64,000 bases of DNA from an uncultured bacterium. GTDB lineage: Bacteria; Zixibacteria; MSB-5A5; CAIYYT01. Below the pieces are notes generated by a model. It had not been told where the DNA came from. It worked only from the letters and a program-made list of their open reading frames with translations, and did not search any database. Below are positions 1 through 64,000 of this stretch, piece by piece; positions within the stretch are counted from its first letter, which is position 1, and each line of letters starts with the position of its first letter. Made by a program: the position numbers and the translations under genes. The stretch spans positions 2,434 to 66,433 of the forward strand of contig CAVPQS010000046.1 in NCBI GenBank assembly GCA_963707485.1. The letters are read 5' to 3'.

Positions 1-591
1 GCGAGTACGAATCACCATGGTCAGGGGCTGCGACCACAAATTCGTCGCGCGCAAGTTTAAGCGCATCGTCGACTGGGAGAAATCGGCATCACCGTTGGTG
101 CGGTCGTGCTGGGTCATCCACTGCAAGGCAGCGGAACCGTATATGCGCGAGGCATTCGCCGAGTTGCGATTGGGTTGCTTACGCGAAGCCGTTGCCGGAA
201 CCGCAGTCGAATCGGAAGTCAATGTGTCGGCAGCAACAACGGCACTCGCCCGCTCGACTCTACTGATTACGCTGACGAATTGACCGGCTTTCAACTCCGT
301 GTCGCCGCCAACAATTTTACACGATGCTGAATGATCTGAGGCATAGGCGACTTCGAGGATAACGGAGAAGCCGTCGCCGCTTTGGATTCCGAGGCGATCG
401 CCGGGCAAAAGTCCGTCGGCCTTACCGCCTTCGAGATAAATTCGATCAACGGAGCGATATTTGATACGGTATTGCGTGGGCAGAGTTGAATCCTGTGCAC
501 GGGACGGAACCGACATGACGCCTATAAGGGCCAGTGCGAAGTAAATGGTAGATTTTGAACACAGATTCCGCAGAGTGAAAGTAATCGACAC
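1..591 (-). CDS. Secreted hypothetical protein, 3'-truncated at the window edge. It lies immediately downstream of the giant cytochrome and may be an outer-membrane beta-barrel or porin-like protein.
   Basis: I hand-translated the minus strand from ATG at 516 to position 1 and found no stop in 172 codons, so the gene continues past the window. Extending upstream in the same frame to GTG 589-591 gives a signal-peptide-like N-terminus (RNLCSKSTIYFALALIGVMSVPSRAQ). That codon sits directly after the cytochrome's TAG stop at 595-597. The distal part has alternating hydrophobic patterns (LNLRATNLW, LTMVIRTR) typical of beta-strands. The ORF is absent from the supplied track because no stop codon lies within the window. 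Confidence 0.4.
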   Translation of the reverse strand, partial: MSITFTLRNLCSKSTIYFALALIGVMSVPSRAQDSTLPTQYRIKYRSVDRIYLEGGKADGLLPGDRLGIQSGDGFSVILEVAYASDHSASCKIVGGDTELKAGQFVSVISRVERASAVVAADTLTSDSTAVPATASRKQPNRNSANASRIYGSAALQWMTQHDRTNGDADFSQSTMRLNLRATNLWSQPLTMVIRTR

Positions 592-594
592 TAG

Positions 595-3500
595 CTATTC
601 GCTTCCATCTGGATGACAGTTGAGGCATGCGGTACTCTGCCAAGTGTAGCCGGACACTTCTCGATGATCATTGTTCATATCCGTTTGATTGTGCTCATGA
701 CAGAAAATGCACTCGAAAACTGCATAATTCGACGAATTGACGTGGCAATCGGCGCAGGTATCCCACTTTTCCCGATGTTTGCCGGAATAGATCGGGAAGT
801 ACTGAGAGTCATGGTTCCAATTTGCCGGCGACCAAGCGCTGGTTGTGTGGCAGCTTTGGCACTCGGTTGGGAAATTGGCAGCCTGGTGATCGGGGTCGGT
901 GGCGCCGTCGTAAGCGGACTGGTGGCACGAGTAGCACAACATCGGCGTATTGACGTAGCCACCGGAATGACAATCGAGGCAGAGTAAGCCGACATGCGCC
1001 CCGGTCAACGGGAAGTTCGTGGCGCTGTGATTGAAAGTCGCCGGCGACCAAGCGGAGGTCGAGTGGCAATCATTACACAGATGGGAGAAGGCATTTGTGA
1101 CGTGATTCGGGTCAGTTACGCCGGTGAAGTCGCCCTGATGGCAACTGTAGCAAGCCGTCGGCGTGTTGGTGTAGCCGGTGGAATGGCAGGCAAGGCACTG
1201 GAGACTGGCATGGGCGCCGGTAAGCGGGAAACTTGTCGTGGTGTGATTAAATGTTGCCGGCGACCAGGCCGAAGTCGTGTGGCACGTCACGCAGTTATGG
1301 TCGAAATTATTCGCCGCATGGTTGGGGTCAGTCGCTGACGCGAAATCACCGGAGTGGCATGAGAAACAGGCGGTCGACGTATTGGTGTAACCTGTCGCAT
1401 GACAAGTCAGGCACTGGAGCCCGGCATGTCCGCCGGTCAGCGGGAATTGCGTCTGATTGTGATCGAAGGTCGCCGGTTCCCACGCAGTTGTGCCGTGGCA
1501 ATTGGTGCAAAGGTGGTCAAAGTTGTTGGTCACGTGATTCGGATCAGTGACCGACGTGAAGTCCGCGGAATGACAGCCGAAGCAGGTTTGATCGGTTCCG
1601 GCATAAGTCTGCAAATGACACGAAATGCATTGCAGCGAGGTGTGCGCGCCGACCAAGATGAAACCGGTCGAAGTGTGATTCCAGTTGGCGGGCGCCCAAG
1701 CGGAAGTCGCATGGCAACTCGCGCAGTCGTCAGAGAATGCGGCCTGGACGTGATTGGGATTAGTAGCTGATGTGACATCGGATTGATGGCACGAAATGCA
1801 TGTACTCGACGTGTTCGTGTAGCCGCCAACATGGCAAGTCACGCAAGCAACACTGCTGTGAGCGCCGGTAAGCGGGAAGTCGGTATTGCTGTGGTTGAAT
1901 GAACTCGGAGCCCAAGCTGACGTCGAGTGGCAAGTGGTGCAATCGTGATCGAAATTATTCTGCACGTGATTGGGCTCAGTTGCCGAAGCGAAATCGCCCT
2001 GATGGCAATCGAAGCATAGGCTCGGCGTATTGGTGTACCCGGTCGCATGGCAGGAAATACAAGCGAGAGAGGTGTGGGCGCCGGTCAAGTTGAAGCCGGT
2101 CTGGCTGTGGTCAAAATCGGCCGGTTCCCAAGCTGACGTCGAGTGGCAAGTGGTGCAATCGTGATCGAAATTATTCTGCACATGATTGGGCTCAGTTGCC
2201 GAAGTGAAATCGCCCTGATGGCAATCGAAGCATAGGCTCGGCGTATTGGTGTACCCGGTCGCATGGCAGGAAATACAAGCGAGAGAGGTGTGGGCGCCGG
2301 TCAAGTTGAAGCCGGTCTGGCTGTGGTCAAAATCGGCCGGTTCCCAAGCTGACGTCGAGTGGCAAGTGGTGCAATCGTGATCGAAATTATTCTGCACGTG
2401 ATTGGGCTCAGTTGCCGAAGTGAAGTCGCCCTGATGGCAATCGAAGCATAGGCTCGGCGTATTCGTGTATCCGCTGGCGTGACAGGAGATACAAGCGAGC
2501 GAAGTGTGGGCGCCGGTTAAGTTGAAGCCGGTCTGGCTGTGGTCAAAATCGGCCGGTTCCCAAGCTGACGTCGAGTGGCAAGTGGTGCAATCGTGATCGA
2601 AATTATTCTGCACATGATTCGGCTCGGTGGCCGAGGTGAAGTCGCCCTGATGGCAATCGAAGCATAGGCTCGGCGTATTCGTGTATCCGGTCGCATGACA
2701 GGAGATGCATGTCGTTGAAGTGTGTGCCCCTGTCAGGACGAATCCCGTAGTGCTGTGATCAAAGCTGCTGGGCGACCAGGCGGCAGTTGAGTGACAAGTG
2801 GTGCAATCGTGATCGAAATTATTCTGCACGTGATTGGGCTCAGTTGCCGAAGCGAAATCGCCCTGATGGCAATCGAAACATAACGTTGGCGTATTGGTGT
2901 ACCCGGTCGCATGACAGGAAATACATGTCGCTGTCGTATGGGCACCGGTCAATACAAAGCCGGTGGTGTTGTGATCAAAGCTGCTGGGCGACCAGGCGGA
3001 TGTCGAGTGACAGGAAGTGCAATCGTGATCAAAGTTGTTGGCAACGTGATTGGGATCGGTTGTCGAAGTGAAGTCACCGGTGTGGCAACTATAACATTGC
3101 GTGGAAGTCCCGGTGTAACCACTACTGTGACAGGAAAGACAGGCAAGCGCCTGATGCGCGCCGGTCAAGGCAAATTGCGTTTGATTGTGATCGAAGGTCG
3201 TCGGCGACCAGGAGAAATTAGTATGGCAGGTGAGGCAATTGTGATCGAAGTTGCTCGCCTCGTGGTCGGGGTCGTCTGCCTGTGCAAAGTCTCCGGAATG
3301 ACAGGAGAAACATAGCGGCGAGGTATCGGCATATCCGGCGCTATGGCAAGACTGGCATTGCAGGCCAACATGGGCGCCCTCGAGAGGGAAGCCGGTCAGT
3401 GTATGGTCGTATCCCTGCGGATCGACCGGAACCCAGGCAGTCGTATTGTGGCAACCGGCGCATTGATGGCTTAGACCGTTGGTGACGTGGTTAGGGTCGG

Positions 3501-4875
3501 AGGCAGCGGCAAAGACAACCTGGTGGCAAGCATAACAGTCATTGACAGTATTGGCATAGCCGGCGCTGTGGCACGATTGACAATCGACGTCGATGTGTGC
3601 GCCGTTGATTGCGAATCCAGTCTGGTCGTGGTCGAATTCAGCCGGCTGCCAGGCGGTCGTGGTGTGGCAAGTAATGCAATCATGGCTGAAGTCAGCCGAG
3701 ACATGGTCGGGATTGTTCGTAGCGGTGAAGCTTGCGCTGTGGCAAGAGAAACAATCCGTGGGCGTGCTGACGTAGCCGGTGCTGTGGCAGCTTTGGCATT
3801 CAAGCGGTCGATGGGCGCCGGTGAGCGCGAAATTCGTAGCATCGTGATTAAAGCTTGCCGGCTCCCAGGCATTTAGATTGTGGCAGGTGCGGCAATCGTG
3901 ATCAAAATTTCCGGCTGTGTGGTCCGGTTCTTTGGCTTGCGCAAAGGCGGTATTATGGCAGCTAAAGCAATCGGTCGCCGTTCCGGAGTAAGTGTCACTG
4001 TGGCAATCCTGGCACTGGACGGTAGCATGCGCACCTTCAAGAGCAAAAGATGTCAGGGAGTGGTCAAATGCCGCCGGAGTCCAGGCAGTCATTTTGTGGC
4101 ACTGGCTGCAATCCTGTGAGAAGTTGGCTGCTTCGTGATCCGGGTCTGGTGCGCTGAGATAATCTGTATTGTGGCAAGAGTAGCAATCCGTTGGCGTGCC
4201 GACGAACTGGGTAGCGTGGCACGAGGCGCAATCGAGGCCGATATGCGCGCCTTCGAGAATCGGTGTGGGCGGATGGTCAAATTTCGCACCGGACCAATCT
4301 AAGGCAGTTGAGCGATGACACTGAACGCAGTCGGCGCTGAATCCGGCGAGGACGTGGTTGGGATCTTCGGTCGAGGCGAAGTCACTTTCGTGGCAAGATT
4401 GACACTCGGGCGAAGTCCCTGCGTACTGGTCGCTTAACTGGCCCTGATGGCAGGATTGGCAATCGGCAATCGCGTGGGCTCCCATGAGGGCAAATCCGCG
4501 AGTGGCATGAATTTCGAAAGTTTCCTGCTCGTTTTGCCAGCCGCGAGTTGTGTGGCAATTTTGACAAAGGGAGCCAAGTTGTCCGCTGTGGGGATCGGCG
4601 TGACAGTTAGCGCAATCTTCGGCGACGTTTGCGAATGCCAGATCGTTATGGCAAGCCATGCACTTGACTTGCTTATGCTTACCGGAGAGTGGAAAGCCGG
4701 TTTGCTCGTGAGGGAACGGTTTGTCCGTTCTCATCTGGGTCCAGCCGCCGGTAGAATGGCAGGTCGCGCAATCAAACTTGATGTCACCGTGCGGGTTATC
4801 ACCCTGGGCGAGAGTTGTGATTGTGAGTCCGGTAGTGAAAGCAATTGTCAGACATACTCTTAACAGAGCAATCAT
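595..4875 (-). CDS. Giant secreted multiheme c-type cytochrome, 1426 aa, about 58 CXXCH motifs, built from about 19 repeats of a 72-aa triheme unit.
   Basis: The supplied translation has an N-terminal signal peptide (MIALLRVCLTIAFTTGLTITTLAQG). I counted about 58 CXXCH heme-binding motifs by hand. A recurring ~72-aa unit has the pattern FDH-x-TGF-x-LTGAH-x4-C-x-SCH-x-GY-x-T-x3-CF-x-CH-x-DF-x5-PNHV-x3-F-x-DC-x2-CH-x3-AW-x-P. Confidence 0.9.
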   Translation of the reverse strand: MIALLRVCLTIAFTTGLTITTLAQGDNPHGDIKFDCATCHSTGGWTQMRTDKPFPHEQTGFPLSGKHKQVKCMACHNDLAFANVAEDCANCHADPHSGQLGSLCQNCHTTRGWQNEQETFEIHATRGFALMGAHAIADCQSCHQGQLSDQYAGTSPECQSCHESDFASTEDPNHVLAGFSADCVQCHRSTALDWSGAKFDHPPTPILEGAHIGLDCASCHATQFVGTPTDCYSCHNTDYLSAPDPDHEAANFSQDCSQCHKMTAWTPAAFDHSLTSFALEGAHATVQCQDCHSDTYSGTATDCFSCHNTAFAQAKEPDHTAGNFDHDCRTCHNLNAWEPASFNHDATNFALTGAHRPLECQSCHSTGYVSTPTDCFSCHSASFTATNNPDHVSADFSHDCITCHTTTAWQPAEFDHDQTGFAINGAHIDVDCQSCHSAGYANTVNDCYACHQVVFAAASDPNHVTNGLSHQCAGCHNTTAWVPVDPQGYDHTLTGFPLEGAHVGLQCQSCHSAGYADTSPLCFSCHSGDFAQADDPDHEASNFDHNCLTCHTNFSWSPTTFDHNQTQFALTGAHQALACLSCHSSGYTGTSTQCYSCHTGDFTSTTDPNHVANNFDHDCTSCHSTSAWSPSSFDHNTTGFVLTGAHTTATCISCHATGYTNTPTLCFDCHQGDFASATEPNHVQNNFDHDCTTCHSTAAWSPSSFDHSTTGFVLTGAHTSTTCISCHATGYTNTPSLCFDCHQGDFTSATEPNHVQNNFDHDCTTCHSTSAWEPADFDHSQTGFNLTGAHTSLACISCHASGYTNTPSLCFDCHQGDFTSATEPNHVQNNFDHDCTTCHSTSAWEPADFDHSQTGFNLTGAHTSLACISCHATGYTNTPSLCFDCHQGDFTSATEPNHVQNNFDHDCTTCHSTSAWEPADFDHSQTGFNLTGAHTSLACISCHATGYTNTPSLCFDCHQGDFASATEPNHVQNNFDHDCTTCHSTSAWAPSSFNHSNTDFPLTGAHSSVACVTCHVGGYTNTSSTCISCHQSDVTSATNPNHVQAAFSDDCASCHATSAWAPANWNHTSTGFILVGAHTSLQCISCHLQTYAGTDQTCFGCHSADFTSVTDPNHVTNNFDHLCTNCHGTTAWEPATFDHNQTQFPLTGGHAGLQCLTCHATGYTNTSTACFSCHSGDFASATDPNHAANNFDHNCVTCHTTSAWSPATFNHTTTSFPLTGAHASLQCLACHSTGYTNTPTACYSCHQGDFTGVTDPNHVTNAFSHLCNDCHSTSAWSPATFNHSATNFPLTGAHVGLLCLDCHSGGYVNTPMLCYSCHQSAYDGATDPDHQAANFPTECQSCHTTSAWSPANWNHDSQYFPIYSGKHREKWDTCADCHVNSSNYAVFECIFCHEHNQTDMNNDHREVSGYTWQSTACLNCHPDGSE
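1890..2990. repeat. Near-identical 216-bp tandem repeats, about 5 copies, inside the giant cytochrome gene. Each copy encodes one 72-aa triheme unit.
   Basis: Copies start near 1912, 2128, 2344, 2560 and 2776 at 216-bp spacing. They differ by only a few substitutions. More degenerate copies flank the array across most of 700..4400. Confidence 0.8.
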
Positions 4876-4889
4876 GTCACAGTCCAGTA

Positions 4890-6596
4890 TTAGAGATCAC
4901 CGGTCTTACTATCATGGCAACTATTGCAGTCCGTCTTTAATGGTTTGTATCGGACTAAAACGGTTGATTCTTCAATGACATTTTTGTGACATTCGCCACA
5001 GGGTACACGAGCGTGCGCGCCTTCAAGACGATAACGCGAATCACGGTCATGGTTAAATTTTGATGCCTTCCAATTATCGGTGGTATGGCAACGCTCACAA
5101 ACGGTCGCCCCAGCCACGACAAACTGACCTCGGTGAATATCAATATGACAATCGTTGCAGTTACTTGGCAGTAGCGCGAAAGTCAGCATTGATACATTCG
5201 TTCTATCATTTTTGTTCCCGTGACAGTCCAAACATTTTGCCGTGACATGTTTTCCAATAAGTGGAAATTTTGTGGAATCGTGGGCAAAGGTGGACTCGCT
5301 CCAACTCTGGACCGAGTGACAACTTTCGCAGCCGCCGGCCTGTACCCACTTGTCTGCCTTACCGCTGTGTGGATCCTTGTGGCAGGTCTTGCAGGCTGAT
5401 TGTTCAAACGTGAAGCGGTATTCGCGCGGGGATTTTCCCGGCGGCGAGCTTATGTGACAAGCATCACATGGGACGGCCAAATGCGCGCCCTTGAGCGGAT
5501 AAGAAGAACTGTCGTGCTGTTCCACTGTGAATATTCCGGGACGGAATCCATCTACGTTATGGCAGCGCTCGCATTTCGGTCCGCCGGGGCTCTTGGCAAA
5601 TGCGCCTTGATGGAAATCCTTGTGGCAGTCGCTGCAGAGACTAAACGCGAGTGTCTTACGCGGTTCTTCCTGCTTGTGGCATTTTGCGCAGACGAGCGGT
5701 TTATGCATACCGAGCAGCGGAAAGCGCGTTCGGCTGTGATCGAAACTGTTGTTGTCGACCGACCGCCAACCGTTGACGTTGTGGCAACTGGCACAGTTCG
5801 GTCCCAATCTGCCGACATGAGGGTCTTTATGGCAGGAGCTGCATTCGGAGAATTGAAGTCCAGTGAACTTCCGGTAGGAAGTGTCGGCGACGTTAGCGGG
5901 GTCGCTCACAGTCGGGTGGCACTTGGCGCACGCCACCTGCACGTGGAGCCCGGCAAGCGCGTATTTGGCTTTTTGATGGTCAAACGCTGCGGCCGGTTTC
6001 CAGGATGCGTTAGAGTGGCACGACTCGCAGGTTGAGGCGACCTGACCGCGGTGCTCATCGAAATGGCAGCTTTTGCAGGCGGTCGACAGGCCCTGGTAGG
6101 TGCGCGCCGGGTCCTTTTGTGCGTCGCCTTCGCGAAATTCGGGTGGGAGATTTTTTGCTGTATGACACTGGCGGCATTGCAGCGGTTTATGTGCGCCGGT
6201 GAGTTCGTATCCGGTTAGATTATGATCAAAGGCGGAGTCGCCGTCTTTCCAGTAGACGAGATCGAAATCACGCCCGTGATGTTCGACGTGGCATTCCTCG
6301 CAGGCGTTGTATTTGTTGCGTCCATGCAGACCCGTACTTGATTCAAGTTGTTTCTTAACTATGGTGTGGCAGTTCAGGCAATTCGGGGCGATATGCGTTT
6401 CGTCAGCGCCATGGCAGGACTTGCAATTGTCAAGACCTTCCAGATGTGCGTGGGCTTTGGAAAGATCGCCGGGCGAGAGTTGTGCAATTGCCGGGTTAAT
6501 ACCGGCGATCAAGAGCAACACGAAGGAGAAAAGGAATGCGCGAATATGAAACCGCCGATTCGCAATGCGGGCGAAATGCAAGGGGTGTCTGGACAT
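4890..6596 (-). CDS. Multiheme c-type cytochrome, 568 aa, about 20 CXXCH, secreted or membrane-anchored.
   Basis: There is a hydrophobic N-terminal signal or anchor (FLFSFVLLLIAGINPAIAQ). I counted about 20 CXXCH motifs, including CKSCH, CLNCH, CEECH and CRQCH. The stop lies 14 nt upstream of the 58-heme cytochrome start on the same strand. Confidence 0.9.
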   Translation of the reverse strand: MSRHPLHFARIANRRFHIRAFLFSFVLLLIAGINPAIAQLSPGDLSKAHAHLEGLDNCKSCHGADETHIAPNCLNCHTIVKKQLESSTGLHGRNKYNACEECHVEHHGRDFDLVYWKDGDSAFDHNLTGYELTGAHKPLQCRQCHTAKNLPPEFREGDAQKDPARTYQGLSTACKSCHFDEHRGQVASTCESCHSNASWKPAAAFDHQKAKYALAGLHVQVACAKCHPTVSDPANVADTSYRKFTGLQFSECSSCHKDPHVGRLGPNCASCHNVNGWRSVDNNSFDHSRTRFPLLGMHKPLVCAKCHKQEEPRKTLAFSLCSDCHKDFHQGAFAKSPGGPKCERCHNVDGFRPGIFTVEQHDSSSYPLKGAHLAVPCDACHISSPPGKSPREYRFTFEQSACKTCHKDPHSGKADKWVQAGGCESCHSVQSWSESTFAHDSTKFPLIGKHVTAKCLDCHGNKNDRTNVSMLTFALLPSNCNDCHIDIHRGQFVVAGATVCERCHTTDNWKASKFNHDRDSRYRLEGAHARVPCGECHKNVIEESTVLVRYKPLKTDCNSCHDSKTGDL

Positions 6597-7457
6597 TTAG
6601 GAAAGTCCCGAAAATCCAGTCCAAACCGCAACACCTATATGAATGCCCATGATCAAATACATGATAATTGCAAAGGGCTTGTGGATGACGTGCCAGTAGT
6701 GGAAGACCTCGCGCGTACGGTCGAGCATTTCGATTCGGCGGGCAAGCGCGGAGCGTTCAAGTGCAAGTTTGACAATTAGTTTGGCGCTCTTGTCGGAGAC
6801 TTTTACAGTCTTCTTCAATTCGCGCGTCAGTTTGCTAGTTGCGAACGGGCGAGTTAAATCGGAAATGAACATTCGGATTAAGAGGGTGAGAAACGAACTT
6901 TCGGCCCCCGTGCCGCGTTTTGCGAGTGTATCAATATGAGCAAGCTGTTCCGGCTGGAGATCGAACTGTTCTTGAAGCGTTAAGGTTGACTGAAGCATCT
7001 GCTTGTCGATTTCCGAAAGCGACAATTCATCGCCCTCCTGATTGCGAGGAATCTGGATGTACAGGTATCGCCCAAGGTAACCGCTAATGGCGACCGCAAC
7101 CATTGACCAGAAGGCGACGGCAATCAGGCCCTGCACCTTAAATGATGAATGCAAAATGATGAAGAGCGGTCCGCAGACGCCAAGATAAATGTGCAATTTC
7201 AACCAGTTTCGGAGGGTGATTTTTTTGCCCAGCAGTTTGGTACGCTTACGAAGAGAGTAGGTCAGCATGAGGATCATCATGGCGGCGCCGATGTAGCCAT
7301 AGGCGATACCACGGCTGCCGGCCGGTCGCAGTTGGCGGTAATCCTCATGATGCGGGCGTTCGGTATATGGAGTATTGTAGTAGTTAAATCCCGCAATAAG
7401 GCAATAGACGATTGCAATTAGAGTTACGACATACAGAATGACCAGCGGACGTTTCAT
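6597..7457 (-). CDS. Polytopic membrane protein, 286 aa, with His residues in transmembrane helices. It is the first gene of the cytochrome operon and may bind heme b or quinone.
   Basis: It has four N-terminal hydrophobic helices and one C-terminal helix (FHYWHVIHKPFAIIMYLIMGIHIGVAV). The third helix also carries two His residues (LHIYLGVCGPLFIILH). Its stop directly abuts the ATG of the 20-heme cytochrome, suggesting translational coupling. I do not recognise a family. Confidence 0.55.
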   Translation of the reverse strand: MKRPLVILYVVTLIAIVYCLIAGFNYYNTPYTERPHHEDYRQLRPAGSRGIAYGYIGAAMMILMLTYSLRKRTKLLGKKITLRNWLKLHIYLGVCGPLFIILHSSFKVQGLIAVAFWSMVAVAISGYLGRYLYIQIPRNQEGDELSLSEIDKQMLQSTLTLQEQFDLQPEQLAHIDTLAKRGTGAESSFLTLLIRMFISDLTRPFATSKLTRELKKTVKVSDKSAKLIVKLALERSALARRIEMLDRTREVFHYWHVIHKPFAIIMYLIMGIHIGVAVWTGFSGLS

Positions 7458-7579
7458 GAGTTCCCATAATAAAATAATTCGATTAGAATTTTAAACGCGA
7501 TTCGTTCTACAAGTATATCGACTTAAAGGTTCATTAAACTGAGCGGTGGCAGGGAGTAAACTAAAGCGGACAAGATCTC

Positions 7580-8194
7580 TTACTTTTTGACGTATTTCCA
7601 GTTTCGCGATTTCCCCTCATGCATCCAGGCTATGGCCTGCTCCAGTCGTCGTTCGCGTGTTTCTTCAGATTTGGCCTCGACGATCCATTCGATGTATTCG
7701 CGCTTGTGGCTTGCGCTGAAGCCGTTGAAAACGGCAAATGCCCTCTTATCTTTGCGCAGAGCAGTCATAAAGAAAGCGGGGATTTCTAATTCTTTCGTGG
7801 TTCTCGGTTTTGAACGAGCGGGATTTTTGACTCCATCGTCGTTTAGTTTTGCCGCCTTTTTAATCAGCATCAGGATTGTCCTGTCGGCGGGCAGGTCATC
7901 GAGTGACGTTATTCTGCCGAAATGCCCCATCGCTGCCTCATTCTTTGCTTTGGCGGCCGCATCAGATCCAAAAACCAATGCGCCATTCCAGAAGCCGAAT
8001 GCGCAGTGCTGCTTGAACGATGCCATGCTGCAGAGCATTCCTTTGTAGTCGAAATGCGGGAAGCTCCACTTCATAGTTTCTTCACAATCCGGGCAGGCGG
8101 TATGGACGAGTTTGCGCAGGCGGTTGAGAATAGGTTTTGCGAAGTCGGCGGAGTTCTTAATGTAGGCGTCTACGCGCGGATCTTTCTTTCCCAT
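7580..8194 (-). CDS. DUF1801/YdeI-YdhG family protein.
   Basis: The N-terminal DUF1801-like region contains the AKPILNRLRKLVHTACPDCEETMKWSFPHFDYKGMLC motif. The C-terminal region is YdeI/OmpD-associated-like (EYIEWIVEAKSEETRERRLEQAIAWM). Identification is by family resemblance from memory. Confidence 0.6.
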   Translation of the reverse strand: MGKKDPRVDAYIKNSADFAKPILNRLRKLVHTACPDCEETMKWSFPHFDYKGMLCSMASFKQHCAFGFWNGALVFGSDAAAKAKNEAAMGHFGRITSLDDLPADRTILMLIKKAAKLNDDGVKNPARSKPRTTKELEIPAFFMTALRKDKRAFAVFNGFSASHKREYIEWIVEAKSEETRERRLEQAIAWMHEGKSRNWKYVKK

Positions 8195-8235
8195 TGAATG
8201 ATCTCTCTCAATCTCCGAATCGTGAACGGCAATCG

Positions 8236-8832
8236 TTAGTTCGTGCGCATCCAGCTAATCCGATACCCCTCGGTGATACCAAGCTTGTCGACATAACCGG
8301 CGTTGAGTTCAAGCACGTATTGTGCCGGCGAAGTTGACGGATAGCTTGTCTCGGCAAAAGGCGTCGTATTTTTGTGAATAGTCACGATTTCGTCTTTAGA
8401 GTTGATGAATAGCATATCGAGCGGGAGGATTGTGTTCTTCATCCAGAAGGCTTGCATGTCATCGTAAGGAAAGATGAAAAACATTCCCTGATTCTCGCCC
8501 ATCGTATTTCGAAACATCAGGCCGATACGACGTTCGTCAGTATTTTCCGCCAGTTCGATGTCTATTGTCGACACATAGATACCGTCGGGCGTGTAGAAGC
8601 TGAGCATGCCCTCTTTCAGGAATTCGGTGCGCATCGGCGCAGCCAAGCCGGTGGAGGCATTGTCGGTTGAGTTCGCGGCGGTGTTTCTCTTAGCGTCACG
8701 AGTCAAAAAGACTACTGCAGCAATCGCGGCAAGAGCGATTACGGCGAAAATCGAATACCGAGTGATGTTCGCATTTGAGGGCTTGGACGGCGAAGGTTTT
8801 GATTTGTTGCCCGAACGCATAGATTTTGCCAC
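8236..8832 (-). CDS. DUF192 (COG1430) family protein with an N-terminal membrane anchor.
   Basis: An N-terminal TM segment (IFAVIALAAIAAVVFL) is followed by a DUF192-like core (IELAENTDERRIGLMFR ... PLDMLFIN). Confidence 0.55.
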   Translation of the reverse strand: MAKSMRSGNKSKPSPSKPSNANITRYSIFAVIALAAIAAVVFLTRDAKRNTAANSTDNASTGLAAPMRTEFLKEGMLSFYTPDGIYVSTIDIELAENTDERRIGLMFRNTMGENQGMFFIFPYDDMQAFWMKNTILPLDMLFINSKDEIVTIHKNTTPFAETSYPSTSPAQYVLELNAGYVDKLGITEGYRISWMRTN

Positions 8833-8932
8833 AATTACGTCCCGAAGAGAATTTTACCGACACTCGAGCGATGACACATATATCAATGTAAACGCGGCGA
8901 ACAATAAGTCAAGAGTTGGCGCACTGACTCTT

Positions 8933-9427
8933 TCATTTTATACGCTGGAAGAAATAATCGACGCCGGCGTCTTTACCCTTGCGCATACCCTCGATGCGGG
9001 CGTGAAGCGAATCCTGCGCGGACCTATGGTAGATGATGCGAGTCGGAAAGTCATGGGACGGATTCTCGAATGTCGTTTTCAGCGAGTCCTGACTAACCAT
9101 TTTGAAATAAACGGGCGCCGGGTTGTGAGCAACATCGGAGATGTAAAACAGACCGGAGTCGGCAGCTTCGATGAGGAGTCTTTCTGAAATTACCGTGTCT
9201 TTACCGCTGACGGTAAAACCAAATCCGCTGAGCTTTGACGGAGTTTCACTGCTCCAATTTTCGAATACGATTTGATCGCCGAGCTTGGCTTCCCATGTGC
9301 CGATGAGCCACGAGAGACGCATCAACGCGACGGTTGCTTGTTTTGCCGAAGAATCAACTTTTGCGGTGTCTGCGACAGCAGCCGACGCCAGATTAGCGGC
9401 GGCGATGAAAAGCAGAAGTAATCTCAC
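8933..9427 (-). CDS. Secreted hypothetical protein, 164 aa.
   Basis: It has a signal peptide (MRLLLLFIAAANLASAAVA) and a WLIGTWE motif. I recognise no confident family. Confidence 0.45.
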   Translation of the reverse strand: MRLLLLFIAAANLASAAVADTAKVDSSAKQATVALMRLSWLIGTWEAKLGDQIVFENWSSETPSKLSGFGFTVSGKDTVISERLLIEAADSGLFYISDVAHNPAPVYFKMVSQDSLKTTFENPSHDFPTRIIYHRSAQDSLHARIEGMRKGKDAGVDYFFQRIK

Positions 9428-9533
9428 ACATAGCTCCTTTCCGTTGCTACAACTTTATCTTGAATATCGTACAAACTATAACAAAGCACAATCGGCAATG
9501 TGCACAAGGATGGACCATTTTATTGGAGGACTG

Positions 9534-10319
9534 ATGAAGACGCTACTTTCGACAATCTGTTTACTGTGTATTTGGGCGATCCCGGTATTTCCCGCGATCA
9601 AGACCGAAGTTGTTGAATACAAGCATGGCGACGCGGCGCTGGAGGGATATCTCGCATACGACGACGCAGTCAAGGGACCAAGGCCGGGCGTATTGGTGAT
9701 TCATCAATGGATGGGGCTAACCGACAACGAAAAGATGCGCGCGACTATGCTCGCAGAATTGGGATATGTCGCATTTGCGGTTGATGTCTATGGAAAGGGA
9801 ATTCGGCCGAAAGACGGCGACGTTGCAGGCGCCGAGGCGGGAAAGTACCGCGAAGACCCGACGCTGTTTCGCGAGCGACTCAATGCCGGACTGCAGACTC
9901 TGCTGAAAAATTCAAATGTCGATGCCAAGCGAGTTGCGGCGATCGGGTACTGCTTTGGCGGCGGCGGAGCATTGGAATTGGCGCGCAGCGGCGCGAATAT
10001 TGCGGGAGTCGTATCGTTCCACGGAAGTCTCACGACCACGATGCCGGCGGCAGCCGGACAAGTGAGGGCAAAAGTGCTGGTCGCGCACGGTGCGGATGAT
10101 CCGTTCGTACCGATGAAAGATGTTGAGGGCTTTCTTGATGAGATGCGAGCGGCCGGAGCAGACTACCAATTTATCGCCTATAGCGGAGCCGTTCACGCCT
10201 TTACCCAGAACGAAGCCGGCAACGACAATTCGAAAGGCGCGGCGTACAATGAAAAAGCCGACAAACGATCCTGGCAGGCGATGAAGGACTTCTTTGCGGA
10301 GATTTTCCAGACGAAGTGA
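9534..10319 (+). CDS. Dienelactone hydrolase family protein, secreted.
   Basis: A GGAGGA Shine-Dalgarno-like motif lies 4 nt upstream of ATG 9534. There is a signal peptide (MKTLLSTICLLCIWAIPVFPA). The alpha/beta-hydrolase DLH fold is supported by the IGYCFGGGGALELA nucleophile-elbow region and the HGADDPFVP/VHAF motifs. The longer ORF-track start at 9285 overlaps the upstream minus-strand gene and has no SD. Confidence 0.8.
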   Translation: MKTLLSTICLLCIWAIPVFPAIKTEVVEYKHGDAALEGYLAYDDAVKGPRPGVLVIHQWMGLTDNEKMRATMLAELGYVAFAVDVYGKGIRPKDGDVAGAEAGKYREDPTLFRERLNAGLQTLLKNSNVDAKRVAAIGYCFGGGGALELARSGANIAGVVSFHGSLTTTMPAAAGQVRAKVLVAHGADDPFVPMKDVEGFLDEMRAAGADYQFIAYSGAVHAFTQNEAGNDNSKGAAYNEKADKRSWQAMKDFFAEIFQTK

Positions 10320-10426
10320 GTTATTCCTCGGCAATGCATTGGCGGTAATTGACAAATTGCAAAAATCGACTATCTTTGTAGCTGATACTTGCCAGATGAG
10401 CGATCTTTGCCGATTCAACAATTAGA

Positions 10427-12445
10427 ATGAGGATCGATATCCGCGCGATCTCCAGAATTGTCCTAATTATTGCCCTGCTGCTTCCCCTGCAAGCACGGGG
10501 ACAATACAGCAAGGAAGTAAATCCATTTCCGGTAATTGCCGGCGGTGATACACTTGGCTATCCGTTTTGGGGCGGCATTAATAATCCCAAGCCGTCGCTT
10601 GTTGATTTCGACGGAGATTCCCTTTTTGATCTTTTTATAGGCGAAAGCTCGGGCAAACTGAATTTCCTGCGAAATACAGGCACACCGAATATGCCGATCT
10701 GGACGCCGGTCACTGAGCGATTTGCCGGGCTCGATATTGGAACGTGGCATCGGTTGGTTGATATTGACGGCGACGGCGACCTTGATGTCCTGTGCGACAA
10801 CATCAGCAACGGCGCGGCGTTCTACCGCAACCAGAGCGTCGGGAGCAACATCGTTTTCGTAGAAGCGGACTCGGCATTTGGCGGCATCACGACCGGGGTC
10901 AACAATACGCCGGCGTTGACGGACATCGACAATGACGGCGATTTGGACTTTTTCGTAGGTGATCCGGGCGGGCAATTAGTGTTTTATCGCAATGTCGGAA
11001 ACAGTGCGATTCCTTCGTTTTCGCTGATCTCGGCGTTCTACGACAGTATACTGGCATTTCCCGGCGGCGGATTCGGTAAAGTTGCGGGACCGCAACATGG
11101 ATTCAGCGCGATCAACTTTGCGGATATCGATGCTGACGGCGACCGTGACCTCGTGTGGGGCGATCTCTTCAACACGAATCTGTATCTGTTCGCAAATCTT
11201 GGCACGCCAACGACGTCAGACTTTACCTACCAGACAGACACTTATTTGTCGCCATCCTACTCGACGCTGGGATTCAACCACACGCCACTTGCGGACGTTG
11301 ACGATGACGGCGATCTCGACATGATTTTGGCACCGGCCAATGGTGAATTTGTCGACAATCTCAAATTTTTGCGCAACACAGGAACGGCCGCGGCGGCGAA
11401 CTTCGTGCTTGAGCAGCAAAACCTGATTGATGAAATCGACGTCGGGCGCAGCGCGTTTCCGGACTTGGTGGATATCGACGGCGACGGCGATTTGGATTTC
11501 TTTGTCGGCGGCGGCGACGGTCAGATAGCCTTTTACCAAAACACCGGATCGCGATCGCAGGCGGTGTTCAGCCGGGTAACGACGGCATTTGGAAGCATCG
11601 ACGTGGGATCTACGTCTATGCCGGCATTCGTCGATTGGGATTCGGACGGTGATAACGATCTGTTAATCGGAAACGAGAACGGATTTATTCAGCACTGGCG
11701 GAATGACGGCAACGAATGTGCGCCGGCGTTTGTACTGGTTACAAACCAGTTTGCAGGGATCAAAGTTGATCAACTTGCGGTGCCGGCGCCGGTCGATTTG
11801 GACAAAGATGGGCTGATCGACCTCATCGTCGGCGAATGGGATTTCAACGGCTCGGCGAATGTTCTGCTCTACGAAAACACCGGAAGCGTTGGGAGCCCGG
11901 TTTTGACTTTGGTCACGAAGTCTCTGATTAAGAAGCAGGCGCGCGATTTCACGATTCCGGCCGCAGTCGACTGGGACGAAGACGGCAAGACAGACTTGGT
12001 GATCGGCAATCGGCTGCTTGGTTTGACGTTATATCGGAACACTGCGGCATCCGGAACTTTTCCAGATTCGTTGACACTGTTGCCCCAAGCTGACAATATT
12101 CCGGGACGTGACGTCGGCTCGCGGGCTGCGCTCACCCGGGGCGATATTGATTCGGATGGCGATTTGGATATCATGGTCGGTGAAGAGGACGGCGGCGTGA
12201 ATTTCTTCCGCAAGGAAGGCGGAGCAATTTATCGACCAGGCGACCCGGACGGAACTGGTATCATCACGATTTCTGACGCGGTGTTCTTGATCAATTTCAT
12301 CTTTGCGGGCGGATTGGCGCCTGCGCCGCTACTTAACGGGGACGCCGACTGCACGGGAATTATTACGATTTCCGATGCGGTGTTCTTGATCAACTACATT
12401 TTTGCCGGCGGTCCGACACCGTGTGCCGCTTGCAGCGGCAGGTGA
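10427..12445 (+). CDS. Secreted FG-GAP/VCBS-repeat protein with two C-terminal dockerin-like repeats.
   Basis: It has a signal peptide (LLLPLQARGQ). It carries at least 8 repeats of D-x-D-G-D-G-D-L-D/F-F-V-G calcium-binding FG-GAP-like motifs. At the C-terminus there is a 120-bp direct DNA duplication (about 12253-12312 and 12358-12417). Both copies encode GIITISDAVFLIN(F/Y)IFAGG, which looks dockerin type-I-like. Confidence 0.75.
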   Translation: MRIDIRAISRIVLIIALLLPLQARGQYSKEVNPFPVIAGGDTLGYPFWGGINNPKPSLVDFDGDSLFDLFIGESSGKLNFLRNTGTPNMPIWTPVTERFAGLDIGTWHRLVDIDGDGDLDVLCDNISNGAAFYRNQSVGSNIVFVEADSAFGGITTGVNNTPALTDIDNDGDLDFFVGDPGGQLVFYRNVGNSAIPSFSLISAFYDSILAFPGGGFGKVAGPQHGFSAINFADIDADGDRDLVWGDLFNTNLYLFANLGTPTTSDFTYQTDTYLSPSYSTLGFNHTPLADVDDDGDLDMILAPANGEFVDNLKFLRNTGTAAAANFVLEQQNLIDEIDVGRSAFPDLVDIDGDGDLDFFVGGGDGQIAFYQNTGSRSQAVFSRVTTAFGSIDVGSTSMPAFVDWDSDGDNDLLIGNENGFIQHWRNDGNECAPAFVLVTNQFAGIKVDQLAVPAPVDLDKDGLIDLIVGEWDFNGSANVLLYENTGSVGSPVLTLVTKSLIKKQARDFTIPAAVDWDEDGKTDLVIGNRLLGLTLYRNTAASGTFPDSLTLLPQADNIPGRDVGSRAALTRGDIDSDGDLDIMVGEEDGGVNFFRKEGGAIYRPGDPDGTGIITISDAVFLINFIFAGGLAPAPLLNGDADCTGIITISDAVFLINYIFAGGPTPCAACSGR

Positions 12446-12508
12446 CAATTCGCCCGTCGATGCGTATCAATTCTAATGAACAAAATTCAAATCAGGAGAT
12501 AATAGGAA

Positions 12509-13615
12509 ATGAGACGGTTGATACAAACCGCGATCATTTTGATGATTATGCTGGCAATTACCGGCTGCGGGGACAAGGGAAACGACACACAGGATCCGGT
12601 GCTCGGACCGGCCGGCAAACTTTATGTATTGAATCAGGCAGATGCGACAATCTACATTTACGACACGGCCACCATGGAGAAGATCAAGACCGTCGATACG
12701 CATATCGCGAAACCGCATTACATCGTTTTTACTCCTGACAAGCAATACTACTATGTAATGACCGTCGATCTTTCGAGCAAAATTGCGAAGTTCAATGCAG
12801 CGACGGACGAGTTTATAACCGATTTCGATTTGACTGCCGCGGCGCAAGCCGCATTCACCGATCAGCGCGGCGTTATTCCATCCGCGATGTGTATCACGAC
12901 GGACGGCCAATACGGGTATATCTGCGATTACACAGCCGGAACTGAGCGGGGGCACATCTATAAAGTCAATCTGAGCACCATGGCTGTCGAGAAGAGACTG
13001 CAGTCGGGCGCGCAGACCCATGAGCTTGTGGGCACGGTCGACGGTAAAGTAATCGTTGCCTGCAATCTCGGTTCGGAAGACATCACGTTGATCTATACAG
13101 ACGCCGACACGGTGACTCTTGTGCCGATCGATCCAAATCCAGAGTTTGATCCATCGAGCCACCACTATGGGCCCTACTGTGTCGCAGTCGACCACCACTT
13201 GCAGAAGGCATATATTTCCTGCTTATATGCGCACCAGGTGCGGATACTTGATATTTATTCGCGCCAAATAATCGACTCGATTGATATTCCGATTACGCAG
13301 GGCATTTCGGTTTCCGGACCGGCGATGATTCATCATGCGCACAATGGGAACTACTTGTTCTTGACGACAAAGTGGGGCAACACTGTCGTTATCGTTGACC
13401 TGCAAACGCGGACGGTTGCCGCAGAGATTCCGATTGGGGCGGGACATCCGTTCGGGGTTGCCATGTCGGATGATGACAGGCGGATTTATGTAGCGGCGTC
13501 GGGGCAGCCACCCAAACACGGTTATATGTACGAGATTGATGTTGCGAGCCTCAAGATAGTCGACTCGATCGAGGTCGGGCTTGATTCGTGGGGAATCGGC
13601 TGGAAAGCGGATTAG
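12509..13615 (+). CDS. YVTN-family beta-propeller repeat lipoprotein, YncE-like.
   Basis: It has a lipoprotein signal (MLAITGCG). The fold is suggested by repeated propeller blades of the form KLYVLNQADATIYIYD / YYYVMTVD / YICDY / KVIVACNLGSEDITLI / YISCLYAHQVRILD / YLFLTTKWGNTVVIVD / RIYVAASG. Confidence 0.7.
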   Translation: MRRLIQTAIILMIMLAITGCGDKGNDTQDPVLGPAGKLYVLNQADATIYIYDTATMEKIKTVDTHIAKPHYIVFTPDKQYYYVMTVDLSSKIAKFNAATDEFITDFDLTAAAQAAFTDQRGVIPSAMCITTDGQYGYICDYTAGTERGHIYKVNLSTMAVEKRLQSGAQTHELVGTVDGKVIVACNLGSEDITLIYTDADTVTLVPIDPNPEFDPSSHHYGPYCVAVDHHLQKAYISCLYAHQVRILDIYSRQIIDSIDIPITQGISVSGPAMIHHAHNGNYLFLTTKWGNTVVIVDLQTRTVAAEIPIGAGHPFGVAMSDDDRRIYVAASGQPPKHGYMYEIDVASLKIVDSIEVGLDSWGIGWKAD

Positions 13616-13660
13616 TTTTGCCGCCAGTTTTTGCGTCGGCGGCAAAGAGTCGGGCGGAGA

Positions 13661-15832
13661 TTAGTTCCTCGATGTTCGGGCCGAGTCAATCATAGTGCGC
13701 ATCTGGTCAATTCCCGGGAAAGTCAAATCGATTGCCGCCGCGGTATCAAGGTAGCTTTGTGCCCGCACGAGATCATTGGTTTGATAATAGAGCGAAGCAA
13801 GATTGAAATAGACGGCGGGGTTACCGGGCTGTCGCATGCGCACGTACTCAAACTCGCGCTTCGCCTCGTCGATGCGCTGCTGCCGCGCGTAAATTTGTCC
13901 GAGATTCGAGCGGGCGCCGACTGAGCTGGGCACATATTGGAGATAGCGCAAGAATTCCTGCTCGGCTTCCTGGCGCATGTCGGCATTGAGGTAGCTTTCA
14001 CCTTTACGGAAAATCGATTCGAAGTCGGTAGAATCGGCCTGAAACGAGCGTTCGTAGATGTCGGCCGCCTGCGTGTATTCTTTGAGCATAATGTGTAGGT
14101 AGGCATACTCTTGATAGGCCCAGTTTGCCTTCGGATAATCGCGAATGACTTGCACGAGGAGGCGGTTTAGCTCGCCGACCTTTTGGCGCCGCCGCAGCAG
14201 AGCGGCAATACCACGCAGCGGGCGATCATCGGCGGGGTCGAGTCCGACGGCACGATTATAGTAGAGCGTTGCCAAAGAGTCATTCCCCTGACGGCCATAG
14301 ATTCCCGCCAGACTACTGTAAGGCCGCGCCGAGCGCGGTTCCAGCTTAATCGCATTTTCGTACTCCACACGGGCCTCATCAATTCGATTTGCGGTCAGGA
14401 GAGCGTTCGCCTCGAACATTTTTCCTTCAAACTTCGAATCGATGCGCGGCGAAAAACCAGGGATGTGCGAAACACCATTCACGACAATAATGGCAACTCC
14501 GACGATGATTAGTGAACGATAGAATGAGCGGAAGTTCTGCTGCTGATAGTAGGCGATTAGTCCCCAGAATCCGGCTGCAGCCCACATAATGACAACCGGC
14601 ATAAATAGGCTGCGCTGGAAGGCAAAAGGATTGAGAGCAAGCGCCGCCAGCGCCAGACCGACAACAGACAAGCTAAGTAATTTCTGGTTGCGACCGCGGG
14701 TTGGCGCCGTTAATGGCGCCAACAATGCGAGCGGCAGAATCAAGCCAAACGGGAACGAAAGGAAATTATCCCAAAGCAACAGGCTGAGCGGAACACAGCG
14801 CGAAGCCAGATCGTACAGCGGTCGATCGGTAGAGATTTCGTAGCCACCAATGAGGTAAGTCAGTTTGCGAAACTCGAGGCCCAACCAATCGAGCGGGTGG
14901 TTTAGAATATATTTAGCGGCGTGTCCAAACCAAAAGGGACCCATCTCAACAGCGGGCAATTCGCGAGCACGGGTGCGGTCGCCGGCGTTAATTGCGTTGA
15001 CATAGCTTTGACCCTGTTCAGGAACGGAATTCGGCAGCGCGAACGACCGGCCATCAGCGCCAGCGTGGTTTGCGATTGCGAGTCGGACGCCGATGTCGGT
15101 GAGGTACGGCAGTTTCTCGCCGCCAAGTGAGTTGTTTCGAAGCGCGAATGGCACGGTCATTAGCAAAGTAGCTGCCACGAAAATGGCGGCTGAAGTCAGT
15201 TGCGCGCCCCGTTTTGAATTCGATGACTGATAGACCCAATATCCAAAAACCGGAACCAAGATGAGAGTCTCAGGAGTTGCAGCACCGGCCAGCGCCAGGG
15301 TAATGCCTGCGCCAACGAGCAGTAGCCGGCGGTGGTTTGATTCATATTTTAAGAGTTGGTAGAGTGTTATGAGGAGGAGGAAAACCGTCAAGGCGACCGG
15401 CAGGAGTTCGGCATCAAAGAATATTAACGTGCCATAGAGCGCCGTAACAATGCCGGCGGTAGTCGCAATTTTGCGGGAGTAGAATTCCGACGCAATGAGA
15501 AAGACCAAGGCAGGTGAAAGCGAGCCGAGAACGCACTGTATCGCCAAAGTCTTGAACAGTGAGCTGCTGGCGAGGCTATAGAGTTGCGCCAGAAACAGAG
15601 AATACAGCGGAGCTTTGAATACCGCTTCGTGCCCAAGAGGTTGACCCTGTACCATCGCCGTGGCGATGCTGTGAAAGTGAATCAAGTCAAACGTGAGGTA
15701 TCCAAAGGACGGCAAATCTGAGAGCGCGTTGAGATAAACGAGACGGGCGATCAAGGCAAGGGCAAAGATGATTACCGAGCCAACGACTCGATTTCCCGTA
15801 CTGAATATTGACTCGCGTGGTAGTTTTGCCAT
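13661..15832 (-). CDS. Membrane glycosyltransferase-like protein (GT39/ArnT/PMT-like polytopic N-terminal domain) fused to C-terminal TPR repeats.
   Basis: About 11 predicted TM helices sit in the N-terminal 450 aa. The C-terminal 250 aa carries TPR-like repeats (AYQEYAYLHIMLKEYTQAADIYERS ... NLGQIYARQQRIDEA). Confidence 0.65.
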   Translation of the reverse strand: MAKLPRESIFSTGNRVVGSVIIFALALIARLVYLNALSDLPSFGYLTFDLIHFHSIATAMVQGQPLGHEAVFKAPLYSLFLAQLYSLASSSLFKTLAIQCVLGSLSPALVFLIASEFYSRKIATTAGIVTALYGTLIFFDAELLPVALTVFLLLITLYQLLKYESNHRRLLLVGAGITLALAGAATPETLILVPVFGYWVYQSSNSKRGAQLTSAAIFVAATLLMTVPFALRNNSLGGEKLPYLTDIGVRLAIANHAGADGRSFALPNSVPEQGQSYVNAINAGDRTRARELPAVEMGPFWFGHAAKYILNHPLDWLGLEFRKLTYLIGGYEISTDRPLYDLASRCVPLSLLLWDNFLSFPFGLILPLALLAPLTAPTRGRNQKLLSLSVVGLALAALALNPFAFQRSLFMPVVIMWAAAGFWGLIAYYQQQNFRSFYRSLIIVGVAIIVVNGVSHIPGFSPRIDSKFEGKMFEANALLTANRIDEARVEYENAIKLEPRSARPYSSLAGIYGRQGNDSLATLYYNRAVGLDPADDRPLRGIAALLRRRQKVGELNRLLVQVIRDYPKANWAYQEYAYLHIMLKEYTQAADIYERSFQADSTDFESIFRKGESYLNADMRQEAEQEFLRYLQYVPSSVGARSNLGQIYARQQRIDEAKREFEYVRMRQPGNPAVYFNLASLYYQTNDLVRAQSYLDTAAAIDLTFPGIDQMRTMIDSARTSRN

Positions 15833-15950
15833 CAGGACGAATAATATTCAAAATTCACGGGGCGATCAAGCTGAATCCAAACAAATCATCGACCCGATTA
15901 TGTGAGGATTAGCGCTTTTCGAAGACTCCGATTCGAGCTATCTTGGGGCT

Positions 15951-17117
15951 ATGAAGTTGTCTTGTTATGCACATGTGCCCTTTTGTGCGCGAATTTGCAC
16001 CTACTGTGATTTCTACCGGATCGTACACGATGCCGAGTGGGAGAGCCGCTACATTGACGCAATTTGCACCGAGATCGATCTTCGATTTGCCGCGTTGGCC
16101 GCGACGCTGCCGGATAATTGCAGGACGATTGAGTTGGAGACTCTGTACTTCGGCGGCGGGACTCCGACTGTGCTTTCGGAGGTGTCGTGGCGCAAAATCG
16201 TCGGGCGCTTGAGGCAGTATTCCGAATTTTCCGGCAACATCGAATTTACCAGCGAGGCAAATCCGGAATCATCCAAGGCAGACAAAATCGGGCTATTGCG
16301 CGAACTCGGAGCCAATCGGATATCGTTTGGCGCCCAATCGTTTGACTCAGCTAATCTCAATCGCCTCGGTCGACTGCACAATGCGGAGCAAGTCGGCGAA
16401 GCGATCGGGACTGCACGGGCCGCCGGATTCGAGAATGTTTCGCTTGATTTGATGTATGGACTTCCGGACGAGACGGATGAAACTTTCGACAACGATCTCA
16501 GGCAAGCAGTTGCACTTGCGCCACGACACATATCGTTCTACGCGCTGATGCTTGAAGGGGCCGTGCCACTAAGATACCAGGTGCAGCGAAAGGAAGTGAC
16601 AGTTCCGGAGGACGATGTTGTTTCCGAACGTTATATGCGGGGAGTCAAGTTCCTGGCGGAGTCCGGTTACGGACATTACGAAATTTCGAACTATGCCCTG
16701 CCGGGTTACGAGTGTCGACATAATCTCGCCTACTGGCGGCATCGGAACTATATTGCCTTTGGACCTGCCGCCGTAGGGACAATCGAGAGTGTAAGGTATA
16801 AGAACGAATCGGACATATATCGTTACGTCAAGCATCTGGCTCAGCGCGAACTGCCGATTGCGGACTTGGAAGAGATAACACCCGGAAAGAAACTCATTGA
16901 GACGATAATGTTATCATTGCGCCTGGCGGATGGATTGGATCTTACGGCGTTGAAGGCCAATTTCCAATATGACTTACTGACCGCCCGAGGCGGATTGTTG
17001 ACCAGATTGGAAAGCGGAGGCGACATTAGTGTTGACAGCGCGAATTTGCGCCTGACGACAAAAGGAATGTTTCGCTCCGACCTGATTGCTTCGGCGTTGC
17101 TGCCCGATTTTATTTAG
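15951..17117 (+). CDS. hemW: Radical SAM family heme chaperone HemW, an oxygen-independent coproporphyrinogen-III oxidase-like protein.
   Basis: It has the CARICTYCDF CxxxCxxC radical SAM motif close to the N-terminus. Length is 388 aa, and the C-terminal region is HemN_C-like. Confidence 0.8.
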   Translation: MKLSCYAHVPFCARICTYCDFYRIVHDAEWESRYIDAICTEIDLRFAALAATLPDNCRTIELETLYFGGGTPTVLSEVSWRKIVGRLRQYSEFSGNIEFTSEANPESSKADKIGLLRELGANRISFGAQSFDSANLNRLGRLHNAEQVGEAIGTARAAGFENVSLDLMYGLPDETDETFDNDLRQAVALAPRHISFYALMLEGAVPLRYQVQRKEVTVPEDDVVSERYMRGVKFLAESGYGHYEISNYALPGYECRHNLAYWRHRNYIAFGPAAVGTIESVRYKNESDIYRYVKHLAQRELPIADLEEITPGKKLIETIMLSLRLADGLDLTALKANFQYDLLTARGGLLTRLESGGDISVDSANLRLTTKGMFRSDLIASALLPDFI

Positions 17118-17205
17118 TTTCGACTTCGCCAAAACACTACAAACTCGCTCCTGATTTCGCATTACTAACATGGAGTCAAATTTAGTCGATGTTTGTGCTT
17201 CAACA

Positions 17206-17234
17206 GGCTTGACAGAAAATGCGAGGGACCTTAT
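17206..17234 (+). promoter_or_regulatory. Sigma70-like promoter (TTGACA-N17-TATCAT) upstream of the PAS/LuxR regulator gene.
   Basis: TTGACA at 17206-17211 and TATCAT at 17229-17234 are separated by 17 nt. This element lies inside the longest ORF call (17219..), so it argues for the downstream start at 17369. Confidence 0.3.
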
Positions 17235-17368
17235 CATATAGGGTCGTCAAAAAGACGTGGGCACAAATTCGAGGCTTCTCTGCGTTACGCAGTACTTGGA
17301 CGGGTCTGGATTGGCCAGGGGAAGTATGTCGGAGGATTTGTAAGTGCAGGATCTTCGAAGCGATTCAC

Positions 17369-19018
17369 ATGACAGATAGCGATCACGATAAAGGGACGTT
17401 GGGCTTATCATCTGAACAATTAGACCGTATTGCCGAAGCGACAATGGACTGGATCGCCGTCATCGATTTCGAAGGGCGGTTGCGCTATTTCAATCCGACG
17501 ATTCGCGATCAGATCAAAGACATTAAGGTGGGCCAGAAGATTGGCGAAATTGTCGTGGCAAAGGACCGGGCTGTCTGGGAGCAGTCGATTGCGAAATCAA
17601 GCGACGGTCAGATTGCGCCGCTCGAATTGGGGATTCACTGCGACGGTTCCGTCCGCCACTTCGCGTTGCGGATTGTGCCGTTCCGTTCTGAGAGCGAATT
17701 ACGAGAAATACTTGTAGTGGGATTTGATATTACAGCAGAGAGGGCTGCCGAAGATGAATTGCGGCATCGCGAAACTCTACTTCAACAGGCGGAGCAACTT
17801 GGCGGGTTGGCGAGTTGGTCGTGGGACATCAAGAGCGATGTTGGGTATTGGTCCGATAATATGTACCGGATTGCCGGCTATGCGCCGCAGAGTTTCACGC
17901 CGAAGTATGAGATGTTCATGGAGATGGTGCATCCCGTTGATCGTGCGGAACTGATAGCAACGACGGAGGCAATTTATCGGCGCGACATCGAAGCACTGAC
18001 GCGTCCCTTCGAGCATGAATTTCGTCTGCTGTGCCCCGCGGGAAAGATTGTTCACGTCTTGGGCCGGGGTGAGGTCAAGTGCAATGAAGACGGCGAACCG
18101 ATTCAAACGAACGGGACGCTGTTGGACATAACAGAGCGTCGCTATTCGGAAGAGAGCTTGCGCGACAGCGAGCGGAAGTTGATTGAGGCACAGCAACTCG
18201 GTAAGATCGGCAGTTGGGAGCTGAATCTGGAGACGCGGATACTGAACTGGTCGGAGGAGTTGTACCGAATTGCCGGAATAGAGCCAAATTCGGTTCCGGC
18301 AACGGAGGAGGAATTTGATCGGTTGTTTGGCGCTACGGAAGAATCTCTGCTGAGCCAACTTCTTGAAGTAGTCCAATCGACTCGAACGGGAAATCAGATC
18401 TACGAGTTGTCGCGCGAGGCAAACCTGATCCGTTGCGACGGGAGTGAGCGATTTGTTTTCGAACGCGGGCGCGTGGTGTTTGACGCAAACCATCGGGCGC
18501 TGCGAATTCAGGGCATTATCCAGGACGTAACGGAAATCAAACAGATGGAGATTGCATTGCGCCTGGCGAATGACCGCCTGATGTTGGACCGCGAGTTGCT
18601 GGAGAACAAAAATACCACACTAAGGGAAGTGCTCGGACAGATCAAGGAAGAAAGAGATGCAATCGGGCAGCAGATCAGCCAGAATGTTGAACGCCTGGTC
18701 CGTCCCGCTCTGGCCAAAATACGGTCGAACATGGGCGAACACGGCCGGTCGCAGTTGGATGCGCTTGAGACGACGATTATGGAGATTACTTCCCCGTTTA
18801 TCAGCGAGATCGAGCGGCGGTTCGTCAATTTGACGCCGCGCGAGATGGAAATATGTCATCATATCCGGGCCGGATTACGCTCCAAAGAGATTGCGGACCT
18901 GTTGACGATATCCGTCCAGACGGTTGAGAAATTCAGGCAGAAAATTCGCAAGAAGCTGGGAATCGAAGGAACGACGGCAAATCTATCGAGCTACCTTCGG
19001 TCAATAAAGCCCAAGTGA
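17369..19018 (+). CDS. Multi-PAS domain transcriptional regulator with a C-terminal LuxR-type helix-turn-helix.
   Basis: There are three PAS-like modules (for example WSWDIKSDVGYWSDNMYRIAGY and WELNLETRILNWSEELYRIAGI). The C-terminal LuxR/GerE HTH is LTPREMEICHHIRAGLRSKEIADLLTISVQTVEKFRQKIRKKLG. The start could instead be at 17219. Confidence 0.75.
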   Translation: MTDSDHDKGTLGLSSEQLDRIAEATMDWIAVIDFEGRLRYFNPTIRDQIKDIKVGQKIGEIVVAKDRAVWEQSIAKSSDGQIAPLELGIHCDGSVRHFALRIVPFRSESELREILVVGFDITAERAAEDELRHRETLLQQAEQLGGLASWSWDIKSDVGYWSDNMYRIAGYAPQSFTPKYEMFMEMVHPVDRAELIATTEAIYRRDIEALTRPFEHEFRLLCPAGKIVHVLGRGEVKCNEDGEPIQTNGTLLDITERRYSEESLRDSERKLIEAQQLGKIGSWELNLETRILNWSEELYRIAGIEPNSVPATEEEFDRLFGATEESLLSQLLEVVQSTRTGNQIYELSREANLIRCDGSERFVFERGRVVFDANHRALRIQGIIQDVTEIKQMEIALRLANDRLMLDRELLENKNTTLREVLGQIKEERDAIGQQISQNVERLVRPALAKIRSNMGEHGRSQLDALETTIMEITSPFISEIERRFVNLTPREMEICHHIRAGLRSKEIADLLTISVQTVEKFRQKIRKKLGIEGTTANLSSYLRSIKPK

Positions 19019-19034
19019 TTTGACTCAACGATTG

Positions 19035-20339
19035 TTAGCGAATTGACTGAGATTTAATAGTCTGTGTATCAGAATCAAAGGTGAGCACTTCCGCGCCGCA
19101 GAAGGCATCCTGCGGCCCAATTTCGCTCCCCTGAAGCCAACCGCCCAGATTGCAGTAGTGCACCTGATGGCCATCTAATGTCCGGAACACCGGAGATTTG
19201 GACTGGGACTTATAGTCCCAGGGAATTGGACGATGCGTGTGACCGAAAACCAGGCGCTGAGGTTGCGAAAGCGTCGGCGGGAATAGCTCGGCGATCTCGG
19301 CTTTACATGAATTGAAGTAGCGCTTGAATCGCTCTTGCACGCGGGCCTCGCGGACGAATTTTTCGTTATAGCGCGTCGGCTCAACGGAACGAGCGAATTC
19401 GACGACGCGCCGTTTGAGGTTTTTCATCATGGCGTCGGAAACGAACTCGTCGATCAGGTATTTGCCGGGAATGAGTTGGTCGATTTTTCGGAACACTCCG
19501 TCGAGATATTTCTCGAGTTGCCGTGAATCGCGATTGCGAGCGTCTCGTTGCAACGGCAGGACAATCTTGTCGGTCAAAGCGCCAGCTTGGCCGGAGCCGG
19601 AACAGGCCAGTTGGTTGAAGGGGAAGTTCAATTCAACAAGTTGTTTGATCGTTGGTGGTCCGCTAATTCCCAACTGTTTGCCGGCAATTTCGACTGCCCA
19701 CTCGCCGAGCATCGACCAGTATTCTTCGAGGTAATGGCCGTGCGTCATCAATACCGAGCCGGAATCGGTGAGCAGATACAAATTTGGATATGCCAGGGCA
19801 AAGTTCATCGGTTCGCCGGTGAGTGTGCCATCGGGTTGCGCTTGAACAGTGACACTGTCGATGAACGTCCCACCGTAGCCGTGGCGGAAGCGGCCGTCCG
19901 ACTTGATACCGTGGAGTCGGAATCGGGAGCCTTCGACCTTCTGTCGGCCATCGATAAGTCCAGGCACGGAATAGCGAAAATCTTGTGCGGCTTTCCCGGC
20001 GGCAATACGACGGATGACGTTGACCTCGTATTCATAAAGGTGCCAAATGTCGGCGTCATGGTTACCGGGAACGTAGATGACACTTTGGGCGATTTTGTCG
20101 ATTTGAACCTGACGAAAAAAGGCGCGAGCTATGTCGAAAGATTCGCGATAGCTGCAGACGGAGAAGTCGAGTATGTCACCGAGGACGATAAGAAAATCGT
20201 TGTCTTGTCCGGTCGCGGCGCGGAATTGCTCGTAGAGTGATCCAATGACAGGATTGGATTTGGTTGCTTGATCGCCGTAGTGGGCGAGACGGCAGTCGGG
20301 GTCGCCAAAATGAGTGTCTGAGATTAAAGCCAGTTTCAT
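19035..20339 (-). CDS. Metallophosphoesterase (calcineurin-like phosphoesterase).
   Basis: It has the LISDTHFG, GDILD, GNHD and GHTHRP motifs. Confidence 0.75.
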   Translation of the reverse strand: MKLALISDTHFGDPDCRLAHYGDQATKSNPVIGSLYEQFRAATGQDNDFLIVLGDILDFSVCSYRESFDIARAFFRQVQIDKIAQSVIYVPGNHDADIWHLYEYEVNVIRRIAAGKAAQDFRYSVPGLIDGRQKVEGSRFRLHGIKSDGRFRHGYGGTFIDSVTVQAQPDGTLTGEPMNFALAYPNLYLLTDSGSVLMTHGHYLEEYWSMLGEWAVEIAGKQLGISGPPTIKQLVELNFPFNQLACSGSGQAGALTDKIVLPLQRDARNRDSRQLEKYLDGVFRKIDQLIPGKYLIDEFVSDAMMKNLKRRVVEFARSVEPTRYNEKFVREARVQERFKRYFNSCKAEIAELFPPTLSQPQRLVFGHTHRPIPWDYKSQSKSPVFRTLDGHQVHYCNLGGWLQGSEIGPQDAFCGAEVLTFDSDTQTIKSQSIR

Positions 20340-20426
20340 ATTCCCTCTATTCTACCCTTATCTTGCACCGAAGGCAACAGCGCCCCTACTATTCCTAACG
20401 GATATTATTCTCGATAGAGTTTGTAG

Positions 20427-21032
20427 TTGTCGATTGACGCAGTCGCGAATAGATTAATTCTGAATATGGCAATTGCAGACAAGAACAAGTCGACCTCACC
20501 GGAACAAGAGATCGAGTTAGCGAAGCGCTATTTCGCCGGTGAACGCGACGTATACAAGCAGGTTGATAGCTGGATCAACCAAGTTACGCGGCTATCGGTC
20601 TGGCACTTTGTCGAGGAGACCGAGGATGTCAATTCGATCGTCCACTTGAAACTGTTTTCTTCACTAAAGGCATCGCGATTTCGCGGCGAATCGACATTTC
20701 GGACTTATGTCCAGCGCGTGGCAAGATATACCTGTATCGATCAAGTTCGAAGCCAACGCGTTCAGCGTGAGGCAGATCCGGATGATTTGCCGGCTCCGAG
20801 CGGGACCGAAGCTCCGGATGTCATTCATGAACGCTCGGTGGAATATCAGATTTTTATCAAGATATTTCGGTCAATTGGACCCGAGTGTCAGAAGCTGTGG
20901 CGAATGGTTTTCTCTGAGTCATTGAACTACAAGGAGATAGGTCAAAAAGTCGGCCTTCCCGAGGGTACAGTCAAGCGCAAGGTCCATGAGTGCAAGAAAG
21001 CCGCCATGGAAATGAAAGAAAAGTTGATTTAA
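20427..21032 (+). CDS. RNA polymerase sigma-70 factor, ECF subfamily.
   Basis: Sigma70 region 2 and region 4 signatures are present (FRTYVQRVARYTCIDQVR ... LNYKEIGQKVGLPEGTVKRKVHECKKA). The start could be TTG 20427 or ATG 20466. Confidence 0.8.
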   Translation: MSIDAVANRLILNMAIADKNKSTSPEQEIELAKRYFAGERDVYKQVDSWINQVTRLSVWHFVEETEDVNSIVHLKLFSSLKASRFRGESTFRTYVQRVARYTCIDQVRSQRVQREADPDDLPAPSGTEAPDVIHERSVEYQIFIKIFRSIGPECQKLWRMVFSESLNYKEIGQKVGLPEGTVKRKVHECKKAAMEMKEKLI

Positions 21033-21086
21033 GATGAACCATCAGCCTCCCCTTTCGACAGTTGTGATTGAAAGGAGAACTCTGCA

Positions 21087-21968
21087 ATGAGTGTCAACGA
21101 GGAGACCATCGAAATGATTCCGCTGCTGGTGCAGGGAAAATTGAATCAGGCAGATGCCGAGCGGGTCAAGGCCGAGATCGCGAATTCGCGCGAATTGAAC
21201 GCCGAGTATAGCTTCTGGCAGGGAGTCTATTCAATCCGGCGGGCGATGCCGCGTTTCGATTTTTCCGGACATCCGACGGCCGAGGCGCTGGATCGTTTTG
21301 CCTTGGGCCGACTCAACCAATTATCTGCAGAGTACTCGGAAATCGCTGGACACGTTCAGGAGTGCAAAGCCTGCGTTGAGGACATTGAGCTGCTTCGACA
21401 GGCTGTTAGATATTTGCCCGAAGATGAAATGGAAACCGCGGCGAAGGAGTCCAAGAGCTGGTTTTCGTCTCTGGAAAGCGCCACATTGATTTCGAAGGTG
21501 GTTGCACCGGTTGCGATAGCTTTGATAGTAGTATTCAGCGCGGTTGTAATCATGAACCGGCCCGGCGAGGATTCGTTGGCGGTGCGGGTTGCGCTTTCGA
21601 TGCACAATGAAAAACGCGCGATTGTCGATGAAGGACAAATTCCAGAAATGCAGTTTGCGTTGAAAAAGAATACGCGCGAATTGACGTTTGCTTTCCCGAC
21701 TGACCGGGTTGAACTTCCCGACTATCACTATAATATCGATTTGATCCGGAGAGGCGGCGAGTCATTTACCGTGGAGAATCAGGAACTTGAATGTCAGCCG
21801 ACTCAATTGCTGAACCAGTGCGAGCTAAAGGTCACCGACCAGAAGATTCTCAATGCTTTGAAAGAGGGCGGGAGTTTCTCGCTGTCCATCAAGGAAGAGT
21901 TTCCTGAAGGCGTGAATCTGGTTCCGGCCGAGTACGAGTTCTACTTCAATGTGTCGATCAATGAATAG
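21087..21968 (+). CDS. Anti-sigma factor of the zinc-finger (ZAS) type with a single TM helix. It is the cognate partner of the upstream ECF sigma.
   Basis: It carries an H-x3-C-x2-C motif (HVQECKAC) and has one TM helix (VVAPVAIALIVVFSAVVIM). It lies immediately downstream of the ECF sigma gene. Confidence 0.6.
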   Translation: MSVNEETIEMIPLLVQGKLNQADAERVKAEIANSRELNAEYSFWQGVYSIRRAMPRFDFSGHPTAEALDRFALGRLNQLSAEYSEIAGHVQECKACVEDIELLRQAVRYLPEDEMETAAKESKSWFSSLESATLISKVVAPVAIALIVVFSAVVIMNRPGEDSLAVRVALSMHNEKRAIVDEGQIPEMQFALKKNTRELTFAFPTDRVELPDYHYNIDLIRRGGESFTVENQELECQPTQLLNQCELKVTDQKILNALKEGGSFSLSIKEEFPEGVNLVPAEYEFYFNVSINE

Positions 21969-22019
21969 CCGAAGCTGAATCGCAAACCTTCTGATTTGAT
22001 TACACTGCCTGCAGCACAA

Positions 22020-23486
22020 TCAATATTTAGCGCCTAATTCAAGAGCCTTCTCAAAGTCAAGACACCGAAACGAATTGACGCCTCTGCCCCGGCGTTTTGC
22101 TGTAGTCTCGAGAATGTATTTGATTCGATCGTGGGTCAGGGAAGAGTCAGAATCCAGCGCGATCATTTGTGCGATTGCCCCGGCGACACGAGGCGCCGAA
22201 AAGCTGGTGCCTTCTTCCATAACATAATACTCATCGAAAAAGAGTGTGTTCTTTCGCCGCGAATCTCCGAGCTCGATCGTTACGTCTTTTGAAGCCGCCA
22301 GACGGACCCATGCGCCTTCGGTATAGATGTCCGGCTTGTCGACTCCAGCCTTAGTCGGGCCGCGGCTGGAAAAGTGGGAAATTTCGTTGGGATCGTAGCA
22401 GCCGGTGTAGTCGGTGGTCATACCAAATAAGTCGCGCCAGGTGACCGTTCCGTTGTTGATAGAGCCAACTGTAACTACGTCGCGGACGTTTCCGGCGGAA
22501 CGAATTTTGAACTGGTTCGTTTGATCTGCCTTACTGATTGCCTTGATAATATCGGCAGGATATTGGTAGGTTACGTAACCGTGCCAGACACCCGAGTCGC
22601 CAATCATTTGAATATTCCAGGTCCCTTCGCGAAGGGGCGCCGTATCAGTCATTGCAGCCATAACACTATCAGGGTCTCGCATTACGATTCGAATCGCTCC
22701 CCACTTTTCCATGCTTCGGCGGTTGTTCGAGATCATCAAGAAACCGTCGTCACCAAAATCCTTGACTGGCAGGAGATCCGGATCGACTGGACCGTAGACA
22801 CGTCCGGTCGGTGAAGTTAGCAGTACGCCATAAGAATTCTCAACCGGATACCACAACTCCAGCACGCAGGCGTCGTCGTTTGTGTTGTTTGAAGTTGTAT
22901 TAATTTCGAGATCGAAATCACCAGTTCCGGCTTTGTGAACGTGCATCCGGTTGTTTTCGTCGCGGCATTGATTTGACGCTTCATAGTTTTCGTTACCGGC
23001 TGCTGCGACAATGCCTTTCAAGAGGCCACCGCCAAGATTGGTCGCAAGTTCGCCTTCGAGGATGCGCGCTAACACACCGGTTTCGCCGTCCTTGGGACCA
23101 CCTTTAGGAAGGTAAGAGAGCGATATGACATAAGGTTGATGACGTAAGTTTGCAGTGCGCCTGATGAATTCGATTCCATAAGCGAGCATCATCTCGTCGA
23201 AGTTGAAGTAGTCGACTTTAACAACAACCAGATCGGCATCGGGGGCGAGGCCGCACGAATTCCCAACCGCTGCAGACGCCACCATAGTTCCGTGCCCGTC
23301 AACATCCACAGAAGGGCAATCATCGGAATTGATTTCCGATCCGTAATAGACCGACCCCAATGCTGTGCCGTCTTCAAAAGTGTAGTTGTTTCGGGAGGAG
23401 TCGAGCTGGTCCCAGAGGGCGATAATTTTGTGCCCGGAATCGCGGCGAAACTCGGGGTGGGTGAAGTCGATGCCGGTATCGATCAA
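22020..23486 (-). CDS. Subtilisin-like serine peptidase (S8 family), catalytic portion. It is probably one frameshifted gene together with 23540..24043.
   Basis: The catalytic triad motifs are DTGID (Asp), HGTMVAS (His) and GTSFSAPRVAG (Ser). Adding one A to the A10 run at 23544-23553 fuses it in-frame to the upstream signal-peptide/propeptide ORF. That fusion yields ...EKKKVTGDGSATGAAPNSKVIIGLIDTGIDF. Confidence 0.8.
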   Translation of the reverse strand: MIDTGIDFTHPEFRRDSGHKIIALWDQLDSSRNNYTFEDGTALGSVYYGSEINSDDCPSVDVDGHGTMVASAAVGNSCGLAPDADLVVVKVDYFNFDEMMLAYGIEFIRRTANLRHQPYVISLSYLPKGGPKDGETGVLARILEGELATNLGGGLLKGIVAAAGNENYEASNQCRDENNRMHVHKAGTGDFDLEINTTSNNTNDDACVLELWYPVENSYGVLLTSPTGRVYGPVDPDLLPVKDFGDDGFLMISNNRRSMEKWGAIRIVMRDPDSVMAAMTDTAPLREGTWNIQMIGDSGVWHGYVTYQYPADIIKAISKADQTNQFKIRSAGNVRDVVTVGSINNGTVTWRDLFGMTTDYTGCYDPNEISHFSSRGPTKAGVDKPDIYTEGAWVRLAASKDVTIELGDSRRKNTLFFDEYYVMEEGTSFSAPRVAGAIAQMIALDSDSSLTHDRIKYILETTAKRRGRGVNSFRCLDFEKALELGAKY

Positions 23487-23539
23487 GCCAATAATGACCT
23501 TAGAATTCGGAGCTGCGCCGGTGGCGGAACCGTCGCCAG

Positions 23540-24043
23540 TTACTTTTTTTTTTCGATATTCTCGACGTCGATAGTTGAGCGGGAGGCACGTGCAGAGACT
23601 CCATCCGGCACGACCGGTTCGATGCGTTCGACAAATGCGAGCCGATTGAGTTCCGGGAGTTGCATGAGATCGATTTTCGCGGCAAAGATATTGCCAAATT
23701 GCGAGAGTGAACGCAGATTCATGCCCCTGAATTGTTCAAGCGCTGACTGTGAAGATGCCGCATCCGTCGTTATGAAGACTTTTACCCAAATGGTATCGCG
23801 AACCAGTTCATATTGAATTGCATCGCGATAGATGCTCGGGATAAATGCCGGCGAAGCACCGTCTTTGGCGTTGATTGCTGTCGACCTGCCGGTCAGACAA
23901 CTGTTATAGAAATCGTTGAGGTTTGAAAGTGACTTGCTGAGCTGCAAGCTGCCGGCAATGAGACAAGAAGCAAGCAAGAATGTCACAAGAGTTGCTACGA
24001 TAAGTGTTCTCAACATTTGACAGGAATTTGGCGGGTGCAACAA
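23540..24043 (-). CDS. N-terminal signal peptide plus propeptide fragment of the S8 peptidase, ending at an A10 homopolymer.
   Basis: It has a signal peptide (MLRTLIVATLVTFLLASC). The protein ends ...DVENIEKKK, encoded by GAAAAAAAAAAGTAA, and the stop is created by the reading frame leaving the A10 run. Confidence 0.6.
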   Translation of the reverse strand: MLHPPNSCQMLRTLIVATLVTFLLASCLIAGSLQLSKSLSNLNDFYNSCLTGRSTAINAKDGASPAFIPSIYRDAIQYELVRDTIWVKVFITTDAASSQSALEQFRGMNLRSLSQFGNIFAAKIDLMQLPELNRLAFVERIEPVVPDGVSARASRSTIDVENIEKKK

Positions 24044-24124
24044 AGTAAGTCAAGCTTAATGCGCCAAGTAATCGACAAATAACGAAATGCTAACAAAACC
24101 TTAACGGTATGTGGCGCGAGAGGC

Positions 24125-27100
24125 CTAGTCCCCGCTCACCGTCAGGGTAAATGGCGACCAGTAGTAAGGGTGCCGATGCCGCAGACGCGGTGAATTTATC
24201 ATTTCCAGTTTTGCGCGGCGCAGCGCTTCAGCATAACCAGATGACAGGTTTTGGTAGAAAGTCTTCATGAACGTGGCTGTGGTAAAGTCCTCGACTTCCC
24301 AGAGTGACACCAACAAATTATGGGCGCCGGCTTGCATGAAAGCCTTGACGAAGCCGTCCATTCCCTCGCTGACATCGAGTTTGCCGCCGCCGGATTCGCA
24401 AGACGACAAGACAACCAGGTCGGCGCTGAGTTTCAGTTCGTCGACTTCCGCCAGAGTCAGATAACTTTCGGCATTAGTCGCGGTGGTGTCATCCGAGAGC
24501 CAGATTTTAGATCGAGCCGGATCGCGATAATTAATCGTCGAGTGGGTCGCGGCGTGAAAGATCCGGTAGTCGGCGAGTCGAAGCCGCAGGAGTTCAGCTT
24601 TGGTGGCAGTTGACGCAGTGAGGATCGTGCAATTATTCGCTCCGAAGATGCCGCAAATCCAATCGACCTCGCGCGCACTGAACGGCAGTTGGCGTTGCTG
24701 CGAGTCTGAGCGAGGATCGGCCAACGCGAGAATGTGCCAGTTTTCGGTGCGCCGGGGCCCAAGTTCCTGTGGTGAAAACAGGAATAGCGAAGGCAAGGCA
24801 GCAACGGCGGCGTATTCGATCAGGTACTTGCCGTCAATCCGGAGCGCTTCAAAGGGCAAGATTGACAAGACGCCATCAGATGAGATAAGAATGCGGTCAA
24901 AGGAATCGGGGACCAGCAATGATTTTGGCAGGAGCAATTGACCGACTTGAGCTGCCGCTGTATATAGACTGTCGAGTAAGCTGTCGTTCTTGATTGACAA
25001 TTGTATCAGACGCATGAATTCGGAGATCGACGGGGTGAGAATCTCCCGTCCAGGCAAGAGCTCAGTCTTGATCTGAGTCTTGCAGATCAGAAGCGCGTAA
25101 CTTTCGTCGGGCGTGAGCAGGTACGAGATCAGGACCGTGCGACTATCGGGAAGTGCAGATTGGAGTCTCATTATTGCAATAGGCTCGGGCGTGTAGACAC
25201 GAACTGCAGCGGCGTTCGCGACACCAGCTTTGAGCCGCAGATCAGACAGTGTTTTCTCGAGGTCGGAAAGTTTCGCAACTTTCGCTTTCACCGATCGCGG
25301 AATTGAGTCATCAGCAAGTGAAGACTCAACTTGCTCAATTTCGCGTAAAAGTTGTCGCTCGCCGGTTTTATTAGGACGATGTTTGGACTCGGGACCTGTA
25401 GAACTGCGTTCGGCGATGATGTCGAGGAGTCCGCGCGACTTGGCTCTTTCGATATAAATCAGCAGCGAGTCATCATAGTCGCGGTTGTTTCCGCTTTGGC
25501 GAATGTGAAAGAGTGTCTTGACCATTTCTTCATACACCGATCGTGCCTGCGATTGAAAGCTTCCGCGCAGTTGTTCATCGGGAATGGACCCGCGTGATTT
25601 CTCTGATCGGGCTATGATTCGCGCAAGGTAACGATAGGCATCGTGCCACCGGCTCTCGTCGATCGCTATGTTCGAATGAATGATGTCGATTTTCTGCGAG
25701 TTGGAATAGGTGCGGCAGGAATCGAGGAGAATCTCTGCGCGCGCCAACAGGTCTTTAGACGCGGAGAGGTCTTTGTTTTCGCGGCTAAAATCGGACCGGA
25801 GACAAAGCAGGTCGATTCGGCGTTGCAGTGTCAACACGCCGGCCTGGAGTGTCGACGCGCTGTCGAGTAATTGAATTGCTTGCCTGTGATTGCCCAGAGC
25901 TTGCTCAATGCGAGCGCGGGCTATCAGCGAATTGCTCAGACCTCGCCTATCGTTGCTGAGTCCGGCAATTTCGGCCGATTTGGCGGCATAGTCGAGAGCG
26001 GCGGTTGTATCACCGACAGCGCAGTACAGTTCGGAAAGATTGCCCAGAGTTTCGCCGGATTGCAGGCGAAGATCGACTTGACGACGAATATCGAGGGCGC
26101 GTTGATAATAGTCGATTGCCGATTCGAGATCGCCGAGCTGCTGATGCAGAGAGCCGAGGTTATGGAAAATTGTCGCCAGAGCCACACGGTTACGCGTTTT
26201 GACTGCCAAGTCTTCCGCCTGCAGGTAGTGCTCAAGTGATTGCGTAAAGTAACCCAGTGAGGACTCAAGTGCGGCATAGTTTTGCAGGACTGCTAAGGCG
26301 AGTCGGTGGCTATTAGCCGCCATCGACGAGCGGACTGCTTCGTCATAGAGCGTTATCGCCGAATCAAGGTCTCCTTTTAGCTCGGCAAGAATCGCTCGGC
26401 AATAAGTTAATCGAACTGGGTCGCTTTTCGCAGGCAATGCAACGCCGAGGGCAGTAGCCTCATCGAACCATTCATTTAGCTGCGAGACCTGCACTTCGCG
26501 TGCAAAGGCTGGTATCATGGTAACGAGCGAAGTGTAAACTGAAGTCGAGTCCTGCAGCGCGCGCCGCAACGCGAGGGATTCTTCGGCAAATCGCCGGGCG
26601 TTGTGTTTGTCGCCGATTGAAAGGTATATGGACGCGATGTTGCTCAGACATTCGGCGACTCCGGCCCGGTCGCCAAGTTCGGCTTTAATCACCCGCGCCG
26701 AGTCAAAGTATGCGCCGGCTTTGATGAATTCCAACTTCTCGCTTAACAGCCTTCCCAAGAGATTGTAACTTCGTGAAAGGGCATCCAGATCACCGATGAG
26801 TCGACTTAGGTTCAAACTTTGATTCAGAATCTTGTCGGCCAATTCGGTGGTCATGCCTCTCGCGGCCGCGTGCTGCCACGAGTTTGCCGCCGAGCTTGAA
26901 TCACCGAATGCGAGAAACTCATTTCCCAGTTCGGCCATCTGGCTGCTATAAATTTCTACCGGTCCCTTGTTTCCGGCCAAGCCTTCAAGATTGGTAGAGA
27001 ATTGCAGTTTGAGCTGGCTGCGAAGCAGGAAGTAATGTTGTTTCCAAGTCTTGAACTTGCTGCATTGGCGGACATAAAAGTCGTCGCCGTATTCAGTTAG

Positions 27101-27379
27101 CACGAAATTTGCAGCTTCTTGTATTTGCTCAAAGAGGACCGTGTCGCCCGTGTCAAAGTAGTTTTCGAGTCCGCGCTGGAGATAGCGGTATAGTTCAAAG
27201 CGACTGCCAAAATCGAGCGAATCGGGCTCGGAGGACGCAAGAGCCGGAGTTGAATTCTGCGTTAGTAGAAATGTCAGGGTCAGCAGCAGGCACTTTAAGA
27301 GCATGATTGGCAATCTACGCCAGAACGGACGCATTGACAAGCGTGATACGGCGAGCCAGAAAATTGACAGCAATGCCAA
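24125..27379 (-). CDS. Secreted TPR-repeat protein with a C-terminal CHAT (caspase-like) domain, 1084 aa.
   Basis: It has a signal peptide (LLLTLTFLLTQNSTPALA) and many TPR-like repeats in the first ~600 aa. The CHAT hallmarks are HAATHS ... LVVLSSCESGGG ... LLVSLWEVEDFTTATFMKTFYQNL. Confidence 0.85.
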   Translation of the reverse strand: MALLSIFWLAVSRLSMRPFWRRLPIMLLKCLLLTLTFLLTQNSTPALASSEPDSLDFGSRFELYRYLQRGLENYFDTGDTVLFEQIQEAANFVLTEYGDDFYVRQCSKFKTWKQHYFLLRSQLKLQFSTNLEGLAGNKGPVEIYSSQMAELGNEFLAFGDSSSAANSWQHAAARGMTTELADKILNQSLNLSRLIGDLDALSRSYNLLGRLLSEKLEFIKAGAYFDSARVIKAELGDRAGVAECLSNIASIYLSIGDKHNARRFAEESLALRRALQDSTSVYTSLVTMIPAFAREVQVSQLNEWFDEATALGVALPAKSDPVRLTYCRAILAELKGDLDSAITLYDEAVRSSMAANSHRLALAVLQNYAALESSLGYFTQSLEHYLQAEDLAVKTRNRVALATIFHNLGSLHQQLGDLESAIDYYQRALDIRRQVDLRLQSGETLGNLSELYCAVGDTTAALDYAAKSAEIAGLSNDRRGLSNSLIARARIEQALGNHRQAIQLLDSASTLQAGVLTLQRRIDLLCLRSDFSRENKDLSASKDLLARAEILLDSCRTYSNSQKIDIIHSNIAIDESRWHDAYRYLARIIARSEKSRGSIPDEQLRGSFQSQARSVYEEMVKTLFHIRQSGNNRDYDDSLLIYIERAKSRGLLDIIAERSSTGPESKHRPNKTGERQLLREIEQVESSLADDSIPRSVKAKVAKLSDLEKTLSDLRLKAGVANAAAVRVYTPEPIAIMRLQSALPDSRTVLISYLLTPDESYALLICKTQIKTELLPGREILTPSISEFMRLIQLSIKNDSLLDSLYTAAAQVGQLLLPKSLLVPDSFDRILISSDGVLSILPFEALRIDGKYLIEYAAVAALPSLFLFSPQELGPRRTENWHILALADPRSDSQQRQLPFSAREVDWICGIFGANNCTILTASTATKAELLRLRLADYRIFHAATHSTINYRDPARSKIWLSDDTTATNAESYLTLAEVDELKLSADLVVLSSCESGGGKLDVSEGMDGFVKAFMQAGAHNLLVSLWEVEDFTTATFMKTFYQNLSSGYAEALRRAKLEMINSPRLRHRHPYYWSPFTLTVSGD

Positions 27380-27490
27380 TTTTCATCACAAAAGTCTTTA
27401 ATATTGGCAATCCTATCCATATATTTCCGATGTGGGGTTGACATAACTGTACTGAAGTAGAGTGGTTTATACACAACTGGGCAGGGATTT

Positions 27491-28051
27491 TTGATGGATC
27501 AATCAGGCGACGAGAAACTGGCAGGTAGTTACGCTTTAGTGTCCGTCCACGATCGCGAACAACGCGTTGGTGTGATGCAGACGATAGCGGAAATTGGACA
27601 AGTAATATCTTCAAGCGCAGTCGACGGCGATTACGACATCGTTCTCATGATAAAAGAGCTCCCGGGAGCTGGGATTGAGAAGTTTATCTCGAACAAGATT
27701 AGGACCTTAAAAGGTGTAAAGGCGGTTGAGATCTGTCGTGTCGAGTTAGCGGTTGGTGGTGTCGGGAGTTCTATCCAAGATGGGGATTCGGGAAAATCGG
27801 ATAGTTCAAGTGCGGAATGTTATCTATTTCTTGAGACCGACAAACGTCATTTTGAGGACATTTTCAGTTCTCTAAGTGTATTGAGTTCAGTGACTTCGTG
27901 CGAAGTTGCCAGCGGTCAATTCTCTTTAGTTTTGCGCCTGGAGGCCGGCAGTTTCGATACATTGGAGAAGATAATAAACGAAAAAATCCGCCCTCTGCCC
28001 GGTGTTCTTCGGGCAAAAGAAAGCCGTATCATAAAGCTTTCGGGCTTATAG
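27491..28051 (+). CDS. Stand-alone tandem Lrp/AsnC C-terminal (RAM) ligand-binding domain protein.
   Basis: It has two RAM-like modules (SYALVSVHDREQRVGVMQTIAEIGQVISSSAVDGDYDIVLMIKE ... and ECYLFLETDKRHFEDIFSSLSVLSSVTSCEVASGQFSLVLRLEA ...). No DNA-binding HTH is present. Confidence 0.5.
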   Translation: MMDQSGDEKLAGSYALVSVHDREQRVGVMQTIAEIGQVISSSAVDGDYDIVLMIKELPGAGIEKFISNKIRTLKGVKAVEICRVELAVGGVGSSIQDGDSGKSDSSSAECYLFLETDKRHFEDIFSSLSVLSSVTSCEVASGQFSLVLRLEAGSFDTLEKIINEKIRPLPGVLRAKESRIIKLSGL

Positions 28052-28241
28052 GCCGACTTAAATACAAGACAGAATCAATCAGAAATTTGGAGCTGTTGGC
28101 GAAAAAGCTGGAGAAACCGGATGATTTTTCTTGCGATTTTTTTCACAAAGTAGTAGCTTGGCTGGCATAACGCTTACCGACCGACACCGTGGTGTTTTAC
28201 CGGTGTGATCGTCTCAGCGCTCGTGTTACGGAGACAGGATT

Positions 28242-28715
28242 ATGGAGACGAAAGATCAGGAATTCAAGCCCTTCAATGTAGATGTTTGGAAGCACGACGG
28301 CCACGCCGGAGCGCTGATTCCACTTCTTCAATCCGCTCAGGACACCTACGGTTATGTCTCTGAACGCGCGATGGATTACATCAGTCATGTTACCGGAATA
28401 CCACCCGCCGAGATTTACGGCGTGGTGACGTTTTATGCCCAATTTCGGACTAAGCCACTTGGTGAAAAAATTATCAAAGTCTGTAATGGCACCGCTTGTC
28501 ATGTCAACGGTGTAAAGGAAATCGCGAATACGCTGAAGGATGAGCTGGGGATAGACTACGAGGAGACGACCGAGGATGGAAAAGTCAGCATGGTATCGGT
28601 TGCGTGTCTTGGCTGTTGCTCTTTGGCGCCAGTAGTCATGGTGAGCAACGAGACTTTTGGGCGCTTAACTCCGCAAAAGACGCGGAAGCTTGTGCGCGAC
28701 TTGAGACGGAAATAG
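28242..28715 (+). CDS. NuoE/HoxE/HndA-like [2Fe-2S] thioredoxin-fold subunit (24-kDa-subunit-like).
   Basis: It carries the cysteine quartet of the NuoE family (C-x4-C ... C-x3-C: VCNGTACH ... VACLGCCSLAP). A GGAGA SD precedes the ATG. Confidence 0.85.
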   Translation: METKDQEFKPFNVDVWKHDGHAGALIPLLQSAQDTYGYVSERAMDYISHVTGIPPAEIYGVVTFYAQFRTKPLGEKIIKVCNGTACHVNGVKEIANTLKDELGIDYEETTEDGKVSMVSVACLGCCSLAPVVMVSNETFGRLTPQKTRKLVRDLRRK

Positions 28716-28726
28716 GACCGGCGAAA

Positions 28727-30490
28727 ATGGCAATCAAGACGGTAATGGTTGGTATGGCTACCTGTGGAATCTCCGCCGGCGGCGAAAAAGTATACGAAGC
28801 GTTCCAGAGAGAGCTTCAGGACGGCGCCGATTTCGTTCTCCGCGAAACCGGATGCGTCGGCATGTGCTATCGTGAAGTCCTGGTATCGATCTCCAATGGC
28901 GACGGAGTCAATTATCTCTACGGCGAAGTTACGGCGGATCGCGTCAAGAGAATTGTCAGTGAACACATTCAGGGCGACGCGCCGATTGACGAATGGTTGG
29001 TGTCTGGAGTTGGGCGCGAGGTCGGTTTTTTTGACAAACAAGTGCGAATTGTACTGCGCAACTGCGGCGTAATCGACCCCAGTTCTTTGGAAGAATACAT
29101 TCAGAGCGGCGGCTACCAGGCAATAAGTAAGGTCCTGAAAGAGTTGTCGCCGGAACAAGTAATTAAAGAAGTCCAGATCTCGGGATTACGAGGGCGCGGC
29201 GGCGGTGGATTTCCAACCGGGAAAAAATGGGAGTTGGCGAGAGCCAGCGTCGGCGACAAGAAATATATCATATGCAATGCTGACGAAGGCGATCCGGGCG
29301 CGTTCATGGATCGTTCGGTTCTTGAGGGTGATCCGCACTCGGTTCTCGAAGGAATGATGATCGGCGGATACGCCATCGGCGCCGACGAGGCATACATATA
29401 TTGCCGCGCAGAGTATCCGAAAGCCGTTGCAAGATTGCGGATGGCGATTGCACAAGCCAGGAAGCAGGGGCTGCTCGGCAAAGATATACTTGGCAGCAAG
29501 TTTAGTTTCGATATCAAGGTAAAGGAAGGCGCTGGAGCCTTTGTCTGCGGTGAAGAGACGGCGCTGATTGCTTCGATCGAGGGCCGGCGCGGAATGCCGC
29601 GATTTCGTCCGCCCTTCCCCGCTCAAAAAGGACTGTGGGGCAAACCGACGAGCATTAACAATGTCGAGACATTTGCCAACATCCCGTGGATCATACTCAA
29701 TGGCGGCGCGGCTTACGCAGCTTACGGCACCGACGACAGCAAAGGCACAAAGGTATTCGCGATGGCCGGCAAGGTCAAGCGCACCGGTCTGGTTGAAGTG
29801 CCGATGGGCATCAGCATTAACGACATCATCTATAAAGTCTGCGGCGGCATCGTCGACGACAAGAAGTTCAAGGCCGTGCAAATGGGCGGGCCCTCCGGCG
29901 GATGCATTCCGGCCTCGCTCGGCGAAACCCTGATCGATTACCAGCAAATCAACAAGACGGGCGCGATTATGGGTTCCGGCGGAATGGTCGTGATGGACGA
30001 AACTACCTGCATGGTGGACGTGGCGAAGTTCTTCCTGACGTTTACGCAAGCGGAGTCGTGCGGCAAATGCACGTTCTGCCGAATCGGCACGAAGCGGATG
30101 CTCGAAATACTCGAGAGGATCACCGAGGGCAAGGGTCGCGAAGAAGATCTGGCAACACTCGACCAACTTGGCGAGCAGATCAAGATCGCCTCACTATGCG
30201 GTCTCGGGCAGACGGCGCCGAACCCGGTGCTTTCGACGCTCCGTTATTTCCGCGACGAATATGAGGCGCACATCCTGCGGAAGAAGTGTCCGGCGCACGT
30301 GTGCGCGCCGCTTTTGACTTTCACGATCGACCAAGAAAAATGCAACGGCTGTATGCTTTGTCCACGCTCCTGCCCGTCAAACGCCATACTCGGTGAAAAG
30401 AAAATGCCGCACAGAATATTGCAGGATCTGTGCACTCAGTGTGGCAAGTGCTTCACAGTATGCAACCAAGACGCGGTAATCAAGGACTGA
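28727..30490 (+). CDS. NuoF/HoxF/HndC-like flavoprotein subunit with NAD(H)- and FMN-binding sites and [4Fe-4S] clusters, plus a C-terminal 2x[4Fe-4S] ferredoxin domain.
   Basis: It has the FMN/NADH glycine-rich motifs (GRGGGGFPTGKKW; ICNADEGDPGAFMDR) and a [4Fe-4S] motif (ESCGKCTFCR). A C-terminal ferredoxin is present (CNGCMLCPRSCP ... CTQCGKCFTVC). The start at 28727 overlaps the NuoE-like stop. Confidence 0.85.
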   Translation: MAIKTVMVGMATCGISAGGEKVYEAFQRELQDGADFVLRETGCVGMCYREVLVSISNGDGVNYLYGEVTADRVKRIVSEHIQGDAPIDEWLVSGVGREVGFFDKQVRIVLRNCGVIDPSSLEEYIQSGGYQAISKVLKELSPEQVIKEVQISGLRGRGGGGFPTGKKWELARASVGDKKYIICNADEGDPGAFMDRSVLEGDPHSVLEGMMIGGYAIGADEAYIYCRAEYPKAVARLRMAIAQARKQGLLGKDILGSKFSFDIKVKEGAGAFVCGEETALIASIEGRRGMPRFRPPFPAQKGLWGKPTSINNVETFANIPWIILNGGAAYAAYGTDDSKGTKVFAMAGKVKRTGLVEVPMGISINDIIYKVCGGIVDDKKFKAVQMGGPSGGCIPASLGETLIDYQQINKTGAIMGSGGMVVMDETTCMVDVAKFFLTFTQAESCGKCTFCRIGTKRMLEILERITEGKGREEDLATLDQLGEQIKIASLCGLGQTAPNPVLSTLRYFRDEYEAHILRKKCPAHVCAPLLTFTIDQEKCNGCMLCPRSCPSNAILGEKKMPHRILQDLCTQCGKCFTVCNQDAVIKD

Positions 30491-30498
30491 GGCGATTC

Positions 30499-33400
30499 AT
30501 GATAACGATTACAATCAATGGAAATAAGGTCACCGCAGATCCGAACAAGACCATTCTGGAGACTGTCCATGAGCAGAAGCTCGATTCAATTCCCACGCTG
30601 TGTTATGACAAGAAGCTGGAACCATTCGGTTCGTGCTTTCTTTGTGTTGTCGAAGTGGCTGGAATGAACAAGCTGGTTCCGTCGTGCGCGACGAAGCCGT
30701 GGGACGGCATGGTGGTGCAGACGAAATCGCCGAAGGTCGTTGACGCGCGCAGGACTTGTCTCGAACTGCTGGTGTCAAACCACTATGCGGACTGTTTCGG
30801 TGCGTGCCGGCTCAACTGCCCGGCGGATGTTGATATCCAGGGCTATCTCTCCCTCACCTATTTGGGCAAGTATCATGAAGCCGTTCAGCTCATCAAGGAG
30901 AAGAATCCATTCCCATCAGTTTGCGGGCGCGTTTGTACGCGCAAGTGCGAGCTATCATGCCGCCGGAAAATGATCGACGATGCGGTTGGAATCGACTATT
31001 TGAAAAGATTCTCCGCCGACAAGGACCTCGAGGACATGTGGACGCCGCATCCGAAACCGCGCAACGGCAAAAAAGTTGCGATTATAGGCGGCGGCCCGGC
31101 AGGACTGACCTGCGCATATTATTTGACGCTCGAAGGCTATGAACCGACTGTCTTCGAAGCATTGCCCGAACTGGGTGGAATGCTGCGGTATGGAATTCCG
31201 GAGTACCGATTGCCTAAGGCGATTCTCGATAAAGAAATCAAGTGGATAACTGATCTCGGTGTCGAGGTCCACACCAACACCAAACTTGGCCGCGACATTA
31301 CACTCGACGGCTTGTTTGATCAGGGCTTCAAGTCTGTATTCGTCGGTCTCGGGGCGCAGCTCGCAAAGAGTATGGGTATCGCTAACGAGCAGGTTAAGAA
31401 TATTCTCGGTGGCGTTGATTTCCTTCGCGATGTAACGATGATCAACGCGCCAAAGTTCTCCGGTCGGGTGGTCGTAGTTGGCGGCGGCAATACTGCTATC
31501 GACGCGGCACGGACATCATTGCGACTGGGCGCTTCAGAAGTGGTGCTTCTGTACAGACGGACGCGCAAAGAGATGCCCGCCAACGAGCTTGAGATCGTGG
31601 CGGCGGAAGAAGAAGGAATCAATTTCAAGTATCTGGCGGCGCCAACAAAGATTAACTCAAAAGACGGTGTGCTTCAATCGATGGAGTGCATCGAGATGGA
31701 ATTGGGTGAACCGGACGCCTCGGGGAGGCGACGCCCAGTCGAGAAGAAGAATTCCAATTTCACTCTCGAATGCGATTTTGTCATCTCGGCGATTGGACAA
31801 GAAGCGGATTTGACCGGCGTCGAAAATGGCAACGCGGGCGAGACTGATATCGAACTGAGCAAGTGGCATACAATCATTGCGGCTGAAGGTTCATTTAACA
31901 CCAATCGCGCCGGCGTGTTCGCGGGTGGAGATGTTGTTACCGGACCGGCAGATGCCATTGACGCGGTTGCGGCAGGACGGATGGCGGCCTTTGCGATTCA
32001 ACGCTACATCGAGACCGGCCACTACGAGCGGCTCAAACCACTTTTTGCCAGCCGTAAGGACAATCTCAAGGAATTCACCAGCGAAGACTTCAGCGACCCA
32101 GTATCCAGCCAGAGAACGCATATCTCGGAGTTGCCGGTTGAAGAACGCATACACTCGTTTAAGGAAGTTGAACTCGCATTGACCGAAGAACAGGCCAAGT
32201 TCGAAGCTTGCCGCTGCATGGAGTGCGGCTGCCAGGTCGCGCTGGAATGCCGATTGCAGGACTACTGCGCGGAATATGGCGCCGACCAGAAACGTTTCGT
32301 CGGCGAGTTCAACCGATATAAGGTTGACACCAGACACCCCTTCATCACGCTGGATTCGAACAAGTGCATTAACTGCGGCCGCTGTGTGCGAACCTGCGCG
32401 GAGATTCTTGATGTCTCGGCACTGGGGTTTGTGAATCGCGGCTTCCGAACGATGGTGAAGCCCGCGATGAACAAGGCGCTTGCCGATACGAATTGCGTAT
32501 CGTGCGGCAATTGCGTCGATGCGTGCCCGACCGGCGCTATCGTGAACAAGTTGCCGTTCGGACGATCGGGGCCATGGTTGATGAATCGCATAAAGAATGT
32601 CTGCAACTTCTGCTCGATCGGCTGCAATGTAGAGATCAAGGCTAAGACTGCGGATTTGTTTTATGTGTCCGGTTCGTTCGAAGGCGAGCCGAATTTCGGC
32701 GAGCTTTGCGTTCGCGGCCGCTACGGCTATCAGCAACTCTTGGGAAATGAGCGGATGCGGAAACCACTTATCCGCAAAGGTGCGGATCTCGTGCCCGCGA
32801 CTTGGGAACAAGCCTGGGAACGAATCGAGCAAGGAATCAAGGATCTGAAGGTGGAATACGGCGGCGGCGCGCTTATGGTTGCGGCCTCGCCGAAGCTGAC
32901 TAATGAAGAACTGTACCTTGCAGGTAAATTGGCGCGCGTAACGCTCGAGACAAATGCAATCGGCAGTTTCCAGCGATTGGCAACCGATGCAGACTATCAC
33001 AGCCTCGACAACATGCTCGGAGCGACGACTTCGAGTTGTGGAACCAAGGAGCTTGAGGCTGCGGATATAATTCTTCTGGTAAACTGCGATCCGTTTACGG
33101 AGAACCCGGTTTTGGGTTGGCGGCTGAAGCGGATGCTCAAGAAGGGGAAGCAAGCGATTGTCATCAATTCTTCCGACATCGGCATAAACCGTTATGCTAC
33201 TCAATGGCTTGACCCGCGGCGCGGCTCTTCGACCTTATTGCTCAACGGCATAATGCTCGAACTAATGAAAAATGGCGGCGGGAATCTGGGTTATTTGGAG
33301 ACACGCACGGAAGGCTTCGAGCGATTCAAGCGGAGCCTGCTGGCACTTGATATTGAGGATGTGGAAGCAGTCACCGGTGTGCGTTCGGAGAAGATCTCGG

Positions 33401-34260
33401 AGTGTGCAAGGCTTTTGAGCGATAAAGACCGCAAAGTAGTTGCGATATACAATCTGGACAGCCGCCGCGACCGCTCACCAAACGACCTGAAGGCGCTGAC
33501 AGCGCTGATGCTTCTAACCGGCAAGATTGGCGTAGAAGGAAGCGGAATGATCCTCTTAACCAATCAAGCGAATGCGCGCGGAATGCAGATTGCGGGATTC
33601 GACCAGGCAATGTTACCGGGCGAGTCGCTGAATACACCGGATGCGCTCGCCAAGTTGTCGAAGGTTTGGAATCACGAACTGAGGCAGCTCAAGGGCAGCA
33701 CTACGGCTGATTTCCGGCAGGACTTTGAGGGTGGGAAATTCAAGGGCGGAATTGTGATAGGCGAAAATCCTGCCATTGATCCTGAGTGGGCAAAGAGAGT
33801 CGAGAAGCTGGAATTTCTCGTTGTGGCCGACATGTTCATGACGGAGACGGCAAAGCTTGCCGATGTTGTTTTGCCGTTGAATAGCTACGTAGAGGACGAG
33901 GGCACGATGACTAACTGGGAGGGGCTGCGCCAGTCGATCAAGCCGCTTGGCAAACCTCTAACAGGGCACAGCAATATCGACGTCATCGCGCGCATTATGC
34001 AGTCAGCCGACGGCGGTGTGCACGGTGTGACGTACTCCCACGAATTCCTTGGGAAAGAGATGAGTCAGTTAATCCCGGCGCGAGAACAGACCGTTGATAA
34101 CATGAAACGGTTCGCTACCAACTTTTCGACTCATGACGGCAAGGCCCACTTTGAAGTCTACCCGACGCAAATTAAGGCGACCGAGGTCAAGTGTCCGAAT
34201 GTTTTGGCGCTTGATGAAAGAACGGACGCAAAATTGGCACAGGTATTTGGACAGAAATAA
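30499..34260 (+). CDS. Large fusion oxidoreductase. It joins an N-terminal [2Fe-2S] ferredoxin (NuoG N-terminus-like), a GltD/NfnB-like FAD/NAD(P)H domain with Fe-S motifs, [4Fe-4S] ferredoxins, and a molybdopterin-oxidoreductase (FdhA/NuoG-like) domain.
   Basis: It has a [2Fe-2S] region (CYDKKLEPFGSCFLCVV). The GltD-like part is CRLNCPADVDIQGY followed by the dinucleotide folds VAIIGGGPAGLTCAYYL and VVVVGGGNTAIDAAR. Two 4Fe-4S ferredoxin motifs follow (CINCGRCVRTC, CVSCGNCVDACP). A Mo-bisPGD-type N-terminal cluster (CNFCSIGC ... GELCVRGRYG) resembles FdhF, and the protein is about 1254 aa. The region aligned to the FdhF Sec/Cys-His active site reads ...RLATDADYHS..., so it appears to lack the catalytic Cys/Sec-His pair. 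Confidence 0.75.
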   Translation: MITITINGNKVTADPNKTILETVHEQKLDSIPTLCYDKKLEPFGSCFLCVVEVAGMNKLVPSCATKPWDGMVVQTKSPKVVDARRTCLELLVSNHYADCFGACRLNCPADVDIQGYLSLTYLGKYHEAVQLIKEKNPFPSVCGRVCTRKCELSCRRKMIDDAVGIDYLKRFSADKDLEDMWTPHPKPRNGKKVAIIGGGPAGLTCAYYLTLEGYEPTVFEALPELGGMLRYGIPEYRLPKAILDKEIKWITDLGVEVHTNTKLGRDITLDGLFDQGFKSVFVGLGAQLAKSMGIANEQVKNILGGVDFLRDVTMINAPKFSGRVVVVGGGNTAIDAARTSLRLGASEVVLLYRRTRKEMPANELEIVAAEEEGINFKYLAAPTKINSKDGVLQSMECIEMELGEPDASGRRRPVEKKNSNFTLECDFVISAIGQEADLTGVENGNAGETDIELSKWHTIIAAEGSFNTNRAGVFAGGDVVTGPADAIDAVAAGRMAAFAIQRYIETGHYERLKPLFASRKDNLKEFTSEDFSDPVSSQRTHISELPVEERIHSFKEVELALTEEQAKFEACRCMECGCQVALECRLQDYCAEYGADQKRFVGEFNRYKVDTRHPFITLDSNKCINCGRCVRTCAEILDVSALGFVNRGFRTMVKPAMNKALADTNCVSCGNCVDACPTGAIVNKLPFGRSGPWLMNRIKNVCNFCSIGCNVEIKAKTADLFYVSGSFEGEPNFGELCVRGRYGYQQLLGNERMRKPLIRKGADLVPATWEQAWERIEQGIKDLKVEYGGGALMVAASPKLTNEELYLAGKLARVTLETNAIGSFQRLATDADYHSLDNMLGATTSSCGTKELEAADIILLVNCDPFTENPVLGWRLKRMLKKGKQAIVINSSDIGINRYATQWLDPRRGSSTLLLNGIMLELMKNGGGNLGYLETRTEGFERFKRSLLALDIEDVEAVTGVRSEKISECARLLSDKDRKVVAIYNLDSRRDRSPNDLKALTALMLLTGKIGVEGSGMILLTNQANARGMQIAGFDQAMLPGESLNTPDALAKLSKVWNHELRQLKGSTTADFRQDFEGGKFKGGIVIGENPAIDPEWAKRVEKLEFLVVADMFMTETAKLADVVLPLNSYVEDEGTMTNWEGLRQSIKPLGKPLTGHSNIDVIARIMQSADGGVHGVTYSHEFLGKEMSQLIPAREQTVDNMKRFATNFSTHDGKAHFEVYPTQIKATEVKCPNVLALDERTDAKLAQVFGQK

Positions 34261-34274
34261 ACAACTGCGGCAGA

Positions 34275-34300
34275 CCGGACCCTGACATATCAGAGTCCGG
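34275..34300. terminator. Hairpin between convergent genes (CCGGAC-N14-GTCCGG, with an inner CTGA/TCAG pair).
   Basis: An inverted repeat sits at 34275-34300, between the stop of the fusion oxidoreductase and the stop of the gpx gene. There is no strong U-tract. Confidence 0.25.
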
Positions 34301-34319
34301 CTGAGTATCGCTTTGGGGA

Positions 34320-34946
34320 CTAAGACTTCTTTTCGACTTTATTAGCTTTAAGCAAATCCTCAATTTTCCCGGTGATTTCAGCATCGGTTGGTTCGACCTT
34401 CGACGACCAACGGGCGATGAGATTGCCGTTTTGGTCCACAAGGAACTTGCTGAAGTTCCACTTGATTTCGCCGGGAATGTTCGAATCGATAGTGAAGTAT
34501 TTGAACAAGGGGTGGATGTCATCACCTTTGACGCTGACTTTGGACATCATCGGAAAAGTGACATTGAATTTTGACGTGCAAAATTCTTTGATTTCCTTGT
34601 CGCTGCCGGGTTCCTGCCCGCCGAAGTTGTTTGCCGGAAATCCGACGACGGCGAATCCCTGGTCTTTGTACTTTCGGTAGATTGATTCCAGGCCCGCGTA
34701 CTGCGGCGTGTATCCGCATTCGCTGGCGACATTGACAATTAACAGGACCTTCCCGGTGAACGCGCTCAGGTCGGTCGCAGAGCCATCAATGGTGTTGAAG
34801 GGAATCTTCTTAGAGTCAGTAGCGGTTGGCTGCGTCATTGTTGTCTCCGTTTCTGCATCATTCTTGACCTCGGCGACTGGAGTTCCGGCGAACGCCGCTG
34901 AGGCGAAAAACGATGCTGTCAAACTCAAAATGATGAACTTTCTCAC
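34320..34946 (-). CDS. gpx: Glutathione peroxidase family protein (Cys-type), with a signal peptide.
   Basis: It has the GPx motifs LIVNVASECGYT (peroxidatic Cys, not Sec) and GFPANNFGGQEPG. A signal peptide (MRKFIILSLTASFFASAAFA) is present. It uses a GTG start with a GGAG SD. Confidence 0.85.
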   Translation of the reverse strand: MRKFIILSLTASFFASAAFAGTPVAEVKNDAETETTMTQPTATDSKKIPFNTIDGSATDLSAFTGKVLLIVNVASECGYTPQYAGLESIYRKYKDQGFAVVGFPANNFGGQEPGSDKEIKEFCTSKFNVTFPMMSKVSVKGDDIHPLFKYFTIDSNIPGEIKWNFSKFLVDQNGNLIARWSSKVEPTDAEITGKIEDLLKANKVEKKS

Positions 34947-35089
34947 AATTGCACTCCTCGTGTTTTTTCCTACCTATTTATACGACTGCGGCCCGCCTGA
35001 TGATGGCGAGCCGTCGATTTATTAGGTGATTGACAAAGTGGCGATAATCGAGCCATTTTTGCCGCAACTGACAGAATTAGAGTTGTTAC

Positions 35090-35569
35090 ATGGCTGCAAA
35101 GAGCAAGAAACACGATTGGACGCAGTTCAAGCTGCGGGTATTCATCAATGCCAAACCCGGGAAAGTCTACAAAGCGTGGACAGACGATAAAGTAGTGTCG
35201 AAGTGGTTTACCGAGAAAACCGTCATCGAACCGCGAAAAGGTGGAAGGCTGTACCTCGAGTGGCTAGCGGGAGACAAGCTTGACACAAAAGTGAAGCAAG
35301 CGCACAAGAACAAGAATTTGGTGCTTCCATTCGTTAAGGACGGACTCGAAGTTGCCGTCACCGTTAAGAAAGACGACAAGGGTACGATCTGCGAGCTAAA
35401 GCAATACAATATGAAGACCGATCCGGCGTCAAAATGGTCGATTCATAAAGGCTGCGTCCAAGGCTGGACGTTCTTTCTTGCCAATCTCAAAGCCCACCAT
35501 GAGCATAGAATCGATTTGCGCAGTCACGATGTCAAGCGCAGCCACAAGGAGGTCTACGTCAGCAGTTAA
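35090..35569 (+). CDS. SRPBCC / AHSA1 (activator of Hsp90 ATPase homologue)-like domain protein.
   Basis: It has the typical AHSA1-like pattern (VFINAKPGKVYKAWTDDKVVSKWF ... ICELKQYNM) and is 159 aa. Confidence 0.65.
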   Translation: MAAKSKKHDWTQFKLRVFINAKPGKVYKAWTDDKVVSKWFTEKTVIEPRKGGRLYLEWLAGDKLDTKVKQAHKNKNLVLPFVKDGLEVAVTVKKDDKGTICELKQYNMKTDPASKWSIHKGCVQGWTFFLANLKAHHEHRIDLRSHDVKRSHKEVYVSS

Positions 35570-35666
35570 GATTTGCGTCGCCCATTGAAGTTTTCGATCG
35601 GGGGAGTTCGAGTTTTTACACGTAAATATCGGGGAATTGGCGATTGAATTGTCGTATAATTGGCTG

Positions 35667-36224
35667 ATGATGAAGAAAGTAGTTCTGACGGTCGTGCTGG
35701 CGCTGATGTCGGCGACATGTATGTCGTGCGGATCCGACACCACCGATACGCCTGCCGGCAAGACGACCGTGAGCAGCGGGCCCGACCAGGTAATGACAAA
35801 TTCGGAAATTTACCTCACGAGCGGCGGAAGACGAAAGGCGACGATCAAGTCCGACACGCTGTTTGCCTATGCCCGAGTCGATACGACACTTCTTTACAAT
35901 GTTCACGTCCTGCTTTTTGACAGCACAGGGGCACACACCTCGACGGTTACTTCTGATTCTGCCCGGGTCAGTCAGCGCGCGAATACAATGTCGGTATTTG
36001 GGCATGTCAAAGCCTGGACGAATGACAATAGACGTTTGGTCGCGGACTCATTGCGGTGGAACGCCAAAACGGAGAAGATCGAGACGGAAGGTTATGTCGA
36101 AATCTATCGCGGCGAGGATATGATATCCGGGTTCGGATTGGAAGCCGACCAGCGATTGGAGCGAACTATTATCAAGCGGAAACCACGAGGGACATTTAAT
36201 GAACCGGAAAAATCTGATCTATAG
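35667..36224 (+). CDS. Lipoprotein, possibly LptC-like (beta-jellyroll LPS-transport family). Weak call.
   Basis: It has a lipoprotein-type signal (MMKKVVLTVVLALMSATCMSC). Its size, about 185 aa, and its predicted beta-rich composition fit LptC/OstA-N-like proteins. This is not diagnostic. Confidence 0.3.
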   Translation: MMKKVVLTVVLALMSATCMSCGSDTTDTPAGKTTVSSGPDQVMTNSEIYLTSGGRRKATIKSDTLFAYARVDTTLLYNVHVLLFDSTGAHTSTVTSDSARVSQRANTMSVFGHVKAWTNDNRRLVADSLRWNAKTEKIETEGYVEIYRGEDMISGFGLEADQRLERTIIKRKPRGTFNEPEKSDL

Positions 36225-36744
36225 CCTCATATTGATACTGGCCACATTTGGAGTCGGCATGGCGCAGGAGAGGTCGCCGGAGCAGTTTCGCCGGCTCGTC
36301 TCAACTGAGTTGAAGAGCAAAGGTGGCACAGCGGATTCGATAGGCAGCCCGGTTCGAGTTAAGGGATATGGCGAGAAGTACAAAGACTTCGTCGTAGTTC
36401 CGGTGCTGCGCGGTGGGAAATTGAGATGCGTGTATCGCGAAGACCCAAGGCGCAATTCGGTGACCGAAGTCTGCTCTGAGGCAAACGTCAAGTCCCTTCG
36501 AGGCGAACTTTTCACAGTTGAAGGTGCGTCACGCGAGATGGCGAAACAGGGTGTTGCCAACCCGGCGCCGAAGTTGATCACAGTCGGACCGATGTCAATG
36601 TTGGGGACTGTGACAGCAGGCTGGTATCATGATACCGGCGAATCATTTGTGCTTCTCTCCCTCTCCGGTCGATTGGTGACGGAAGCTGATATCGCCCGCT
36701 ATTGGCCGGAGCATTTGGAAGCGCTGAGAGCAGTTGGACGATAA
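36199..36744 (+). CDS. Secreted hypothetical protein, 181 aa.
   Basis: It has a signal peptide (MNRKNLIYSLILILATFGVGMAQE). Its start overlaps the preceding gene end by 26 nt. I recognise no domain. Confidence 0.45.
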   Translation: MNRKNLIYSLILILATFGVGMAQERSPEQFRRLVSTELKSKGGTADSIGSPVRVKGYGEKYKDFVVVPVLRGGKLRCVYREDPRRNSVTEVCSEANVKSLRGELFTVEGASREMAKQGVANPAPKLITVGPMSMLGTVTAGWYHDTGESFVLLSLSGRLVTEADIARYWPEHLEALRAVGR

Positions 36745-36796
36745 TGGCCGTCAACTCTCCCAGAGAGAATCTACTACTCTGCTTTAGATTTCCGGA

Positions 36797-39391
36797 CTAC
36801 TCCGGCGCGCCAACAGTGGCGAGGACGTAGTTTTTCGTATCGAGATATTTCTGCGCAACGCGTTTGATATCGGCCGACGTAACCGCTTTCATTGCGCTGA
36901 TCAGGTCATCCTCGACATCATACTTCCCTACTAAGAACTGATTTACAGCCATGTAATAGGCTTGGTTGATGCGCGACAGCCGGGCCGTTAATTGCGAACC
37001 CCAGAGCGAATTTACCGAGCGCTCGAGCTCTTCTGCAGAAACGTCGACTGTGCGCATGGAGTCGATCACTTGCAAGATGCCGTTCTTGGCGGCGGAATAG
37101 TTTTCGACGCCGGTGCCCATCGCGGCAGAGAACCAACCGAAGTCCTTGTCAAATCCCACGCCGGCGCCGACGCGATAAGCCAGTCCGCGTTGTTCGCGCA
37201 GGACTTTGCCGAGTCGAGTAGACAGGATATCGACTGCGACGCGAAGCGCGACGGCATCGGGATCACCGGCGCCACAAACAGCGTTGCCGATGTACATGTA
37301 CGCCTGCTTCTTCTCCATCGGGATATTCTCTTTGGTCTCTCCGGTGATTCGCACAGGAGCGATAGTGGGAGCAACAATAGTCTCAACGCGCGGCATATCA
37401 CCGAAGGCTGCAGTTAGTTTTGCGAGCATTTGCTGCGGGGGAACATCCGTGCAAACTGCGAGGATGAGGTTGTTCGGGGCATAATACTGATTGTAATGCG
37501 CGCGTAAATCTTCGGCGGTGATTGCGCCAACGGAACGCATGGTGCCAGTCTCGGGGCTGGTGAAACGGGTGTCTTTGAAGAGCAGACCATAATAGACATT
37601 CTTCGCTTGATCGGAAGTCGAGCCCGATTGCATGCCGAGGACGCTCATGACTTCGGAGCGAACCTGTTCGACTTCGCTGTCGGGGAAAGTGGCATTTTTG
37701 ACAAGCTCAGCAAGCAGATCGATCCCCTGATCAGTGAAATCGGAAATTGTCTCAAATTTGAGAAACGAGAATTGTCGCGAAGTATAACGATCGTCATACG
37801 GTATGTAGGGGTTGTCGTTAGTTGTGAGATTTGCACCGATAGCCGCCAATGCGCGCGACATCTGCTCATTGGTGTAGTTCTTGCTGCCGTGAGTGAGCAT
37901 GCGGTTGACGAAATCAGTGATGCCTTCCTTGCCGACTGGCTCTGAAGCGGCGCGGTTTTTTCCAAGGACCATGAAAGCCTGGACCTGGGAATAGGGATTT
38001 GATTTGATGATGACCTCAAGTCCGTTGGGGAGAATCTCGTGCAAATACTCGCTGGTCATCTCGGTTGCAGAAGTTGATTTTGATTCCGCAATTGGCGTCA
38101 CCACGGTCGCTTGATAATTGTAGACGCTGAAATATTTGGCGGCGGCGCGTTTGACATCGGACGGCTTGACCTTCTCCAAGTTCGTGGTCATGTTGTCAAT
38201 GAAGTCATAACCCGTTGCGACCATCAAAGGGGCGACCTGGAATCCGTAGTAATGGAGTTTTTCTTTGAGGTAGACTTCGCTGGTCTTCGCAGAGGTAACA
38301 ACCGACTTAACATCGGCTGCGGTCGGCTCCCAATCAGCAATTGTCTGCTCCATCGTGCGGTTGAGCAGGTCTATGACTTGCTGGACGTTTTTCACCGAGT
38401 CGGTCTTGATGGAGATGTCGTAGGTGCTGAAATCCTTCTGCGTGTTGATCGACGCCGACACCGACTGGGTCAGACTTCCGTCCGCACCGGACAGATTATT
38501 CAGCAAAGGCGAAACACCTTGAGTATTCAGGAGCTCATTGAGAACATAAAAAGCAAAGTAATCCGGATCAGACCAGAGCGGCGCCTTTGATGTGAAACTC
38601 AGGTAGCAGCCAGCGCCTTCCATTTCGCGCGTGACGATATTCTTGGCATTCGGAATTGTCACTTTAAACTCAGGTACTGGCGGAATTGCGCGCGCTGGAG
38701 CGGCGCCAAAGAACTGCTTGTATTTCTTGACCATGTCGGCGGTTTTGAAATCGCCGATTACCAATGCGATCATATTGTTGGGTGCATAGTAGGTTTGATA
38801 GTAACTCAGAAGCTCTTCGCGCGAGATCGTGTTGATCAAGTTTTCATATCCGAGCACCGGTCGCGCATAAGGGGTTCCGGCATAGACCACTGATTGATGG
38901 AAATCATCAACGAGATCATCGATGCGGTCATGAGTTTGGCGGATTTCCTCGTTGACAACTTTACGCTCTTTGGGAAACTGTTCGGCGGGAAGAATCGAAT
39001 TGAACAGTTGATCCGACTGAACATCCAAGCCATAGTCGATGTAATCAGTCGGCATGAGTACGAGATAAGCGGTGAGGTCTTTGCGCGTGAAGGCATTGAT
39101 GTACCCGCCGTGACGCTCGATGAGATCATCGAGATCAGACTGCGATTTGGTTTTGGTGCCGTCGAACAATAGGTGTTCGAGAAAATGTGTGGCGCCATTG
39201 TTAAACTGATTTTCGTAGCGTGCTCCGGCATTGACGAACACGATCGAGGTGATCATCGGGGAGGAGTGATTCTCAACAAAGATGGCCTCAAGACCATTAT
39301 CGAATGTAACTTTTGTCGAAGGCAAGCCGGCAGACGCGAGCGATGCCAAGGAAAGCACGAGTAATGCAGCGATCAATAAACGAACATTCAT
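36797..39391 (-). CDS. Tandem M16-family zinc peptidase (two insulinase-like halves in one polypeptide), secreted.
   Basis: The inverzincin motif HFLEHLLFDG (HxxEH) is followed downstream by NAFTRKDLTAY. At about 865 aa, the protein holds two M16 units. It has a signal peptide (MNVRLLIAALLVLSLASLASA) from ATG 39391. Confidence 0.85.
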   Translation of the reverse strand: MNVRLLIAALLVLSLASLASAGLPSTKVTFDNGLEAIFVENHSSPMITSIVFVNAGARYENQFNNGATHFLEHLLFDGTKTKSQSDLDDLIERHGGYINAFTRKDLTAYLVLMPTDYIDYGLDVQSDQLFNSILPAEQFPKERKVVNEEIRQTHDRIDDLVDDFHQSVVYAGTPYARPVLGYENLINTISREELLSYYQTYYAPNNMIALVIGDFKTADMVKKYKQFFGAAPARAIPPVPEFKVTIPNAKNIVTREMEGAGCYLSFTSKAPLWSDPDYFAFYVLNELLNTQGVSPLLNNLSGADGSLTQSVSASINTQKDFSTYDISIKTDSVKNVQQVIDLLNRTMEQTIADWEPTAADVKSVVTSAKTSEVYLKEKLHYYGFQVAPLMVATGYDFIDNMTTNLEKVKPSDVKRAAAKYFSVYNYQATVVTPIAESKSTSATEMTSEYLHEILPNGLEVIIKSNPYSQVQAFMVLGKNRAASEPVGKEGITDFVNRMLTHGSKNYTNEQMSRALAAIGANLTTNDNPYIPYDDRYTSRQFSFLKFETISDFTDQGIDLLAELVKNATFPDSEVEQVRSEVMSVLGMQSGSTSDQAKNVYYGLLFKDTRFTSPETGTMRSVGAITAEDLRAHYNQYYAPNNLILAVCTDVPPQQMLAKLTAAFGDMPRVETIVAPTIAPVRITGETKENIPMEKKQAYMYIGNAVCGAGDPDAVALRVAVDILSTRLGKVLREQRGLAYRVGAGVGFDKDFGWFSAAMGTGVENYSAAKNGILQVIDSMRTVDVSAEELERSVNSLWGSQLTARLSRINQAYYMAVNQFLVGKYDVEDDLISAMKAVTSADIKRVAQKYLDTKNYVLATVGAPE

Positions 39392-39554
39392 CTCTTCCTC
39401 CGTGATGGCAATTCTTACTGATGTCCAATCAAGCACGGCAGCGCATGCAAGTCAAGAATATTGATGAAGGCGTCGCGGTTGTCACCGCCAAGTGACAAAT
39501 AGCAAGGCGCGCGACACGTGCCGCGCGCCTGATTCGATAGTGGTCGGAATGGCT

Positions 39555-41387
39555 CTATTTCTGCTGATTCACTATGCGGACAAAGTCGTCAACGTGAGCA
39601 GTTGCGCGTTTCACGGCCAGCTTCCAAAAATCGTCCCGGGTTAGGTCGACGTCGAGGTGCTTCTTCGCGACCTGCTCGGTTGTCATCCGGCCGGTGTCCT
39701 CGAGAAGCGCCCGGTATTTTTTGGCAAAGCCTTTGCCTTCCTGAACGGCGCGTTCGTAGACGCCTCCGGCGAAGAGGAAGCCGAGCGTATAAGGGAAATT
39801 GTAGAACGGAATATCTGTTATGTAGAAATGGAGTTTGGAAGCCCAGAACAGCGAATGGTGGCCCTCGGAAGGATCGAGAATTCCACCAAAGGCTTCTCGC
39901 TGCGCGTTGAGCATCAGCTCGTCGAGCCGGTTCTTTCCGACAATACCGCCGGCGCGCTCCTCGTAGAACGACTTATCGAAGAGGTAGCGCGCGTAGATAT
40001 TGCAGATTAGCGCCAATGTTCCCTGCAGTTCTTGGTCAATCAGCATCAACTTGCCTTGCGTGTCGGTGACTTCATCGAGCGCGGCGCCGCCGACCTTGAG
40101 TTCGTTGAAGATTGATGCGGTTTCTGCGAGTCCCATTGGATACTCAGTCGCAAGCTGCGGAGTGTCTTTGAGAACAAACGAGTGGTAGGCGTGCCCTAAT
40201 TCATGAGCGAGTGTGGACATGCTGCCGTAGTCGTTGGAGTACGTCATAAAGACGCGTGTCTCGCCCTTGAGGTTCATGCCGGTGCAGTAAGCGCCGTCGG
40301 CCTTGCCGGAACGATCCTCAGCTTCGATCCAGCGTTTTTCGATTGCCATGCGCGAGAATTGCGCCATTTCATCGGAAAAAGAACCAAGATGCTTGACGAT
40401 GAAGTCGGCGGCTTGCTCATAGGTGAATTCCAAGTCAAGATGTCCGACCGGAGCGAATTGATCATACCAGCAGAATTTGTCGGTGCCCATGAGTTTTTTT
40501 TTGGCGTCGGTATATCGCTTCAGCTCGGGAATTATTGATTTCACGGCGCTCCACATCGCATCGAGGCTTGCCTGCGAGCTGCGGTTCAGCATCAGGGGCT
40601 CGACCAATGCGGTTTTCCAGCCGCGATTCTTGTAGAGGGCAAGGCGGAATCCGGCCTGAGCGTTTAAGGTCGCCGCACAGATGTTGGATTTTTCGGCCCA
40701 AGCTTTTTCGAACGTCTCAAAGGCACGGCGCCGGACGTCGCGGTCGGGATGTTGGAACTTGTTCGAAAGCTGTCCGATCGACATGTTTTGCGGTGCGCCG
40801 TCTTCGGCAAAGTCGACAGTGATTTCACCGGAGATCTTGTCGTACAATCGCGACCACGCATGATAGCCGTTGACCGAAAGTTCCAGAGCGAGAGCTTCAA
40901 GTTCGGGCGCCATTTTGTGTTTGGCCATTCTGCGCATCTCGCTAAGCGGAAATTCGATCGGCGCAATATCAGCCTGGCTCATGAGCTTGCTCCACTCGGT
41001 GTCGTTTTGACGCGCAAAGATCGATTCAAGGGCGGTGCGCAGGTTCATCCACTCGGCCACATAGATATCGACTTCACTCTCGAGGGCGTGCGCGGGATCG
41101 TCTTTGACGTTTTGCGAGGTCAGGCAGTGGGCGAAGGAACGCGCCATTTCGACGTGCGCGGCAAGCCGCTGGAATTCGAGTATGATGTCGGTCCAACCCG
41201 TGCGAGAGGAGTCGTTGAGATCCGGCGATAACGACTTGACGTTCGCATTGAGTTTTTCGAGGTCGCGTTTGATGTCCGAGCAGAATTTCCTAAACTCAGG
41301 CGAGGAGCTTCCGCCGGGGAAGATCGAATCGAGCTCCCATTTGGGCGCCGGCAATTTTAGTTTCGCCGTGGTATCGATATTGGACAT
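39555..41387 (-). CDS. pepF: Oligoendopeptidase F (M3B family).
   Basis: It has the HELGHAYHS HExxH zinc motif. ATG 41387 is preceded by an AGGAGA SD. Length is about 610 aa. Confidence 0.85.
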   Translation of the reverse strand: MSNIDTTAKLKLPAPKWELDSIFPGGSSSPEFRKFCSDIKRDLEKLNANVKSLSPDLNDSSRTGWTDIILEFQRLAAHVEMARSFAHCLTSQNVKDDPAHALESEVDIYVAEWMNLRTALESIFARQNDTEWSKLMSQADIAPIEFPLSEMRRMAKHKMAPELEALALELSVNGYHAWSRLYDKISGEITVDFAEDGAPQNMSIGQLSNKFQHPDRDVRRRAFETFEKAWAEKSNICAATLNAQAGFRLALYKNRGWKTALVEPLMLNRSSQASLDAMWSAVKSIIPELKRYTDAKKKLMGTDKFCWYDQFAPVGHLDLEFTYEQAADFIVKHLGSFSDEMAQFSRMAIEKRWIEAEDRSGKADGAYCTGMNLKGETRVFMTYSNDYGSMSTLAHELGHAYHSFVLKDTPQLATEYPMGLAETASIFNELKVGGAALDEVTDTQGKLMLIDQELQGTLALICNIYARYLFDKSFYEERAGGIVGKNRLDELMLNAQREAFGGILDPSEGHHSLFWASKLHFYITDIPFYNFPYTLGFLFAGGVYERAVQEGKGFAKKYRALLEDTGRMTTEQVAKKHLDVDLTRDDFWKLAVKRATAHVDDFVRIVNQQK

Positions 41388-41494
41388 GGGGTTTCTCCTA
41401 ATCACATATGGATAGTCTGACTAAGTTTTCCGTAAGCAATTACCAATCTATTCAAGATAGCCGTAACGGCGGCACAGTCAAGACGAATGATCGC

Positions 41495-41953
41495 TCAAAG
41501 GTGTTCGAGCTCGATTCGCTTGGCGCGCGGCAGCATGTTCTTGACCTGGCCCTCCTGAAACAAACCGCAGCCAAGCGCGTAGCCTTCATACTTGAGAAGG
41601 ACATAGCCGTTGGTGGCATCGACAATGTCGCCCTCGGCGGGCTTGATGTCCAGTCCTTGAAGATACTTCAATGTTTGCGCGCGCGAAAGCGTGATCGTGT
41701 TACGAGTAACCCGGGAGCCGAAGATCTGAAGTAAATTCGTTGTAGGTTTTACACTTTTGTGGACGCGGGCGATCAAAAGTCCTGCGGTGTCCGGCGATAA
41801 TCTGTCATCATATTGTTTGGGGCCGACAATCACCCGGCCTTTGGGTCCGGAGTAGAATCCGAACAGGTCGAAAATATCACGCTTGAGGCCGAATCTCAAT
41901 TCAAAGTAATCCAGAACCTGCTCGCGGATTTCCGGCTCGCAATAGTCGATCAT
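41495..41953 (-). CDS. Hypothetical protein, possibly the detached C-terminal (PUA-like) domain normally fused to RsmF.
   Basis: Its start overlaps the stop of the rRNA methyltransferase gene (ATGA). At 152 aa it has no other recognisable motif. Confidence 0.35.
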   Translation of the reverse strand: MIDYCEPEIREQVLDYFELRFGLKRDIFDLFGFYSGPKGRVIVGPKQYDDRLSPDTAGLLIARVHKSVKPTTNLLQIFGSRVTRNTITLSRAQTLKYLQGLDIKPAEGDIVDATNGYVLLKYEGYALGCGLFQEGQVKNMLPRAKRIELEHL

Positions 41954-42864
41954 TTGCGCACCTTGGCGAGGAAGAATCCTCCGGTGTCGTGGTGGTGCGG
42001 GAAAATGCGGCGAGTAAGACAGAGCCTTGGGTCGAAGTCTTTTCCCTGCCACGAGGTTAGGCCGGGCATCGTTTTAAGCCCCGGAATTTCTATTGGCAAG
42101 AGTTCGGCCGGTCGGTTGTCGAGCAAATGCTGAATCGTCGCTTCGTTTTCCTCCGGTGCAAAGGTGCAGGTCGAGTAAACCATGGCGCCGCCCTGCCGCA
42201 GCAGGTCGAAGGCTTTGGTAATGAGTTGGCGCTGGCGATTGGCGCTGGCGGGAATTCGCTTCGCTGACCACCAAGTAAAGAGCTTGCGATCTTTGCGCAT
42301 GGTGCCTTCCGAAGTGCAAGGCGCATCCAGCAAGACGATGTCGAATTGTGTGTCGGGAAAATTGCGCAGATCGTAGTTGGTCACCACGGTATTGAGCGTG
42401 CCGGTTTTTTCGAGATTGAATTTGAGCGCGCGAATGCGTTCGTATTCGAGATCATTTGCCACGATGGTGCCGCGATTTTGCATCAAAGCCGCCAGTTGCG
42501 TGGTCTTGGAGCCGGGGGCGGCGCAAGCATCGAAGACGGAAGTTGCGCTTTCAAGTTCATGTCGAACAATCAGCGGCGGCAACATCGAGGTGAGGTCCTG
42601 AATGTAGATGGCGCCGATGAAGTGCTCCAACGTGGCGCCAAGGCGCCTGTCGTCGGAGACGAAGGCATGTTCGTACCACTCGCAGGGACGAAATGGAATT
42701 CCGTAATCGTCGAATCTCTGCCGTACTTGCGTGACGGATGCTTTCAGCGTGTTGACACGACAAGAACGCGGCAACGGCCGCAGAAGCGCATCGAAAAATT
42801 CTTCAGGTTGATCGGCAAGGGACTCGTAGCGCTGGCGAAATTCGGCGGGTATTTCAAATAGCAT
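41950..42864 (-). CDS. RsmB/RsmF-family rRNA (cytosine-C5)-methyltransferase, a NOL1/NOP2/Sun domain protein.
   Basis: It has the AdoMet motif DACAAPGSKT and the catalytic DAPCTSEGTMRKD (DAPCS-type) and PCTGG-like motifs. Confidence 0.8.
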   Translation of the reverse strand: MLFEIPAEFRQRYESLADQPEEFFDALLRPLPRSCRVNTLKASVTQVRQRFDDYGIPFRPCEWYEHAFVSDDRRLGATLEHFIGAIYIQDLTSMLPPLIVRHELESATSVFDACAAPGSKTTQLAALMQNRGTIVANDLEYERIRALKFNLEKTGTLNTVVTNYDLRNFPDTQFDIVLLDAPCTSEGTMRKDRKLFTWWSAKRIPASANRQRQLITKAFDLLRQGGAMVYSTCTFAPEENEATIQHLLDNRPAELLPIEIPGLKTMPGLTSWQGKDFDPRLCLTRRIFPHHHDTGGFFLAKVRK

Positions 42865-42912
42865 CGCGGCATAATAGCGGCAATGGCGGGCAAAGTCAAC
42901 AGCTCAGAAAGG

Positions 42913-43986
42913 TCACGCGGGCTTTAAGGACGGATCGGTCTTGAAGTAACGGCGCTGGAAGTACAGTGAGACGTTCACGAGCGCTATTAGAGTTGGTACC
43001 TCCACCAAGGGTCCGATGACGGCGGCAAACGCAACGCCGGAATTTACACCGAACACCGCCACGGCAACCGCGATTGCGAGTTCGAAGTTGTTGCTTGCCG
43101 CGGTGAACGACAATGTTGCGGTTTTCGAATAGTCTGCCCCGACGCGTTTGCCCATGTAGAAGCTGACAAGGAACATCACGACGAAATAGATCAGCAGTGG
43201 AATGGCGATGCGGACCACGTCGAGCGGAATCTGCACGATCATATTTCCCTTGAGGCTGAACATGACGAGGATCGTAAAGAGCAGCGCGATTAGTGTTATC
43301 GGACTAATCTTGGGAATGAAGACGGCATGATACCAATCCCGGCCCTTGGCTTTGATCAGAACAAATCGAGTCAACATGCCGGCAAAAAACGGAATCCCGA
43401 GGTAGACGAGAACGCTCTTGGCAATCTCCGACATTGAGACTTCGACGACGCTGCCCTCCAGTCCGAACCATCCGGGCAGGATCGTGATGAAGATCCAGGC
43501 ATAGAGACTGTAAAAAAGTATTTGGAAGATTGAATTGAATGCGACGAGTCCGGCGGCATAGTCAGTGTCTCCCGAGGCGAGTTCGTTCCAAACGATGACC
43601 ATCGCGATACAGCGCGCCAGGCCGATCATAATCAAGCCGGTCATATACTCCGGATAGCCGGAGAGAAACGCGATCGCGAGCAGGAACATCAGAGTCGGAC
43701 CAATGACCCAGTTTTGAACAAGCGATAACCCGAGCACGCGCCAATTGCGAAAAACCTTACCGAGTTCCTCATAGCGAACTTTGGCGAGCGGCGGATACAT
43801 CATCAGGATCAGGCCAATAGCGATGGGGATATTGGTCGTGCCGGATTGGAAGCGATTGATCACGCTTTCGATTTCCGGATAAAAGTGGCCGAAAGCTACT
43901 CCGAGAGCCATTGCAATGAATATCCACAGCGTCAAAAAGCGGTCGACGAAACCGAGATGCTTCGTTGGATTGCGTTTATCCGACAA
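42913..43986 (-). CDS. acr3: ACR3-family arsenite efflux transporter.
   Basis: The N-terminus [23 protein letters not shown] is typical of ACR3, and the protein has 10 TM helices. Confidence 0.85.
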
Positions 43987-44404
43987 GCAGAGCCTCCGGC
44001 AGAGTCAGCACAAAGTCGCGAATTTCGTCGCGGACGCGGCGATAGTGAACAAGAGCCTCGGCCTCGGACTTGGCGTTCGCCGCAAGCAAAGGCGGATCAG
44101 CGAAGCTGCGATGAACAATTTTGGCATTGCCGGGGAAGATTGGACAAGACTCGCGGGCGTTGTCGCAGACGGTTACGACATAATCGAATCGAATGTGCAA
44201 CACATCGACGACATTTTTCGAGCGGTGTTGGGAGATGTCGACATCGGCCTCGGCCATAACTTTGACGGCAAGCGGGTTGAGACCTTGCGCCGTAGCGCCG
44301 GCGGAATAGGCTTCAATCACGCCGGACTTGAGATAACGAGCCCAGCCCTCAGCCATCTGCGAGCGGCACGAATTGCCGGTGCACAAGAACAAGACCTTAA
44401 TCAT
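43976..44404 (-). CDS. arsC: Arsenate reductase, LMW-PTP/thioredoxin-coupled type.
   Basis: It has the [14 protein letters not shown]-loop. The downstream Cys pair is [12 protein letters not shown]. Confidence 0.85.
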
Positions 44405-44775
44405 GAGCGTTGTCCGCAACAGATAGTCTCAAGGTCCATGGAGAGAATCTCGCGCAATTTGCGGTCGTCTGCACGGATTTGCTCGGATCGCTGCAGGGCG
44501 TCCATGATCCAACGAATCGCTTGGCCAGTGACGGATGATTCCGGCGCAACAATAAGGCGGTAGTATACCCAACGGCCCTCTTTGCGCGTATCGACGAGGC
44601 CGGCCTGCTTGAGGATCGCCATGTGCTTGGAGACAGTCGAAGGCGCCAAGCCAAGCAGTTCGATCAACTGGCAAACGCACAGTTCCTGCTTGCGCAGAGA
44701 CATGAGGGCGCGAGCGCGGCTCTGATCCGACAGGGCTTGGGAGATTTCCGTTACGATGTTCAGTGCATCCGTCAT
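44401..44775 (-). CDS. arsR: ArsR/SmtB-family metalloregulator.
   Basis: It has an ELCVCQL metal(loid)-binding motif inside a winged HTH. Confidence 0.85.
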   Translation of the reverse strand: MTDALNIVTEISQALSDQSRARALMSLRKQELCVCQLIELLGLAPSTVSKHMAILKQAGLVDTRKEGRWVYYRLIVAPESSVTGQAIRWIMDALQRSEQIRADDRKLREILSMDLETICCGQRS

Positions 44776-44826
44776 ACTTCGTTATATGGCGAAATATAGG
44801 AATAGATTCGACATTGTCAAATATTT

Positions 44827-45522
44827 TTAGAGGATACTTACGCGAAATATATAAATGAGACTCAGATAAATGCCGACTACGACGAAGATCATCCCGGTCG
44901 CCAGACGCGCCCATTTTTCGATGCGCGTGAGATTTTCGAACAGCCGGCCAACTGAACCGACGCTGACCCCGATCACAATACCGAGCAGCATTACGGGCAG
45001 CGCCGTGCCAACACCGTAGCCAAGCGGGAGCATAACCAGCGAGTTATGCTCGATCGACAGCGGAATCAGGCTGCCGAAAAAGAGGGCTGCAGAAATTGGG
45101 CAAAACGAGAGGGCGAATACCACACCCAACGGCAGCGCGCCCCAAATTCCCATCTTGTCGACGCGTTTTTGCATGCGTTCGCCGGTGCGCGAGCCGGAGG
45201 TCGAGAAGCTGATCAGGTTAAGAAGGAACATGCCGGTGAGAATCAGCAGCGGGCCGAGAATTTGATTCATGTACTTTTGGAGAAAGCGCGACAATTCCGG
45301 CACCGACAAGGCGCCGCCGACAAGAAGTGCTCCGAGTCCGACGTAAGCGAGTGTTCGGCCAAACGTATAAAGAGCGCCCGAAGCGATTACAAGCGACGGT
45401 TTGTCCAAACGCCGGCCGATATACGAAACTGCCGCGATGTTAGTCGCCAGCGGGCAGGGGCTGATCGACGTGAGTATTCCCAACCACAGCGCCGTGGATA
45501 AAGCCAGCAGGAATGAATCCAT
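44827..45522 (-). CDS. ccdA: Cytochrome c-type biogenesis / thiol-disulfide transporter CcdA (DsbD transmembrane domain family).
   Basis: It has 6 TM helices and the conserved Cys-containing segments LTSISPCPL and ALSFCPISAALF. Confidence 0.75.
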   Translation of the reverse strand: MDSFLLALSTALWLGILTSISPCPLATNIAAVSYIGRRLDKPSLVIASGALYTFGRTLAYVGLGALLVGGALSVPELSRFLQKYMNQILGPLLILTGMFLLNLISFSTSGSRTGERMQKRVDKMGIWGALPLGVVFALSFCPISAALFFGSLIPLSIEHNSLVMLPLGYGVGTALPVMLLGIVIGVSVGSVGRLFENLTRIEKWARLATGMIFVVVGIYLSLIYIFRVSIL

Positions 45523-45989
45523 CAAGAGCCGCTCATTGCGCTGCGGATTTCCTCGGCGACGTAGGTGGTGAAGCTCGGCTCGTCGCCGATCAGTTCCCAA
45601 ATCTGGTCGAGATTTTTCCAGGTGGTTTGTTTGCCGTCCTTGAAATTGACGAGAACGATTGACTGCGACACGAGGTCAAAATCCGTCTCGAAATGCTCAT
45701 TTCCGGCATTCTCGATGTTGATAATGCGGAGCTCGAGTTTGCCAGACGAGGTCTCCGGTACGAATTGCTGGTGGACGACTTCATGCGCGAGTTCCTCGAT
45801 GCGGAGACAGGTTGGGCAACGTTGTGTGCGATGGAAGTAATACGCCACGACGCGATCTCCGGCCTGCGATACGGTCGATAAAGGCTCAACAGTTGCAGTT
45901 GGCGTGGAGGTATTGCGCATAACCAAGACGGTTATGCTAACTGCCACGAAGACCAGCAGTAATACGGTGATCATGGATTTGATATTCAT
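45522..45989 (-). CDS. Membrane-anchored thioredoxin-like protein with a CxxC motif (CPTC).
   Basis: It has an N-terminal TM helix. The protein is about 155 aa with a QRCPTC motif. Its start overlaps the ccdA gene end. Confidence 0.5.
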   Translation of the reverse strand: MNIKSMITVLLLVFVAVSITVLVMRNTSTPTATVEPLSTVSQAGDRVVAYYFHRTQRCPTCLRIEELAHEVVHQQFVPETSSGKLELRIINIENAGNEHFETDFDLVSQSIVLVNFKDGKQTTWKNLDQIWELIGDEPSFTTYVAEEIRSAMSGS

Positions 45990-46015
45990 CTTTGTCCTTC
46001 CTGACGAACAATTAA

Positions 46016-46249
46016 CTACTGAATCAGCGTTTTGATTTCTTCAAGCGACGGCACACGCCCCGAGACTTTGACGACTCCGTCGACGGCAAGTGCGGGAGTC
46101 ATCATAACGCCAAAATTCATGATGGCAGTGATGTCGGTGACTTTGAGCACTTCGCATTCGAGATTGATTTCATTGGCTGCCTGCCTTGTGATTTCTTCAA
46201 GCTTTTTGCACTTGGGGCAACCTGTACCAAGGACCTGTATTAGTTTCAC
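46016..46249 (-). CDS. Small thioredoxin-family redox-active disulfide protein, 77 aa, CPKC.
   Basis: It has GTGCPKCKKLEE, resembling the 'redox-active disulfide protein 2' family. That family is often paired with DUF318 permeases. Confidence 0.75.
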   Translation of the reverse strand: MKLIQVLGTGCPKCKKLEEITRQAANEINLECEVLKVTDITAIMNFGVMMTPALAVDGVVKVSGRVPSLEEIKTLIQ

Positions 46250-46258
46250 TGTTTTCTC

Positions 46259-47566
46259 CTATCCGTAAATTGAACCAAAAATCAAGCCGGTGATTGTCGA
46301 CATGACAACGACGAGCGCAATATAGACGATTAGCTTTTTCGATCCCATTATTCCATGGAGTACGAGCATGCTTGGTAGTGACAGCGCCGGGCCGGCAAGC
46401 AGCAGCGCCAGCGCGGGACCCTTACCCATGCCCGAGCCGATCAGACCCTGCAGAATCGGGACCTCGGTCAATGTTGCGAAGTACATGAGCGCGCCGGCAA
46501 CAGACGCAAATAAGTTTGCACCGAGCGAATTTCCCCCGACAGCGCTGCTGATCCATTCCGGAGGAATCAGGGCTTCCTCGCCCGGGCGCCCGAGCAGAAA
46601 ACCGGCAACGAGAACGCCCGCAAACAAGAGCGGCAGAATCTGGCGGGCAAATCCCCAACTTTGCGCGAACCATTCGCCGCCTTCGCCTTTGTCACTCATG
46701 GTCAAAAGGGAGAGCACGGCAATGCCGACGACAAAGGCAATCAGGGGCCGATCGTGAAACAGAATCGCTGAAGACAGTACTAATGCTGCGCCGGAGCCAA
46801 TTTTCCACAAACTGATTTTCAACCAGCGATTGAGCACAACAGCAAGGCCAATTGCGGCTAATCCGGTTAACAACCACTTGATTGCGAAGATTGACGCAAA
46901 AAAACCGCCGCCTTCTTTCGGGCTGCTCCAGGTTGCGAAAACCAGTACCGCGATTTGCAGCGCGAAGAAGACTGCGGTTTGCCACAAGGGTCGCGCCGAC
47001 TGCGAATCGGGCATCTGAATTTGCATTCCTTCGCGAGCCGCTTCTTCCTTACGAAAGATGAAGTGCATAGCGAGTCCGATGATGATGCTGAACACGACGG
47101 CGCCGACGGCGCGAGCAATGCCCAGTTCCAAGCCGAGAATTCTCGCGGTCATAATAATCGCGAGCACATTAATTGCGGGTCCGGAATAGAGGAATGCGCT
47201 TGCCGGACCGATGCCTGCGCCCATGCGGTAAATTCCGGCAAAAAGCGGCAGCACGGTGCAAGAGCAGACGGCGAGAATCGAACCTGAGACTGAGGCAACA
47301 GCATAGGCGAGGATTTTGTTGGCCTTAGCGCCCAGATACTTCATGACGGATTCCTGGCTGACAAATACGCCGATGGCGCCGGCGATGAAGAAGGCGGGAA
47401 TCAGGCAGAGCAGGACGTGTTCGCGGGCGTACCATTGCGTAAGAGCAAGCGCTTCAAGCAGAGACTTTCCGATTCGAGGCGAATCGATCGGCAAGAGATA
47501 GAAGGCGAGGAAGACGCCGGCGATCAGAACGAGGGACTTCCACTCGGATTTCCAGGAGATCGTCAC
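46259..47566 (-). CDS. arsP: DUF318-family permease, ArsP-like (putative organoarsenical efflux permease).
   Basis: It has at least 10 TM helices. It carries a conserved Cys-x-Cys in a TM helix (AVCSCTVLP), resembling the ArsP TPFcSCS motif. It lies within the ars cluster. Confidence 0.6.
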   Translation of the reverse strand: MTISWKSEWKSLVLIAGVFLAFYLLPIDSPRIGKSLLEALALTQWYAREHVLLCLIPAFFIAGAIGVFVSQESVMKYLGAKANKILAYAVASVSGSILAVCSCTVLPLFAGIYRMGAGIGPASAFLYSGPAINVLAIIMTARILGLELGIARAVGAVVFSIIIGLAMHFIFRKEEAAREGMQIQMPDSQSARPLWQTAVFFALQIAVLVFATWSSPKEGGGFFASIFAIKWLLTGLAAIGLAVVLNRWLKISLWKIGSGAALVLSSAILFHDRPLIAFVVGIAVLSLLTMSDKGEGGEWFAQSWGFARQILPLLFAGVLVAGFLLGRPGEEALIPPEWISSAVGGNSLGANLFASVAGALMYFATLTEVPILQGLIGSGMGKGPALALLLAGPALSLPSMLVLHGIMGSKKLIVYIALVVVMSTITGLIFGSIYG

Positions 47567-47597
47567 GATAGTCTCCTAATTGCATCCACATTGTATG

Positions 47598-47622
47598 TCA
47601 TTTGGTCAAATCGCCAAATGTT
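47598..47622. promoter_or_regulatory. Inverted repeat (CATTTGG-N9-CCAAATG, with an inner CATTTG-GT-CAAATG) in the arsR-arsP intergenic region. Candidate ArsR operator.
   Basis: The inverted repeat is seen directly in the sequence. It sits between the arsR stop (47640) and the arsP start (47566). Confidence 0.25.
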
Positions 47623-47639
47623 TTCGCAAAAAAACACGA

Positions 47640-47960
47640 TCATTTGACCAGTTGCATCTGGTCGCGGGCGGATGATTTGAGCACGCCTTCCACGCAGCCA
47701 AAGAAGTTGAGAATGCAGGGAACGCGCAGCGTATAGAAGACCTGCGCGCCGCGTTTGTCAATCGAGACGATTCCGGCGTTTTTGAGAATCGACAGATGTT
47801 TCGAGACAGTCGAAGTATCGGCTCCGATCATTTCGGTCATTTCGCAGACGCAGAGTTCTTTGCGCGAGAGCTGGTCGACGATAAAGAGCCGTGTGGGGTG
47901 CGCCATGGCTTTGACGACTTTGGCGCGGGCTTCGAAGAGCGCTTGTGTTTTCTTGTCCAT
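47640..47960 (-). CDS. arsR: ArsR/SmtB-family metalloregulator (second copy).
   Basis: It has the ELCVCEM motif and an HTH (MIGADTSTVSKHLSILKNAGIV). Confidence 0.8.
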   Translation of the reverse strand: MDKKTQALFEARAKVVKAMAHPTRLFIVDQLSRKELCVCEMTEMIGADTSTVSKHLSILKNAGIVSIDKRGAQVFYTLRVPCILNFFGCVEGVLKSSARDQMQLVK

Positions 47961-48076
47961 CAATATTGCTTCCGATACCAATATCGGTCATTTGGCAAAA
48001 TAGCCAAGGACTTTCTTTTATCGGAGGCTTTATTTTTATTTGAGGTTGAGGAGATAGATCGTGTTAACCAACAGGG

Positions 48077-51000
48077 CTACATCGCTTTACGCAATTTGTC
48101 ATACTGGTCGAGAATTCTAAAGGCAATCCCTTTGCCGCCGAACATATCCTCGTCCGCACCGCCACCTTTGAAAGTGGACAGGATGTATTCGACGTCGTCG
48201 CGCTCGATTTCGTAAAGAATGAAGTATGCAGCATCAAGTTCAGCCATAAGGTCCGCTCGTTCGCGTTCGTTCCATTTGTGTACGGGCGGATCAAAGCCGG
48301 CGGCTTCCGCCAATGGGATCATGTCATTGGCAGTGCAGGTGAGTTTCAGGACGCGGTCGGAAATCCAATTTTCGAGCTTGAGTTTGCGATTCCAAGGGCA
48401 TGGCTGCTGGTACCTGTCAGGTGTTAGAATTGGAAATTGCTCGAAAATGAAGAAATTCAGACTAATGCTCCCAATTTTTTGTCTCGCAACATAGTCGAGA
48501 GGCAACGAATACAAGTTCGCTTGAAAACAACACTGGAGCCGCACAGCAGTCGACTGGTCAAATTGGATGATCGGCAACTTGTTCAGCACACCCGAAATAG
48601 GAATGAATGTTGGTAGCACAGTTCTTCGGTCCGTTGTTCGAGTCACATCCCGAAAAGATAGAAAAGCAGGTTGAAGTTTTCCGCCCAATCGATTTGCAAT
48701 CACGCTTTCTTCAGCCCACCACCGAGGTTGTACAAGGTATTCGGGGTTCTCATGCTGCGAGACATTCGTTTCATGTGTCTGGCCTTGGTTCATCCAGTTC
48801 TCCACCTTGATGAAAACACTGCCGAACCGATGATCGTACGGTCTCATCATCTTCGCTTCATAGAGTGGTAAGTACCGGCTTTTCCCCCTGAGCCAATGAT
48901 TGCCCTTGAGCTTGAAGCCATCAGCCTTCAACTTTTCGCCGGTGACAAAATGTTCGGCATCATTAGTCTGATGAAACATGGTGAAGAAGCGGATGCCCCA
49001 AGGATTGCCCCCTTCCTCGCGGCCGTGGTCGATCAGAATCGGAACCCGGCGATAGATTGCCTTAGTGATTTCAGCATCGCGGTTTGAACGGAAAATGGGG
49101 CAAGTGCGTGTGTTTGGATTCAGTAGTTTAATGTCGTCGGGAGTAAGCGCAATGTGCTTCGAGGAGTCGGCGAGATCTTCGATGCGATGTGCAAAGAAGA
49201 CGAAGTCTGATTCCGAGACTGAGGTATTCGAACCGCCAAAAATGAGGATTGAAAACTTGAACGAACGATGAACATCCTGAAATATGGGCAACTTGTTCTC
49301 AAAGTCATATAGTCCGATAAGTGACTTAGTATCGACAATAGTAGCAAAGAAATCTTTGGTGGTGTTGTCGGTCGCGATGCCGGAGGGTACGAGCAGACCA
49401 ACACGGCCGGTGCCGCTCACAATGGAATGAGCGAGTTCGGCGAAGATGGCGTAGGTGTTGATATCGCCCCTACCGGTCAAGGGAAAGCGCTCTGAGTTGC
49501 GAATATAGGCCAAATTACGTTCGGCAACTGACTTGGCGGCCTGATACCGATCATGAACTTCGGGATTGGTCTGTTCCAATTGTTCGATAAGGCGGCGGCG
49601 CGTCGCGGCATCAACGGCGGAAGCAATGTCCGGACTGATTGAATCGAAGTATTCACGTTCCTGAAGTTTCATGCGTTCCCAGGGTGGGTTGCCGATCACG
49701 CAGTCAAAGCCGGGATCTTTGCGATCAAAAACATCCGGAAATTGCAGCTTCCAGTCAAAAGCTGCTGCATCGACCTGCGGATCAGAAACCAGGCTGTTTC
49801 CATGTACGACGTTTTTGGATAGGTCCGCGAGTGTTTTGCCGGGGCGCGCCGAACGAATCCACAATGCCAATTGCGAGATTTCGACGGCTTCTTTCGACAG
49901 GTCGACGCCATGAATATTGTCGTGGAGGATGAAGTCAGAGATCTGCCCGCCCAGGTCGTTGTTGTTGGACCCTTCATGGAACGTGATCAAATCGATGATG
50001 CCGGTGTAAAGATCCTCAAGTAAGTCATATGCCGCGATCAAGAATGCACCTGACCCGCAAGCCGGATCGACAATCTTGAGATCACGCAAAGCGGCAAGGC
50101 AATGGCGGCCATAGTTGGCCAGTAATGGTTCTCGATCGGAAATGCGAATCTTGTCCTGATCCACGCCGAGTTGTTTCGCAACGAGGGCAGTTCTCTGCTG
50201 AAAGACCGGGAGTATTGTCGCTTTCACGATATAATCGGTAAATTCGGGAGGCGTATAGTAGATGCCCTGGCGTTTGCGTTCGGGAGACTTTGCCATTTTC
50301 GCTTTTGCGTCGTGAATGACAGTCGTCCCCAGCAAACCGCCGAGCTTTATTACTTCGATATCTTTCACCGACTTCTCGAACAGACGGCCAAGAACTTCAA
50401 CGCTTACTTCGTCGCGAAAGTCGTACGATGCGATTGTCTCGAAAAAGTCCGTCCAGGTGTCTTCGAGTTGGAGATTGTCGACCTCCTCGTCACTGCGATA
50501 TAGTCCGCCATTAAACGCAGGAATCTGAGCCTGTTCGTGCCCCTTGTCGATACTCTGGAAAAGTTCGAGGAAATTTTGCCACTGGGGATTAGTAACGCGC
50601 GAGTAAGGGCTTTTGTGTTTGCGTGCCCGAATAATTGATTCAGCCGGAATCAACTCACGATCCTCGCAGAACGCGATGAAAATAATCCGGTCGAGCAGCA
50701 GTTGGGCAATTCGTAGCGCCGACTCATGTGATTTTTTGTACTTGGGACCGGAAAGATGGAGGATGAGATCACGGCGGTGATTGTCGTACTGCAGATACAA
50801 ATCGTCTTCAACCTCGCGTTGGCGATCACCTGTCTCCTTGAGCAAGCGCGCGGCTCGCGATTCGCGACTATCCAGAGACAGCAAGCCGTCGCGCTGAAAC
50901 AAATAGTAGAATTTCGCAAAGTTTTCGGCGTTCTTTAGATCCTTGAGCGCGAAGAGTTCAAAGGACTGCCAAGATTTGTTTCTATGATAGAGTCGGAAAC

Positions 51001-51556
51001 TAACGATGTTGGAAACGATACCCCACTCACAGCCTTCAAGGGAAGCCAGATAATCGCGACACTGCTGGACGGCCGTGCGACCAGACGAGCGATCGCGGTC
51101 GAGATTTACTTTGGGGCCCTTTATTTCAACGGCCACTAATGGTTGCGGCTTGAAATTAGCGCGAAAAATCCCCAGTACGGCGTCGACAATACCACCGCTT
51201 ACTGGAAACTTTGGTTCGATGTACCATTCTTCTTGGTTTGCACTAAGCGGCGTGTAACCCAGAGCTTGCTGGAATACTTCGCCGAAGAAATCGACTTCAA
51301 GTGTGGTTTCCTTTTTTCGTTCGAGCTTTTTGCTTTCTTCGAGATCCGCCCATTTGCAGATAATTCGATACGCGCTCTGATAGGCCTCGTCCTTGAATTT
51401 AGTCTGAAGCGAAGCTTTATGCAGCAAGCGCCGGATAAATAGATTTTGGCGATGTCTATCCGCACCGTAGCGAATCGGATCGTCTTTCTCGAATATGTCA
51501 CCGTTTGTTAGCTTCAAAGTCTCACCTTTGGTCAAGATCAACCCATGGAACGGCAA
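48077..51556 (-). CDS. Type IIG (MmeI-like) restriction-modification enzyme, 1159 aa. It carries an N-terminal PD-(D/E)xK nuclease, a gamma-class N6-adenine methyltransferase and a C-terminal target-recognition region.
   Basis: It has a PD-ExK-like motif (IVDAVLG ... LVAVEIKGP), AdoMet motif I (VDPACGSGAFLIAAYDLL) and catalytic motif IV (VIGNPPWERMKL). The local GC content looks lower than in flanking genes. Confidence 0.65.
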   Translation of the reverse strand: MPFHGLILTKGETLKLTNGDIFEKDDPIRYGADRHRQNLFIRRLLHKASLQTKFKDEAYQSAYRIICKWADLEESKKLERKKETTLEVDFFGEVFQQALGYTPLSANQEEWYIEPKFPVSGGIVDAVLGIFRANFKPQPLVAVEIKGPKVNLDRDRSSGRTAVQQCRDYLASLEGCEWGIVSNIVSFRLYHRNKSWQSFELFALKDLKNAENFAKFYYLFQRDGLLSLDSRESRAARLLKETGDRQREVEDDLYLQYDNHRRDLILHLSGPKYKKSHESALRIAQLLLDRIIFIAFCEDRELIPAESIIRARKHKSPYSRVTNPQWQNFLELFQSIDKGHEQAQIPAFNGGLYRSDEEVDNLQLEDTWTDFFETIASYDFRDEVSVEVLGRLFEKSVKDIEVIKLGGLLGTTVIHDAKAKMAKSPERKRQGIYYTPPEFTDYIVKATILPVFQQRTALVAKQLGVDQDKIRISDREPLLANYGRHCLAALRDLKIVDPACGSGAFLIAAYDLLEDLYTGIIDLITFHEGSNNNDLGGQISDFILHDNIHGVDLSKEAVEISQLALWIRSARPGKTLADLSKNVVHGNSLVSDPQVDAAAFDWKLQFPDVFDRKDPGFDCVIGNPPWERMKLQEREYFDSISPDIASAVDAATRRRLIEQLEQTNPEVHDRYQAAKSVAERNLAYIRNSERFPLTGRGDINTYAIFAELAHSIVSGTGRVGLLVPSGIATDNTTKDFFATIVDTKSLIGLYDFENKLPIFQDVHRSFKFSILIFGGSNTSVSESDFVFFAHRIEDLADSSKHIALTPDDIKLLNPNTRTCPIFRSNRDAEITKAIYRRVPILIDHGREEGGNPWGIRFFTMFHQTNDAEHFVTGEKLKADGFKLKGNHWLRGKSRYLPLYEAKMMRPYDHRFGSVFIKVENWMNQGQTHETNVSQHENPEYLVQPRWWAEESVIANRLGGKLQPAFLSFRDVTRTTDRRTVLPTFIPISGVLNKLPIIQFDQSTAVRLQCCFQANLYSLPLDYVARQKIGSISLNFFIFEQFPILTPDRYQQPCPWNRKLKLENWISDRVLKLTCTANDMIPLAEAAGFDPPVHKWNERERADLMAELDAAYFILYEIERDDVEYILSTFKGGGADEDMFGGKGIAFRILDQYDKLRKAM

Positions 51557-51575
51557 TTTGCGTTCGAAATCAATC

Positions 51576-52130
51576 TCAATTTGGCGCGTTTATCAACGGC
51601 TTGGTCATTATCACGCTGCGGTAGTTGGTGACATCCCATTGGTGGTAGCCGACGAAGCGGTAGCCGATGCGCGTGTACCAGTCGATCAGTTGGATTGCCG
51701 GCTCGGCGGTGTCGAGAGCAAGTTCGCGCATTCCTCGTGATCGCGCGAAGTCCTCGGCGCGGGACATCAAGCGAGCGGCGATTCCGAGTCTTTGCAGAGT
51801 TGGTTCGACGGCCAACTGACCGACATGGGCGACGCCTTTCTTTTTATAGTAGTCGCAGCCATAGCGCCGGCCGGGAGCATAGTAGGTTATCGTGCCGACG
51901 ATCTTTCCATCGAGTTCGGCCACAAAGCAGGTTCCGATCGAGACGCGACTTTTGGTGGTGTCGACATCCTGATACGTTGCCAGGAATCGCAGTCCCATGT
52001 CAGCCAGCACCCGATAGGCGCGATGCAGAAGCTCGGTCAAGTCTTCGAAGGAGTCATCCGCCCCGAGCGTGCGAATGAGCAAACGATTATTGAGCGGCAT
52101 GGTCATGAGCACAATTTGGGAAACCAGCAA
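51576..52130 (-). CDS. GNAT-family N-acetyltransferase.
   Basis: It has an acetyl-CoA binding motif (VGQLAVEPTLQRLGIAARLM). Confidence 0.7.
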   Translation of the reverse strand: MLVSQIVLMTMPLNNRLLIRTLGADDSFEDLTELLHRAYRVLADMGLRFLATYQDVDTTKSRVSIGTCFVAELDGKIVGTITYYAPGRRYGCDYYKKKGVAHVGQLAVEPTLQRLGIAARLMSRAEDFARSRGMRELALDTAEPAIQLIDWYTRIGYRFVGYHQWDVTNYRSVIMTKPLINAPN

Positions 52131-52304
52131 AAATTCCGCAAGCGAAAGTGGGAAGTCCTGGGCCGCGTTCTAACTATTACCGGGCCGCAGAACAAACTCA
52201 TTGTCGGGCGCAGGCTTGCGTATTATCTTGGCAACATCTTGAAAGCGAAATACTAAGCTAACTTAGCTGCACACGAAGACGCGCAGCTTGGCAAGGGAAT
52301 AAAC

Positions 52305-55300
52305 ATGCAAAGAAGACTCTACCCGACACTATTGCTGATCGCGCTGGCGCTGACTTGCGCGACGGCGTTCGGAGTGAACTATTCCGATCTTAAGGTCGAC
52401 CAGCAACTTGCCCAATTTCGGACTGAATGCGTTTACGAAAACGAAGCGAAAGCGACAATCGGGGCGCGGTTCCGGCACATACCGTCCGGATTCGTGGCGG
52501 ATCTGTTTACGATCCAGTCGGTTCCACAGGCTTTTATGTGGTTCAACACGCTGCCCCCATCCGATCAGGGCGAATCGCACACTTGCGAGCACCTGCTGCT
52601 CGGCAAAGGCACCAAGGGTCGTTATGTAGCCTCGATGGAGGATATGCTCCTCGGCGAAAGCTCGGCCTTCACCATGCAGTTGCAGACCTACTTCAGCTTC
52701 AACTGCGGGTCGGGGACGGACAACTTTTTCAAGTTGTTTGAAGCCAAATTGGATGCACTGGTGCATCCAAACTATTCCGATGAAGAGATCCGCCGCGAAG
52801 TTTGCCATGTCGGTTTGACGGAGGATCAAGCATCGGGCACAGTCGGACTTGAGGAAAAGGGCACCGTCTATAATGAGATGGTGCGCTCGTTCGAGAGTCC
52901 GTGGGGCGAGTTGATGCTGGAATTAGCACGCATGGTTTACGGACCTAATCATCCGTTGTCGTACGAGTCGGGCGGTTATCCGCCGGCAATCAGGACGATG
53001 ACGCCGGCTGATCTGCGGCGATTTCAGGAAGGCGCCTATCATATCAACAATATGGGCGCAGTGATTTCGATAGCGGATGACATCACCATCGAAAACTGTC
53101 TGGCAAAGTTATCGGAAATTCTCAACCGAATCGAACCGAATGCGACGGTTGCCAACGACCCGGCGAGCTTAAACGAGAGATTGCCGGCAAAGAACGCCGC
53201 CCCGATTGGAACCGTGAAGCTGGTAAGTTTCCCGGCACAGCTTGAAAGTGATCCGGGGCTTCTGGTCTACTCGTGGCCGGCAGACTTCGATATGAATAAT
53301 GACGATCGCTTCCTGCTTGAACTCTTCGTCGAAAATCTTTCCGGAGACCAGACCTCGTTGCTGTATCGCAGATTGATCGACTCGCAGACCCGATTGATGG
53401 ATGTCGGAGCGGCAGGAATCGGAAGTTGGGTAAGCAATGAGAAGGGCCAAGCGATTAATATCTACTTTGATGACATCAAGCGTGAGTCGTGCACTCCCGA
53501 GATGATCGACTCAGTACGAAGCATTATCTTGCGCGAGATCATGACGGTGGCAAGTTTTGCCGATGGTTCGGCGGAATTGACGACGTTTAATCAGCAAGCG
53601 TTGGAGCGCATAAGTTCACGTGAACGCGGTATGCGGACGTTCCTCAATTCACCCCCACGCTTTGGAGAGCGCAGTTCCGGCGCACAGTGGATGACGGCGG
53701 TGCAGCGGCTGCATAAGAGCGGCGGATTCAAGCGATCGTTGGCGTTTGCCGACGAAATTGCCTACGCACGACAGCAAGTATCAAACAGCAAGAATATTTG
53801 GCGCGACCTGGTGAGCCAATGGCGGCTTGTTGAGAATAGACCCTATGCGGTAGCGGCCGTCGCCAATCCACAAGTGATCGGAATTCAGCAAGCCGAACGA
53901 CAGGCGCGAATTGAGGCGTACGTCTCGGATTTGAAGACGCAATACGCAGTCAGTTCGGAACAGGAGGCGATTCAAAAATTCAAAACCGATTACGACACGG
54001 AGACTGCAAAGATCGATGCCGCTGCAGCGACGATTCAGATGCCGGGGTTTGTGACCAACCCTCCGATGACGCTGGACGATCCGCTCAAGTATGTTGTCGA
54101 TACGGTTGCCGGACAAGTGCCGGTGGTCGCATCGAAATTTGAAAATATCACTAATGCGACGACCGGGTTGGCTTTCAATCTCAACGTCATCCCTGAAGAT
54201 GAATTGCTCTATATCGCGGCACTGCCGACGCTGCTCACCGAAATCGGAATCGATAGCGACAGCGGAACCCTGACATTCGACCAGATGCAAGGCAGGTTGC
54301 GCTCGGAGATTTCTTCGCTGAACGCATACTTCAATGTAAACTATCGGACCGAGCGAGCGGAGCTTGTACTTCGAGCCGCCGGCAGCACACAGGCTGAGGG
54401 TGTCAAGGCGCTCGAGTGGATCGACAGTATATTATTCAACTCTTATATTGAACTGGAAAATCTGCCGCGAATTCGCGACGCCATCGATTACTCGCTCGCG
54501 GGATTGCGCAGCACGATGCGAGGGTCGGAGGAATTCTGGGTTGAGGGTCCTGCCGATTCCTACTGGCGCCAGAGCAATCCATTGCTGCTGGCGACGGATT
54601 GTTTCATGACGAAGGCTTTCAATCTGTATCGAGTGAAGTGGATGCTCAGGGATGCGGGCGATCCGAACAAGGCGGGAAGTTTCGTCAAGTTCCTCGAGGA
54701 CTTGGCCGCCAGAGGCGCTAACCTGAATCGAAAGCAGTTGGGCGAGCTTCTGGCCACGCTATCTGGGGATCAGAAATTCACTTGGTCGGCGGCGATTGTG
54801 GCCGACTTGACGGGAAAATATCTGATCGCGGATTCGCGCAACGCTGAATTGATTCAGGAAGTCTCGCGGGACTTGCAGCGCGTACTCAGCGATATACCCG
54901 ACACTTCACTGGCGACTGACTGGCAATTTCTCTGCTGGCAGACGGCGCGCGATGCCTCGATGGACGACCAGACGGCGCTTGCGCAAATACGCGGCGTTTT
55001 CGACAAGCTGCGGCACACGGATAATGTGCGTGTATTCATGATTTCCGGTTCGGCAACGAAGGAAGCTTTGATGCCACGGCTGGCCGGTATTGTCGGAAAA
55101 CTTGATCCACAACCGTCGGTTCGACAAAAATACAATAGCGGTGCACTGGTGACTAGCCGGTACAAAGAACGCACCGGGGACCCGAACTCGCCGATCTACG
55201 TCGGTCTCGTCAATGAGAACACCCGATCGGGAGTCATTGTCAATACTGCCGATTGCGCGAGTTTTACCAGTCACACGCAAGCGGGATTAATCGATTTTCT

Positions 55301-55886
55301 CGCGGCGCGTCTCTACGGCGGCGGCGGTGCGCACAGCATGTTCATGAAGACATGGGGGGCCGGTCTTGCCTATTCGAACGGATTGCGCAGCCGCGAGTCG
55401 ACGGGCCGAATTGTCTACTACGCGGAACGCTGTCCCGATTTGGCGCAGACTATGCAATTCGTTGTCGGCGAGCTGAAGAAGGCGCCGAACGATCCGGCGC
55501 TTGGCGATTACACGGTAGCTCAGGCGTTCAATGCCAACCGAGCTGCGACGACCTACGAAGCGCGCGGCGAGGCGATAGCGCGCGATCTTGCCGACGGCAA
55601 CACACCCGCAGTCGTCCGTGAGTTCCGCCAGGGGATTCTCGATCTGCATAAACAGCCGGATTTCTATAATCGCGTTCAAGGCAGAATGGAGCCGGTGTAT
55701 GGACTATTATTGCCCGACTACGGCCCAACGGCACAGGAGGCGGTGACAAAGAGCAATGCCGTGAATTTTGTCATTGGTCCGGAAAAGCAGTTTGAATCGT
55801 ATGAGCGATATTTGCAGAGCGTCGAACCGGGCGCGAAACTGATCCGCCTGTACCCGCGCGACTACTGGATGGTCAGTAAACAATAG
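52305..55886 (+). CDS. Very large secreted M16-family (inverzincin, PreP/M16C-like) metallopeptidase, 1193 aa.
   Basis: It has a signal peptide (LLLIALALTCATAFG). An HTCEHLLLG (HxxEH) motif sits about 95 aa from the N-terminus, with ...EKGTVYNEM further downstream. This matches M16 zinc ligand spacing. Confidence 0.65.
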   Translation: MQRRLYPTLLLIALALTCATAFGVNYSDLKVDQQLAQFRTECVYENEAKATIGARFRHIPSGFVADLFTIQSVPQAFMWFNTLPPSDQGESHTCEHLLLGKGTKGRYVASMEDMLLGESSAFTMQLQTYFSFNCGSGTDNFFKLFEAKLDALVHPNYSDEEIRREVCHVGLTEDQASGTVGLEEKGTVYNEMVRSFESPWGELMLELARMVYGPNHPLSYESGGYPPAIRTMTPADLRRFQEGAYHINNMGAVISIADDITIENCLAKLSEILNRIEPNATVANDPASLNERLPAKNAAPIGTVKLVSFPAQLESDPGLLVYSWPADFDMNNDDRFLLELFVENLSGDQTSLLYRRLIDSQTRLMDVGAAGIGSWVSNEKGQAINIYFDDIKRESCTPEMIDSVRSIILREIMTVASFADGSAELTTFNQQALERISSRERGMRTFLNSPPRFGERSSGAQWMTAVQRLHKSGGFKRSLAFADEIAYARQQVSNSKNIWRDLVSQWRLVENRPYAVAAVANPQVIGIQQAERQARIEAYVSDLKTQYAVSSEQEAIQKFKTDYDTETAKIDAAAATIQMPGFVTNPPMTLDDPLKYVVDTVAGQVPVVASKFENITNATTGLAFNLNVIPEDELLYIAALPTLLTEIGIDSDSGTLTFDQMQGRLRSEISSLNAYFNVNYRTERAELVLRAAGSTQAEGVKALEWIDSILFNSYIELENLPRIRDAIDYSLAGLRSTMRGSEEFWVEGPADSYWRQSNPLLLATDCFMTKAFNLYRVKWMLRDAGDPNKAGSFVKFLEDLAARGANLNRKQLGELLATLSGDQKFTWSAAIVADLTGKYLIADSRNAELIQEVSRDLQRVLSDIPDTSLATDWQFLCWQTARDASMDDQTALAQIRGVFDKLRHTDNVRVFMISGSATKEALMPRLAGIVGKLDPQPSVRQKYNSGALVTSRYKERTGDPNSPIYVGLVNENTRSGVIVNTADCASFTSHTQAGLIDFLAARLYGGGGAHSMFMKTWGAGLAYSNGLRSRESTGRIVYYAERCPDLAQTMQFVVGELKKAPNDPALGDYTVAQAFNANRAATTYEARGEAIARDLADGNTPAVVREFRQGILDLHKQPDFYNRVQGRMEPVYGLLLPDYGPTAQEAVTKSNAVNFVIGPEKQFESYERYLQSVEPGAKLIRLYPRDYWMVSKQ

Positions 55887-55937
55887 CGATCGCAAAACAT
55901 ATCCCATTGCACTTGGGACTCGACCGTTAGTAATAAG

Positions 55938-55976
55938 AAAGCCCTGTTGGTAATGACACCAACAGGGCTTTTGTTC
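55938..55976. terminator. Bidirectional rho-independent terminator hairpin between convergent genes.
   Basis: AAAGCCCTGTTGGT-aatgac-ACCAACAGGGCTTT is followed by TTTTGTT on the plus strand and is flanked by an A-rich tract on the other side. Confidence 0.45.
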
Positions 55977-55992
55977 CATGCCTCATTTATTC

Positions 55993-57960
55993 TCAGGCTT
56001 TTGTGTTGTCGTCGGTTCCATTCTTCTTTGCGAACATCCGGCGATACCATTTCGGATGATGATGCTTTACGGATTCCACCGTGACCCTGCCGGTGATCCA
56101 GGCAAATGACATTGGATACTGTTCCGGGTGGAAGATTACAAAGAAGAAGTGGAACACAGCAATCGCAAGAGTTGCGAGCCAGGCTTCATAATAGTGAATC
56201 GTTTCCGATACCTTGACAATCCATGCCGGCATGAAGCCGGTGAAGAAGGTTGGGAACCAGAGAACGAATCCGGTCAATACCATAGCAATTGTTCCCCACA
56301 CCAGCGCCCAGTATTCGGCTTTCTCGGTGTAATCGTACATGTCAAATTGGGGACGTTGGTCGGTAAGGCCGAGATGGAATTTCACGTTCTGGATTACATC
56401 CGTGAAATCCTGCTTCACCGGCATGAATCCGCGCAATTGTTCCTTGCCGCGGCGGGAGATAAACAAGAACAACCCATGATGCAGCGAAACATAGATGAGA
56501 AACACGGCTGCGATTCTGTGAATGACGCTGCGTGTATCTTCGAAAATGCCGAAGAAATTCAGGATGCCGACCCACCAGGAATCGGGGAATCGCAGGGCAA
56601 ATCCCGTGATCACAAGCACAATAAATGCGACAGTCAGAACCAGATGCTGGAAAACCATATTGCCGGTAAAGCGAAGCACCGTCGGCTGGGCTTTGTTTTG
56701 GCGATGTTTCTGGACGACGAATGCGCCAATGATAATGCCGTTGTGCACCAGCATGCCGCCGATGATAAGCACGATGGCAAGAATGTACGCGAAGCGCACC
56801 CAGCGATCGATCGGATTAAATTCCTGCTGTGCGGTCTTGTGGGTATAGCTGGTAGCGAAAGCGAGATTTGCCTTCGGATGACAAGTCTGGCAAGTCTCGA
56901 CAATATTTTCGCGGCTCACGGAAGACGCTGGATTTGCAGATGGAAGAATATCGTGAGCGCGATGGCAGGAAATGCAATTGGCCGCTTTGATCGAACCACC
57001 CCGGATAGCGAGGCCATGGTATGAATCCTGGTATGACGTAAATCTGCCCTCAGCGAGGCCATACTTTTCCATCAACTGCGGATCATTGTGGCAGCGGCCG
57101 CAAACATAGTCGGCAAGATTTGACTGATTGACCGGCGAATCGGGATCGCCGATGCGCCTGATTTCGTGTTCTCCATGACAGTCAGTACAGTTCGGCGCAT
57201 CGAGAATGCCGGCCTGGAGCGCTTTGCCATGAATACCGCGAAAATACTGAATGCTGATATCGTTGTGGCATTTCGAACAAGTCTTCGGGATGTTTTGCTT
57301 ATTTACCATTGAGGCCGGGTCAGACGCCTTTTTGAGGTCGTGAGTTCCGTGACAGTCGTTACATGAAGCCGCCGAGCCTATCCCCTTCTGGATTCCTTCA
57401 GCATGGATGCCCTTAATGTAGCGGTCAAAAGAATCGGTTATGCGAATATCAGAGTCCTCTTTGAGTGCTATCTTATGATGGCAAGCGGCACACGTGTTGG
57501 GAAGGTTTTTAGCCGAAGTCTTCGAAGCTGGATTCTCTTGCGGAAAGATGGCGTGACTTCCGTGACAGGATTGGCAATTCGGCGCGTTGGGATTGTCGAG
57601 CGCCTTTCCGTGCGCAGAGGTCATGAAAACGCCATTAACATCGTCATGACAAGTCCCGCATTGAACGGGTTTAAGTTCATCATTGTGCGGAAAGTCAGTG
57701 ATACCGGCGAGGTCGGCATGACAATCGACACATTCGAAGCTGCCGTGTGATGAGGACAGCAGAGAGTCGAGGTGGATAAACATGCTGATCTCGCTGCCAT
57801 CGCGCGCGGCACCGGTTAGAGTGTTATCGGAGTGACACTCCATGCAGGCTTCATTGCTGGCGGACAGCGGCGAAAAGCCGACCAATAAGAGCAATGCAAG
57901 CGCAAACGTTGTTTTCACCAGGGTGCCCGGCACAGGCGTTCGTCGGAAAAGTTCATTCAT
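55993..57960 (-). CDS. CbcL-like fusion protein: a periplasmic multiheme cytochrome c (about 11 CXXCH) fused to a C-terminal membrane diheme cytochrome b (FdnI/HydC-like).
   Basis: It has a signal peptide and 11 CXXCH motifs. Five or more C-terminal TM helices carry conserved His residues (MLVHNG, FQHLVLTVAF, SLHHGLFLF, HYYEAWLATLAIAVFHFFF). Confidence 0.8.
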   Translation of the reverse strand: MNELFRRTPVPGTLVKTTFALALLLLVGFSPLSASNEACMECHSDNTLTGAARDGSEISMFIHLDSLLSSSHGSFECVDCHADLAGITDFPHNDELKPVQCGTCHDDVNGVFMTSAHGKALDNPNAPNCQSCHGSHAIFPQENPASKTSAKNLPNTCAACHHKIALKEDSDIRITDSFDRYIKGIHAEGIQKGIGSAASCNDCHGTHDLKKASDPASMVNKQNIPKTCSKCHNDISIQYFRGIHGKALQAGILDAPNCTDCHGEHEIRRIGDPDSPVNQSNLADYVCGRCHNDPQLMEKYGLAEGRFTSYQDSYHGLAIRGGSIKAANCISCHRAHDILPSANPASSVSRENIVETCQTCHPKANLAFATSYTHKTAQQEFNPIDRWVRFAYILAIVLIIGGMLVHNGIIIGAFVVQKHRQNKAQPTVLRFTGNMVFQHLVLTVAFIVLVITGFALRFPDSWWVGILNFFGIFEDTRSVIHRIAAVFLIYVSLHHGLFLFISRRGKEQLRGFMPVKQDFTDVIQNVKFHLGLTDQRPQFDMYDYTEKAEYWALVWGTIAMVLTGFVLWFPTFFTGFMPAWIVKVSETIHYYEAWLATLAIAVFHFFFVIFHPEQYPMSFAWITGRVTVESVKHHHPKWYRRMFAKKNGTDDNTKA

Positions 57961-58025
57961 ATTTACTACTCCAGTATCTCACAATCAAAACAAATTCGAC
58001 CTAATATACAACTACTTACTCCCTA

Positions 58026-60656
58026 TCACGCAGTTAATTGACCGAGAATGATCAGGAAGAGTAGGAAGAATCCAGTCAACAGTGCGACGGCACCCCAGAC
58101 ATAAGATATAATCGAGAGTACGAGACCAAGCGGCTTTTTCTGATGCTGCTCAAGTTCGCCGGCTTCGCGCAAACGCTGATACTCCAGCGGGCGTTCTTCC
58201 ATCATTTCTTTCTCGGAAATCCTGCCGGTGTAGACTGACACGTCCATCGGGAATTTGCTGGCGCGCAGATGCGTATTGAAGAAATGCACAATGAAGATGA
58301 AAGCCGTCGCCAACAGCGCTTCTTCTTTGTGGACGGTGTCGGCAAGACTGATCACGCCGCCGCCAAGCAGGTTGCCGAAGAATTCCTCCTGCCAACGCAG
58401 CAAGCCGGACAGACCGATTACAAACACGCCCCAGAAGACCGCAAAGTAATCGAACTTTTCCCAGTAGGTCCAGCGGTCAAAGCGCGGGTGCGGGCCCCGA
58501 TTGAAGAACCACTTTGCGTGCTCAAGGAAATCAGTCAGGTCCTTCTTGCGGAACATGAGCGTGTTCGGGCCGGTGAGCATTTCTTTAATGCTGCTTTTCC
58601 GCAGCTTGAAAATCAAGAAAATGATATGCGCAAGGAAATAGAATCCGGTGATTGCGGCGGCAATGTAATGAAGCTTTTGCGCCGTCTGCAGCGACATGAA
58701 GTTTGCGAACAGCCATTTGGCGAGATCAGTATGCGCGTAAGACTGCGGCAGACCGGTGAATGCCAAAGTCAAGAAGCTAATATTCACGAGGATGTGCAGG
58801 AAGCGATGGAAACCATCGATACGGCCATAGTAGGTTTCTTTTTTGATAACACGAGCGCGGATTCCGCGTTGGAACCAGAGCATTGTGTGGAATCCAAAGG
58901 CGCCAAGAACTGCGATGAGCAAAACCGTCATCATGCCCGTGACGAGAGTATTGAACTTGGACCATCCTCCGACAATCTGCCTGGTGTTGTCCTGCAGGTC
59001 GCGGTCAAGCGATTGAAGAACGCTGTCATCCTTGGCGCTTTCGAGGCCAGAGCGCAGCTCGGCTTCGCTTGGTTTGATCGGATGGACGAGATACGAGACA
59101 AAGCGATCATTTGCGCGCGGGTGACATTGTTTGCAGGTTTCAACGATGTGGTCGCGGTTAACCGATGAGGTCGAGTCATTCGGCTCCTGAATGGAGTGCG
59201 AACCGTGGCAATTGGTGCAGACAGCGAATTTAACTTCTTCAGTTCCTGTCTCGAACAGCTTGCCGTGATACGTTTCCTTGTATCCTTCGACGACATACGG
59301 ATTGATCTGGAACTTGAGCATCTTGTCTTTATCGGAATGGCACTTGGAGCAGAGCGCTACGATGCCCTCGGGAGTAAACTGCTCCTCCGTTTTCTTGATG
59401 TCAATTTCACCGTGACAGTCTGTGCAGGTCGGCGCTTCGAGAATGCCTTGAGCGCGAGCGCGCCCGTGAATAGATTGTTTGTACTGCCGGTTTTGTTCGG
59501 CATGGCAGTTGATGCATTCCGTGCGGCGATGTTTGACCGCGTCGTTATCGAGTCCGGGAAGATTCCAGTGGTAGGTATGACACTGCGTGCAGTTCGCCTC
59601 GGAACCGTCGGCATTGAGCAGCATCAATTGGCCATGAGCAAGGTTCTCCTTAGTGTGCCGCTCGCCCGAGTGGCAGATATTGCAGCGATTGACTATGCCG
59701 CCCTCTTTAAAAATCGCTTGATTAATAGAAGCCATGTCGGTTTGGTGGCCGGTGTGGCAAGAAGCACAGGAAATTGATGCCGGGTCGACACCGGGATCGC
59801 GGTGAAGACTTTCCTTGTGTCCGGGGTGGCATTCGTTGCAGACGTCGGAGATGTGCACCGAATTGACGCGGGATTTCGGATCCGACGGCTTGCGGATGTC
59901 ATGCTTCTCGTGGCAACTCGTGCAGACCGGGGCCTTCGTATTGCCGCTTTCCATCTCGTGGAAGTGGCGCGAGTGGATGTAAGTCTCGATGTCGCGCTGG
60001 TGGCACTTGGAGCAAATGTCGACGATCTCTTGCTTGTATTCGGTCTCGGTCATGACGTCCTTTTTGGACTTGAAATGGGCGTCATGGCAAGTTGTGCATA
60101 TCGGGTAGTTGCGATTGTCTTCCTGGTACTTCTGATAGTGGTAGCTTTGCTTGTATTCGGCAGCCTGTTTGGGATGGCACCGTTCGCAGACGATTTTCAT
60201 GCTCAAATCTTTTTGAGCGTTGTGCGTACCGTGACACTCTTTGCAGTCGGGGATGTCCTCTTTGCCTTTGCCCTTGAGCATCTTGTAGAAGTACTCCATC
60301 CAGGTCGCGCTGACGACTTTATGGCAAGGTTCGCACTGGACGGGTTGGTACTCAGTAAAGTGCGGCACGTCCTCGAAGTTTGCACCCGGTTGATTGTGGC
60401 AATCGACGCAAGCCATCGATTTGTGAACCGAACTATGCAGGCTATCGCTGCTGACAAACACCGATTTTCCGGATTCGGCGCTCAACGTTTCATCGGAATG
60501 GCAGTCGAGGCATAGTTGGTTGTCGGGCTTAGCTGCTGTTTCGGACTGAGCGTATAGCGTTGACAGACCACCGAGCAAAAACAAACTCAGCACGGCAACC
60601 AAAGTCGCAGCGTTTCGAAGATATTGTTGAAGATTTCGGATTGATGGCATGGTCAT
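58026..60656 (-). CDS. CbcL-like fusion protein: a multiheme cytochrome c (about 17 CXXCH) fused to a C-terminal membrane cytochrome b domain.
   Basis: It has a signal peptide (LVAVLSLFLLGGLSTLYAQ), 17 CXXCH motifs, and a C-terminal polytopic domain with His in the TM helices (FHRFLHILVN, KLHYIAAAITGFYFLAHIIF). Confidence 0.8.
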   Translation of the reverse strand: MTMPSIRNLQQYLRNAATLVAVLSLFLLGGLSTLYAQSETAAKPDNQLCLDCHSDETLSAESGKSVFVSSDSLHSSVHKSMACVDCHNQPGANFEDVPHFTEYQPVQCEPCHKVVSATWMEYFYKMLKGKGKEDIPDCKECHGTHNAQKDLSMKIVCERCHPKQAAEYKQSYHYQKYQEDNRNYPICTTCHDAHFKSKKDVMTETEYKQEIVDICSKCHQRDIETYIHSRHFHEMESGNTKAPVCTSCHEKHDIRKPSDPKSRVNSVHISDVCNECHPGHKESLHRDPGVDPASISCASCHTGHQTDMASINQAIFKEGGIVNRCNICHSGERHTKENLAHGQLMLLNADGSEANCTQCHTYHWNLPGLDNDAVKHRRTECINCHAEQNRQYKQSIHGRARAQGILEAPTCTDCHGEIDIKKTEEQFTPEGIVALCSKCHSDKDKMLKFQINPYVVEGYKETYHGKLFETGTEEVKFAVCTNCHGSHSIQEPNDSTSSVNRDHIVETCKQCHPRANDRFVSYLVHPIKPSEAELRSGLESAKDDSVLQSLDRDLQDNTRQIVGGWSKFNTLVTGMMTVLLIAVLGAFGFHTMLWFQRGIRARVIKKETYYGRIDGFHRFLHILVNISFLTLAFTGLPQSYAHTDLAKWLFANFMSLQTAQKLHYIAAAITGFYFLAHIIFLIFKLRKSSIKEMLTGPNTLMFRKKDLTDFLEHAKWFFNRGPHPRFDRWTYWEKFDYFAVFWGVFVIGLSGLLRWQEEFFGNLLGGGVISLADTVHKEEALLATAFIFIVHFFNTHLRASKFPMDVSVYTGRISEKEMMEERPLEYQRLREAGELEQHQKKPLGLVLSIISYVWGAVALLTGFFLLFLIILGQLTA

Positions 60657-60668
60657 ATCCTCGTTAAG

Positions 60669-61280
60669 TTATTTTCGAAGTGTCTTGCGACTCAGGCCGT
60701 CGACGAAGATCGGAACGTTGTTGGCGACGATTTCCTCACAGCGAAAGCTCTTGCCTTGAGAGTTTTTCCAAAGGGTCAATCCCAACGCGCAGTCGAAAAT
60801 CATTCCCAGGAAGCTGCGAGCGGTAATCTCGTTGTTGGAATCAACGATTAGGCCCATAGTGACCAGGCGGTCGAGTTGAAGTTGGAGGTATTTTGCGTGA
60901 CGGCCCCGAATGGACTGGTAGACCGCCCGAGCTTTAGAGTGGCCACCCAAGGCCGAGTATAGAAGCAGGCGGTAGACTTCCTGATGCTTCTGGGCGCAAT
61001 TGAGCAACTGGTTGGCAATACGGGTGAGAAGCTGTCCTAAATCGTTTTCAGAATCCAGCTCGCCGTAGATATCGTCGCACTGAAGGCGTGTTTCCAACGA
61101 ATCGAGGACGGCATCGTAAATCAGCTCTTTGGAGGCGAAATAGCGATAAAGGGCCGGTTCAGTAACGCTACATGCAGCCGCGAGGCGCTTGGTTGTGACC
61201 TTATCGTAGCCTTCTACCGAGAAGAGCTTGGTGGCTTCTTCGAGAATTTGATTGCGTCTTTCTTCAGCACCGAGCTTCAT
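60669..61280 (-). CDS. TetR/AcrR-family transcriptional regulator.
   Basis: It has an N-terminal HTH (RRNQILEEATKLFSVEGYDKVTTKRLAAACSVTEPALYRYF). A GGAGG SD lies 5 nt upstream of ATG 61280. Confidence 0.8.
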   Translation of the reverse strand: MKLGAEERRNQILEEATKLFSVEGYDKVTTKRLAAACSVTEPALYRYFASKELIYDAVLDSLETRLQCDDIYGELDSENDLGQLLTRIANQLLNCAQKHQEVYRLLLYSALGGHSKARAVYQSIRGRHAKYLQLQLDRLVTMGLIVDSNNEITARSFLGMIFDCALGLTLWKNSQGKSFRCEEIVANNVPIFVDGLSRKTLRK

Positions 61281-61451
61281 TCGTCCTCCGACGTCGGTAG
61301 TTAAGTCGCATATTCGACCCAATTGGCGACGTTGTAGTTAACACTAACTAACAGGATCGGCACTGTCAAGGGAAAAGTGAGTTATTTTGTTACTTTTTTC
61401 ACAATCTTAGAGCCAAAGGACCGATGATCCCGATAGTTATTTACTCGTAAG

Positions 61452-62093
61452 TTAAAGATGAAAAGAGAGATAGCGGATCGTGCGGTTAACTGAAAGGTGC
61501 CGCTTTTCGTATGCAGTCTGTATCTTCAGCAACTCAGGAATGTCGGCGGAGGCGTATACATCATCGATCTTATCCACAAGCCTGCTGCCGCTGCTATCGA
61601 TGACTTTTTGAGTATAGGCAAAGAGATTGGGCTCGTCTGTCTTGAGATGGATCAGCCCCCCAGGTCGCAGAATCTTTCGATAGAGACTAATGAAATCAGG
61701 CGATGTGAGCCGCTTTTTGGCCCGACATTGACTGAGATATGGATCCGGAAATGTGATCCAAATCTCGGAGACTTCGTCTTTGCCAAAGCAGTCGGCGATG
61801 CGTTCGATCGGCATTCTCAGGAAGGCGACGTTCTTGAGGTTCAGGTTAAGCGACATCTTTGCGCCGGACCAGATGCGGGCGCCCTTAAGGTCAACTCCAA
61901 CGAAGTTTCGCTGAGGATAGAACTGCGCCATATTGACAGTGTATTCGCCTTTGCCGCAGGCCAATTCGAGAGTAATCTCATTGTCATTGTGAAAAAACTC
62001 ACTATTCCACTTTCCTTTGAGGTCGGTCATCATTTGGATGACGTGAGGGAAGTTGGCCATTTCAGCAAAGCGAATTAGTTTTTTTTTAGGCAT
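61452..62093 (-). CDS. trmB: tRNA (guanine46-N7)-methyltransferase.
   Basis: It has TrmB motifs (LELACGKGEYTVNMAQ ... VGVDLKG ... EIWITFPDP). The coding sequence begins ATG-CCT-AAA-AAA-AAA (A9 run). Confidence 0.85.
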   Translation of the reverse strand: MPKKKLIRFAEMANFPHVIQMMTDLKGKWNSEFFHNDNEITLELACGKGEYTVNMAQFYPQRNFVGVDLKGARIWSGAKMSLNLNLKNVAFLRMPIERIADCFGKDEVSEIWITFPDPYLSQCRAKKRLTSPDFISLYRKILRPGGLIHLKTDEPNLFAYTQKVIDSSGSRLVDKIDDVYASADIPELLKIQTAYEKRHLSVNRTIRYLSFHL

Positions 62094-62200
62094 TTCGGTA
62101 TCGCTGGTCCATTCGCGTTAAGTTTGCGAGCCAGGATAGCGGACGAAGCGGCGAATGTCAATACGGTCGACTCGAGTATTCGCACGCGGTACGACTTGGA

Positions 62201-62246
62201 CCAAAAAAAACCGTGTTGAAACTCCCCAACTTAGTTCCAACACGGG
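62201..62246 (-). terminator. Rho-independent terminator (8-bp GC-rich stem followed by a T8 tract on the minus strand), about 210 nt downstream of cysK.
   Basis: On the minus strand the sequence is CCGTGTTGGAACTAAGTTGGGGAGTTTCAACACGG followed by TTTTTTTT. Confidence 0.4.
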
Positions 62247-62457
62247 CGGACCGTCCCCTTTGATCGAATCACAAATACCCAGCCAACCCTTTAAAGCACT
62301 GTTAACTACAATTGCAATTGCTGTGCCGTCGCTACCGGAATCAGCGCAGTCAGCACAAAGGCATGAATGACATTGGTCTGCCGCGAAGCGCAGCAGACCG
62401 TAATCGAATCTAAGAATGCATTCAAGCCAAATTGAAACCGTTGTTGAAACAGTCGTT

Positions 62458-63393
62458 TCAGTTTGGGGTGAACTCGGTATAGGTTGGGGTGGAAAGATAG
62501 CGCTCGCCGGTATCGCAAATGAATGTGACTATCAATTTGCCTGCGTTTTCCGACCGTGAGGCGACCTTGATGGCTGCCGCGACATTTGCCCCGGCAGATA
62601 TCCCGAGAAGAATTCCCTCACGGCGAACGACTTTGCGAGTCATTTCGATTGCCTCTTCGTTTTCGACCGTCAGGATTTCGTCGGCAAGTTCCAGCTCGAG
62701 CACGTCGGGCTTGAATCCGGCGCCGATTCCCTGGATCGGATGCGGCCCCTTGGCGCCTTTCGAGAGAAAGGGTGATGCTGCCGGCTCGACTGCGACTATT
62801 CTCATTCCGGGCTTGCGCGGTTTAAGAACGCGGGCGCAGCCGGTCAAAGTACCGCCAGTGCCGACTGCGGAAACGATGATGTCAACTTTTCCGTCCGTGT
62901 CGTTCCAGATTTCTTGGGCAGTGGTGCGAGCGTGAATATCAGGATTGGCGGGGTTCTTGAATTGCTGAGGCATAAAATGGCGAGCATCGGCAGCAACGGC
63001 ATCCTCGGCTCGTTTCACGGCGCCGGGCATTCCTTCTGAACCGGGAGTCAGGACAAGTTCTGCACCGAATGCCTTGAGCAAATTGCGGCGTTCTACCGAC
63101 ATTGTCTCCGGCATGTAGAGCACCAACTTGTAGCCTTTGATCGCACAGACAAATGCCAGTGCTATGCCCGTATTCCCAGAAGTAGGTTCGATGATAATAG
63201 TGTCGGATTTGATCTTTCCTGCTTTCTCAGCAGCCTCAATCATCGCCAAGCCAATACGATCCTTAACGGACGAGCATGGATTGAATGATTCCAATTTCCC
63301 CACGACACGGCCGGGCAGACCGGCAGCGACTTTGTCGAGATAGACTAACGGCGTGTTTCCGATCAGGTCGGTGATACTTCCAGCAATTTTCAT
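62458..63393 (-). CDS. cysK: Cysteine synthase A (O-acetylserine sulfhydrylase).
   Basis: It has the PLP-lysine motif [15 protein letters not shown] and the glycine loop GTGGT. A GGAGA SD is present. Confidence 0.9.
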
Positions 63394-63412
63394 TGTTCAT
63401 TCTCCTCGTGAA

Positions 63413-63847
63413 TCAAATCCAATACATTTCAGCAGCCAAGCCCGATGACCGTATGATATCTGCCAATGTGATAGCTTTCAGATTGTGATGAAGAAGCGCG
63501 AATTGTTCGTTCATAATCTTAACGAGCGATTTCCCGATCGGATCATCGACACCGACGCGCTCGGTTACCGTGCTCGGAAGAATGAATTCACTCGAGCCTT
63601 CACAGACCGCGATTACCTCGGCAAGGGTAATCTTGTCCGGGCTGCGCGAGAGCTGATAGCCGCCAGCGGCGCCACGCGTGGATTTGACGATATCCGTGGC
63701 GCGCAGGCGGGAAAACACCAACTCAAGAAATCTGATGGGAAGGTTTTGTCGTGTGGCGATTTCGCGAATACCGATGAATTTTCCCTTCGAATTCACCGCA
63801 AGACAGACTAGAGCACTAATTCCATAGTAAGAACGATTTGTAATCAT
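63413..63847 (-). CDS. Rrf2-family transcriptional regulator (CymR/IscR-like).
   Basis: It has the Rrf2 HTH (YYGISALVCLAVNSKGKFIGIREIATRQNLPIRFLELVFSRLRATDIVKSTRGAAGGYQL). It lies adjacent to cysK, like the Bacillus cymR-cysK pairing. Confidence 0.8.
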   Translation of the reverse strand: MITNRSYYGISALVCLAVNSKGKFIGIREIATRQNLPIRFLELVFSRLRATDIVKSTRGAAGGYQLSRSPDKITLAEVIAVCEGSSEFILPSTVTERVGVDDPIGKSLVKIMNEQFALLHHNLKAITLADIIRSSGLAAEMYWI

Positions 63848-64000
63848 AAAGAATACTACTCTGTTTGTCGTCATTGCCAATCAGAAATATACGTAATCCT
63901 ATCGGAGATAGTATATTTCATTCTACCATAAGATTTACGCTTTTCAAGAGCTTTCTGATTGGGTATTCCCCCAGGCGCTGATCCCAGAATTTTGAGCGCT

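Follow-up and report, generated by a model that had tools for sequence, protein, structure and literature searches.

The 64,000-nucleotide stretch of DNA analyzed here (the window; GCA_963707485.1, CAVPQS010000046.1:2434-66433) encodes a polypeptide of 1426 amino acids with 58 CXXCH motifs. At a probability of roughly 60%, we read this protein from its sequence and gene context as the length-variable, outward-reaching multiheme cytochrome (MHC) of a trans-envelope electron conduit that resembles the porin-cytochrome cluster PCC3 and is encoded by a five-gene operon. The giant cytochrome is a member of a large, widespread family and is not unique.

A cytochrome built from tandem triheme modules

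The giant cytochrome gene and its parts lie on the minus strand, as follows.

595–4875, minus strand: giant multiheme cytochrome c of 1426 aa with 58 CXXCH, the operon member that varies in length
4804–4875, minus strand: predicted Sec signal peptide, aa 1–24, read from the sequence (MIALLRVCLTIAFTTGLTITTLAQ)
4261–4803, minus strand: N-terminal cap, 7 hemes, aa 25–205, CXXCH spacing 36/16/16/35/19/25
787–4260, minus strand: 16 tandem triheme modules, 14 of 72 aa and 2 of 75 aa, aa 206–1363
1876–2955, minus strand: homogenized central block of five modules, aa 641–1000, 84–98% mutual identity
598–786, minus strand: C-terminal cap, 3 hemes, aa 1364–1426, FPIYSGKH...CLNCHPDGSE

The original prediction had described a secreted polypeptide of 1426 aa with about 58 CXXCH motifs, counted by hand. 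The frame is indeed open over this length and begins with a predicted Sec-type signal, and the exact count is 58; 2000 shuffles of the same residues average 0.86 and never exceed 6. CX3CH, CX4CH and CXXCK motifs are absent, the sole cysteine outside the CXXCH motifs falls within the signal peptide, and the other five frames of the interval contain 25–84 stops and no CXXCH at all. The protein is rich in threonine (12.9%), alanine (10.0%), serine (9.6%) and glycine (5.9%), and it carries 72 histidines beyond those of its motifs. With a Sec signal, CXXCH motifs and additional conserved histidines for each heme, it has the features of a multiheme c-type cytochrome of the class III-like, bis-histidine kind, and the sequence supports its description as a Sec-type secreted and extremely heme-dense protein (24.6 aa per heme) whose 58 sites, judged from their motifs only, would each hold a heme.

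Between a 7-heme N-cap and a 3-heme C-cap stand 16 modules in which the CXXCH motifs are spaced 32/15/25, for a total of 72 aa, matching a 216-nt period in the DNA (TRF). The tandem 72-aa triheme unit had been recognized from the outset; its copy number had been put at about 19, of which 16 are canonical (two of them 75 aa long) and the remainder are the caps. Every module contains H6, C11xxCH, C26xxCH, H42, C51xxCH, W60 and H67, so that the invariant extra histidines number exactly three, as would suit a module holding three bis-His c-type hemes. The spacers noted at first sight (LTGAH, PNHV, NFDHDC and AW-P-FDH) are all present in the module consensus, and the impression that the unit was not one already described agrees with our finding neither a dedicated family model nor a solved relative for it. 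The N-cap is divergent from the modules and keeps its heme spacing pattern in Emticicia, where the C-cap is also kept; the C-cap occurs internally in longer homologues as well. An AF2 model of two modules reached a pLDDT of 88.7, and a four-module model was poor (pLDDT 54).

The heme count across assemblies and orthologues

The gene contains exact internal DNA repeats of up to 192 nt in its central block, and the heme count could have been inflated by misassembly of such near-identical repeats, the true protein being a 46-heme form or one of some other length. Precisely such a form, with 1138 aa and 46 CXXCH, is encoded in L002, an NCBI assembly made independently from the same population. The DNA of this form matches the window gene at 100% identity over its first 2081 nt and its last 1419 nt; what sets the two apart is four modules (864 nt), lost cleanly and in frame across an 83-nt identical junction in the central block. 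Short-read Logan contigs, moreover, end at the start of the giant cytochrome gene. However, the usual short-read error is collapse rather than expansion, and five independently assembled orthologues at 51–77% identity are 1419–1426 aa long, have exactly 58 CXXCH each and share the module layout down to where the two 75-aa modules stand. Because all five carry 58, we take this number to be most likely the genuine state and consider misassembly very improbable. Collapse of the count on resequencing had been named as grounds for abandoning the original prediction; the count drops to 46 in L002 and holds at 58 in all five orthologues. That six orthologues keep 58 hemes despite homogenization within the protein points to selection on length.

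Relationship to c7-type cytochromes

The modules had been described as c7-like, with the Geobacter GSU1996 family as the closest comparison. HMM searches, suggested at that time as a check, gave a split result: Pfam c3, c7 and CIII models exceed their cut-offs on the whole giant cytochrome, which reaches a summed 152 bits on Cytochrome_C7 (PF14522), but two bare modules score 21.0 bits, below the cut-off of 24.8, and of the parts taken singly only the N-cap passes (42 bits). When a profile of 72 module sequences was aligned by hhalign to PpcA (1OS6, with its sequence checked against the PDB), the probability was 3.8% and the CXXCH motifs alone were aligned. The order of ligands is also different, being H6, CXXCH, CXXCH, H42, CXXCH, H67 in the modules and H, H, CXXCH, H, CXXCH, CXXCH in c7, and the two are not cyclic permutations of each other. 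No methionine is conserved in the modules, so there is no His-Met heme of the kind found in GSU1996. Searches of the PDB by sequence and by fold returned no match, and the profile search of the PDB brought up no c7 chain. The idea of a polymer of c7-type triheme units with homology to the GSU1996 dodecaheme family, which draws on the 152 bits and on the three hemes per roughly 70-aa unit, is largely refuted, and we rejected a c7-like identity for the module on the grounds of its Pfam score, the hhalign result and the His/CXXCH order. The closest described concept is instead PCC3.

Operon context and family distribution

The operon comprises an inner-membrane protein (IMP), a 20-heme cytochrome, the giant cytochrome, a beta-barrel-like protein and, beyond the window edge, a 4Fe-4S/FAD protein. 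Its other elements within the window are listed here.

6597–7457, minus strand: IMP, 286 aa, about five TM segments, predicted di-heme b and ferric-reductase-domain (FRD)-like
4890–6596, minus strand: 20-heme cytochrome c, 568 aa, signal peptide, 20 CXXCH
1–591, minus strand: 5' part (about 197 codons) of a porin-like gene that runs off the window, GTG start at 589–591
7466–7495, minus strand: weak sigma-70-like promoter match directly upstream of the IMP start, 9/12 positions, not above shuffle expectation

All genes are on one strand, with the IMP and 20-heme genes contiguous, 14 nt between the 20-heme and giant cytochrome genes and 4 nt between the latter and the porin-like gene. The IMP contains WLKLH-x13-H (aa 85–103), SGYLG (aa 125) and WHVIH-x13-H (aa 255–273), and matches Pfam Ferric_reduct weakly (16.4 bits, cut-off 28). 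Its H89, H103, H259 and H273 are invariant, and among its homologues two HX13H motifs occur in 119 of 120 and SGXXG in 120 of 120. The full-length porin-like protein is 527–557 aa in L002 and L001, with a C-terminal beta-signal, and its full-length homologues (527–572 aa) have a signal peptide, amphipathic strands and no hydrophobic or TM helix. A C-terminal G-[YR]-R-[FL] motif is present in 27 of 28 sequences, and no relative was found in Pfam or the PDB. From these features, we predict an outer-membrane beta-barrel. Elsewhere in the window are two CbcL-like multiheme/cyt b561 fusions and a CcdA-type maturation protein, suggesting that the organism is equipped for EET.

The gene set recurs widely. 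All 20 clean related loci encode, in this order, the IMP, an MHC with exactly 20 hemes, an MHC with 16–58 hemes (always 3n+1) and a heme-free protein of about 540 aa, usually followed by a Fer4+Pyr_redox protein of about 440 aa. The IMP is found in at least 254 species genomes, and hosts of the operon include Zixibacteria (the source), Ignavibacteria, Calditrichota and Acidobacteriota; none of the top 80 loci in genomes comes from the Proteobacteria. Homologues of all five proteins are encoded on plasmid pEMTOL02 of the cultured Emticicia oligotrophica, adjoining ccsA, and a smaller flavoprotein–IMP–MHC triad recurs in Proteobacteria (plasmid matches). More than 3400 homologues of the giant cytochrome exist, with family heme counts between 16 and 100 that increase by threes (3n+1). 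The best 120 of these have 42–100 hemes (median 76). The protein had initially been placed among the most heme-dense cytochromes; its density stands, but 103 of these 120 exceed 58 hemes, and comparison of heme count and repeat architecture across homologues thus shows 58 to be unexceptional.

A proposed path for electrons across the envelope

In the conduit that we favor, a membrane-anchored cytoplasmic protein binding 2x[4Fe-4S], FAD and NAD(P), encoded just past the window start, would pass electrons to the IMP, which could carry them across the inner membrane through two b hemes held by its two HX13H pairs, as in ferric reductases, NOX and MsrQ. The 20-heme cytochrome would then act as a fixed-length ruler across the periplasm, spanning about 16 nm at about 8 Å per heme (as in MtrA and OmcS), and the beta-barrel-like protein of about 540 aa could provide the outer-membrane passage for the heme chain. 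Beyond it, the 58-heme protein, about 45 nm long if linear, may lead the chain onward to minerals, humics, electrodes or partner cells, with its conserved N- and C-caps serving as docking end and terminal end and its length evolving as whole triheme modules are gained or lost. Conservation of the gene set across phyla, the IMP signature, the contiguity of the operon and the T/S/A/G-rich composition all speak for such a conduit, and in this operon context a long electron-conducting chain, as first proposed under the name of a long-range heme wire, appears to be the best functional reading.

The same machine could potentially run in the opposite direction, drawing electrons inward from a partner cell or from Fe(II), Mn(II) or reduced humics outside the cell. 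Heme chains are inherently bidirectional, PCC3 was originally defined in neutrophilic Fe(II) oxidizers and is enriched in Sideroxydans, and iron reduction as well as iron oxidation has been considered for Zixibacteria MAGs. However, the operon conserves an NAD(P)/FAD/4Fe-4S protein as partner, and Fe(II) would have to reduce NAD(P)+ strongly uphill; the host taxa (Ignavibacteria, Calditrichota, Zixibacteria and Lentimicrobium-like) are, moreover, mostly anaerobic organotrophs that turn up on anodes and conductive particles. We consider inward flow rather unlikely.

What counts against a surface conduit is that, as far as the sequence can be read, the giant cytochrome has no lipobox and no recognizable secretion domain except its Sec signal. 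It might accordingly stay in the periplasm, as an intraperiplasmic wire or as a capacitor that buffers electrons when acceptors are scarce, a role already proposed for heme-rich cytochromes; the GSU1996-type periplasmic 'nanowires' are a precedent. We find this improbable, since the gene always lies directly upstream of the beta-barrel-like gene (here across the 4-nt gap), and since the 20-heme partner is invariant in length whereas the giant cytochrome ranges from 16 to 100 hemes, a pattern that fits a fixed periplasmic span joined to an unconstrained external part. A capacitor role would also leave the conserved caps without a reason.

Comparison with known systems

The outward-reaching conduit that we prefer is closest in concept to PCC3, a published but experimentally uncharacterized cluster predicted to form a trans-envelope heme wire (PMC5566968; PMC9900912), for whose MHCs published AF2 models are reported to be long and linear. 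The IMP of PCC3 and PCC4 is defined by two (W)X3HX13H motifs on separate helices and SGXXG, with about 300 aa and about 5 TM segments (He et al. 2017, PMC5566968), a signature that the 286-aa window IMP carries in its two HX13H motifs and SGXXG. In PCC3 the adjacent periplasmic MHC has about 21 hemes (21–27); the one here, with 20, is one below the proteobacterial range and corresponds to it. The second, larger MHC is likewise repeat-rich and T/S/A/G-rich, at 22–39 aa per heme (24.6 here), and the porin gene may have its counterpart in the gene of the barrel-like protein predicted from sequence features. Unlike PCC3, which was described in Alpha-, Beta- and Gammaproteobacteria, the present operon occurs in Zixibacteria, other FCB phyla, Acidobacteriota and others. 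The extracellular MHC repeats of PCC3 measure about 47 aa in L. cholodnii and about 23 aa in the Riftia symbiont (PMC5566968 supplement), as against the 72-aa triheme unit here. The fifth conserved gene (4Fe-4S/FAD/NAD(P)) lies outside the published definition of PCC3, whose IMP was proposed to be quinone-linked and not NAD(P)H-linked (He et al. 2017, PMC5566968). We suggest that the operon matches the PCC3 concept, differing in its repeat unit and in having an additional flavoprotein, the cytochromes and porin having been compared with those of S. lithotrophicus ES-1 and L. cholodnii SP-6 by description only.

[quoted passage not shown] Its heme numbers and taxon lead us to infer that it belongs to the same family.

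As in MtrCAB of Shewanella and OmbB-OmaB-OmcB and ExtABCD of Geobacter, a periplasmic MHC in an outer-membrane barrel would contact an outer MHC. The MtrCAB and OmbB-OmaB-OmcB-type complexes, however, have 10 + 10 or 8 + 12 hemes and outer cytochromes that are lipoproteins, and these systems are fed by quinol dehydrogenases (CymA, ImcH and CbcL), the place of which is taken here by the FRD-like IMP. The MtrA/DmsE decaheme family was considered and rejected (NCBIfam TIGR03508, 47.9 bits against a cut-off of 192.2).

As in NOX/FRE and MsrQ/YedZ, two helices of the IMP bear two HX13H pairs, and from these a stack of two b hemes is predicted, through which electrons would cross the membrane from a cytoplasmic NAD(P)H/flavin donor; in contrast to these proteins, the flavoprotein here is separate and has a 2x[4Fe-4S] domain, and the acceptor would be the 20-heme cytochrome. 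PpcA and GSU1996 resemble the giant cytochrome in a triheme unit of about 70 aa, in spending little protein on each heme and, as predicted for the giant cytochrome, in an elongated chain, but module-level homology is not detectable, the hemes of the giant cytochrome are predicted to be all bis-His and the His/CXXCH order differs; GSU1996 has 4 domains, as against 16 modules plus caps in a membrane and porin operon context. Finally, the OmcS, OmcE and OmcZ filaments offer long continuous heme chains and extracellular conduction at the micrometer/nanometer scale, which is predicted here. Whereas those filaments assemble non-covalently from subunits with 4–8 hemes each, the giant cytochrome is a single covalent polypeptide, its length genetically set in 3-heme steps.

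Architecture of the giant cytochrome

The original prediction described a giant secreted polypeptide with about 58 CXXCH motifs, and the sequence bears this out: the open reading frame encodes 1426 aa with exactly 58 CXXCH and no variant motifs. All but one of its 117 cysteines lie within these motifs, the exception being in the signal peptide, and the protein further contains 130 histidines and 7 methionines. Shuffling its residues yields a mean of 0.86 CXXCH (maximum 6), and the remaining five frames of the same interval hold none, along with 25–84 stops. Successive motifs are spaced 32, 15 and 25 residues apart, giving a 72-aa period that TRF recovers in the DNA as 216 nt. Triheme units of 72 aa were therefore correctly foreseen, but the expected count of about 19 is simply 58 divided by three; the protein is instead built of 16 modules between two caps:

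595..4875, minus strand: giant cytochrome, 1426 aa
Start of the protein: Sec-type signal peptide, with no lipobox (the protein is not a lipoprotein)
aa 25-205: divergent N-cap, 7 hemes
aa 206-1363: 16 canonical modules, 14 of 72 aa and 2 of 75 aa
C-terminal end: distinct C-cap, 3 hemes

Within each module, and also across 72 diverse family sequences, H6, C11xxC14H15, C26xxC29H30, P40, H42, C51xxC54H55 and H67 are invariant; of the two modules aligned, the first has W60 without exception and the second in at least 90% of sequences. Because each module has three CXXCH motifs and exactly three further histidines, its stoichiometry is that expected for three bis-His hemes. An AF2 model of four modules (33 sequences) reached a pLDDT of 54 and was set aside.

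Relationship to c7 and other cytochrome families

The unit had been likened to polymerised c7-type domains of the GSU1996 kind, a comparison that our searches do not sustain. The Pfam Cytochrome_C7 model scores 152 bits on the whole protein, but this is a sum of weak matches: two bare canonical modules score 21.0 bits against a cut-off of 24.8, and the N-cap, at 42 bits, is the sole part above the cut-off alone. When a 72-sequence module profile was aligned by hhalign with PpcA (sequence checked against PDB 1OS6), the probability was 3.8% and the alignment covered the CXXCH motifs only. The order of additional histidines and CXXCH motifs also differs, being H, H, C, H, C, C in c7 and H, C, C, H, C, H here, which is not a cyclic permutation. 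GSU1996 domains contain a His-Met heme; the module, in which no methionine is conserved, would be without one. Searches of all PDB sequences with the giant cytochrome (phmmer) and with a four-module profile (hmmsearch) returned nothing significant, the best match being a reaction-centre cytochrome at E = 0.011, and c7, GSU1996, MtrA and OmcS were not among the matches. On the profile alignment, the sub-cut-off module scores, the ligand order and the PDB searches together, we reject homology to c7 or GSU1996. Membership of the MtrA/DmsE family was likewise rejected, the NCBIfam score falling far under its cut-off.

Reliability of the heme count

A gene with exact internal repeats of up to 192 nt invites mis-assembly, a way for the motif count to collapse that the original prediction had itself raised, and a second contig gives the concern some substance. 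This contig (L002; NCBI GCA_049664025.1, JBATEL010000121.1, 2878-6294) is an independent one from the same population with the same operon, yet its giant gene encodes 1138 aa with 46 CXXCH. Its DNA is identical to that of the window over a 2081-nt prefix and a 1419-nt suffix that overlap in an 83-nt stretch, so the difference amounts to a clean in-frame loss of 864 nt, or four modules, within near-identical central modules. Short-read Logan contigs end at the start of the giant gene or upstream, within the 20-heme gene, and the exact giant cytochrome of the window was not found in the contig index. The window's inner-membrane protein (IMP) has a 100%-identical database entry annotated as Candidatus Zixiibacteriota. 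Against an inflated count in the window, five orthologues from other assemblies, at 51-77% identity and 1419-1426 aa, all carry exactly 58 CXXCH. They share the module layout, and in four of six proteins, counting that of the window, the two 75-aa modules also coincide in position. Since these orthologues agree, 58 is most likely the genuine count and not an inflated one, and the 46-heme contig either was collapsed in assembly or reflects a true deletion, that is, a length polymorphism.

The operon and its partner proteins

The giant cytochrome gene takes third place in a compact operon on the minus strand, which extends past the window start:

7457..6597, minus strand: IMP, 286 aa, running directly into the 20-heme gene
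6596..4890, minus strand: 20-heme cytochrome, followed by a 14-nt gap and then the giant cytochrome gene
GTG start 4 nt past the giant cytochrome stop, minus strand: porin-like reading frame with a signal peptide, crossing the window start
Past the window start: Fer4/FAD gene, the conserved fifth gene, at 15949-17289 in the related locus L001 and 14809-16131 in L085, an Emticicia plasmid

Promoter and terminator scans gave no match above chance. The IMP carries the motifs WLKLH-x13-H, SGYLG and WHVIH-x13-H; all members of its family have SGXXG, and the four histidines do not vary among them. Relatives of the porin-like protein are 527-572 aa long and heme-free, with no hydrophobic helix and with amphipathic strand patterns. 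Their C-terminal G-[YR]-R-[FL] (Phe in 21 of 28, Leu or Ile in 6 of 28) reads as a classical outer-membrane beta-signal, which makes the protein a putative barrel; the family has no Pfam relative, and a profile search found no PDB relative. In related loci the porin-like gene is usually followed by a fifth, encoding about 440 aa with an N-terminal transmembrane helix, a 2x[4Fe-4S] domain and a Pyr_redox_3/2 FAD/NAD(P) domain, and this protein is a possible NAD(P)H entry point.

A plasmid tblastn search with the IMP showed that a minimal triad, smaller than the operon, recurs in proteobacterial plasmids of Methylocystis, Bradyrhizobium BTAi1, Variovorax RA8 and Roseomonas (L086, L087, L088 and L090), consisting of a ferredoxin-reductase-like Fe-S flavoprotein (2Fe-2S), an IMP homologue and a c3-type cytochrome of about 260-290 aa, although no cytochrome is annotated in the Methylocystis and Roseomonas loci. 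This recurrence supports a role for the IMP family as the link between a flavoprotein in the cytoplasm and heme chains in the periplasm. The triad lies near copper-resistance genes in the Variovorax and Roseomonas plasmids, and pBBta01 has two copies.

Distribution and the 3n+1 rule

A word-indexed search retrieved more than 3400 homologues, with named sources in Ignavibacteria, Zixibacteria, Calditrichaeota, Eisenbacteria and Saprospiraceae; the best 120 carry 42-100 CXXCH (median 76) at a 72-75-aa period. An exhaustive search with the 72-aa module profile gave 4314 clusters at 50% identity, 2438 of them at E <= 1e-10. A cluster-member look-up supplied only Myxococcota and Elusimicrobiota names. 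The IMP alignment scan, at one genome per species, gave matches in 254 species. Its best 80 loci are all from metagenome-assembled genomes of Zixibacteria, Ignavibacteria, Calditrichota, Thermoanaerobaculia/Holophagae, Eisenbacteria, Abyssobacteria, KSB1 and others, with no Proteobacteria among these 80, and a tblastn search of plasmids with the module found Emticicia only. The giant cytochrome belongs to a very large family, publicly sequenced and experimentally untouched.

The two cytochromes of the operon differ in how their size varies. Where the gene chain is clean, the first carries exactly 20 hemes in 20 of 20 loci, and the second carries 16, 19, 22, 25, 28, 37, 52, 55 or 58, every one of the form 3n+1, a rule that 97 of the 120 best homologues also follow. 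The giant cytochrome therefore evolves by acquiring or losing complete triheme modules, while its caps stay constant (7 + 3n + 3). The window's central modules are 87-98% identical to their own paralogues and only 77-81% identical to their positional counterparts in a 77%-identical orthologue. Other orthologues likewise show higher identity between paralogous than between orthologous modules, and module number is nonetheless conserved, a pattern that points to concerted evolution of the central modules under selection for a fixed length.

Two distant module-bearing proteins, P0301 (3274 aa) and P0348 (3592 aa), have 129 and 131 CXXCH, above the 86-motif record in a 2019 review; the C-terminal tail of P0301 is Pro/Ala- and Gly/Met-rich. 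In longer homologues of the Saprospiraceae type (P0082, P0020, P0054 and P0048 among them), a C-cap-like unit, FPIYSG.H...C..CH.NPETD..H...GY.Y...AC.ACHP.G, recurs between canonical modules, and by this arrangement they look like several cap-delimited arrays joined.

The whole system is also present in a cultured organism, Emticicia oligotrophica DSM 17448, an aerobic member of the Cytophagales (Bacteroidota), on its 100-kb plasmid pEMTOL02 (NC_018749.1 78197-89995). The order there is ccsA (1029 aa), IMP, Fer4/FAD, a 23-heme cytochrome, a 40-heme cytochrome and a 538-aa porin-like protein, which RefSeq labels only as "cytochrome c3 family protein" or hypothetical. The IMP is 36% identical, the Fer4/FAD protein is 43% identical to the L001 copy, and the 40-heme cytochrome is 42% identical with the same N-cap and C-cap spacing. 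This strain would allow heme staining, localisation and deletion experiments.

Proposed electron conduit

We propose that the cytoplasmic Fer4/FAD/NAD(P) protein would donate electrons to the IMP and its two b hemes, as in NOX/FRE and MsrQ; they would then move to the 20-heme cytochrome and, through the putative barrel, across the outer membrane to the giant cytochrome. MtrA and OmcS have roughly 8 Å per heme. At that spacing, 20 hemes would reach about 16 nm, and their invariant number suggests a fixed span across the periplasm. The freely varying length of the giant cytochrome fits a part outside the envelope, which would reach about 45 nm if its 58 hemes were in line. A heme wire, as originally suggested, is plausible and now has an operon context; the c7/GSU1996 analogy has no support.

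The most far-reaching interpretation, less likely at a probability of about 0.3, is that the operon may be a trans-envelope conduit of its own kind, not defined before and spread widely among FCB-group phyla, Acidobacteriota and neighbouring phyla. It would combine a split NOX-like module using NAD(P)H and not quinol (the membrane-anchored 4Fe-4S/FAD protein and the ferric-reductase-domain (FRD)-like di-heme-b IMP) with a fixed 20-heme periplasmic ruler and a single-polypeptide extracellular nanowire. The gene would fix the length of this nanowire, three hemes at a time (3n+1, from 16 to at least 100), and selection would hold it constant within lineages (58 in six orthologues) despite gene conversion homogenising the central modules.

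Other redox genes in the window

Several further genes of the window concern electron transfer or heme proteins. At 55993-60656 (minus strand) lie two tandem fusions of multiheme c and cytochrome b561 (Ni_hydr_CYTB) domains, of 876 aa with 17 CXXCH and 655 aa with 11 CXXCH, preceded by a TetR-family regulator gene at 60669-61322 (minus strand); their architecture is like that of Geobacter CbcL-type quinol oxidoreductases, and together with the operon they bring the window to 106 CXXCH. The plus-strand interval 28604-34260 encodes a NuoF-like FMN/4Fe-4S protein and, after it, a 1276-aa protein in which 2Fe-2S, GltD-like Fer4_20/Pyr_redox_2 and molybdopterin oxidoreductase domains are fused; the pair resembles a formate-dehydrogenase-like complex linked to NAD(P)H. 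Two further genes could plausibly support heavy heme-protein production, one for a DsbD_2/CcdA-type cytochrome c biogenesis membrane protein (44827-45600, minus strand) and one for a HemN/HemW-like radical-SAM protein (15951-17117, plus strand). Three unrelated genes of the window encode a secreted FG-GAP/VCBS-repeat protein whose dockerin-like C-terminal repeat is duplicated (10427-12445, plus strand), a 1084-aa TPR-CHAT protein (24125-27379, minus strand) and a fused Eco57I/MmeI-type restriction-modification methylase (48077-51556, minus strand).

Significance and comparison with described clusters

Giant cytochromes carrying dozens of hemes have been on record since 2017, and we know of none with a known function or structure. 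A 58-heme gene by itself would no longer surprise specialists, and a 2019 review doubts whether such proteins are made with their full heme set. The gene is now part of a defined, testable system, comprising a five-gene operon in at least 254 species, the 3n+1 rule, a 20-heme partner and a proposed NAD(P)H entry. With these family rules, the additional flavoprotein and a plasmid-borne homologue in culture, experiments can address whether giant cytochromes are made, and what for. If the wire model is true, these would be the longest single-molecule biological conductors, and Zixibacteria, Ignavibacteria, Calditrichota and Thermoanaerobaculia, abundant in sediment and soil, would be implicated in extracellular electron transfer.

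Published work mentions in passing Ignavibacteria on anodes that have 33- and 40-heme cytochromes together with porin clusters, and 24- and 49-heme cytochromes ahead of a porin in Burkholderiales. A Lentimicrobium cluster of 61 and 20 hemes (PMC13013709), matched by heme numbers, is very probably the same system, because 61 is of the form 3n+1 and the partner has 20. The closest defined counterpart is the porin-cytochrome cluster PCC3, which comprises an IMP, a periplasmic multiheme cytochrome (MHC) of about 21 hemes, a large extracellular MHC and a porin (He et al. 2017, PMC5566968), and which is uncharacterised in the literature (PMC5566968; Hoover et al. 2023, PMC9900912). He et al. read its IMP signature, which that of the window matches exactly, as a ferric-reductase-domain-like di-heme b protein. 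The extracellular MHC of PCC3 is repeat-rich and T/S/A/G-rich, with a median of 34 hemes, up to 85, and 22-39 aa per heme. The window operon resembles PCC3 in its IMP, its 20-heme partner, its 24.6 aa per heme with T/A/S/G enrichment and its porin-like gene. It differs in its 72-aa repeat, compared with the about 23 or 47 aa reported for proteobacterial extracellular MHCs (He et al.), and in having the Fer4/FAD gene, which the published cluster lacks. With cytochromes and porin compared by description only, operons of the window type are best regarded as variants on the PCC3 concept.

Follow-up and report, generated by a model that had tools for sequence, protein, structure and literature searches.

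Concerted evolution of five 216-bp modules in a 58-heme cytochrome gene of a Zixibacteria MAG, and a public copy of the gene that is four modules shorter

The near-identical 216-bp units in a gene for a 58-heme c-type cytochrome are explained by concerted evolution with the copy number held constant rather than by recent expansion, and several features of the DNA support this conclusion. The gene is in a 64-kb stretch of DNA (the window) from a Zixibacteria metagenome-assembled genome (MAG). Considering all of the results together, we think it very likely that modules 7-11 of the gene are homogenized by ongoing intragenic recombination while their number stays constant, that the block they form is a point at which assemblers collapse, and that the protein is a wire like those of PCC3 porin-cytochrome clusters.

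The cytochrome is built from repeated triheme modules.

595 to 4875, minus strand: multiheme c-type cytochrome gene, 1426 aa and 58 CxxCH as assembled (open reading frame and translation)

The protein has a signal-like N-terminal peptide, a 7-heme head, 16 triheme modules, and a 3-heme tail, with 24.6 aa per heme. The modules are 72 aa each (one is 75 aa) and contain 3 CxxCH motifs and 3 additional invariant His residues; the CxxCH spacing per 72-aa module is 15/25/32 residues, and 72 aa correspond to the 216-bp period. The match to Pfam PF14522 Cytochrome_C7 (E=3.9e-45, 152 bits, cut-off 24.8) places the protein in the c7 family in the broad sense of that model ('c7 and related'), and there was also a match to Cytochrom_c3_2 (E=8e-38). 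A look-up of the 1426-aa protein returned no exact record, and a metagenome scan for strain-level relatives found nothing closer than 63%.

Five consecutive in-frame units of 216 bp are present in the gene, as proposed in an initial annotation of this DNA. TRF identified an array at 1911-2925 with a period of 216 bp, 4.7 copies, 91% matches to the consensus, and 0% indels, all within the single minus-strand open reading frame. The block and the perfect repeats within it are as follows.

1876 to 2955, minus strand: homogenized block, modules 7-11, five in-frame 216-bp units, aa 641-1000 (TRF and identity matrices)
2795 to 2877, minus strand: 83-bp perfect repeat, unit 7 copy, an exact run at an offset of 4x216 and the left edge of an 864-bp segment absent from GenBank contig JBATEL010000121.1
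1931 to 2013, minus strand: 83-bp perfect repeat, unit 11 copy, the right edge of the 864-bp segment
2206 to 2397, minus strand: 192-bp perfect repeat, first copy, at the junction of units 9 and 10, an exact 192-nt run at an offset of 216
1990 to 2181, minus strand: 192-bp perfect repeat, second copy, at the junction of units 10 and 11, 24 nt apart from the first copy

The five units had been described as more than 90% identical, which is true relative to the TRF consensus (91%) but not pairwise. In the register used for that description (starts at 1912, 2128, 2344, 2560, and 2776), three units were mutually 94.4-99.1% identical, the remaining two were 77.8-83.3% identical to those three and to one another, and the mean across all ten unit pairs was 85.8%. 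In the codon (module) register, the five units were 78-94% identical, with adjacent pairs at 79, 90, 94, and 93%. The other modules are diverged, as had been stated: every other pair of modules was 46-72% identical at the DNA level. Random pairs of 216-nt segments from the same gene had a mean identity of 26% and a 99.9th percentile of 41%, indicating that the similarity of the repeats is not due to chance. No other sizeable tandem array and no tRNA genes were found within the 64-kb window.

The number of modules is conserved among orthologues. We compared the window gene with five orthologous genes (77-78% aa identity) that come from separate assemblies. Four are intact (L001, L002, L003, and L005); L003 and the fifth, L011, are both from a Nanopore-based MAG and represent two haplotypes. 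The five-module block was present in all five orthologues, and the count in the window gene and in each of the four intact orthologues is 16 standard modules with 58 hemes in total. Between L011 and L003, which are colinear, there was no 216-bp indel.

Within the block, units are more similar to their neighbors in the same gene than to the units at the same positions in the orthologues. Block units were 78-94% identical (DNA) to paralogous units within the window gene versus 66-77% identical to positional orthologues in the four intact genes, where the best matches of units 7-11 were at 73-77%. Outside the block, the positional orthologue was the best match for 10 of 11 modules (68-77% versus 57-68% for the best paralogue); the exception, module 6 of the window gene, was 72% identical to unit 7, marginally above its orthologue (68%). 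The homogenized units were also different in each lineage: units 8-11 in the window gene, 7-8 in L001 (92%), 7-8 (98%) and 9 in L002, 9-10 in L003 (87%), and 7-8 in L005 (86%). The best-match pattern in L003 appears to be offset by one unit, compatible with a loss and a duplication.

The units are mosaics of one another. In each of the ten pairs, the differences between units were spatially clustered (P<=0.017 by permutation, and <0.001 in most pairs). The four-gamete test failed for 77 of the 153 informative pairs of sites, and three different groupings of the units were supported by sites 1-30, 36-99, and 103-207. Lineage-specific similarity of paralogues exceeding that of orthologues, found almost exclusively in the block, and incompatible mosaic tracts among units are signatures of concerted evolution, and they bear out one of the explanations offered in the initial annotation. 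Differences between units were mostly synonymous (11 synonymous and 1 non-synonymous for units 9 versus 10), and dS among units 8-11 was 0.10-0.53, whereas other neighboring modules ranged from 1.3 to saturation. Between the window gene and the orthologues, dS was saturated.

Another of the explanations offered, recent expansion, did not hold. Young duplicates that raised the module number in the window lineage would account for the high DNA identity of neighboring units, and other family members have gained modules (for example 52 versus 55, 19 versus 22, and 40 versus 43 hemes). However, the same 16 standard modules and 58 hemes are found in orthologues that are synonymously saturated relative to the window gene, with positions 7-11 filled in all of them. 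We rejected recent net expansion because it is contradicted by the conserved module count, and consider it highly improbable. It is also conceivable, if extremely improbable, that selection on the protein (convergence or purifying selection) keeps the modules alike without any exchange of DNA. The heme-binding and ligand residues are indeed invariant across all modules, but synonymous sites are homogenized too (dS of 0.10-0.53 for units 8-11 versus at least 1.3 elsewhere), the perfect tracts extend over 83-192 bp, and the mosaic partitions are incompatible with one another by the four-gamete test. Protein-level convergence was rejected as it is ruled out by the identity at synonymous sites.

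Based on concerted evolution at constant copy number, we propose that neighboring modules exchange DNA by homologous recombination, as gene conversion and/or compensated unequal crossing-over, and that the perfect tracts of 83-192 bp would serve as the recombination substrate in the cell. Gene conversion would be one such mechanism, and paired loss and gain by unequal crossing-over fits the data as well. Within the clade, the module count stays fixed, both for the block and for the protein as a whole. That 58 hemes have been stable over a synonymously saturated clade despite recombination suggests that there is selection on length, and that the length of the protein may be under stabilizing selection.

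The same repeats make the copy number easy to mis-assemble, as had been anticipated from the sequence, and a shorter copy of the gene is already public. GenBank contig JBATEL010000121.1 (8 kb) matches the window at 100% identity apart from a clean deletion of 864 bp (four modules), such that one hybrid module replaces five and the product has 46 hemes instead of 58. The contig matches the window down to position 2795 and resumes from 2013; the junction is ambiguous over 83 bp (the perfect repeat), and identity in the flanks is 100% across 6.9 kb. Five other short contigs end at positions equivalent to aa 574-934 of the window protein, that is, at or in the block (aa 641-1000). The 192-bp tracts are still repeated at k=141 and exceed the usual short-read k-mers and 150-nt reads; the two copies form a loop in the assembly graph, and short reads cannot fix the number of times it is traversed. 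We believe that short-read assemblers collapse or break at the tracts of 83-192 bp, and that JBATEL010000121.1 would have lost its four modules through the 83-bp tract.

A Logan contig from a third run (L115) ends at window position 2875. This is 27 nt before the unitig stop expected at k=31 under the repeat structure of the window, and we dropped this end as proof of a multi-unit form for that reason. The end is suggestive of a multi-unit form in the reads.

There are two other interpretations of the difference in length. The window could be the assembly artefact, with a block that is over-expanded or chimeric between strains, and the true gene could be, for example, the 46-heme form or one with more than 58 hemes. 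The identical flanks of JBATEL010000121.1 with one hybrid module in place of five, and the breaks in other assemblies, are compatible with such an error. In addition, unit 10 has no private nucleotide and lies between the identical 192-bp tracts, and the resulting graph loop could conceal extra identical copies of this unit. Nonetheless, we think an artefact in the window is decidedly unlikely. All five orthologues, including the two Nanopore-derived haplotypes, have the five block modules; the reading frame and all of the heme ligands are intact in every unit; and differences between units are of the mostly synonymous kind described above. The only combination unique to unit 10, the adjacent SNPs 99T/103A, must occur in the reads. 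It is the 8-kb JBATEL010000121.1 that is fragmentary, and its junction is a shortcut permitted by a graph with k<=83. Alternatively, the 58- and 46-heme forms could both be natural alleles, the 46-heme allele having arisen when the 83-bp tracts in units 7 and 11 recombined unequally. The deletion junction is in a perfect direct repeat, as homologous recombination in vivo would yield, and other lineages of the family include relatives at 92-98% identity that differ by clean module indels. But collapse of a de Bruijn graph would give the identical junction, the identity of the flanks provides no independent sign of a second strain, L115 terminates on entering the tract, which one would expect if the reads contain it in more than one context, and no intact gene in the clade has fewer than 58 hemes. 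We regard a true polymorphism as unlikely.

We think it quite unlikely that both forms are real alleles within one Zixibacteria population and that the block is a built-in length switch operating through the 83-bp tracts. If this were true, concerted evolution would keep a few modules recombinable, the reach of an extracellular wire would shift in steps of three hemes (roughly 3 nm each), the length would change on ecological time scales, and the range of 13 to 67 hemes found in the family would be the long-term trace of such changes. The same DNA is public as a 58-heme protein and as a 46-heme protein, and five more contigs are broken at the block. Many published heme counts of giant cytochromes come from short-read MAGs; such lengths need confirmation with long reads and cannot be trusted otherwise.

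The genes next to the cytochrome gene encode proteins that could form an electron conduit with it.

4890 to 6596, minus strand: partner cytochrome, 568 aa, 20 CxxCH, upstream of the 58-heme gene
6597 to 7457, minus strand: inner-membrane protein, 286 aa, putative di-heme b-type cytochrome (motifs and hydropathy)
1 to 594, minus strand: 5' part of the downstream gene, putative outer-membrane barrel with a signal-like N-terminus, cut by the window edge

The 286-aa protein has about five hydrophobic segments, an SGYLG motif at 125, two WX3HX13H motifs at W85 and W255 (WLKLHIYLGVCGPLFIILH from 85 and WHVIHKPFAIIMYLIMGIH from 255), and weak matches to DUF4405 and Ferric_reduct. A membrane protein of this type adjoins the cytochromes in 77 loci; among the best 120 matches in a search with this protein, all of those with names were from the FCB group. 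Homologues of the downstream gene encode 527-557 aa and follow the variable cytochrome in 63 loci (tblastn), and a full-length copy is present in JBATEL010000121.1 at 6373-7956. The full-length homologues (L001, L025, L036, L012, L043, and L098) end in Phe (...RF, ...KF, or ...VF). They matched no Pfam or NCBIfam family (OMP_b-brl only at E=0.17), and a search with the 198-aa fragment in the window returned two short fragments only. A gene for an Fe-S/FAD flavoprotein is a constant fifth member of the cluster, and the five genes are associated in 63-82 loci. We propose that electrons would pass from the inner-membrane b-type protein to the constant 20-heme cytochrome and then to the variable cytochrome, together with the putative outer-membrane protein.

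The cluster resembles the PCC3 porin-cytochrome clusters of Alpha-, Beta-, and Gammaproteobacteria (He, Barco, Emerson & Roden 2017, Front Microbiol 8:1584, PMC5566968). According to that paper, PCC3 clusters encode a membrane protein of ~300 aa with five transmembrane helices, SGxxG on TM4, and WX3HX13H on TM3 and TM5; a periplasmic cytochrome with ~21 hemes; an outer-membrane beta-barrel porin; and a large, repeat-rich cytochrome with 22-39 aa per heme (PMC5566968). Both kinds of cluster have the same four parts in the same order: an outer-membrane protein (putative here), a huge repeat-rich cytochrome, a cytochrome with ~20-21 hemes, and a membrane protein of ~300 aa. The membrane protein here has the corresponding size, hydrophobic segments, and SGYLG and paired WX3HX13H motifs. 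The partner cytochrome corresponds in its count of 20 CxxCH in 568 aa, with a predicted periplasmic location, and the large cytochrome corresponds in its 24.6 aa per heme, its 16 tandem modules, and the variation among relatives. In both, heme number differs greatly among the large cytochromes of different genomes and is nearly constant for the smaller one. There are also differences from PCC3. The host here is a Zixibacteria MAG and relatives are labelled Ignavibacteria, Bacteroidota, Calditrichota, and others, whereas PCC3 was described from proteobacteria. Unlike PCC3, the family has the constant flavoprotein, and its outer-membrane candidate (about 530-557 aa) matches no porin family; the strict 3n+1 series of heme numbers described below and the concerted module block are not mentioned in the consulted passages of PMC5566968. 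We call the cluster PCC3-like on the basis of layout, motifs, and heme numbers. Judging from its gene context, the 58-heme protein most likely serves as the long wire in a PCC3-like electron conduit, and is probably outer or extracellular.

Tandem triheme modules on one polypeptide are known from other cytochromes. The Geobacter GSU1996/OmcQ group includes a dodecaheme 'nanowire' with four triheme c7-like domains, for which duplication and concatenation of c7 modules have been proposed (PMC11492766). The 58-heme cytochrome has the same kind of organization (modules of ~70-80 aa), with 16 modules versus four, and its three conserved extra His per module suggest that all of the hemes could have bis-His ligation. 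The domains of GSU1996 contain a His-Met heme, and the order of heme spacings differs from 15/25/32. Searches of PDB sequences with the whole protein and with a three-module profile found nothing significant, and a three-module AF2 model predicted with confidence (pLDDT 84) had no PDB match; no similarity in sequence or fold to the solved GSU1996 and c7 structures was found in this way. Large homologous cytochromes that differ in heme number (Arbour et al. 2020, PMC7399161) and the 'grafting and pruning' by which heme modules are gained and lost (Soares et al. 2022, as cited in PMC11492766) have been described previously. Those reports concern a protein-level pattern in Burkholderiales and Anaerolineales, and the results here concern recombination at the DNA level, concerted evolution at fixed number, and collapse in assembly. 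The 58-heme cytochrome is a well-documented member of an already known kind.

Across the wider family, heme number almost always changes in steps of three. Its members include genes in a cultured species, Draconibacterium aestuarii (L036, 28 hemes), and in closed or long-read genomes such as OZ245062.1, OY781436.1, OZ223471.1, and the MFD MAGs. The gene for a 20-heme cytochrome precedes the variable cytochrome gene in 68 entries (57 distinct complete variable genes), and the partner always has 20 hemes. Of the 57 complete variable genes, 54 fit a heme number of 3n+1; the series runs from 13 to 61, with one more gene at 67. Clean indels of 72 or 73 aa (one module) were found between relatives whose aa identity is 98.4%, 92.5%, 84.7%, or 76.7%, and relatives at 94.5% differ by an indel of 371 aa. 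At the level of the family, these findings support the earlier suggestion that length changes in triheme units by gain and loss of modules. We believe that the same kind of recombination that homogenizes modules 7-11 would have added and removed whole modules in the family. The family is a natural series in which a constant 20-heme partner is paired with a variable partner of 13 to 67 hemes, and one-module differences between genes at 98% identity make the role of wire length in extracellular electron transfer directly testable.

The 58-heme cytochrome is a chain of triheme modules, five of which form a block of 216-bp units with higher DNA identity to each other than is found among the other modules. 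The protein has a 7-heme head, 16 tandem triheme modules, and a 3-heme tail. Modules are 72 aa long (one is 75 aa), with CxxCH spacings of 15, 25, and 32 residues, and each has three CxxCH motifs and three further invariant histidines, from which we infer that all hemes are bis-His ligated. Pfam assigned the modules to 'cytochrome c7 and related'; the PDB gave no sequence match and no fold match for them. The relevant features are:

595-4875, minus strand: variable cytochrome gene, 1426 aa, signal-like N-terminus, 58 CxxCH
2955-1876, minus strand: five-unit block in the module register (modules 7-11, aa 641-1000), 78-94% DNA identity among units
2877-2795 (unit 7) and 2013-1931 (unit 11), minus strand: 83-bp perfect tract, identical in both units, that holds the junction of contig L108
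6597-7457: membrane protein, 286 aa, conserved cluster member
1-594 (5' part): 527-557-aa protein of no known family with a C-terminal Phe, conserved cluster member
outside the window edge: Fe-S/FAD flavoprotein, conserved cluster member

GC content is approximately 55-57% throughout 595-4875 versus 47-50% in neighboring genes at 6600-9600, and GC skew is uniformly raised over the gene (+0.16 to +0.22, plus strand), probably due to the Cys/His/Thr/Ala-rich repeat composition and not to foreign origin.

The repeat array is real, and its similarity is far beyond chance. Tandem Repeats Finder placed it at 1911-2925 (period 216, 4.7 copies, 91% matches, no indels), and the 64-kb window contains no second sizeable array. 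Module pairs outside the block had 46-72% DNA identity, and random pairs of 216-nt windows within the gene had a mean identity of 26%. In the register of the initial annotation (unit starts at 1912, 2128, 2344, 2560, and 2776), three units had mutual identities of 94.4-99.1%, the remaining two were only 77.8-83.3% identical to those three, and flanking units were 55-68% identical. The tandem units reported there are thus confirmed, but the identity of more than 90% is true for only three or four of the five.

The similarity among units is patchwise and at the DNA level, the mark left by exchange between units. Tracts of perfect identity, 192, 101, 95, and 83 nt long, are common to units. The 62 variable sites are arranged as a spatial mosaic: units 7 and 8 separate from 9, 10, and 11 at sites 1-30, units 8 and 9 from 7, 10, and 11 at sites 36-99, and units 8, 9, and 10 from 7 and 11 at sites 103-207. 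The four-gamete test was failed by 77 of 153 informative site pairs, and differences were clustered beyond random in all ten unit pairs (P≤0.017, mostly <0.001). Most differences are in third codon positions; units 9 and 10 have 11 synonymous codon differences and one non-synonymous, and dS is 0.10-0.53 among units 8-11 versus a range from 1.3 to saturation between the other adjacent modules, which places the similarity in the DNA. Selection on the protein as its cause was rejected, since synonymous sites are alike and the patches form a mosaic.

Comparison with orthologues indicates that a fixed block of five modules evolves in concert at constant copy number. Searching with the protein gave more than 3400 relatives; the nearest are 77% identical and span 1424-1425 aa. 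Scanning genomes added four more assemblies in which the orthologous gene is complete, among them a MAG of the Nanopore-based Microflora Danica project with two haplotypes (L003 and L011). All four orthologues with intact frames (L001, L002, L003, and L005) had 58 hemes, with 16 standard modules each; the frameshifted L011 is colinear with L003 and has no 216-bp indel. Outside modules 7-11, the best DNA match of every module was its positional orthologue, with the marginal exception of module 6 in the window's gene (72% identity to unit 7 versus 68% to its own orthologue). Inside the block, paralogues were closer than orthologues, in a pattern that differs by lineage:

Units more alike within each gene
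window: units 8-11
L001: units 7-8, 92%
L002: units 7-8, 98%, plus 9
L003: units 9-10, 87%
L005: units 7-8, 86%

These lineage-specific pairs, together with the mosaic sites, support concerted evolution, one of the origins first proposed for the repeats. Another, net recent expansion, is contradicted by the constant module number: the five-module count is the same in orthologues whose synonymous sites are saturated relative to the window. The exchange may be gene conversion or compensated unequal crossing-over, which these data do not distinguish. The best-match pattern of L003 is displaced by one unit, as might result from one loss and one duplication. That the count is constant despite active exchange suggests that length is under selection.

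The two whole-cluster copies in the Nanopore MAG (MFD00032.bin.2.168) are colinear and 93% identical in DNA, with patchy identity (79-100% per 216-nt window; units 7-8 only 83-85%), and could come from two strains that share a bin and have recombined with each other. The single-base indels that break the L011 frame may be residual Nanopore errors.

Across the family, length changes in triheme steps. In the loci compared, the variable cytochrome gene always came after the 20-heme cytochrome gene. Of 57 non-redundant, complete variable genes, 54 had 3n+1 hemes (13, 16, 19, and so on to 61); the other three (21, 24, and 27 hemes) look truncated, and an additional variable gene had 67. Clean whole-module indels separate close relatives:

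L043 and L088: 22 vs 19 hemes, 98.4% aa identity, 73-aa indel
L042 and L043: 19 vs 22 hemes, 92.5% aa identity, 73-aa indel
L009 and L010: 52 vs 55 hemes, 84.7% aa identity, 72-aa indel
L039 and L065: 43 vs 40 hemes, 76.7% aa identity, 72-aa indel
L016 and L059: 49 vs 34 hemes, 94.5% aa identity, 371-aa indel

Module pairs with ≥85% DNA identity occurred in 29 of 86 family genes, mostly long ones, including pairs at 100% in a closed chromosome. Based on the 3n+1 series, the clean indels, and these near-identical pairs, the suggestion that recombination changes length in triheme steps holds for the family, and near-identical blocks are a usual feature of its long members and not special to the window. 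Some Bacteroidota relatives (L016 and L059; also L015, L062, L067, and L068) repeat in a larger unit, a 'supermodule' of 371 aa and 15 hemes in which the C-terminal domain is also copied; L016 and L059 differ by one.

The predicted risk of mis-assembly was evident in public contigs. The membrane protein is 100% identical to a 'Candidatus Zixiibacteriota bacterium' protein under two NCBI accessions. One carrier, the 8034-bp contig JBATEL010000121.1 of GCA_049664025.1 (L108), encodes the same membrane protein, the same 20-heme cytochrome, and a variable cytochrome of 1138 aa with 46 hemes (versus 58). L108 is 100% identical to window positions 7752-2795 and 2013-1, so that exactly 864 bp (4 x 216) of the window is absent from it. 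It could be a genuine deletion allele made by recombination between the same 83-bp tracts; we judge it an assembly collapse because the contig is fragmentary, the junction is a graph shortcut at k≤83, and all orthologous genes have five modules. Five other contigs (one 100%-identical Logan contig and four relatives at 85-86% aa identity) run into the gene from its 5' side and end at or within the block (residues 574, 667, 700, 893, and 934 in the window protein's numbering, against 641-1000 for the block). Two 192-bp tracts, 24 nt apart, are still repeated at k=141 and make a loop through unit 10 in the assembly graph, and unit 10 has no private nucleotide, only a unique 99T/103A combination; its copy number therefore cannot be fixed by short reads alone.

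In L111, L114, and L115 the variable gene is cut off at the contig end. Public gene calls put several antisense ORFs (50-270 aa) in place of such genes, so these copies are invisible in protein databases. The window's gene also contains long antisense ORFs, e.g., 2911-3315 (plus strand).

The surrounding cluster resembles PCC3. The membrane protein, the 527-557-aa protein, and the flavoprotein are kept in 63-82 loci. PCC3 clusters, which He et al. 2017 (PMC5566968) defined in Proteobacteria, combine a porin with a repeat-rich 'extracellular' cytochrome of very large size (median 34 hemes, maximum 85; 22-39 aa per heme), a ~21-heme periplasmic cytochrome, and a membrane protein of ~300 aa that has five helices, two WX3HX13H motifs, and SGxxG. 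The 286-aa membrane protein likewise has both WX3HX13H motifs, SGYLG, and approximately five hydrophobic segments, and the heme numbers, ratio of 24.6 aa per heme, and gene order fit. Because the likeness rests on motifs, heme numbers, and gene order, and the 527-557-aa protein downstream is a putative porin, the cluster is described here as PCC3-like, short of proven membership.

The flavoprotein past the window's left edge, a constant cluster member of 446 aa (L001 11977-13317 and ~80 other loci; gene order varies by clade), carries a pyridine-nucleotide-disulfide oxidoreductase domain and a pair of 4Fe-4S motifs. It and the membrane protein, which is ferric-reductase-like, may form a split NOX/FRE-type route that takes electrons from cytoplasmic NAD(P)H to periplasmic cytochromes. 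Adjacent multiheme cytochrome genes at 55993-57960 and 58026-60656 (both minus strand; 11 and 17 CxxCH) have a further match, to the b-type cytochrome family Ni_hydr_CYTB (residues 527-612 and 613-791). Their products look like quinol oxidoreductases of the CbcL type, through which electrons might enter the same pathway at the inner membrane. Elsewhere in the window are a 1276-aa fusion of 2Fe-2S, 4Fe-4S, FAD/NAD(P)-binding, and molybdopterin oxidoreductase domains (30430-34260, plus strand), an Eco57I/MmeI-type restriction-modification methylase gene (48077-51556, minus strand) adjoined divergently by a 1193-aa ORF without a Pfam match (52305-55886, plus strand), and a TPR-repeat protein of 1084 aa whose C-terminal domain is of the CHAT (caspase-like) kind (24125-27379, minus strand).

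Geobacter GSU1996 has 12 hemes and is about 12 nm long. Scaled from these dimensions, 58 hemes, if extended, could span some 50-60 nm, one module adding ~3 nm. The literature already describes GSU1996 as a wire of concatenated c7 modules and modular 'grafting and pruning' of cytochromes as established (PMC11492766), and reports that homologous large cytochromes vary in heme number and that PCC3 cytochromes contain repeats (PMC5566968; PMC7399161). The present analysis adds evidence at the DNA level for concerted evolution in a defined block with constant copy number, a 3n+1 series beside an invariant 20-heme partner in FCB-group bacteria, and a concrete GenBank example of a collapsed copy. The significance would be greater if both cytochrome lengths coexist in one population.

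Follow-up and report, generated by a model that had tools for sequence, protein, structure and literature searches.

A probable electron-bifurcating transhydrogenase of the StnABC/NfnABC type, with a degenerate formate dehydrogenase-like domain, in a Zixibacteria genome

Three co-directional genes at positions 28242-34260 of the window (the whole 64,000 nt stretch of DNA analysed) very probably encode an electron-bifurcating transhydrogenase of the Stn/NfnABC type (Nfn-Bfu, Type 1 Bfu), a reading built on sequence comparison. The earlier note had proposed them as a candidate Stn/Nfn-Bfu-type complex and not a formate dehydrogenase (FDH), and PDB matches to StnABC and to Caldicellulosiruptor saccharolyticus (Csac) NfnABC bear this out. 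Both are purified, assayed and cryo-EM-solved bifurcating NADPH:ferredoxin/NAD+ oxidoreductases in which the Fdh-like domain is inactive (StnABC of Sporomusa ovata: PDB 8OH5/8OH9, Kremp et al. 2020, Kumar et al. 2023; Csac NfnABC, or Nfn-Bfu: PDB 9BOV/9BP5, Li et al. 2025). The three open reading frames are:

28242..28715, + strand: g1, 157 aa, NuoE-like thioredoxin-fold [2Fe-2S] protein, StnA/NfnC (BfuC) orthologue
28727..30490, + strand: g2, 587 aa, NuoF-like, StnB/NfnB (BfuB) orthologue
30499..34260 (stop codon included), + strand: g3, 1253 aa, StnC/NfnA (BfuA) orthologue, NADPH-oxidising large subunit

The overlapping stops and starts described earlier exist only with the longest open reading frames (GTG 28604, GTG 30430). 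Homology to StnB/NfnB and StnC/NfnA favours ATG 28727 for g2 and ATG 30499 for g3, so that the genes abut with short spacers of 11 nt (g1/g2) and 8 nt (g2/g3). Their order, nuoE-like, nuoF-like and gltD/nuoG-like, is identical to that of StnABC and is kept in g3 relatives as low as 37% identity. An NCBI MAG protein of Candidatus Zixiibacteriota matches the g3 product at 100% identity, and the host is an uncultured, non-acetogenic bacterium of Zixibacteria/Ignavibacteria type (FCB group). Here the setting departs from that of StnABC, as no Wood-Ljungdahl genes adjoin the operon; nor do PFOR or ferredoxin genes that could anchor its physiological role. Multihaem cytochromes are abundant in the window, a hint of metal or extracellular electron transfer.

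The small subunit g1 is a 2Fe-2S_thioredx protein (Pfam, E 1.7e-50) whose best PDB match is the archaeal NfnC (9n5u_C, 6.9e-49) of the third characterised enzyme of this type, followed by Csac NfnC (9bov_C, 3.5e-46; 52% identity) and StnA (8oh5_A, 3.9e-41; 48%). All its [2Fe-2S] cysteines (C81, C86, C122, C126) are present; in known enzymes the small-subunit [2Fe-2S] is the mobile gating cluster at the bifurcation site. For g2, Pfam returns Complex1_51K, SLBB, NADH_4Fe-4S and a C-terminal 2x[4Fe-4S] (Fer4 dicluster). Its N-terminal domain is thioredoxin-like, its C-terminal 2x[4Fe-4S] domain is for ferredoxin docking, and the protein also has an FMN/NAD(H) site of NuoF type, an N3-type [4Fe-4S] and the His/Cys (Zn) motif HILRKKCPAHVC. 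Its top PDB matches, to which it is collinear end to end, are StnB (8oh5_B, 5.5e-266, 887 bits; 65% identity over 579 residues) and Csac NfnB (9bov_B, 2.8e-257, 858 bits; 63%), whereas hydrogenase HydB proteins score lower, at 752-634 bits. Of the 24 StnB cysteines 23 are kept, as are StnB E184 and D186.

These features of g2 also bear on whether the same complex might catalyse something other than bifurcating transhydrogenation, in the manner of NsoABC, SfrAB or a non-bifurcating enzyme. NADPH:sulfur/polysulfide oxidoreductase, NADPH:Fe(III)/other acceptor reductase and NAD(P)H:ferredoxin or NADH:NADP+ oxidoreductase are, even taken together, unlikely. The metal or extracellular electron transfer suggested by the cytochrome-rich window would suit some such activity, but SfrAB has no NuoEF partner subunits. 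Geobacter SfrA and SfrB do resemble the halves of StnC (PMC7483475), and the closest archaeal homologue was originally reported to be a sulfur oxidoreductase dependent on NADPH (Nso). Enzymes of the Nso type have been reinterpreted since then, however, and the archaeal one has been shown to be a bifurcating Nfn (PMC9304861, PMC7483475). Moreover, g2 carries every one of the BfuB-specific extras by which bifurcating NuoF homologues are told from non-bifurcating ones: the Trx-like domain at the N-terminus, the His/Cys site and the 2x[4Fe-4S] at the C-terminus (PMC11829005).

The domain order proposed for g3 from the letters, a NuoG-type [2Fe-2S] domain followed by GltD-like and molybdopterin-oxidoreductase-like parts and accompanied by NuoE-like and NuoF-like proteins, was reproduced by Pfam, with matches to Fer2_4 (1-77), Fer4_20 (102-178), Pyr_redox_2 (191-493), Fer4_Nqo3 (614-681), Molybdop_Fe4S4 (696-747) and Molybdopterin (752-1153). 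Its domains are:

30499..30798, + strand: g3 residues 1-100, NuoG/HydA-type [2Fe-2S] ferredoxin domain (Fer2_4, E 3e-17)
30799..32193, + strand: g3 residues 101-565, GltD/NfnL-like insert with two [4Fe-4S], FAD and an NADPH site (Fer4_20 + Pyr_redox_2)
32209..32541, + strand: g3 residues 571-681, CxCxxCxCx5C motif and His-preceded 2x[4Fe-4S] ferredoxin domain (Fer4_Nqo3, E 4e-12)
32584..34257, + strand: g3 residues 696-1253, Fdh-like domain (Molybdop_Fe4S4 + Molybdopterin, 126 bits)

The same order of [2Fe-2S], GltD, Fe-S wire and Fdh-like parts is found in StnC, a protein of 1172 aa with a [2Fe-2S] N-terminus (1-101), GltD (102-565) and an FdhF-like part (683-1172) that is called catalytically inactive (PMC10482914). 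Csac NfnA (1178 aa) has three domains as StnC does, with an incomplete pterin site and a map without pterin density (PMC11829005). The C-terminal NuoG/FdhA-like extension, which the earlier note regarded as an uncharacterised addition to Stn, is thus nothing new, since StnC and Csac NfnA already have this architecture. Among PDB entries, g3 matches Csac NfnA best (9bov_A, 1.5e-256; 41% identity), then StnC (8oh5_C, 1.4e-230; 40% overall) and archaeal NfnA (9n5u_A, 4.2e-197). Csac NfnA and g3 have in common the NTD, NfnL-like and Fdh/NuoG-like domains, the dead-end A4/A5 Fe-S branch, a pterin site that is incomplete, and Lys as a ligand of the FAD-proximal cluster.

By alignment, the predicted cofactor ligands are all conserved across the operon, with one Fe-S cysteine position swapped. 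In the [2Fe-2S] domain, StnC C36, C47, C50 and C64 correspond to g3 C35, C46, C49 and C63. The GltD-like part retains its FAD motif (GGGPAG, 197-202) and NADPH motif (GGGNTA, 328-333, then YRRT), both intact on checking as anticipated, and the FMN motif is likewise shared with StnABC. The mutagenesis-tested StnC residues K170 and R239 are present as g3 K169 and R237. All 12 StnC cysteines of the following segment (562, 565, 567, 573, 613, 616, 619, 623, 656, 659, 662, 666) are kept, and g3 571-681 provides the NuoG-type wire towards the B subunit as well as an off-path cluster. The swap lies among the GltD-part cluster cysteines (C99, C103, C107 and C142, C146, C150, C154): StnC C114 is replaced by Ile113, while Cys142 stands where StnC has Ile. 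C114A cut the activity of StnC by half; Csac NfnA has Cys at the C114 position and Ile at that of C142, unlike g3, and archaeal NfnA, like g3, has no cysteine equivalent to C114. The 'xVCGRVC' four-Cys arrangement of g3 is seen in Thermotoga maritima NfnB.

Classical NfnAB/NfnSL enzymes catalyse the overall reaction proposed for the operon, and g3 101-507 matches NfnB/NfnL of T. maritima (4YLF, 1e-87) and Pyrococcus furiosus (5JCA, 1e-83). The operon differs from them in having no NfnA/NfnS partner, in a bifurcation site predicted at the FMN/Fe-S of the NuoEF-like module instead of FAD, and in Lys instead of Glu as ligand of the FAD-proximal cluster. The archaeal Nfn-Bfu (Thermococcus sibiricus, 9N5U) and NsoABC (T. 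litoralis) follow the three-subunit design found here, and archaeal NfnA is matched by the first 700 residues of g3 at 2.4e-192. At 963 aa, archaeal NfnA is ~290 aa shorter than g3; its Fdh-like domain is only partial, and the cysteines of one off-path cluster are missing from it, whereas g3 has them all.

Besides the Molybdop_Fe4S4 cluster, the Fdh-like domain contains Mo/W-bisPGD enzyme domains I-III and is collinear with E. coli FdhF from residue 1 to ~575, where g3 ends; Pfam finds no match in g3 to the pterin-capping domain IV (PF01568). Two segments cover the former active site:

32974..33003, + strand: RLATDADYHS, g3 residues 826-835, ex-active-site loop aligning to the FDH Sec/Cys-His motif
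33553..33582, + strand: LLTNQANARG, aligned to FdhF PVRGQNNVQG, with Thr1021 at the catalytic Arg333 position

The catalytic pair had been judged absent from RLATDADYHS by eye, and HMMER and MAFFT alignments agree: FdhF Sec140 corresponds to Ala828 and His141 to Thr829. The same site reads CARLxHSAT in F420-FDH, CTRLCHASS in MeFDH1 and CSRYCQSP in YjgC. The loss of Arg333, likewise put forward for checking, was found too. These losses are clade-wide: among 115 homologues the Sec/Cys column holds V/L/A/T/I/S and the His column N/S/T/G, never a Cys/Sec-His pair, and the Arg333 column is S/T in 96 and R in 16. A protein of the same architecture found elsewhere (in L023) retains CARLCHAS, the Arg and PF01568, which shows that the alignment can reveal an intact site where one is present.

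That g1-g2-g3 form a true NAD(P)+-linked Mo/W formate dehydrogenase, with the NuoEF-like subunits as diaphorase module, is therefore very improbable given these replacements and the missing domain IV, even though that intact-site protein exists in L023 and many homologues bear the JGI name 'formate dehydrogenase major subunit'. The NCBIfam Fdh-alpha model TIGR01591 does match (3.6e-88), but its score of 296 is far below the cut-off of 666 and covers only profile positions 2-475 of 672. The fold is FDH-like: the AF2 model has pLDDT ~90 over g3 693-1253, and its top Foldseek matches are MeFDH1, Csac NfnA, ForCE, FdhF (TMq 0.71, rmsd 3.8) and StnC. The C-terminal 560 residues, proximal [4Fe-4S] included, are homologous to and collinear with domains I-III of NuoEFG-module FDHs and FdhF (compared: FdsABG of R. 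capsulatus, 6TG9; MeFDH1, 7VW6; ForCE/YjgC, 8RQZ; FdhF, 1AA6), which in turn have no GltD insert. Characterised homologues lack pterin (PMC11829005) and formate activity: purified Stn, assayed for formate oxidation with methyl viologen, showed none (Kremp et al. 2020, PMC7483475).

Membership of respiratory complex I (NuoEFG), or a role as glutamate synthase small subunit, is scarcely credible: g1 slightly exceeds the cut-off of the NuoE equivalog NF005722 (148.8 against 141), NuoF and NuoG models match and the top NCBIfam match of g3 is PRK12814 ('putative NADPH-dependent glutamate synthase small subunit'), but the latter three fall below curated cut-offs (497 < 559, 305 < 470 and 644 < 916), neither other nuo genes nor gltB lie near the operon, and complex I has neither the GltD insertion nor the g2 extra domains.

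For the bifurcating transhydrogenase, we infer activity, bifurcation, oligomeric state and physiological direction from the homologous enzymes solved in S. ovata and C. saccharolyticus, the large subunit being ~40% identical. NADPH would bind the GltD-like domain of g3 and reduce FAD, from which electrons would pass in one-electron steps through two GltD-type [4Fe-4S], one NuoG-type [4Fe-4S], the N-terminal [2Fe-2S] and the CxCxxCxCx5C-motif cluster to an FMN-centred bifurcation site (g2 FMN and N3-type [4Fe-4S], g1 [2Fe-2S]). There two electron pairs from NADPH would be split, one leaving FMN as hydride to NAD+, the other reaching ferredoxin by way of g1, with its mobile [2Fe-2S] domain, and of the pair of C-terminal [4Fe-4S] clusters in g2. 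In reverse, NADH and reduced ferredoxin would reduce 2 NADP+. The Fdh-like domain would act, without catalysis, as a scaffold or in tetramerisation and would carry a dead-end Fe-S side branch; it probably helps in folding, assembly and oligomerisation, roles demonstrated for StnC. If so, the enzyme would balance NADPH, NADH and ferredoxin pools in a non-acetogenic FCB-group host.

What is new relative to the characterised enzymes is taxon and detail only. Csac NfnABC comes from a thermophilic Firmicute, unlike the host here, and its Fdh-like domain is shortened. The g3 protein is 81 aa longer than StnC (putative StnC homologues of up to 1,241 aa were tabulated by Kremp et al. 2020, PMC7483475). 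Its Fdh-like domain, which like that of StnC has neither catalytic residues nor domain IV, is a longer form (members of this form have ~1245 aa) that keeps ~75 residues which StnC and NfnA have lost. The FDH segments kept here but deleted from StnC are 5 aa at the ex-active-site loop, ~16 aa near FdhF 195-215, then ~10 aa, ~4 aa and ~40 aa at FdhF 345-385. Searched alone, this domain scores better against true FDHs (YjgC 1e-59, MeFDH1 4e-54, FdhF 5e-46) than against the bifurcating enzymes (Csac NfnA 1e-42, StnC 2e-38), and is thus less degenerate than its characterised counterparts.

Open reading frames and Pfam results bear out the three-gene anatomy described in the earlier note, namely a NuoE-like gene (hereby g1), a NuoF-like gene (g2) and a large [2Fe-2S]-GltD-NuoG fusion subunit (g3), laid out as follows:

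28242-28715, forward strand: g1, 157 aa, thioredoxin-like [2Fe-2S] ferredoxin (Pfam PF01257, E 1.7e-50)
from ATG 28727, forward strand: g2, 587 aa, with Complex1_51K, SLBB, NADH_4Fe-4S and a C-terminal 4Fe-4S dicluster (Pfam)
from ATG 30499, forward strand: g3, 1253 aa, with the Pfam domains in the next six lines
g3 residues 1-77: Fer2_4
g3 residues 102-178: Fer4_20
g3 residues 191-493: Pyr_redox_2
g3 residues 614-681: Fer4_Nqo3
g3 residues 696-747: Molybdop_Fe4S4
g3 residues 752-1153: Molybdopterin

The genes are adjacent and co-directional, in the NuoE-like, NuoF-like, large-subunit order characteristic of Stn/NfnABC enzymes, and this order recurs in all related loci with DNA upstream of the g3 homologue, whose identity to g3 falls as low as 37%. 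The overlapping stops and starts claimed earlier exist only in the longest ORFs, which begin at GTG 28604 (g2) and GTG 30430 (g3) and both overlap the stop of the gene before. Alignments to solved homologues instead start from ATGs lying inside these ORFs, 28727 and 30499, with which the genes simply abut (spacers of 11 nt for g1/g2 and 8 nt for g2/g3). A promoter and terminator scan of 27300-35100 returned 6 promoter-like sites against 5.5 expected from shuffled sequence and gave no interpretable signal, the sigma-70 consensus probably not being that of this phylum.

A search of all PDB chains places the three proteins among the Stn/NfnABC enzymes. The top matches of g3 are 9bov_A (E 1.5e-256), 8oh5_C (1.4e-230) and 9n5u_A (4.2e-197), which belong respectively to NfnABC of Caldicellulosiruptor saccharolyticus (Csac; PMC11829005), the StnABC transhydrogenase of Sporomusa ovata (PMC10482914) and an archaeal Nfn-Bfu (PMC12018979). 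Those of g2 are 8oh5_B (5.5e-266, 887 bits) and 9bov_B (2.8e-257), with HydB proteins of bifurcating hydrogenases ranking next at 752-634 bits, and those of g1 are 9n5u_C, 9bov_C and 8oh5_A. Identity is 48% to StnA and 52% to Csac NfnC for g1, 65% to StnB and 63% to Csac NfnB for g2, and 40% to StnC and 41% to Csac NfnA for g3, where the StnB, StnC, NfnA and NfnB sequences were reconstructed from rows of HMMER alignments (with lengths that fit the stated residue ranges) and are devoid of the last ~86 residues of StnC, the last ~31 of Csac NfnA and short internal stretches.

The cofactor sites agree with this placement. BfuB/StnB subunits are recognized by an N-terminal thioredoxin-like domain, a His/Cys (Zn, "B2") site and two C-terminal [4Fe-4S] clusters, extras beyond FMN/NAD(H) and an N3-type cluster that non-bifurcating NuoF homologues do not have (PMC11829005). 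All of these features are found in g2, which is collinear with StnB 3-581. In pairwise alignment g2 keeps 23 of the 24 StnB cysteines (the missing one is also absent from Csac NfnB), among them C13, C43, C47, C521, C526 and eight C-terminal ones, along with E184 and D186 of the FMN/NAD site. The smaller g1 can be aligned with StnA and with the NfnC chains of Csac and of the archaeal 9N5U, and has the thioredoxin-like [2Fe-2S] C-terminal domain of BfuC/StnA with cysteines C81, C86, C122 and C126.

As for the large subunit, g3 has a [2Fe-2S] domain at its N-terminus, a GltD/NfnL-like insert for FAD and NADPH that holds two [4Fe-4S] clusters, and NuoG-type clusters. Pairwise alignment shows the cysteines of all seven StnC cluster sites retained: the N-terminal [2Fe-2S], two GltD-type [4Fe-4S], the cluster of the CxCxxCxCx5C motif, two ferredoxin-type [4Fe-4S] and the Molybdop_Fe4S4 cluster. 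StnC residues tested by mutagenesis are conserved (K170 as K169, R239 as R237), the former being the lysine ligand of the FAD-proximal cluster by which Stn/NfnABC large subunits are recognized. The GltD-like part has both its FAD motif (GGGPAG) and its NADPH motif (GGGNTA...YRRT).

A single detail differs. StnC C114 corresponds to Ile113 in g3 (window 30835-30837), but this cysteine is not class-defining, since archaeal NfnA also does without it. Conversely, Cys142 is nearly invariant in the g3 clade (SVCGRVC; window 30922-30924), whereas StnC and Csac NfnA have Ile and archaeal NfnA has Leu at that position. StnC and Csac NfnA thus show the opposite pattern, with Cys at the C114 position and Ile at the Cys142 position, while Thermotoga maritima NfnB shares the Ile/Cys arrangement of g3 (AVCGRVC). 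The swap is a minor variation, but given it, one GltD-type [4Fe-4S] may draw its fourth ligand from another place in the chain than the solved enzymes do.

Taken by sequence, the g1-g2-g3 operon very probably encodes a Stn/NfnABC-type electron-bifurcating transhydrogenase, a class also defined by NAD+-dependent ferredoxin reduction by NADPH, the reverse reaction, and assembly as a tetramer of heterotrimers. Readings as complex I or as glutamate synthase can be rejected: the 64-kb window has no other nuo genes, partner genes are missing, and g2 and g3 stay below the curated cut-off of every NCBIfam model (NuoF 497 against 559, NuoG 305 against 470). Classical NfnAB resembles g3 in its GltD-type part, but its FAD-proximal [4Fe-4S] carries a Glu ligand (T. 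maritima NfnB; PMC10482914) where g3 has Lys169, and no gene for an FNR-like NfnA/NfnS partner lies in or adjoining the operon.

Formate dehydrogenase (FDH) is the reading that public annotation and the C-terminal domain of g3 would favor. Compared alone by HMMER, this Fdh-like domain matches real FDHs (YjgC 1e-59, MeFDH1 4e-54, E. coli FdhF 5e-46) better than it matches Csac NfnA (1e-42) or StnC (2e-38). Cysteines of the proximal [4Fe-4S] (C702, C705, C709 and C737; C8, C11, C15 and C42 in FdhF) are invariant in 114 of 115 homologues, but this cluster, also kept in StnC, is insufficient alone to make an FDH. HMMER alignment of g3 690-1253 to solved FDHs sets RL-A-T-DAD opposite RL-Sec-H-SAT of F420-FDH, RL-C-H-ASS of MeFDH1 and RY-C-Q-SP of YjgC, and LLTNQANARG opposite PLRGQNNVQG. 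In a MAFFT alignment of FdhF (sequence from NC_000913) with 115 homologues of g3 at 46-100% identity, Sec140, His141 and Arg333 correspond to Ala828, Thr829 and Thr1021; across the homologues the three columns hold V/L/A/T/I/S, N/S/T/G and S/T (R in 16), respectively. The domain runs collinear with FdhF from residue 1 to ~575 and ends there, hence it is missing domain IV, which caps the two pterin cofactors, and Pfam finds no PF01568 (Molydop_binding) match in g3. As a positive control, the same method returned CARLCHAS in a locus from a Pseudomonadales MAG (L023), so that an intact site is detected where present. The Fdh-like domain is non-catalytic as read from its sequence, devoid of a Mo ligand and with an incomplete pterin site. 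The FDH reading is accordingly rejected, with three catalytic positions lost by both methods and PF01568 absent. The earlier by-eye call of a lost catalytic pair, for which an HMM alignment had been advised, is borne out and extends to the Arg, and the functional call of a Stn/Nfn-type enzyme rather than an FDH was right given the PDB matches, the kept cofactor sites and the lost catalytic residues.

What does not survive is the claim that the domain combination of g3 was uncharacterized, which is contradicted by the PDB matches and by the literature on Stn and Nfn-Bfu: the architecture is already known from StnC and Csac NfnA (PMC10482914, PMC11829005, PMC7483475). Kumar et al. describe the 1172-aa StnC as starting with a hydrogenase-like [2Fe-2S] part (1-101), continuing with a GltD fold (102-565) and ending in an FdhF-like domain (683-1172) that is catalytically inactive and whose two clusters lie off the electron path, yet are required for tetramer assembly (PMC10482914). 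Similarly, Li et al. divide Csac NfnA into NTD, NfnL-like and Fdh/NuoG-like domains, the last with a pterin site that is incomplete and shows no pterin density, and with an A4/A5 branch that is a dead-end (PMC11829005). Kremp et al. had already noted that StnC was annotated as a formate dehydrogenase, found no activity in a formate:methyl viologen assay, and tabulated putative StnC homologues of 898 to 1,241 aa (PMC7483475).

By homology to these solved enzymes, NADPH would reduce the FAD of the GltD-like domain of g3, from which electrons would travel through the Fe-S chain of the same subunit to a site where g2 contributes FMN and the N3-type [4Fe-4S], and g1 its [2Fe-2S]. Two electron pairs would bifurcate there, one passing to NAD+ at the FMN and the other to ferredoxin via the mobile g1 [2Fe-2S] and the two C-terminal g2 clusters. 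The reaction would be reversible, and the Fdh-like domain would act as a scaffold with a dead-end Fe-S branch. Nothing from this operon alters the mechanistic understanding of the class.

The better scores of the Fdh-like domain against real FDHs are explained by deletions that StnC and Csac NfnA carry and g3 does not: 5 aa in the loop of the former active site, ~40 aa around FdhF 345-385 and further ones of ~10 aa and ~4 aa, to which StnC adds ~16 aa near FdhF 195-215. An AlphaFold2 model of g3 570-1253 reached pLDDT ~90 over the Fdh-like part (residues 570-692 were left uninterpreted, their pLDDT being < 50, as is to be expected when the cofactors or partners of Fe-S domains are left out of the model), and Foldseek matched it with similar scores to MeFDH1, Csac NfnA, ForCE, FdhF (TMq 0.71, rmsd 3.8 Å) and StnC. 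Therefore g3 is a long form of StnC/NfnA, differing in degree and not in kind. Collinearity with FDH domains I-III, the ~75 residues lost in StnC/NfnA and a sequence closer to FDHs than to StnC could also be taken to mean that the long-form domain, carried by a clade of ~1245-aa proteins from Zixibacteria, Ignavibacteria, Acidobacteriota and Syntrophorhabdus, is more than a remnant (a pocket for a ligand or pterin fragment, a site for a fourth redox partner or a regulated "electron overflow") and marks a functionally distinct Nfn-Bfu subclass, which we regard as very improbable.

NCBI has a MAG protein, under the label Candidatus Zixiibacteriota, that matches g3 at 100% identity, and the labels of the nearest genomes, at 67-87% identity, read uncultured Ignavibacteria or Zixibacteria. 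Long-form homologues of ~1242-1257 aa at 46-58% identity occur in Zixibacteria, Ignavibacteria/Bacteroidota, Acidobacteriota, Verrucomicrobia and Syntrophorhabdus. Earlier surveys place Stn/Nfn-Bfu in Firmicutes, Proteobacteria, Synergistetes, Bacteroidetes and Euryarchaeota (PMC9304861, PMC7483475); a full-text literature search returned no paper linking it to Zixibacteria, and the 2013 RBG-1 paper mentions only classical NfnAB. The taxonomic range is thus modestly widened. The practical value lies in mending a widespread annotation that misleads for family members such as P0010, P0011, P0017 and P0023: JGI labels many homologues "formate dehydrogenase major subunit", one NCBI record reads "Formate dehydrogenase H" and most others "molybdopterin-dependent oxidoreductase", while the catalytic residues are lost clade-wide. 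Such names on g3 and hundreds of homologues would wrongly imply formate-oxidizing or CO2-reducing Zixibacteria, Ignavibacteria and related MAGs, to which the Stn/NfnABC reading gives instead a bifurcating enzyme that connects NADPH, NADH and ferredoxin.

Relatives with other arrangements were also found. In L023 (CAYWUD010000008.1, 6001-10212, forward strand), a 1403-aa protein at 37% identity shares the [2Fe-2S]-GltD-NuoG N-terminal architecture of g3 and keeps, besides CARLCHAS, the catalytic Arg and a complete PF01568 (1e-31). NuoE and NuoF homologues are absent from the 6 kb upstream, and the available sequence ends ~100 bases past the gene. The protein looks like a catalytically competent NADPH-linked FDH fusion and is possibly a living relative of the StnC ancestor. 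Together with the less-reduced domain of g3, it can help to reconstruct the decay of a GltD-inserted FDH alpha subunit into the StnC/NfnA scaffold. A split arrangement is seen in a Dehalococcoidales MAG (L027, 1349-7572) and a Chloroflexia MAG (L028, 5992-12000), where NuoE-like, NuoF-like and GltD-like parts come after a separate NuoG/Fdh-like gene that has no GltD insert and reads Tyr-Asn or Tyr-Ser in place of Sec-His; in L027 a single 1030-aa reading frame seems to hold both the NuoF-like and the GltD-like part.

A search of the window for Wood-Ljungdahl, PFOR, hydrogenase or ferredoxin genes found none. The ORF immediately preceding the operon (27491-28051, forward strand; 186 aa from a TTG start) carries two tandem AsnC-type ligand-binding (RAM) domains. 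An HTH was undetected even at relaxed thresholds, and the ORF was dropped as an AsnC/Lrp regulator. It precedes the operon in all close relatives (L002-L012, L017 and L021), with its own identity down to ~38%. Further upstream and divergent, a 1084-aa TPR and CHAT (caspase-like) protein (24125-27379, reverse strand) is syntenic with the stn-like operon in L002-L010, L012 and L017. Very large multihaem c-type cytochromes of 1426 aa and 568 aa are encoded within 595-6596 and 55993-60656 (both reverse strand), as are two multihaem-cytochrome/cytochrome-b561 fusions of 655 and 876 aa, beside a TetR regulator (60669-61322); the cytochromes suggest a capacity for extracellular or periplasmic electron transfer. 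Also on the reverse strand are an arsenic-resistance-like cluster (42913-47981) with an SBF/ACR3-like transporter, a low-molecular-weight phosphatase (ArsC-like), a DsbD_2 membrane protein, an ArsP_1 permease and an ArsR-type HTH, and a fused 1159-aa restriction-modification enzyme of Eco57I/MmeI type (48077-51556). Two large M16-family (insulinase-like) peptidase homologues lie at 52305-55886 (forward strand) and 36797-39436 (reverse strand), the 1193-aa one matching, weakly, only the inactive M16 C-terminal domain.
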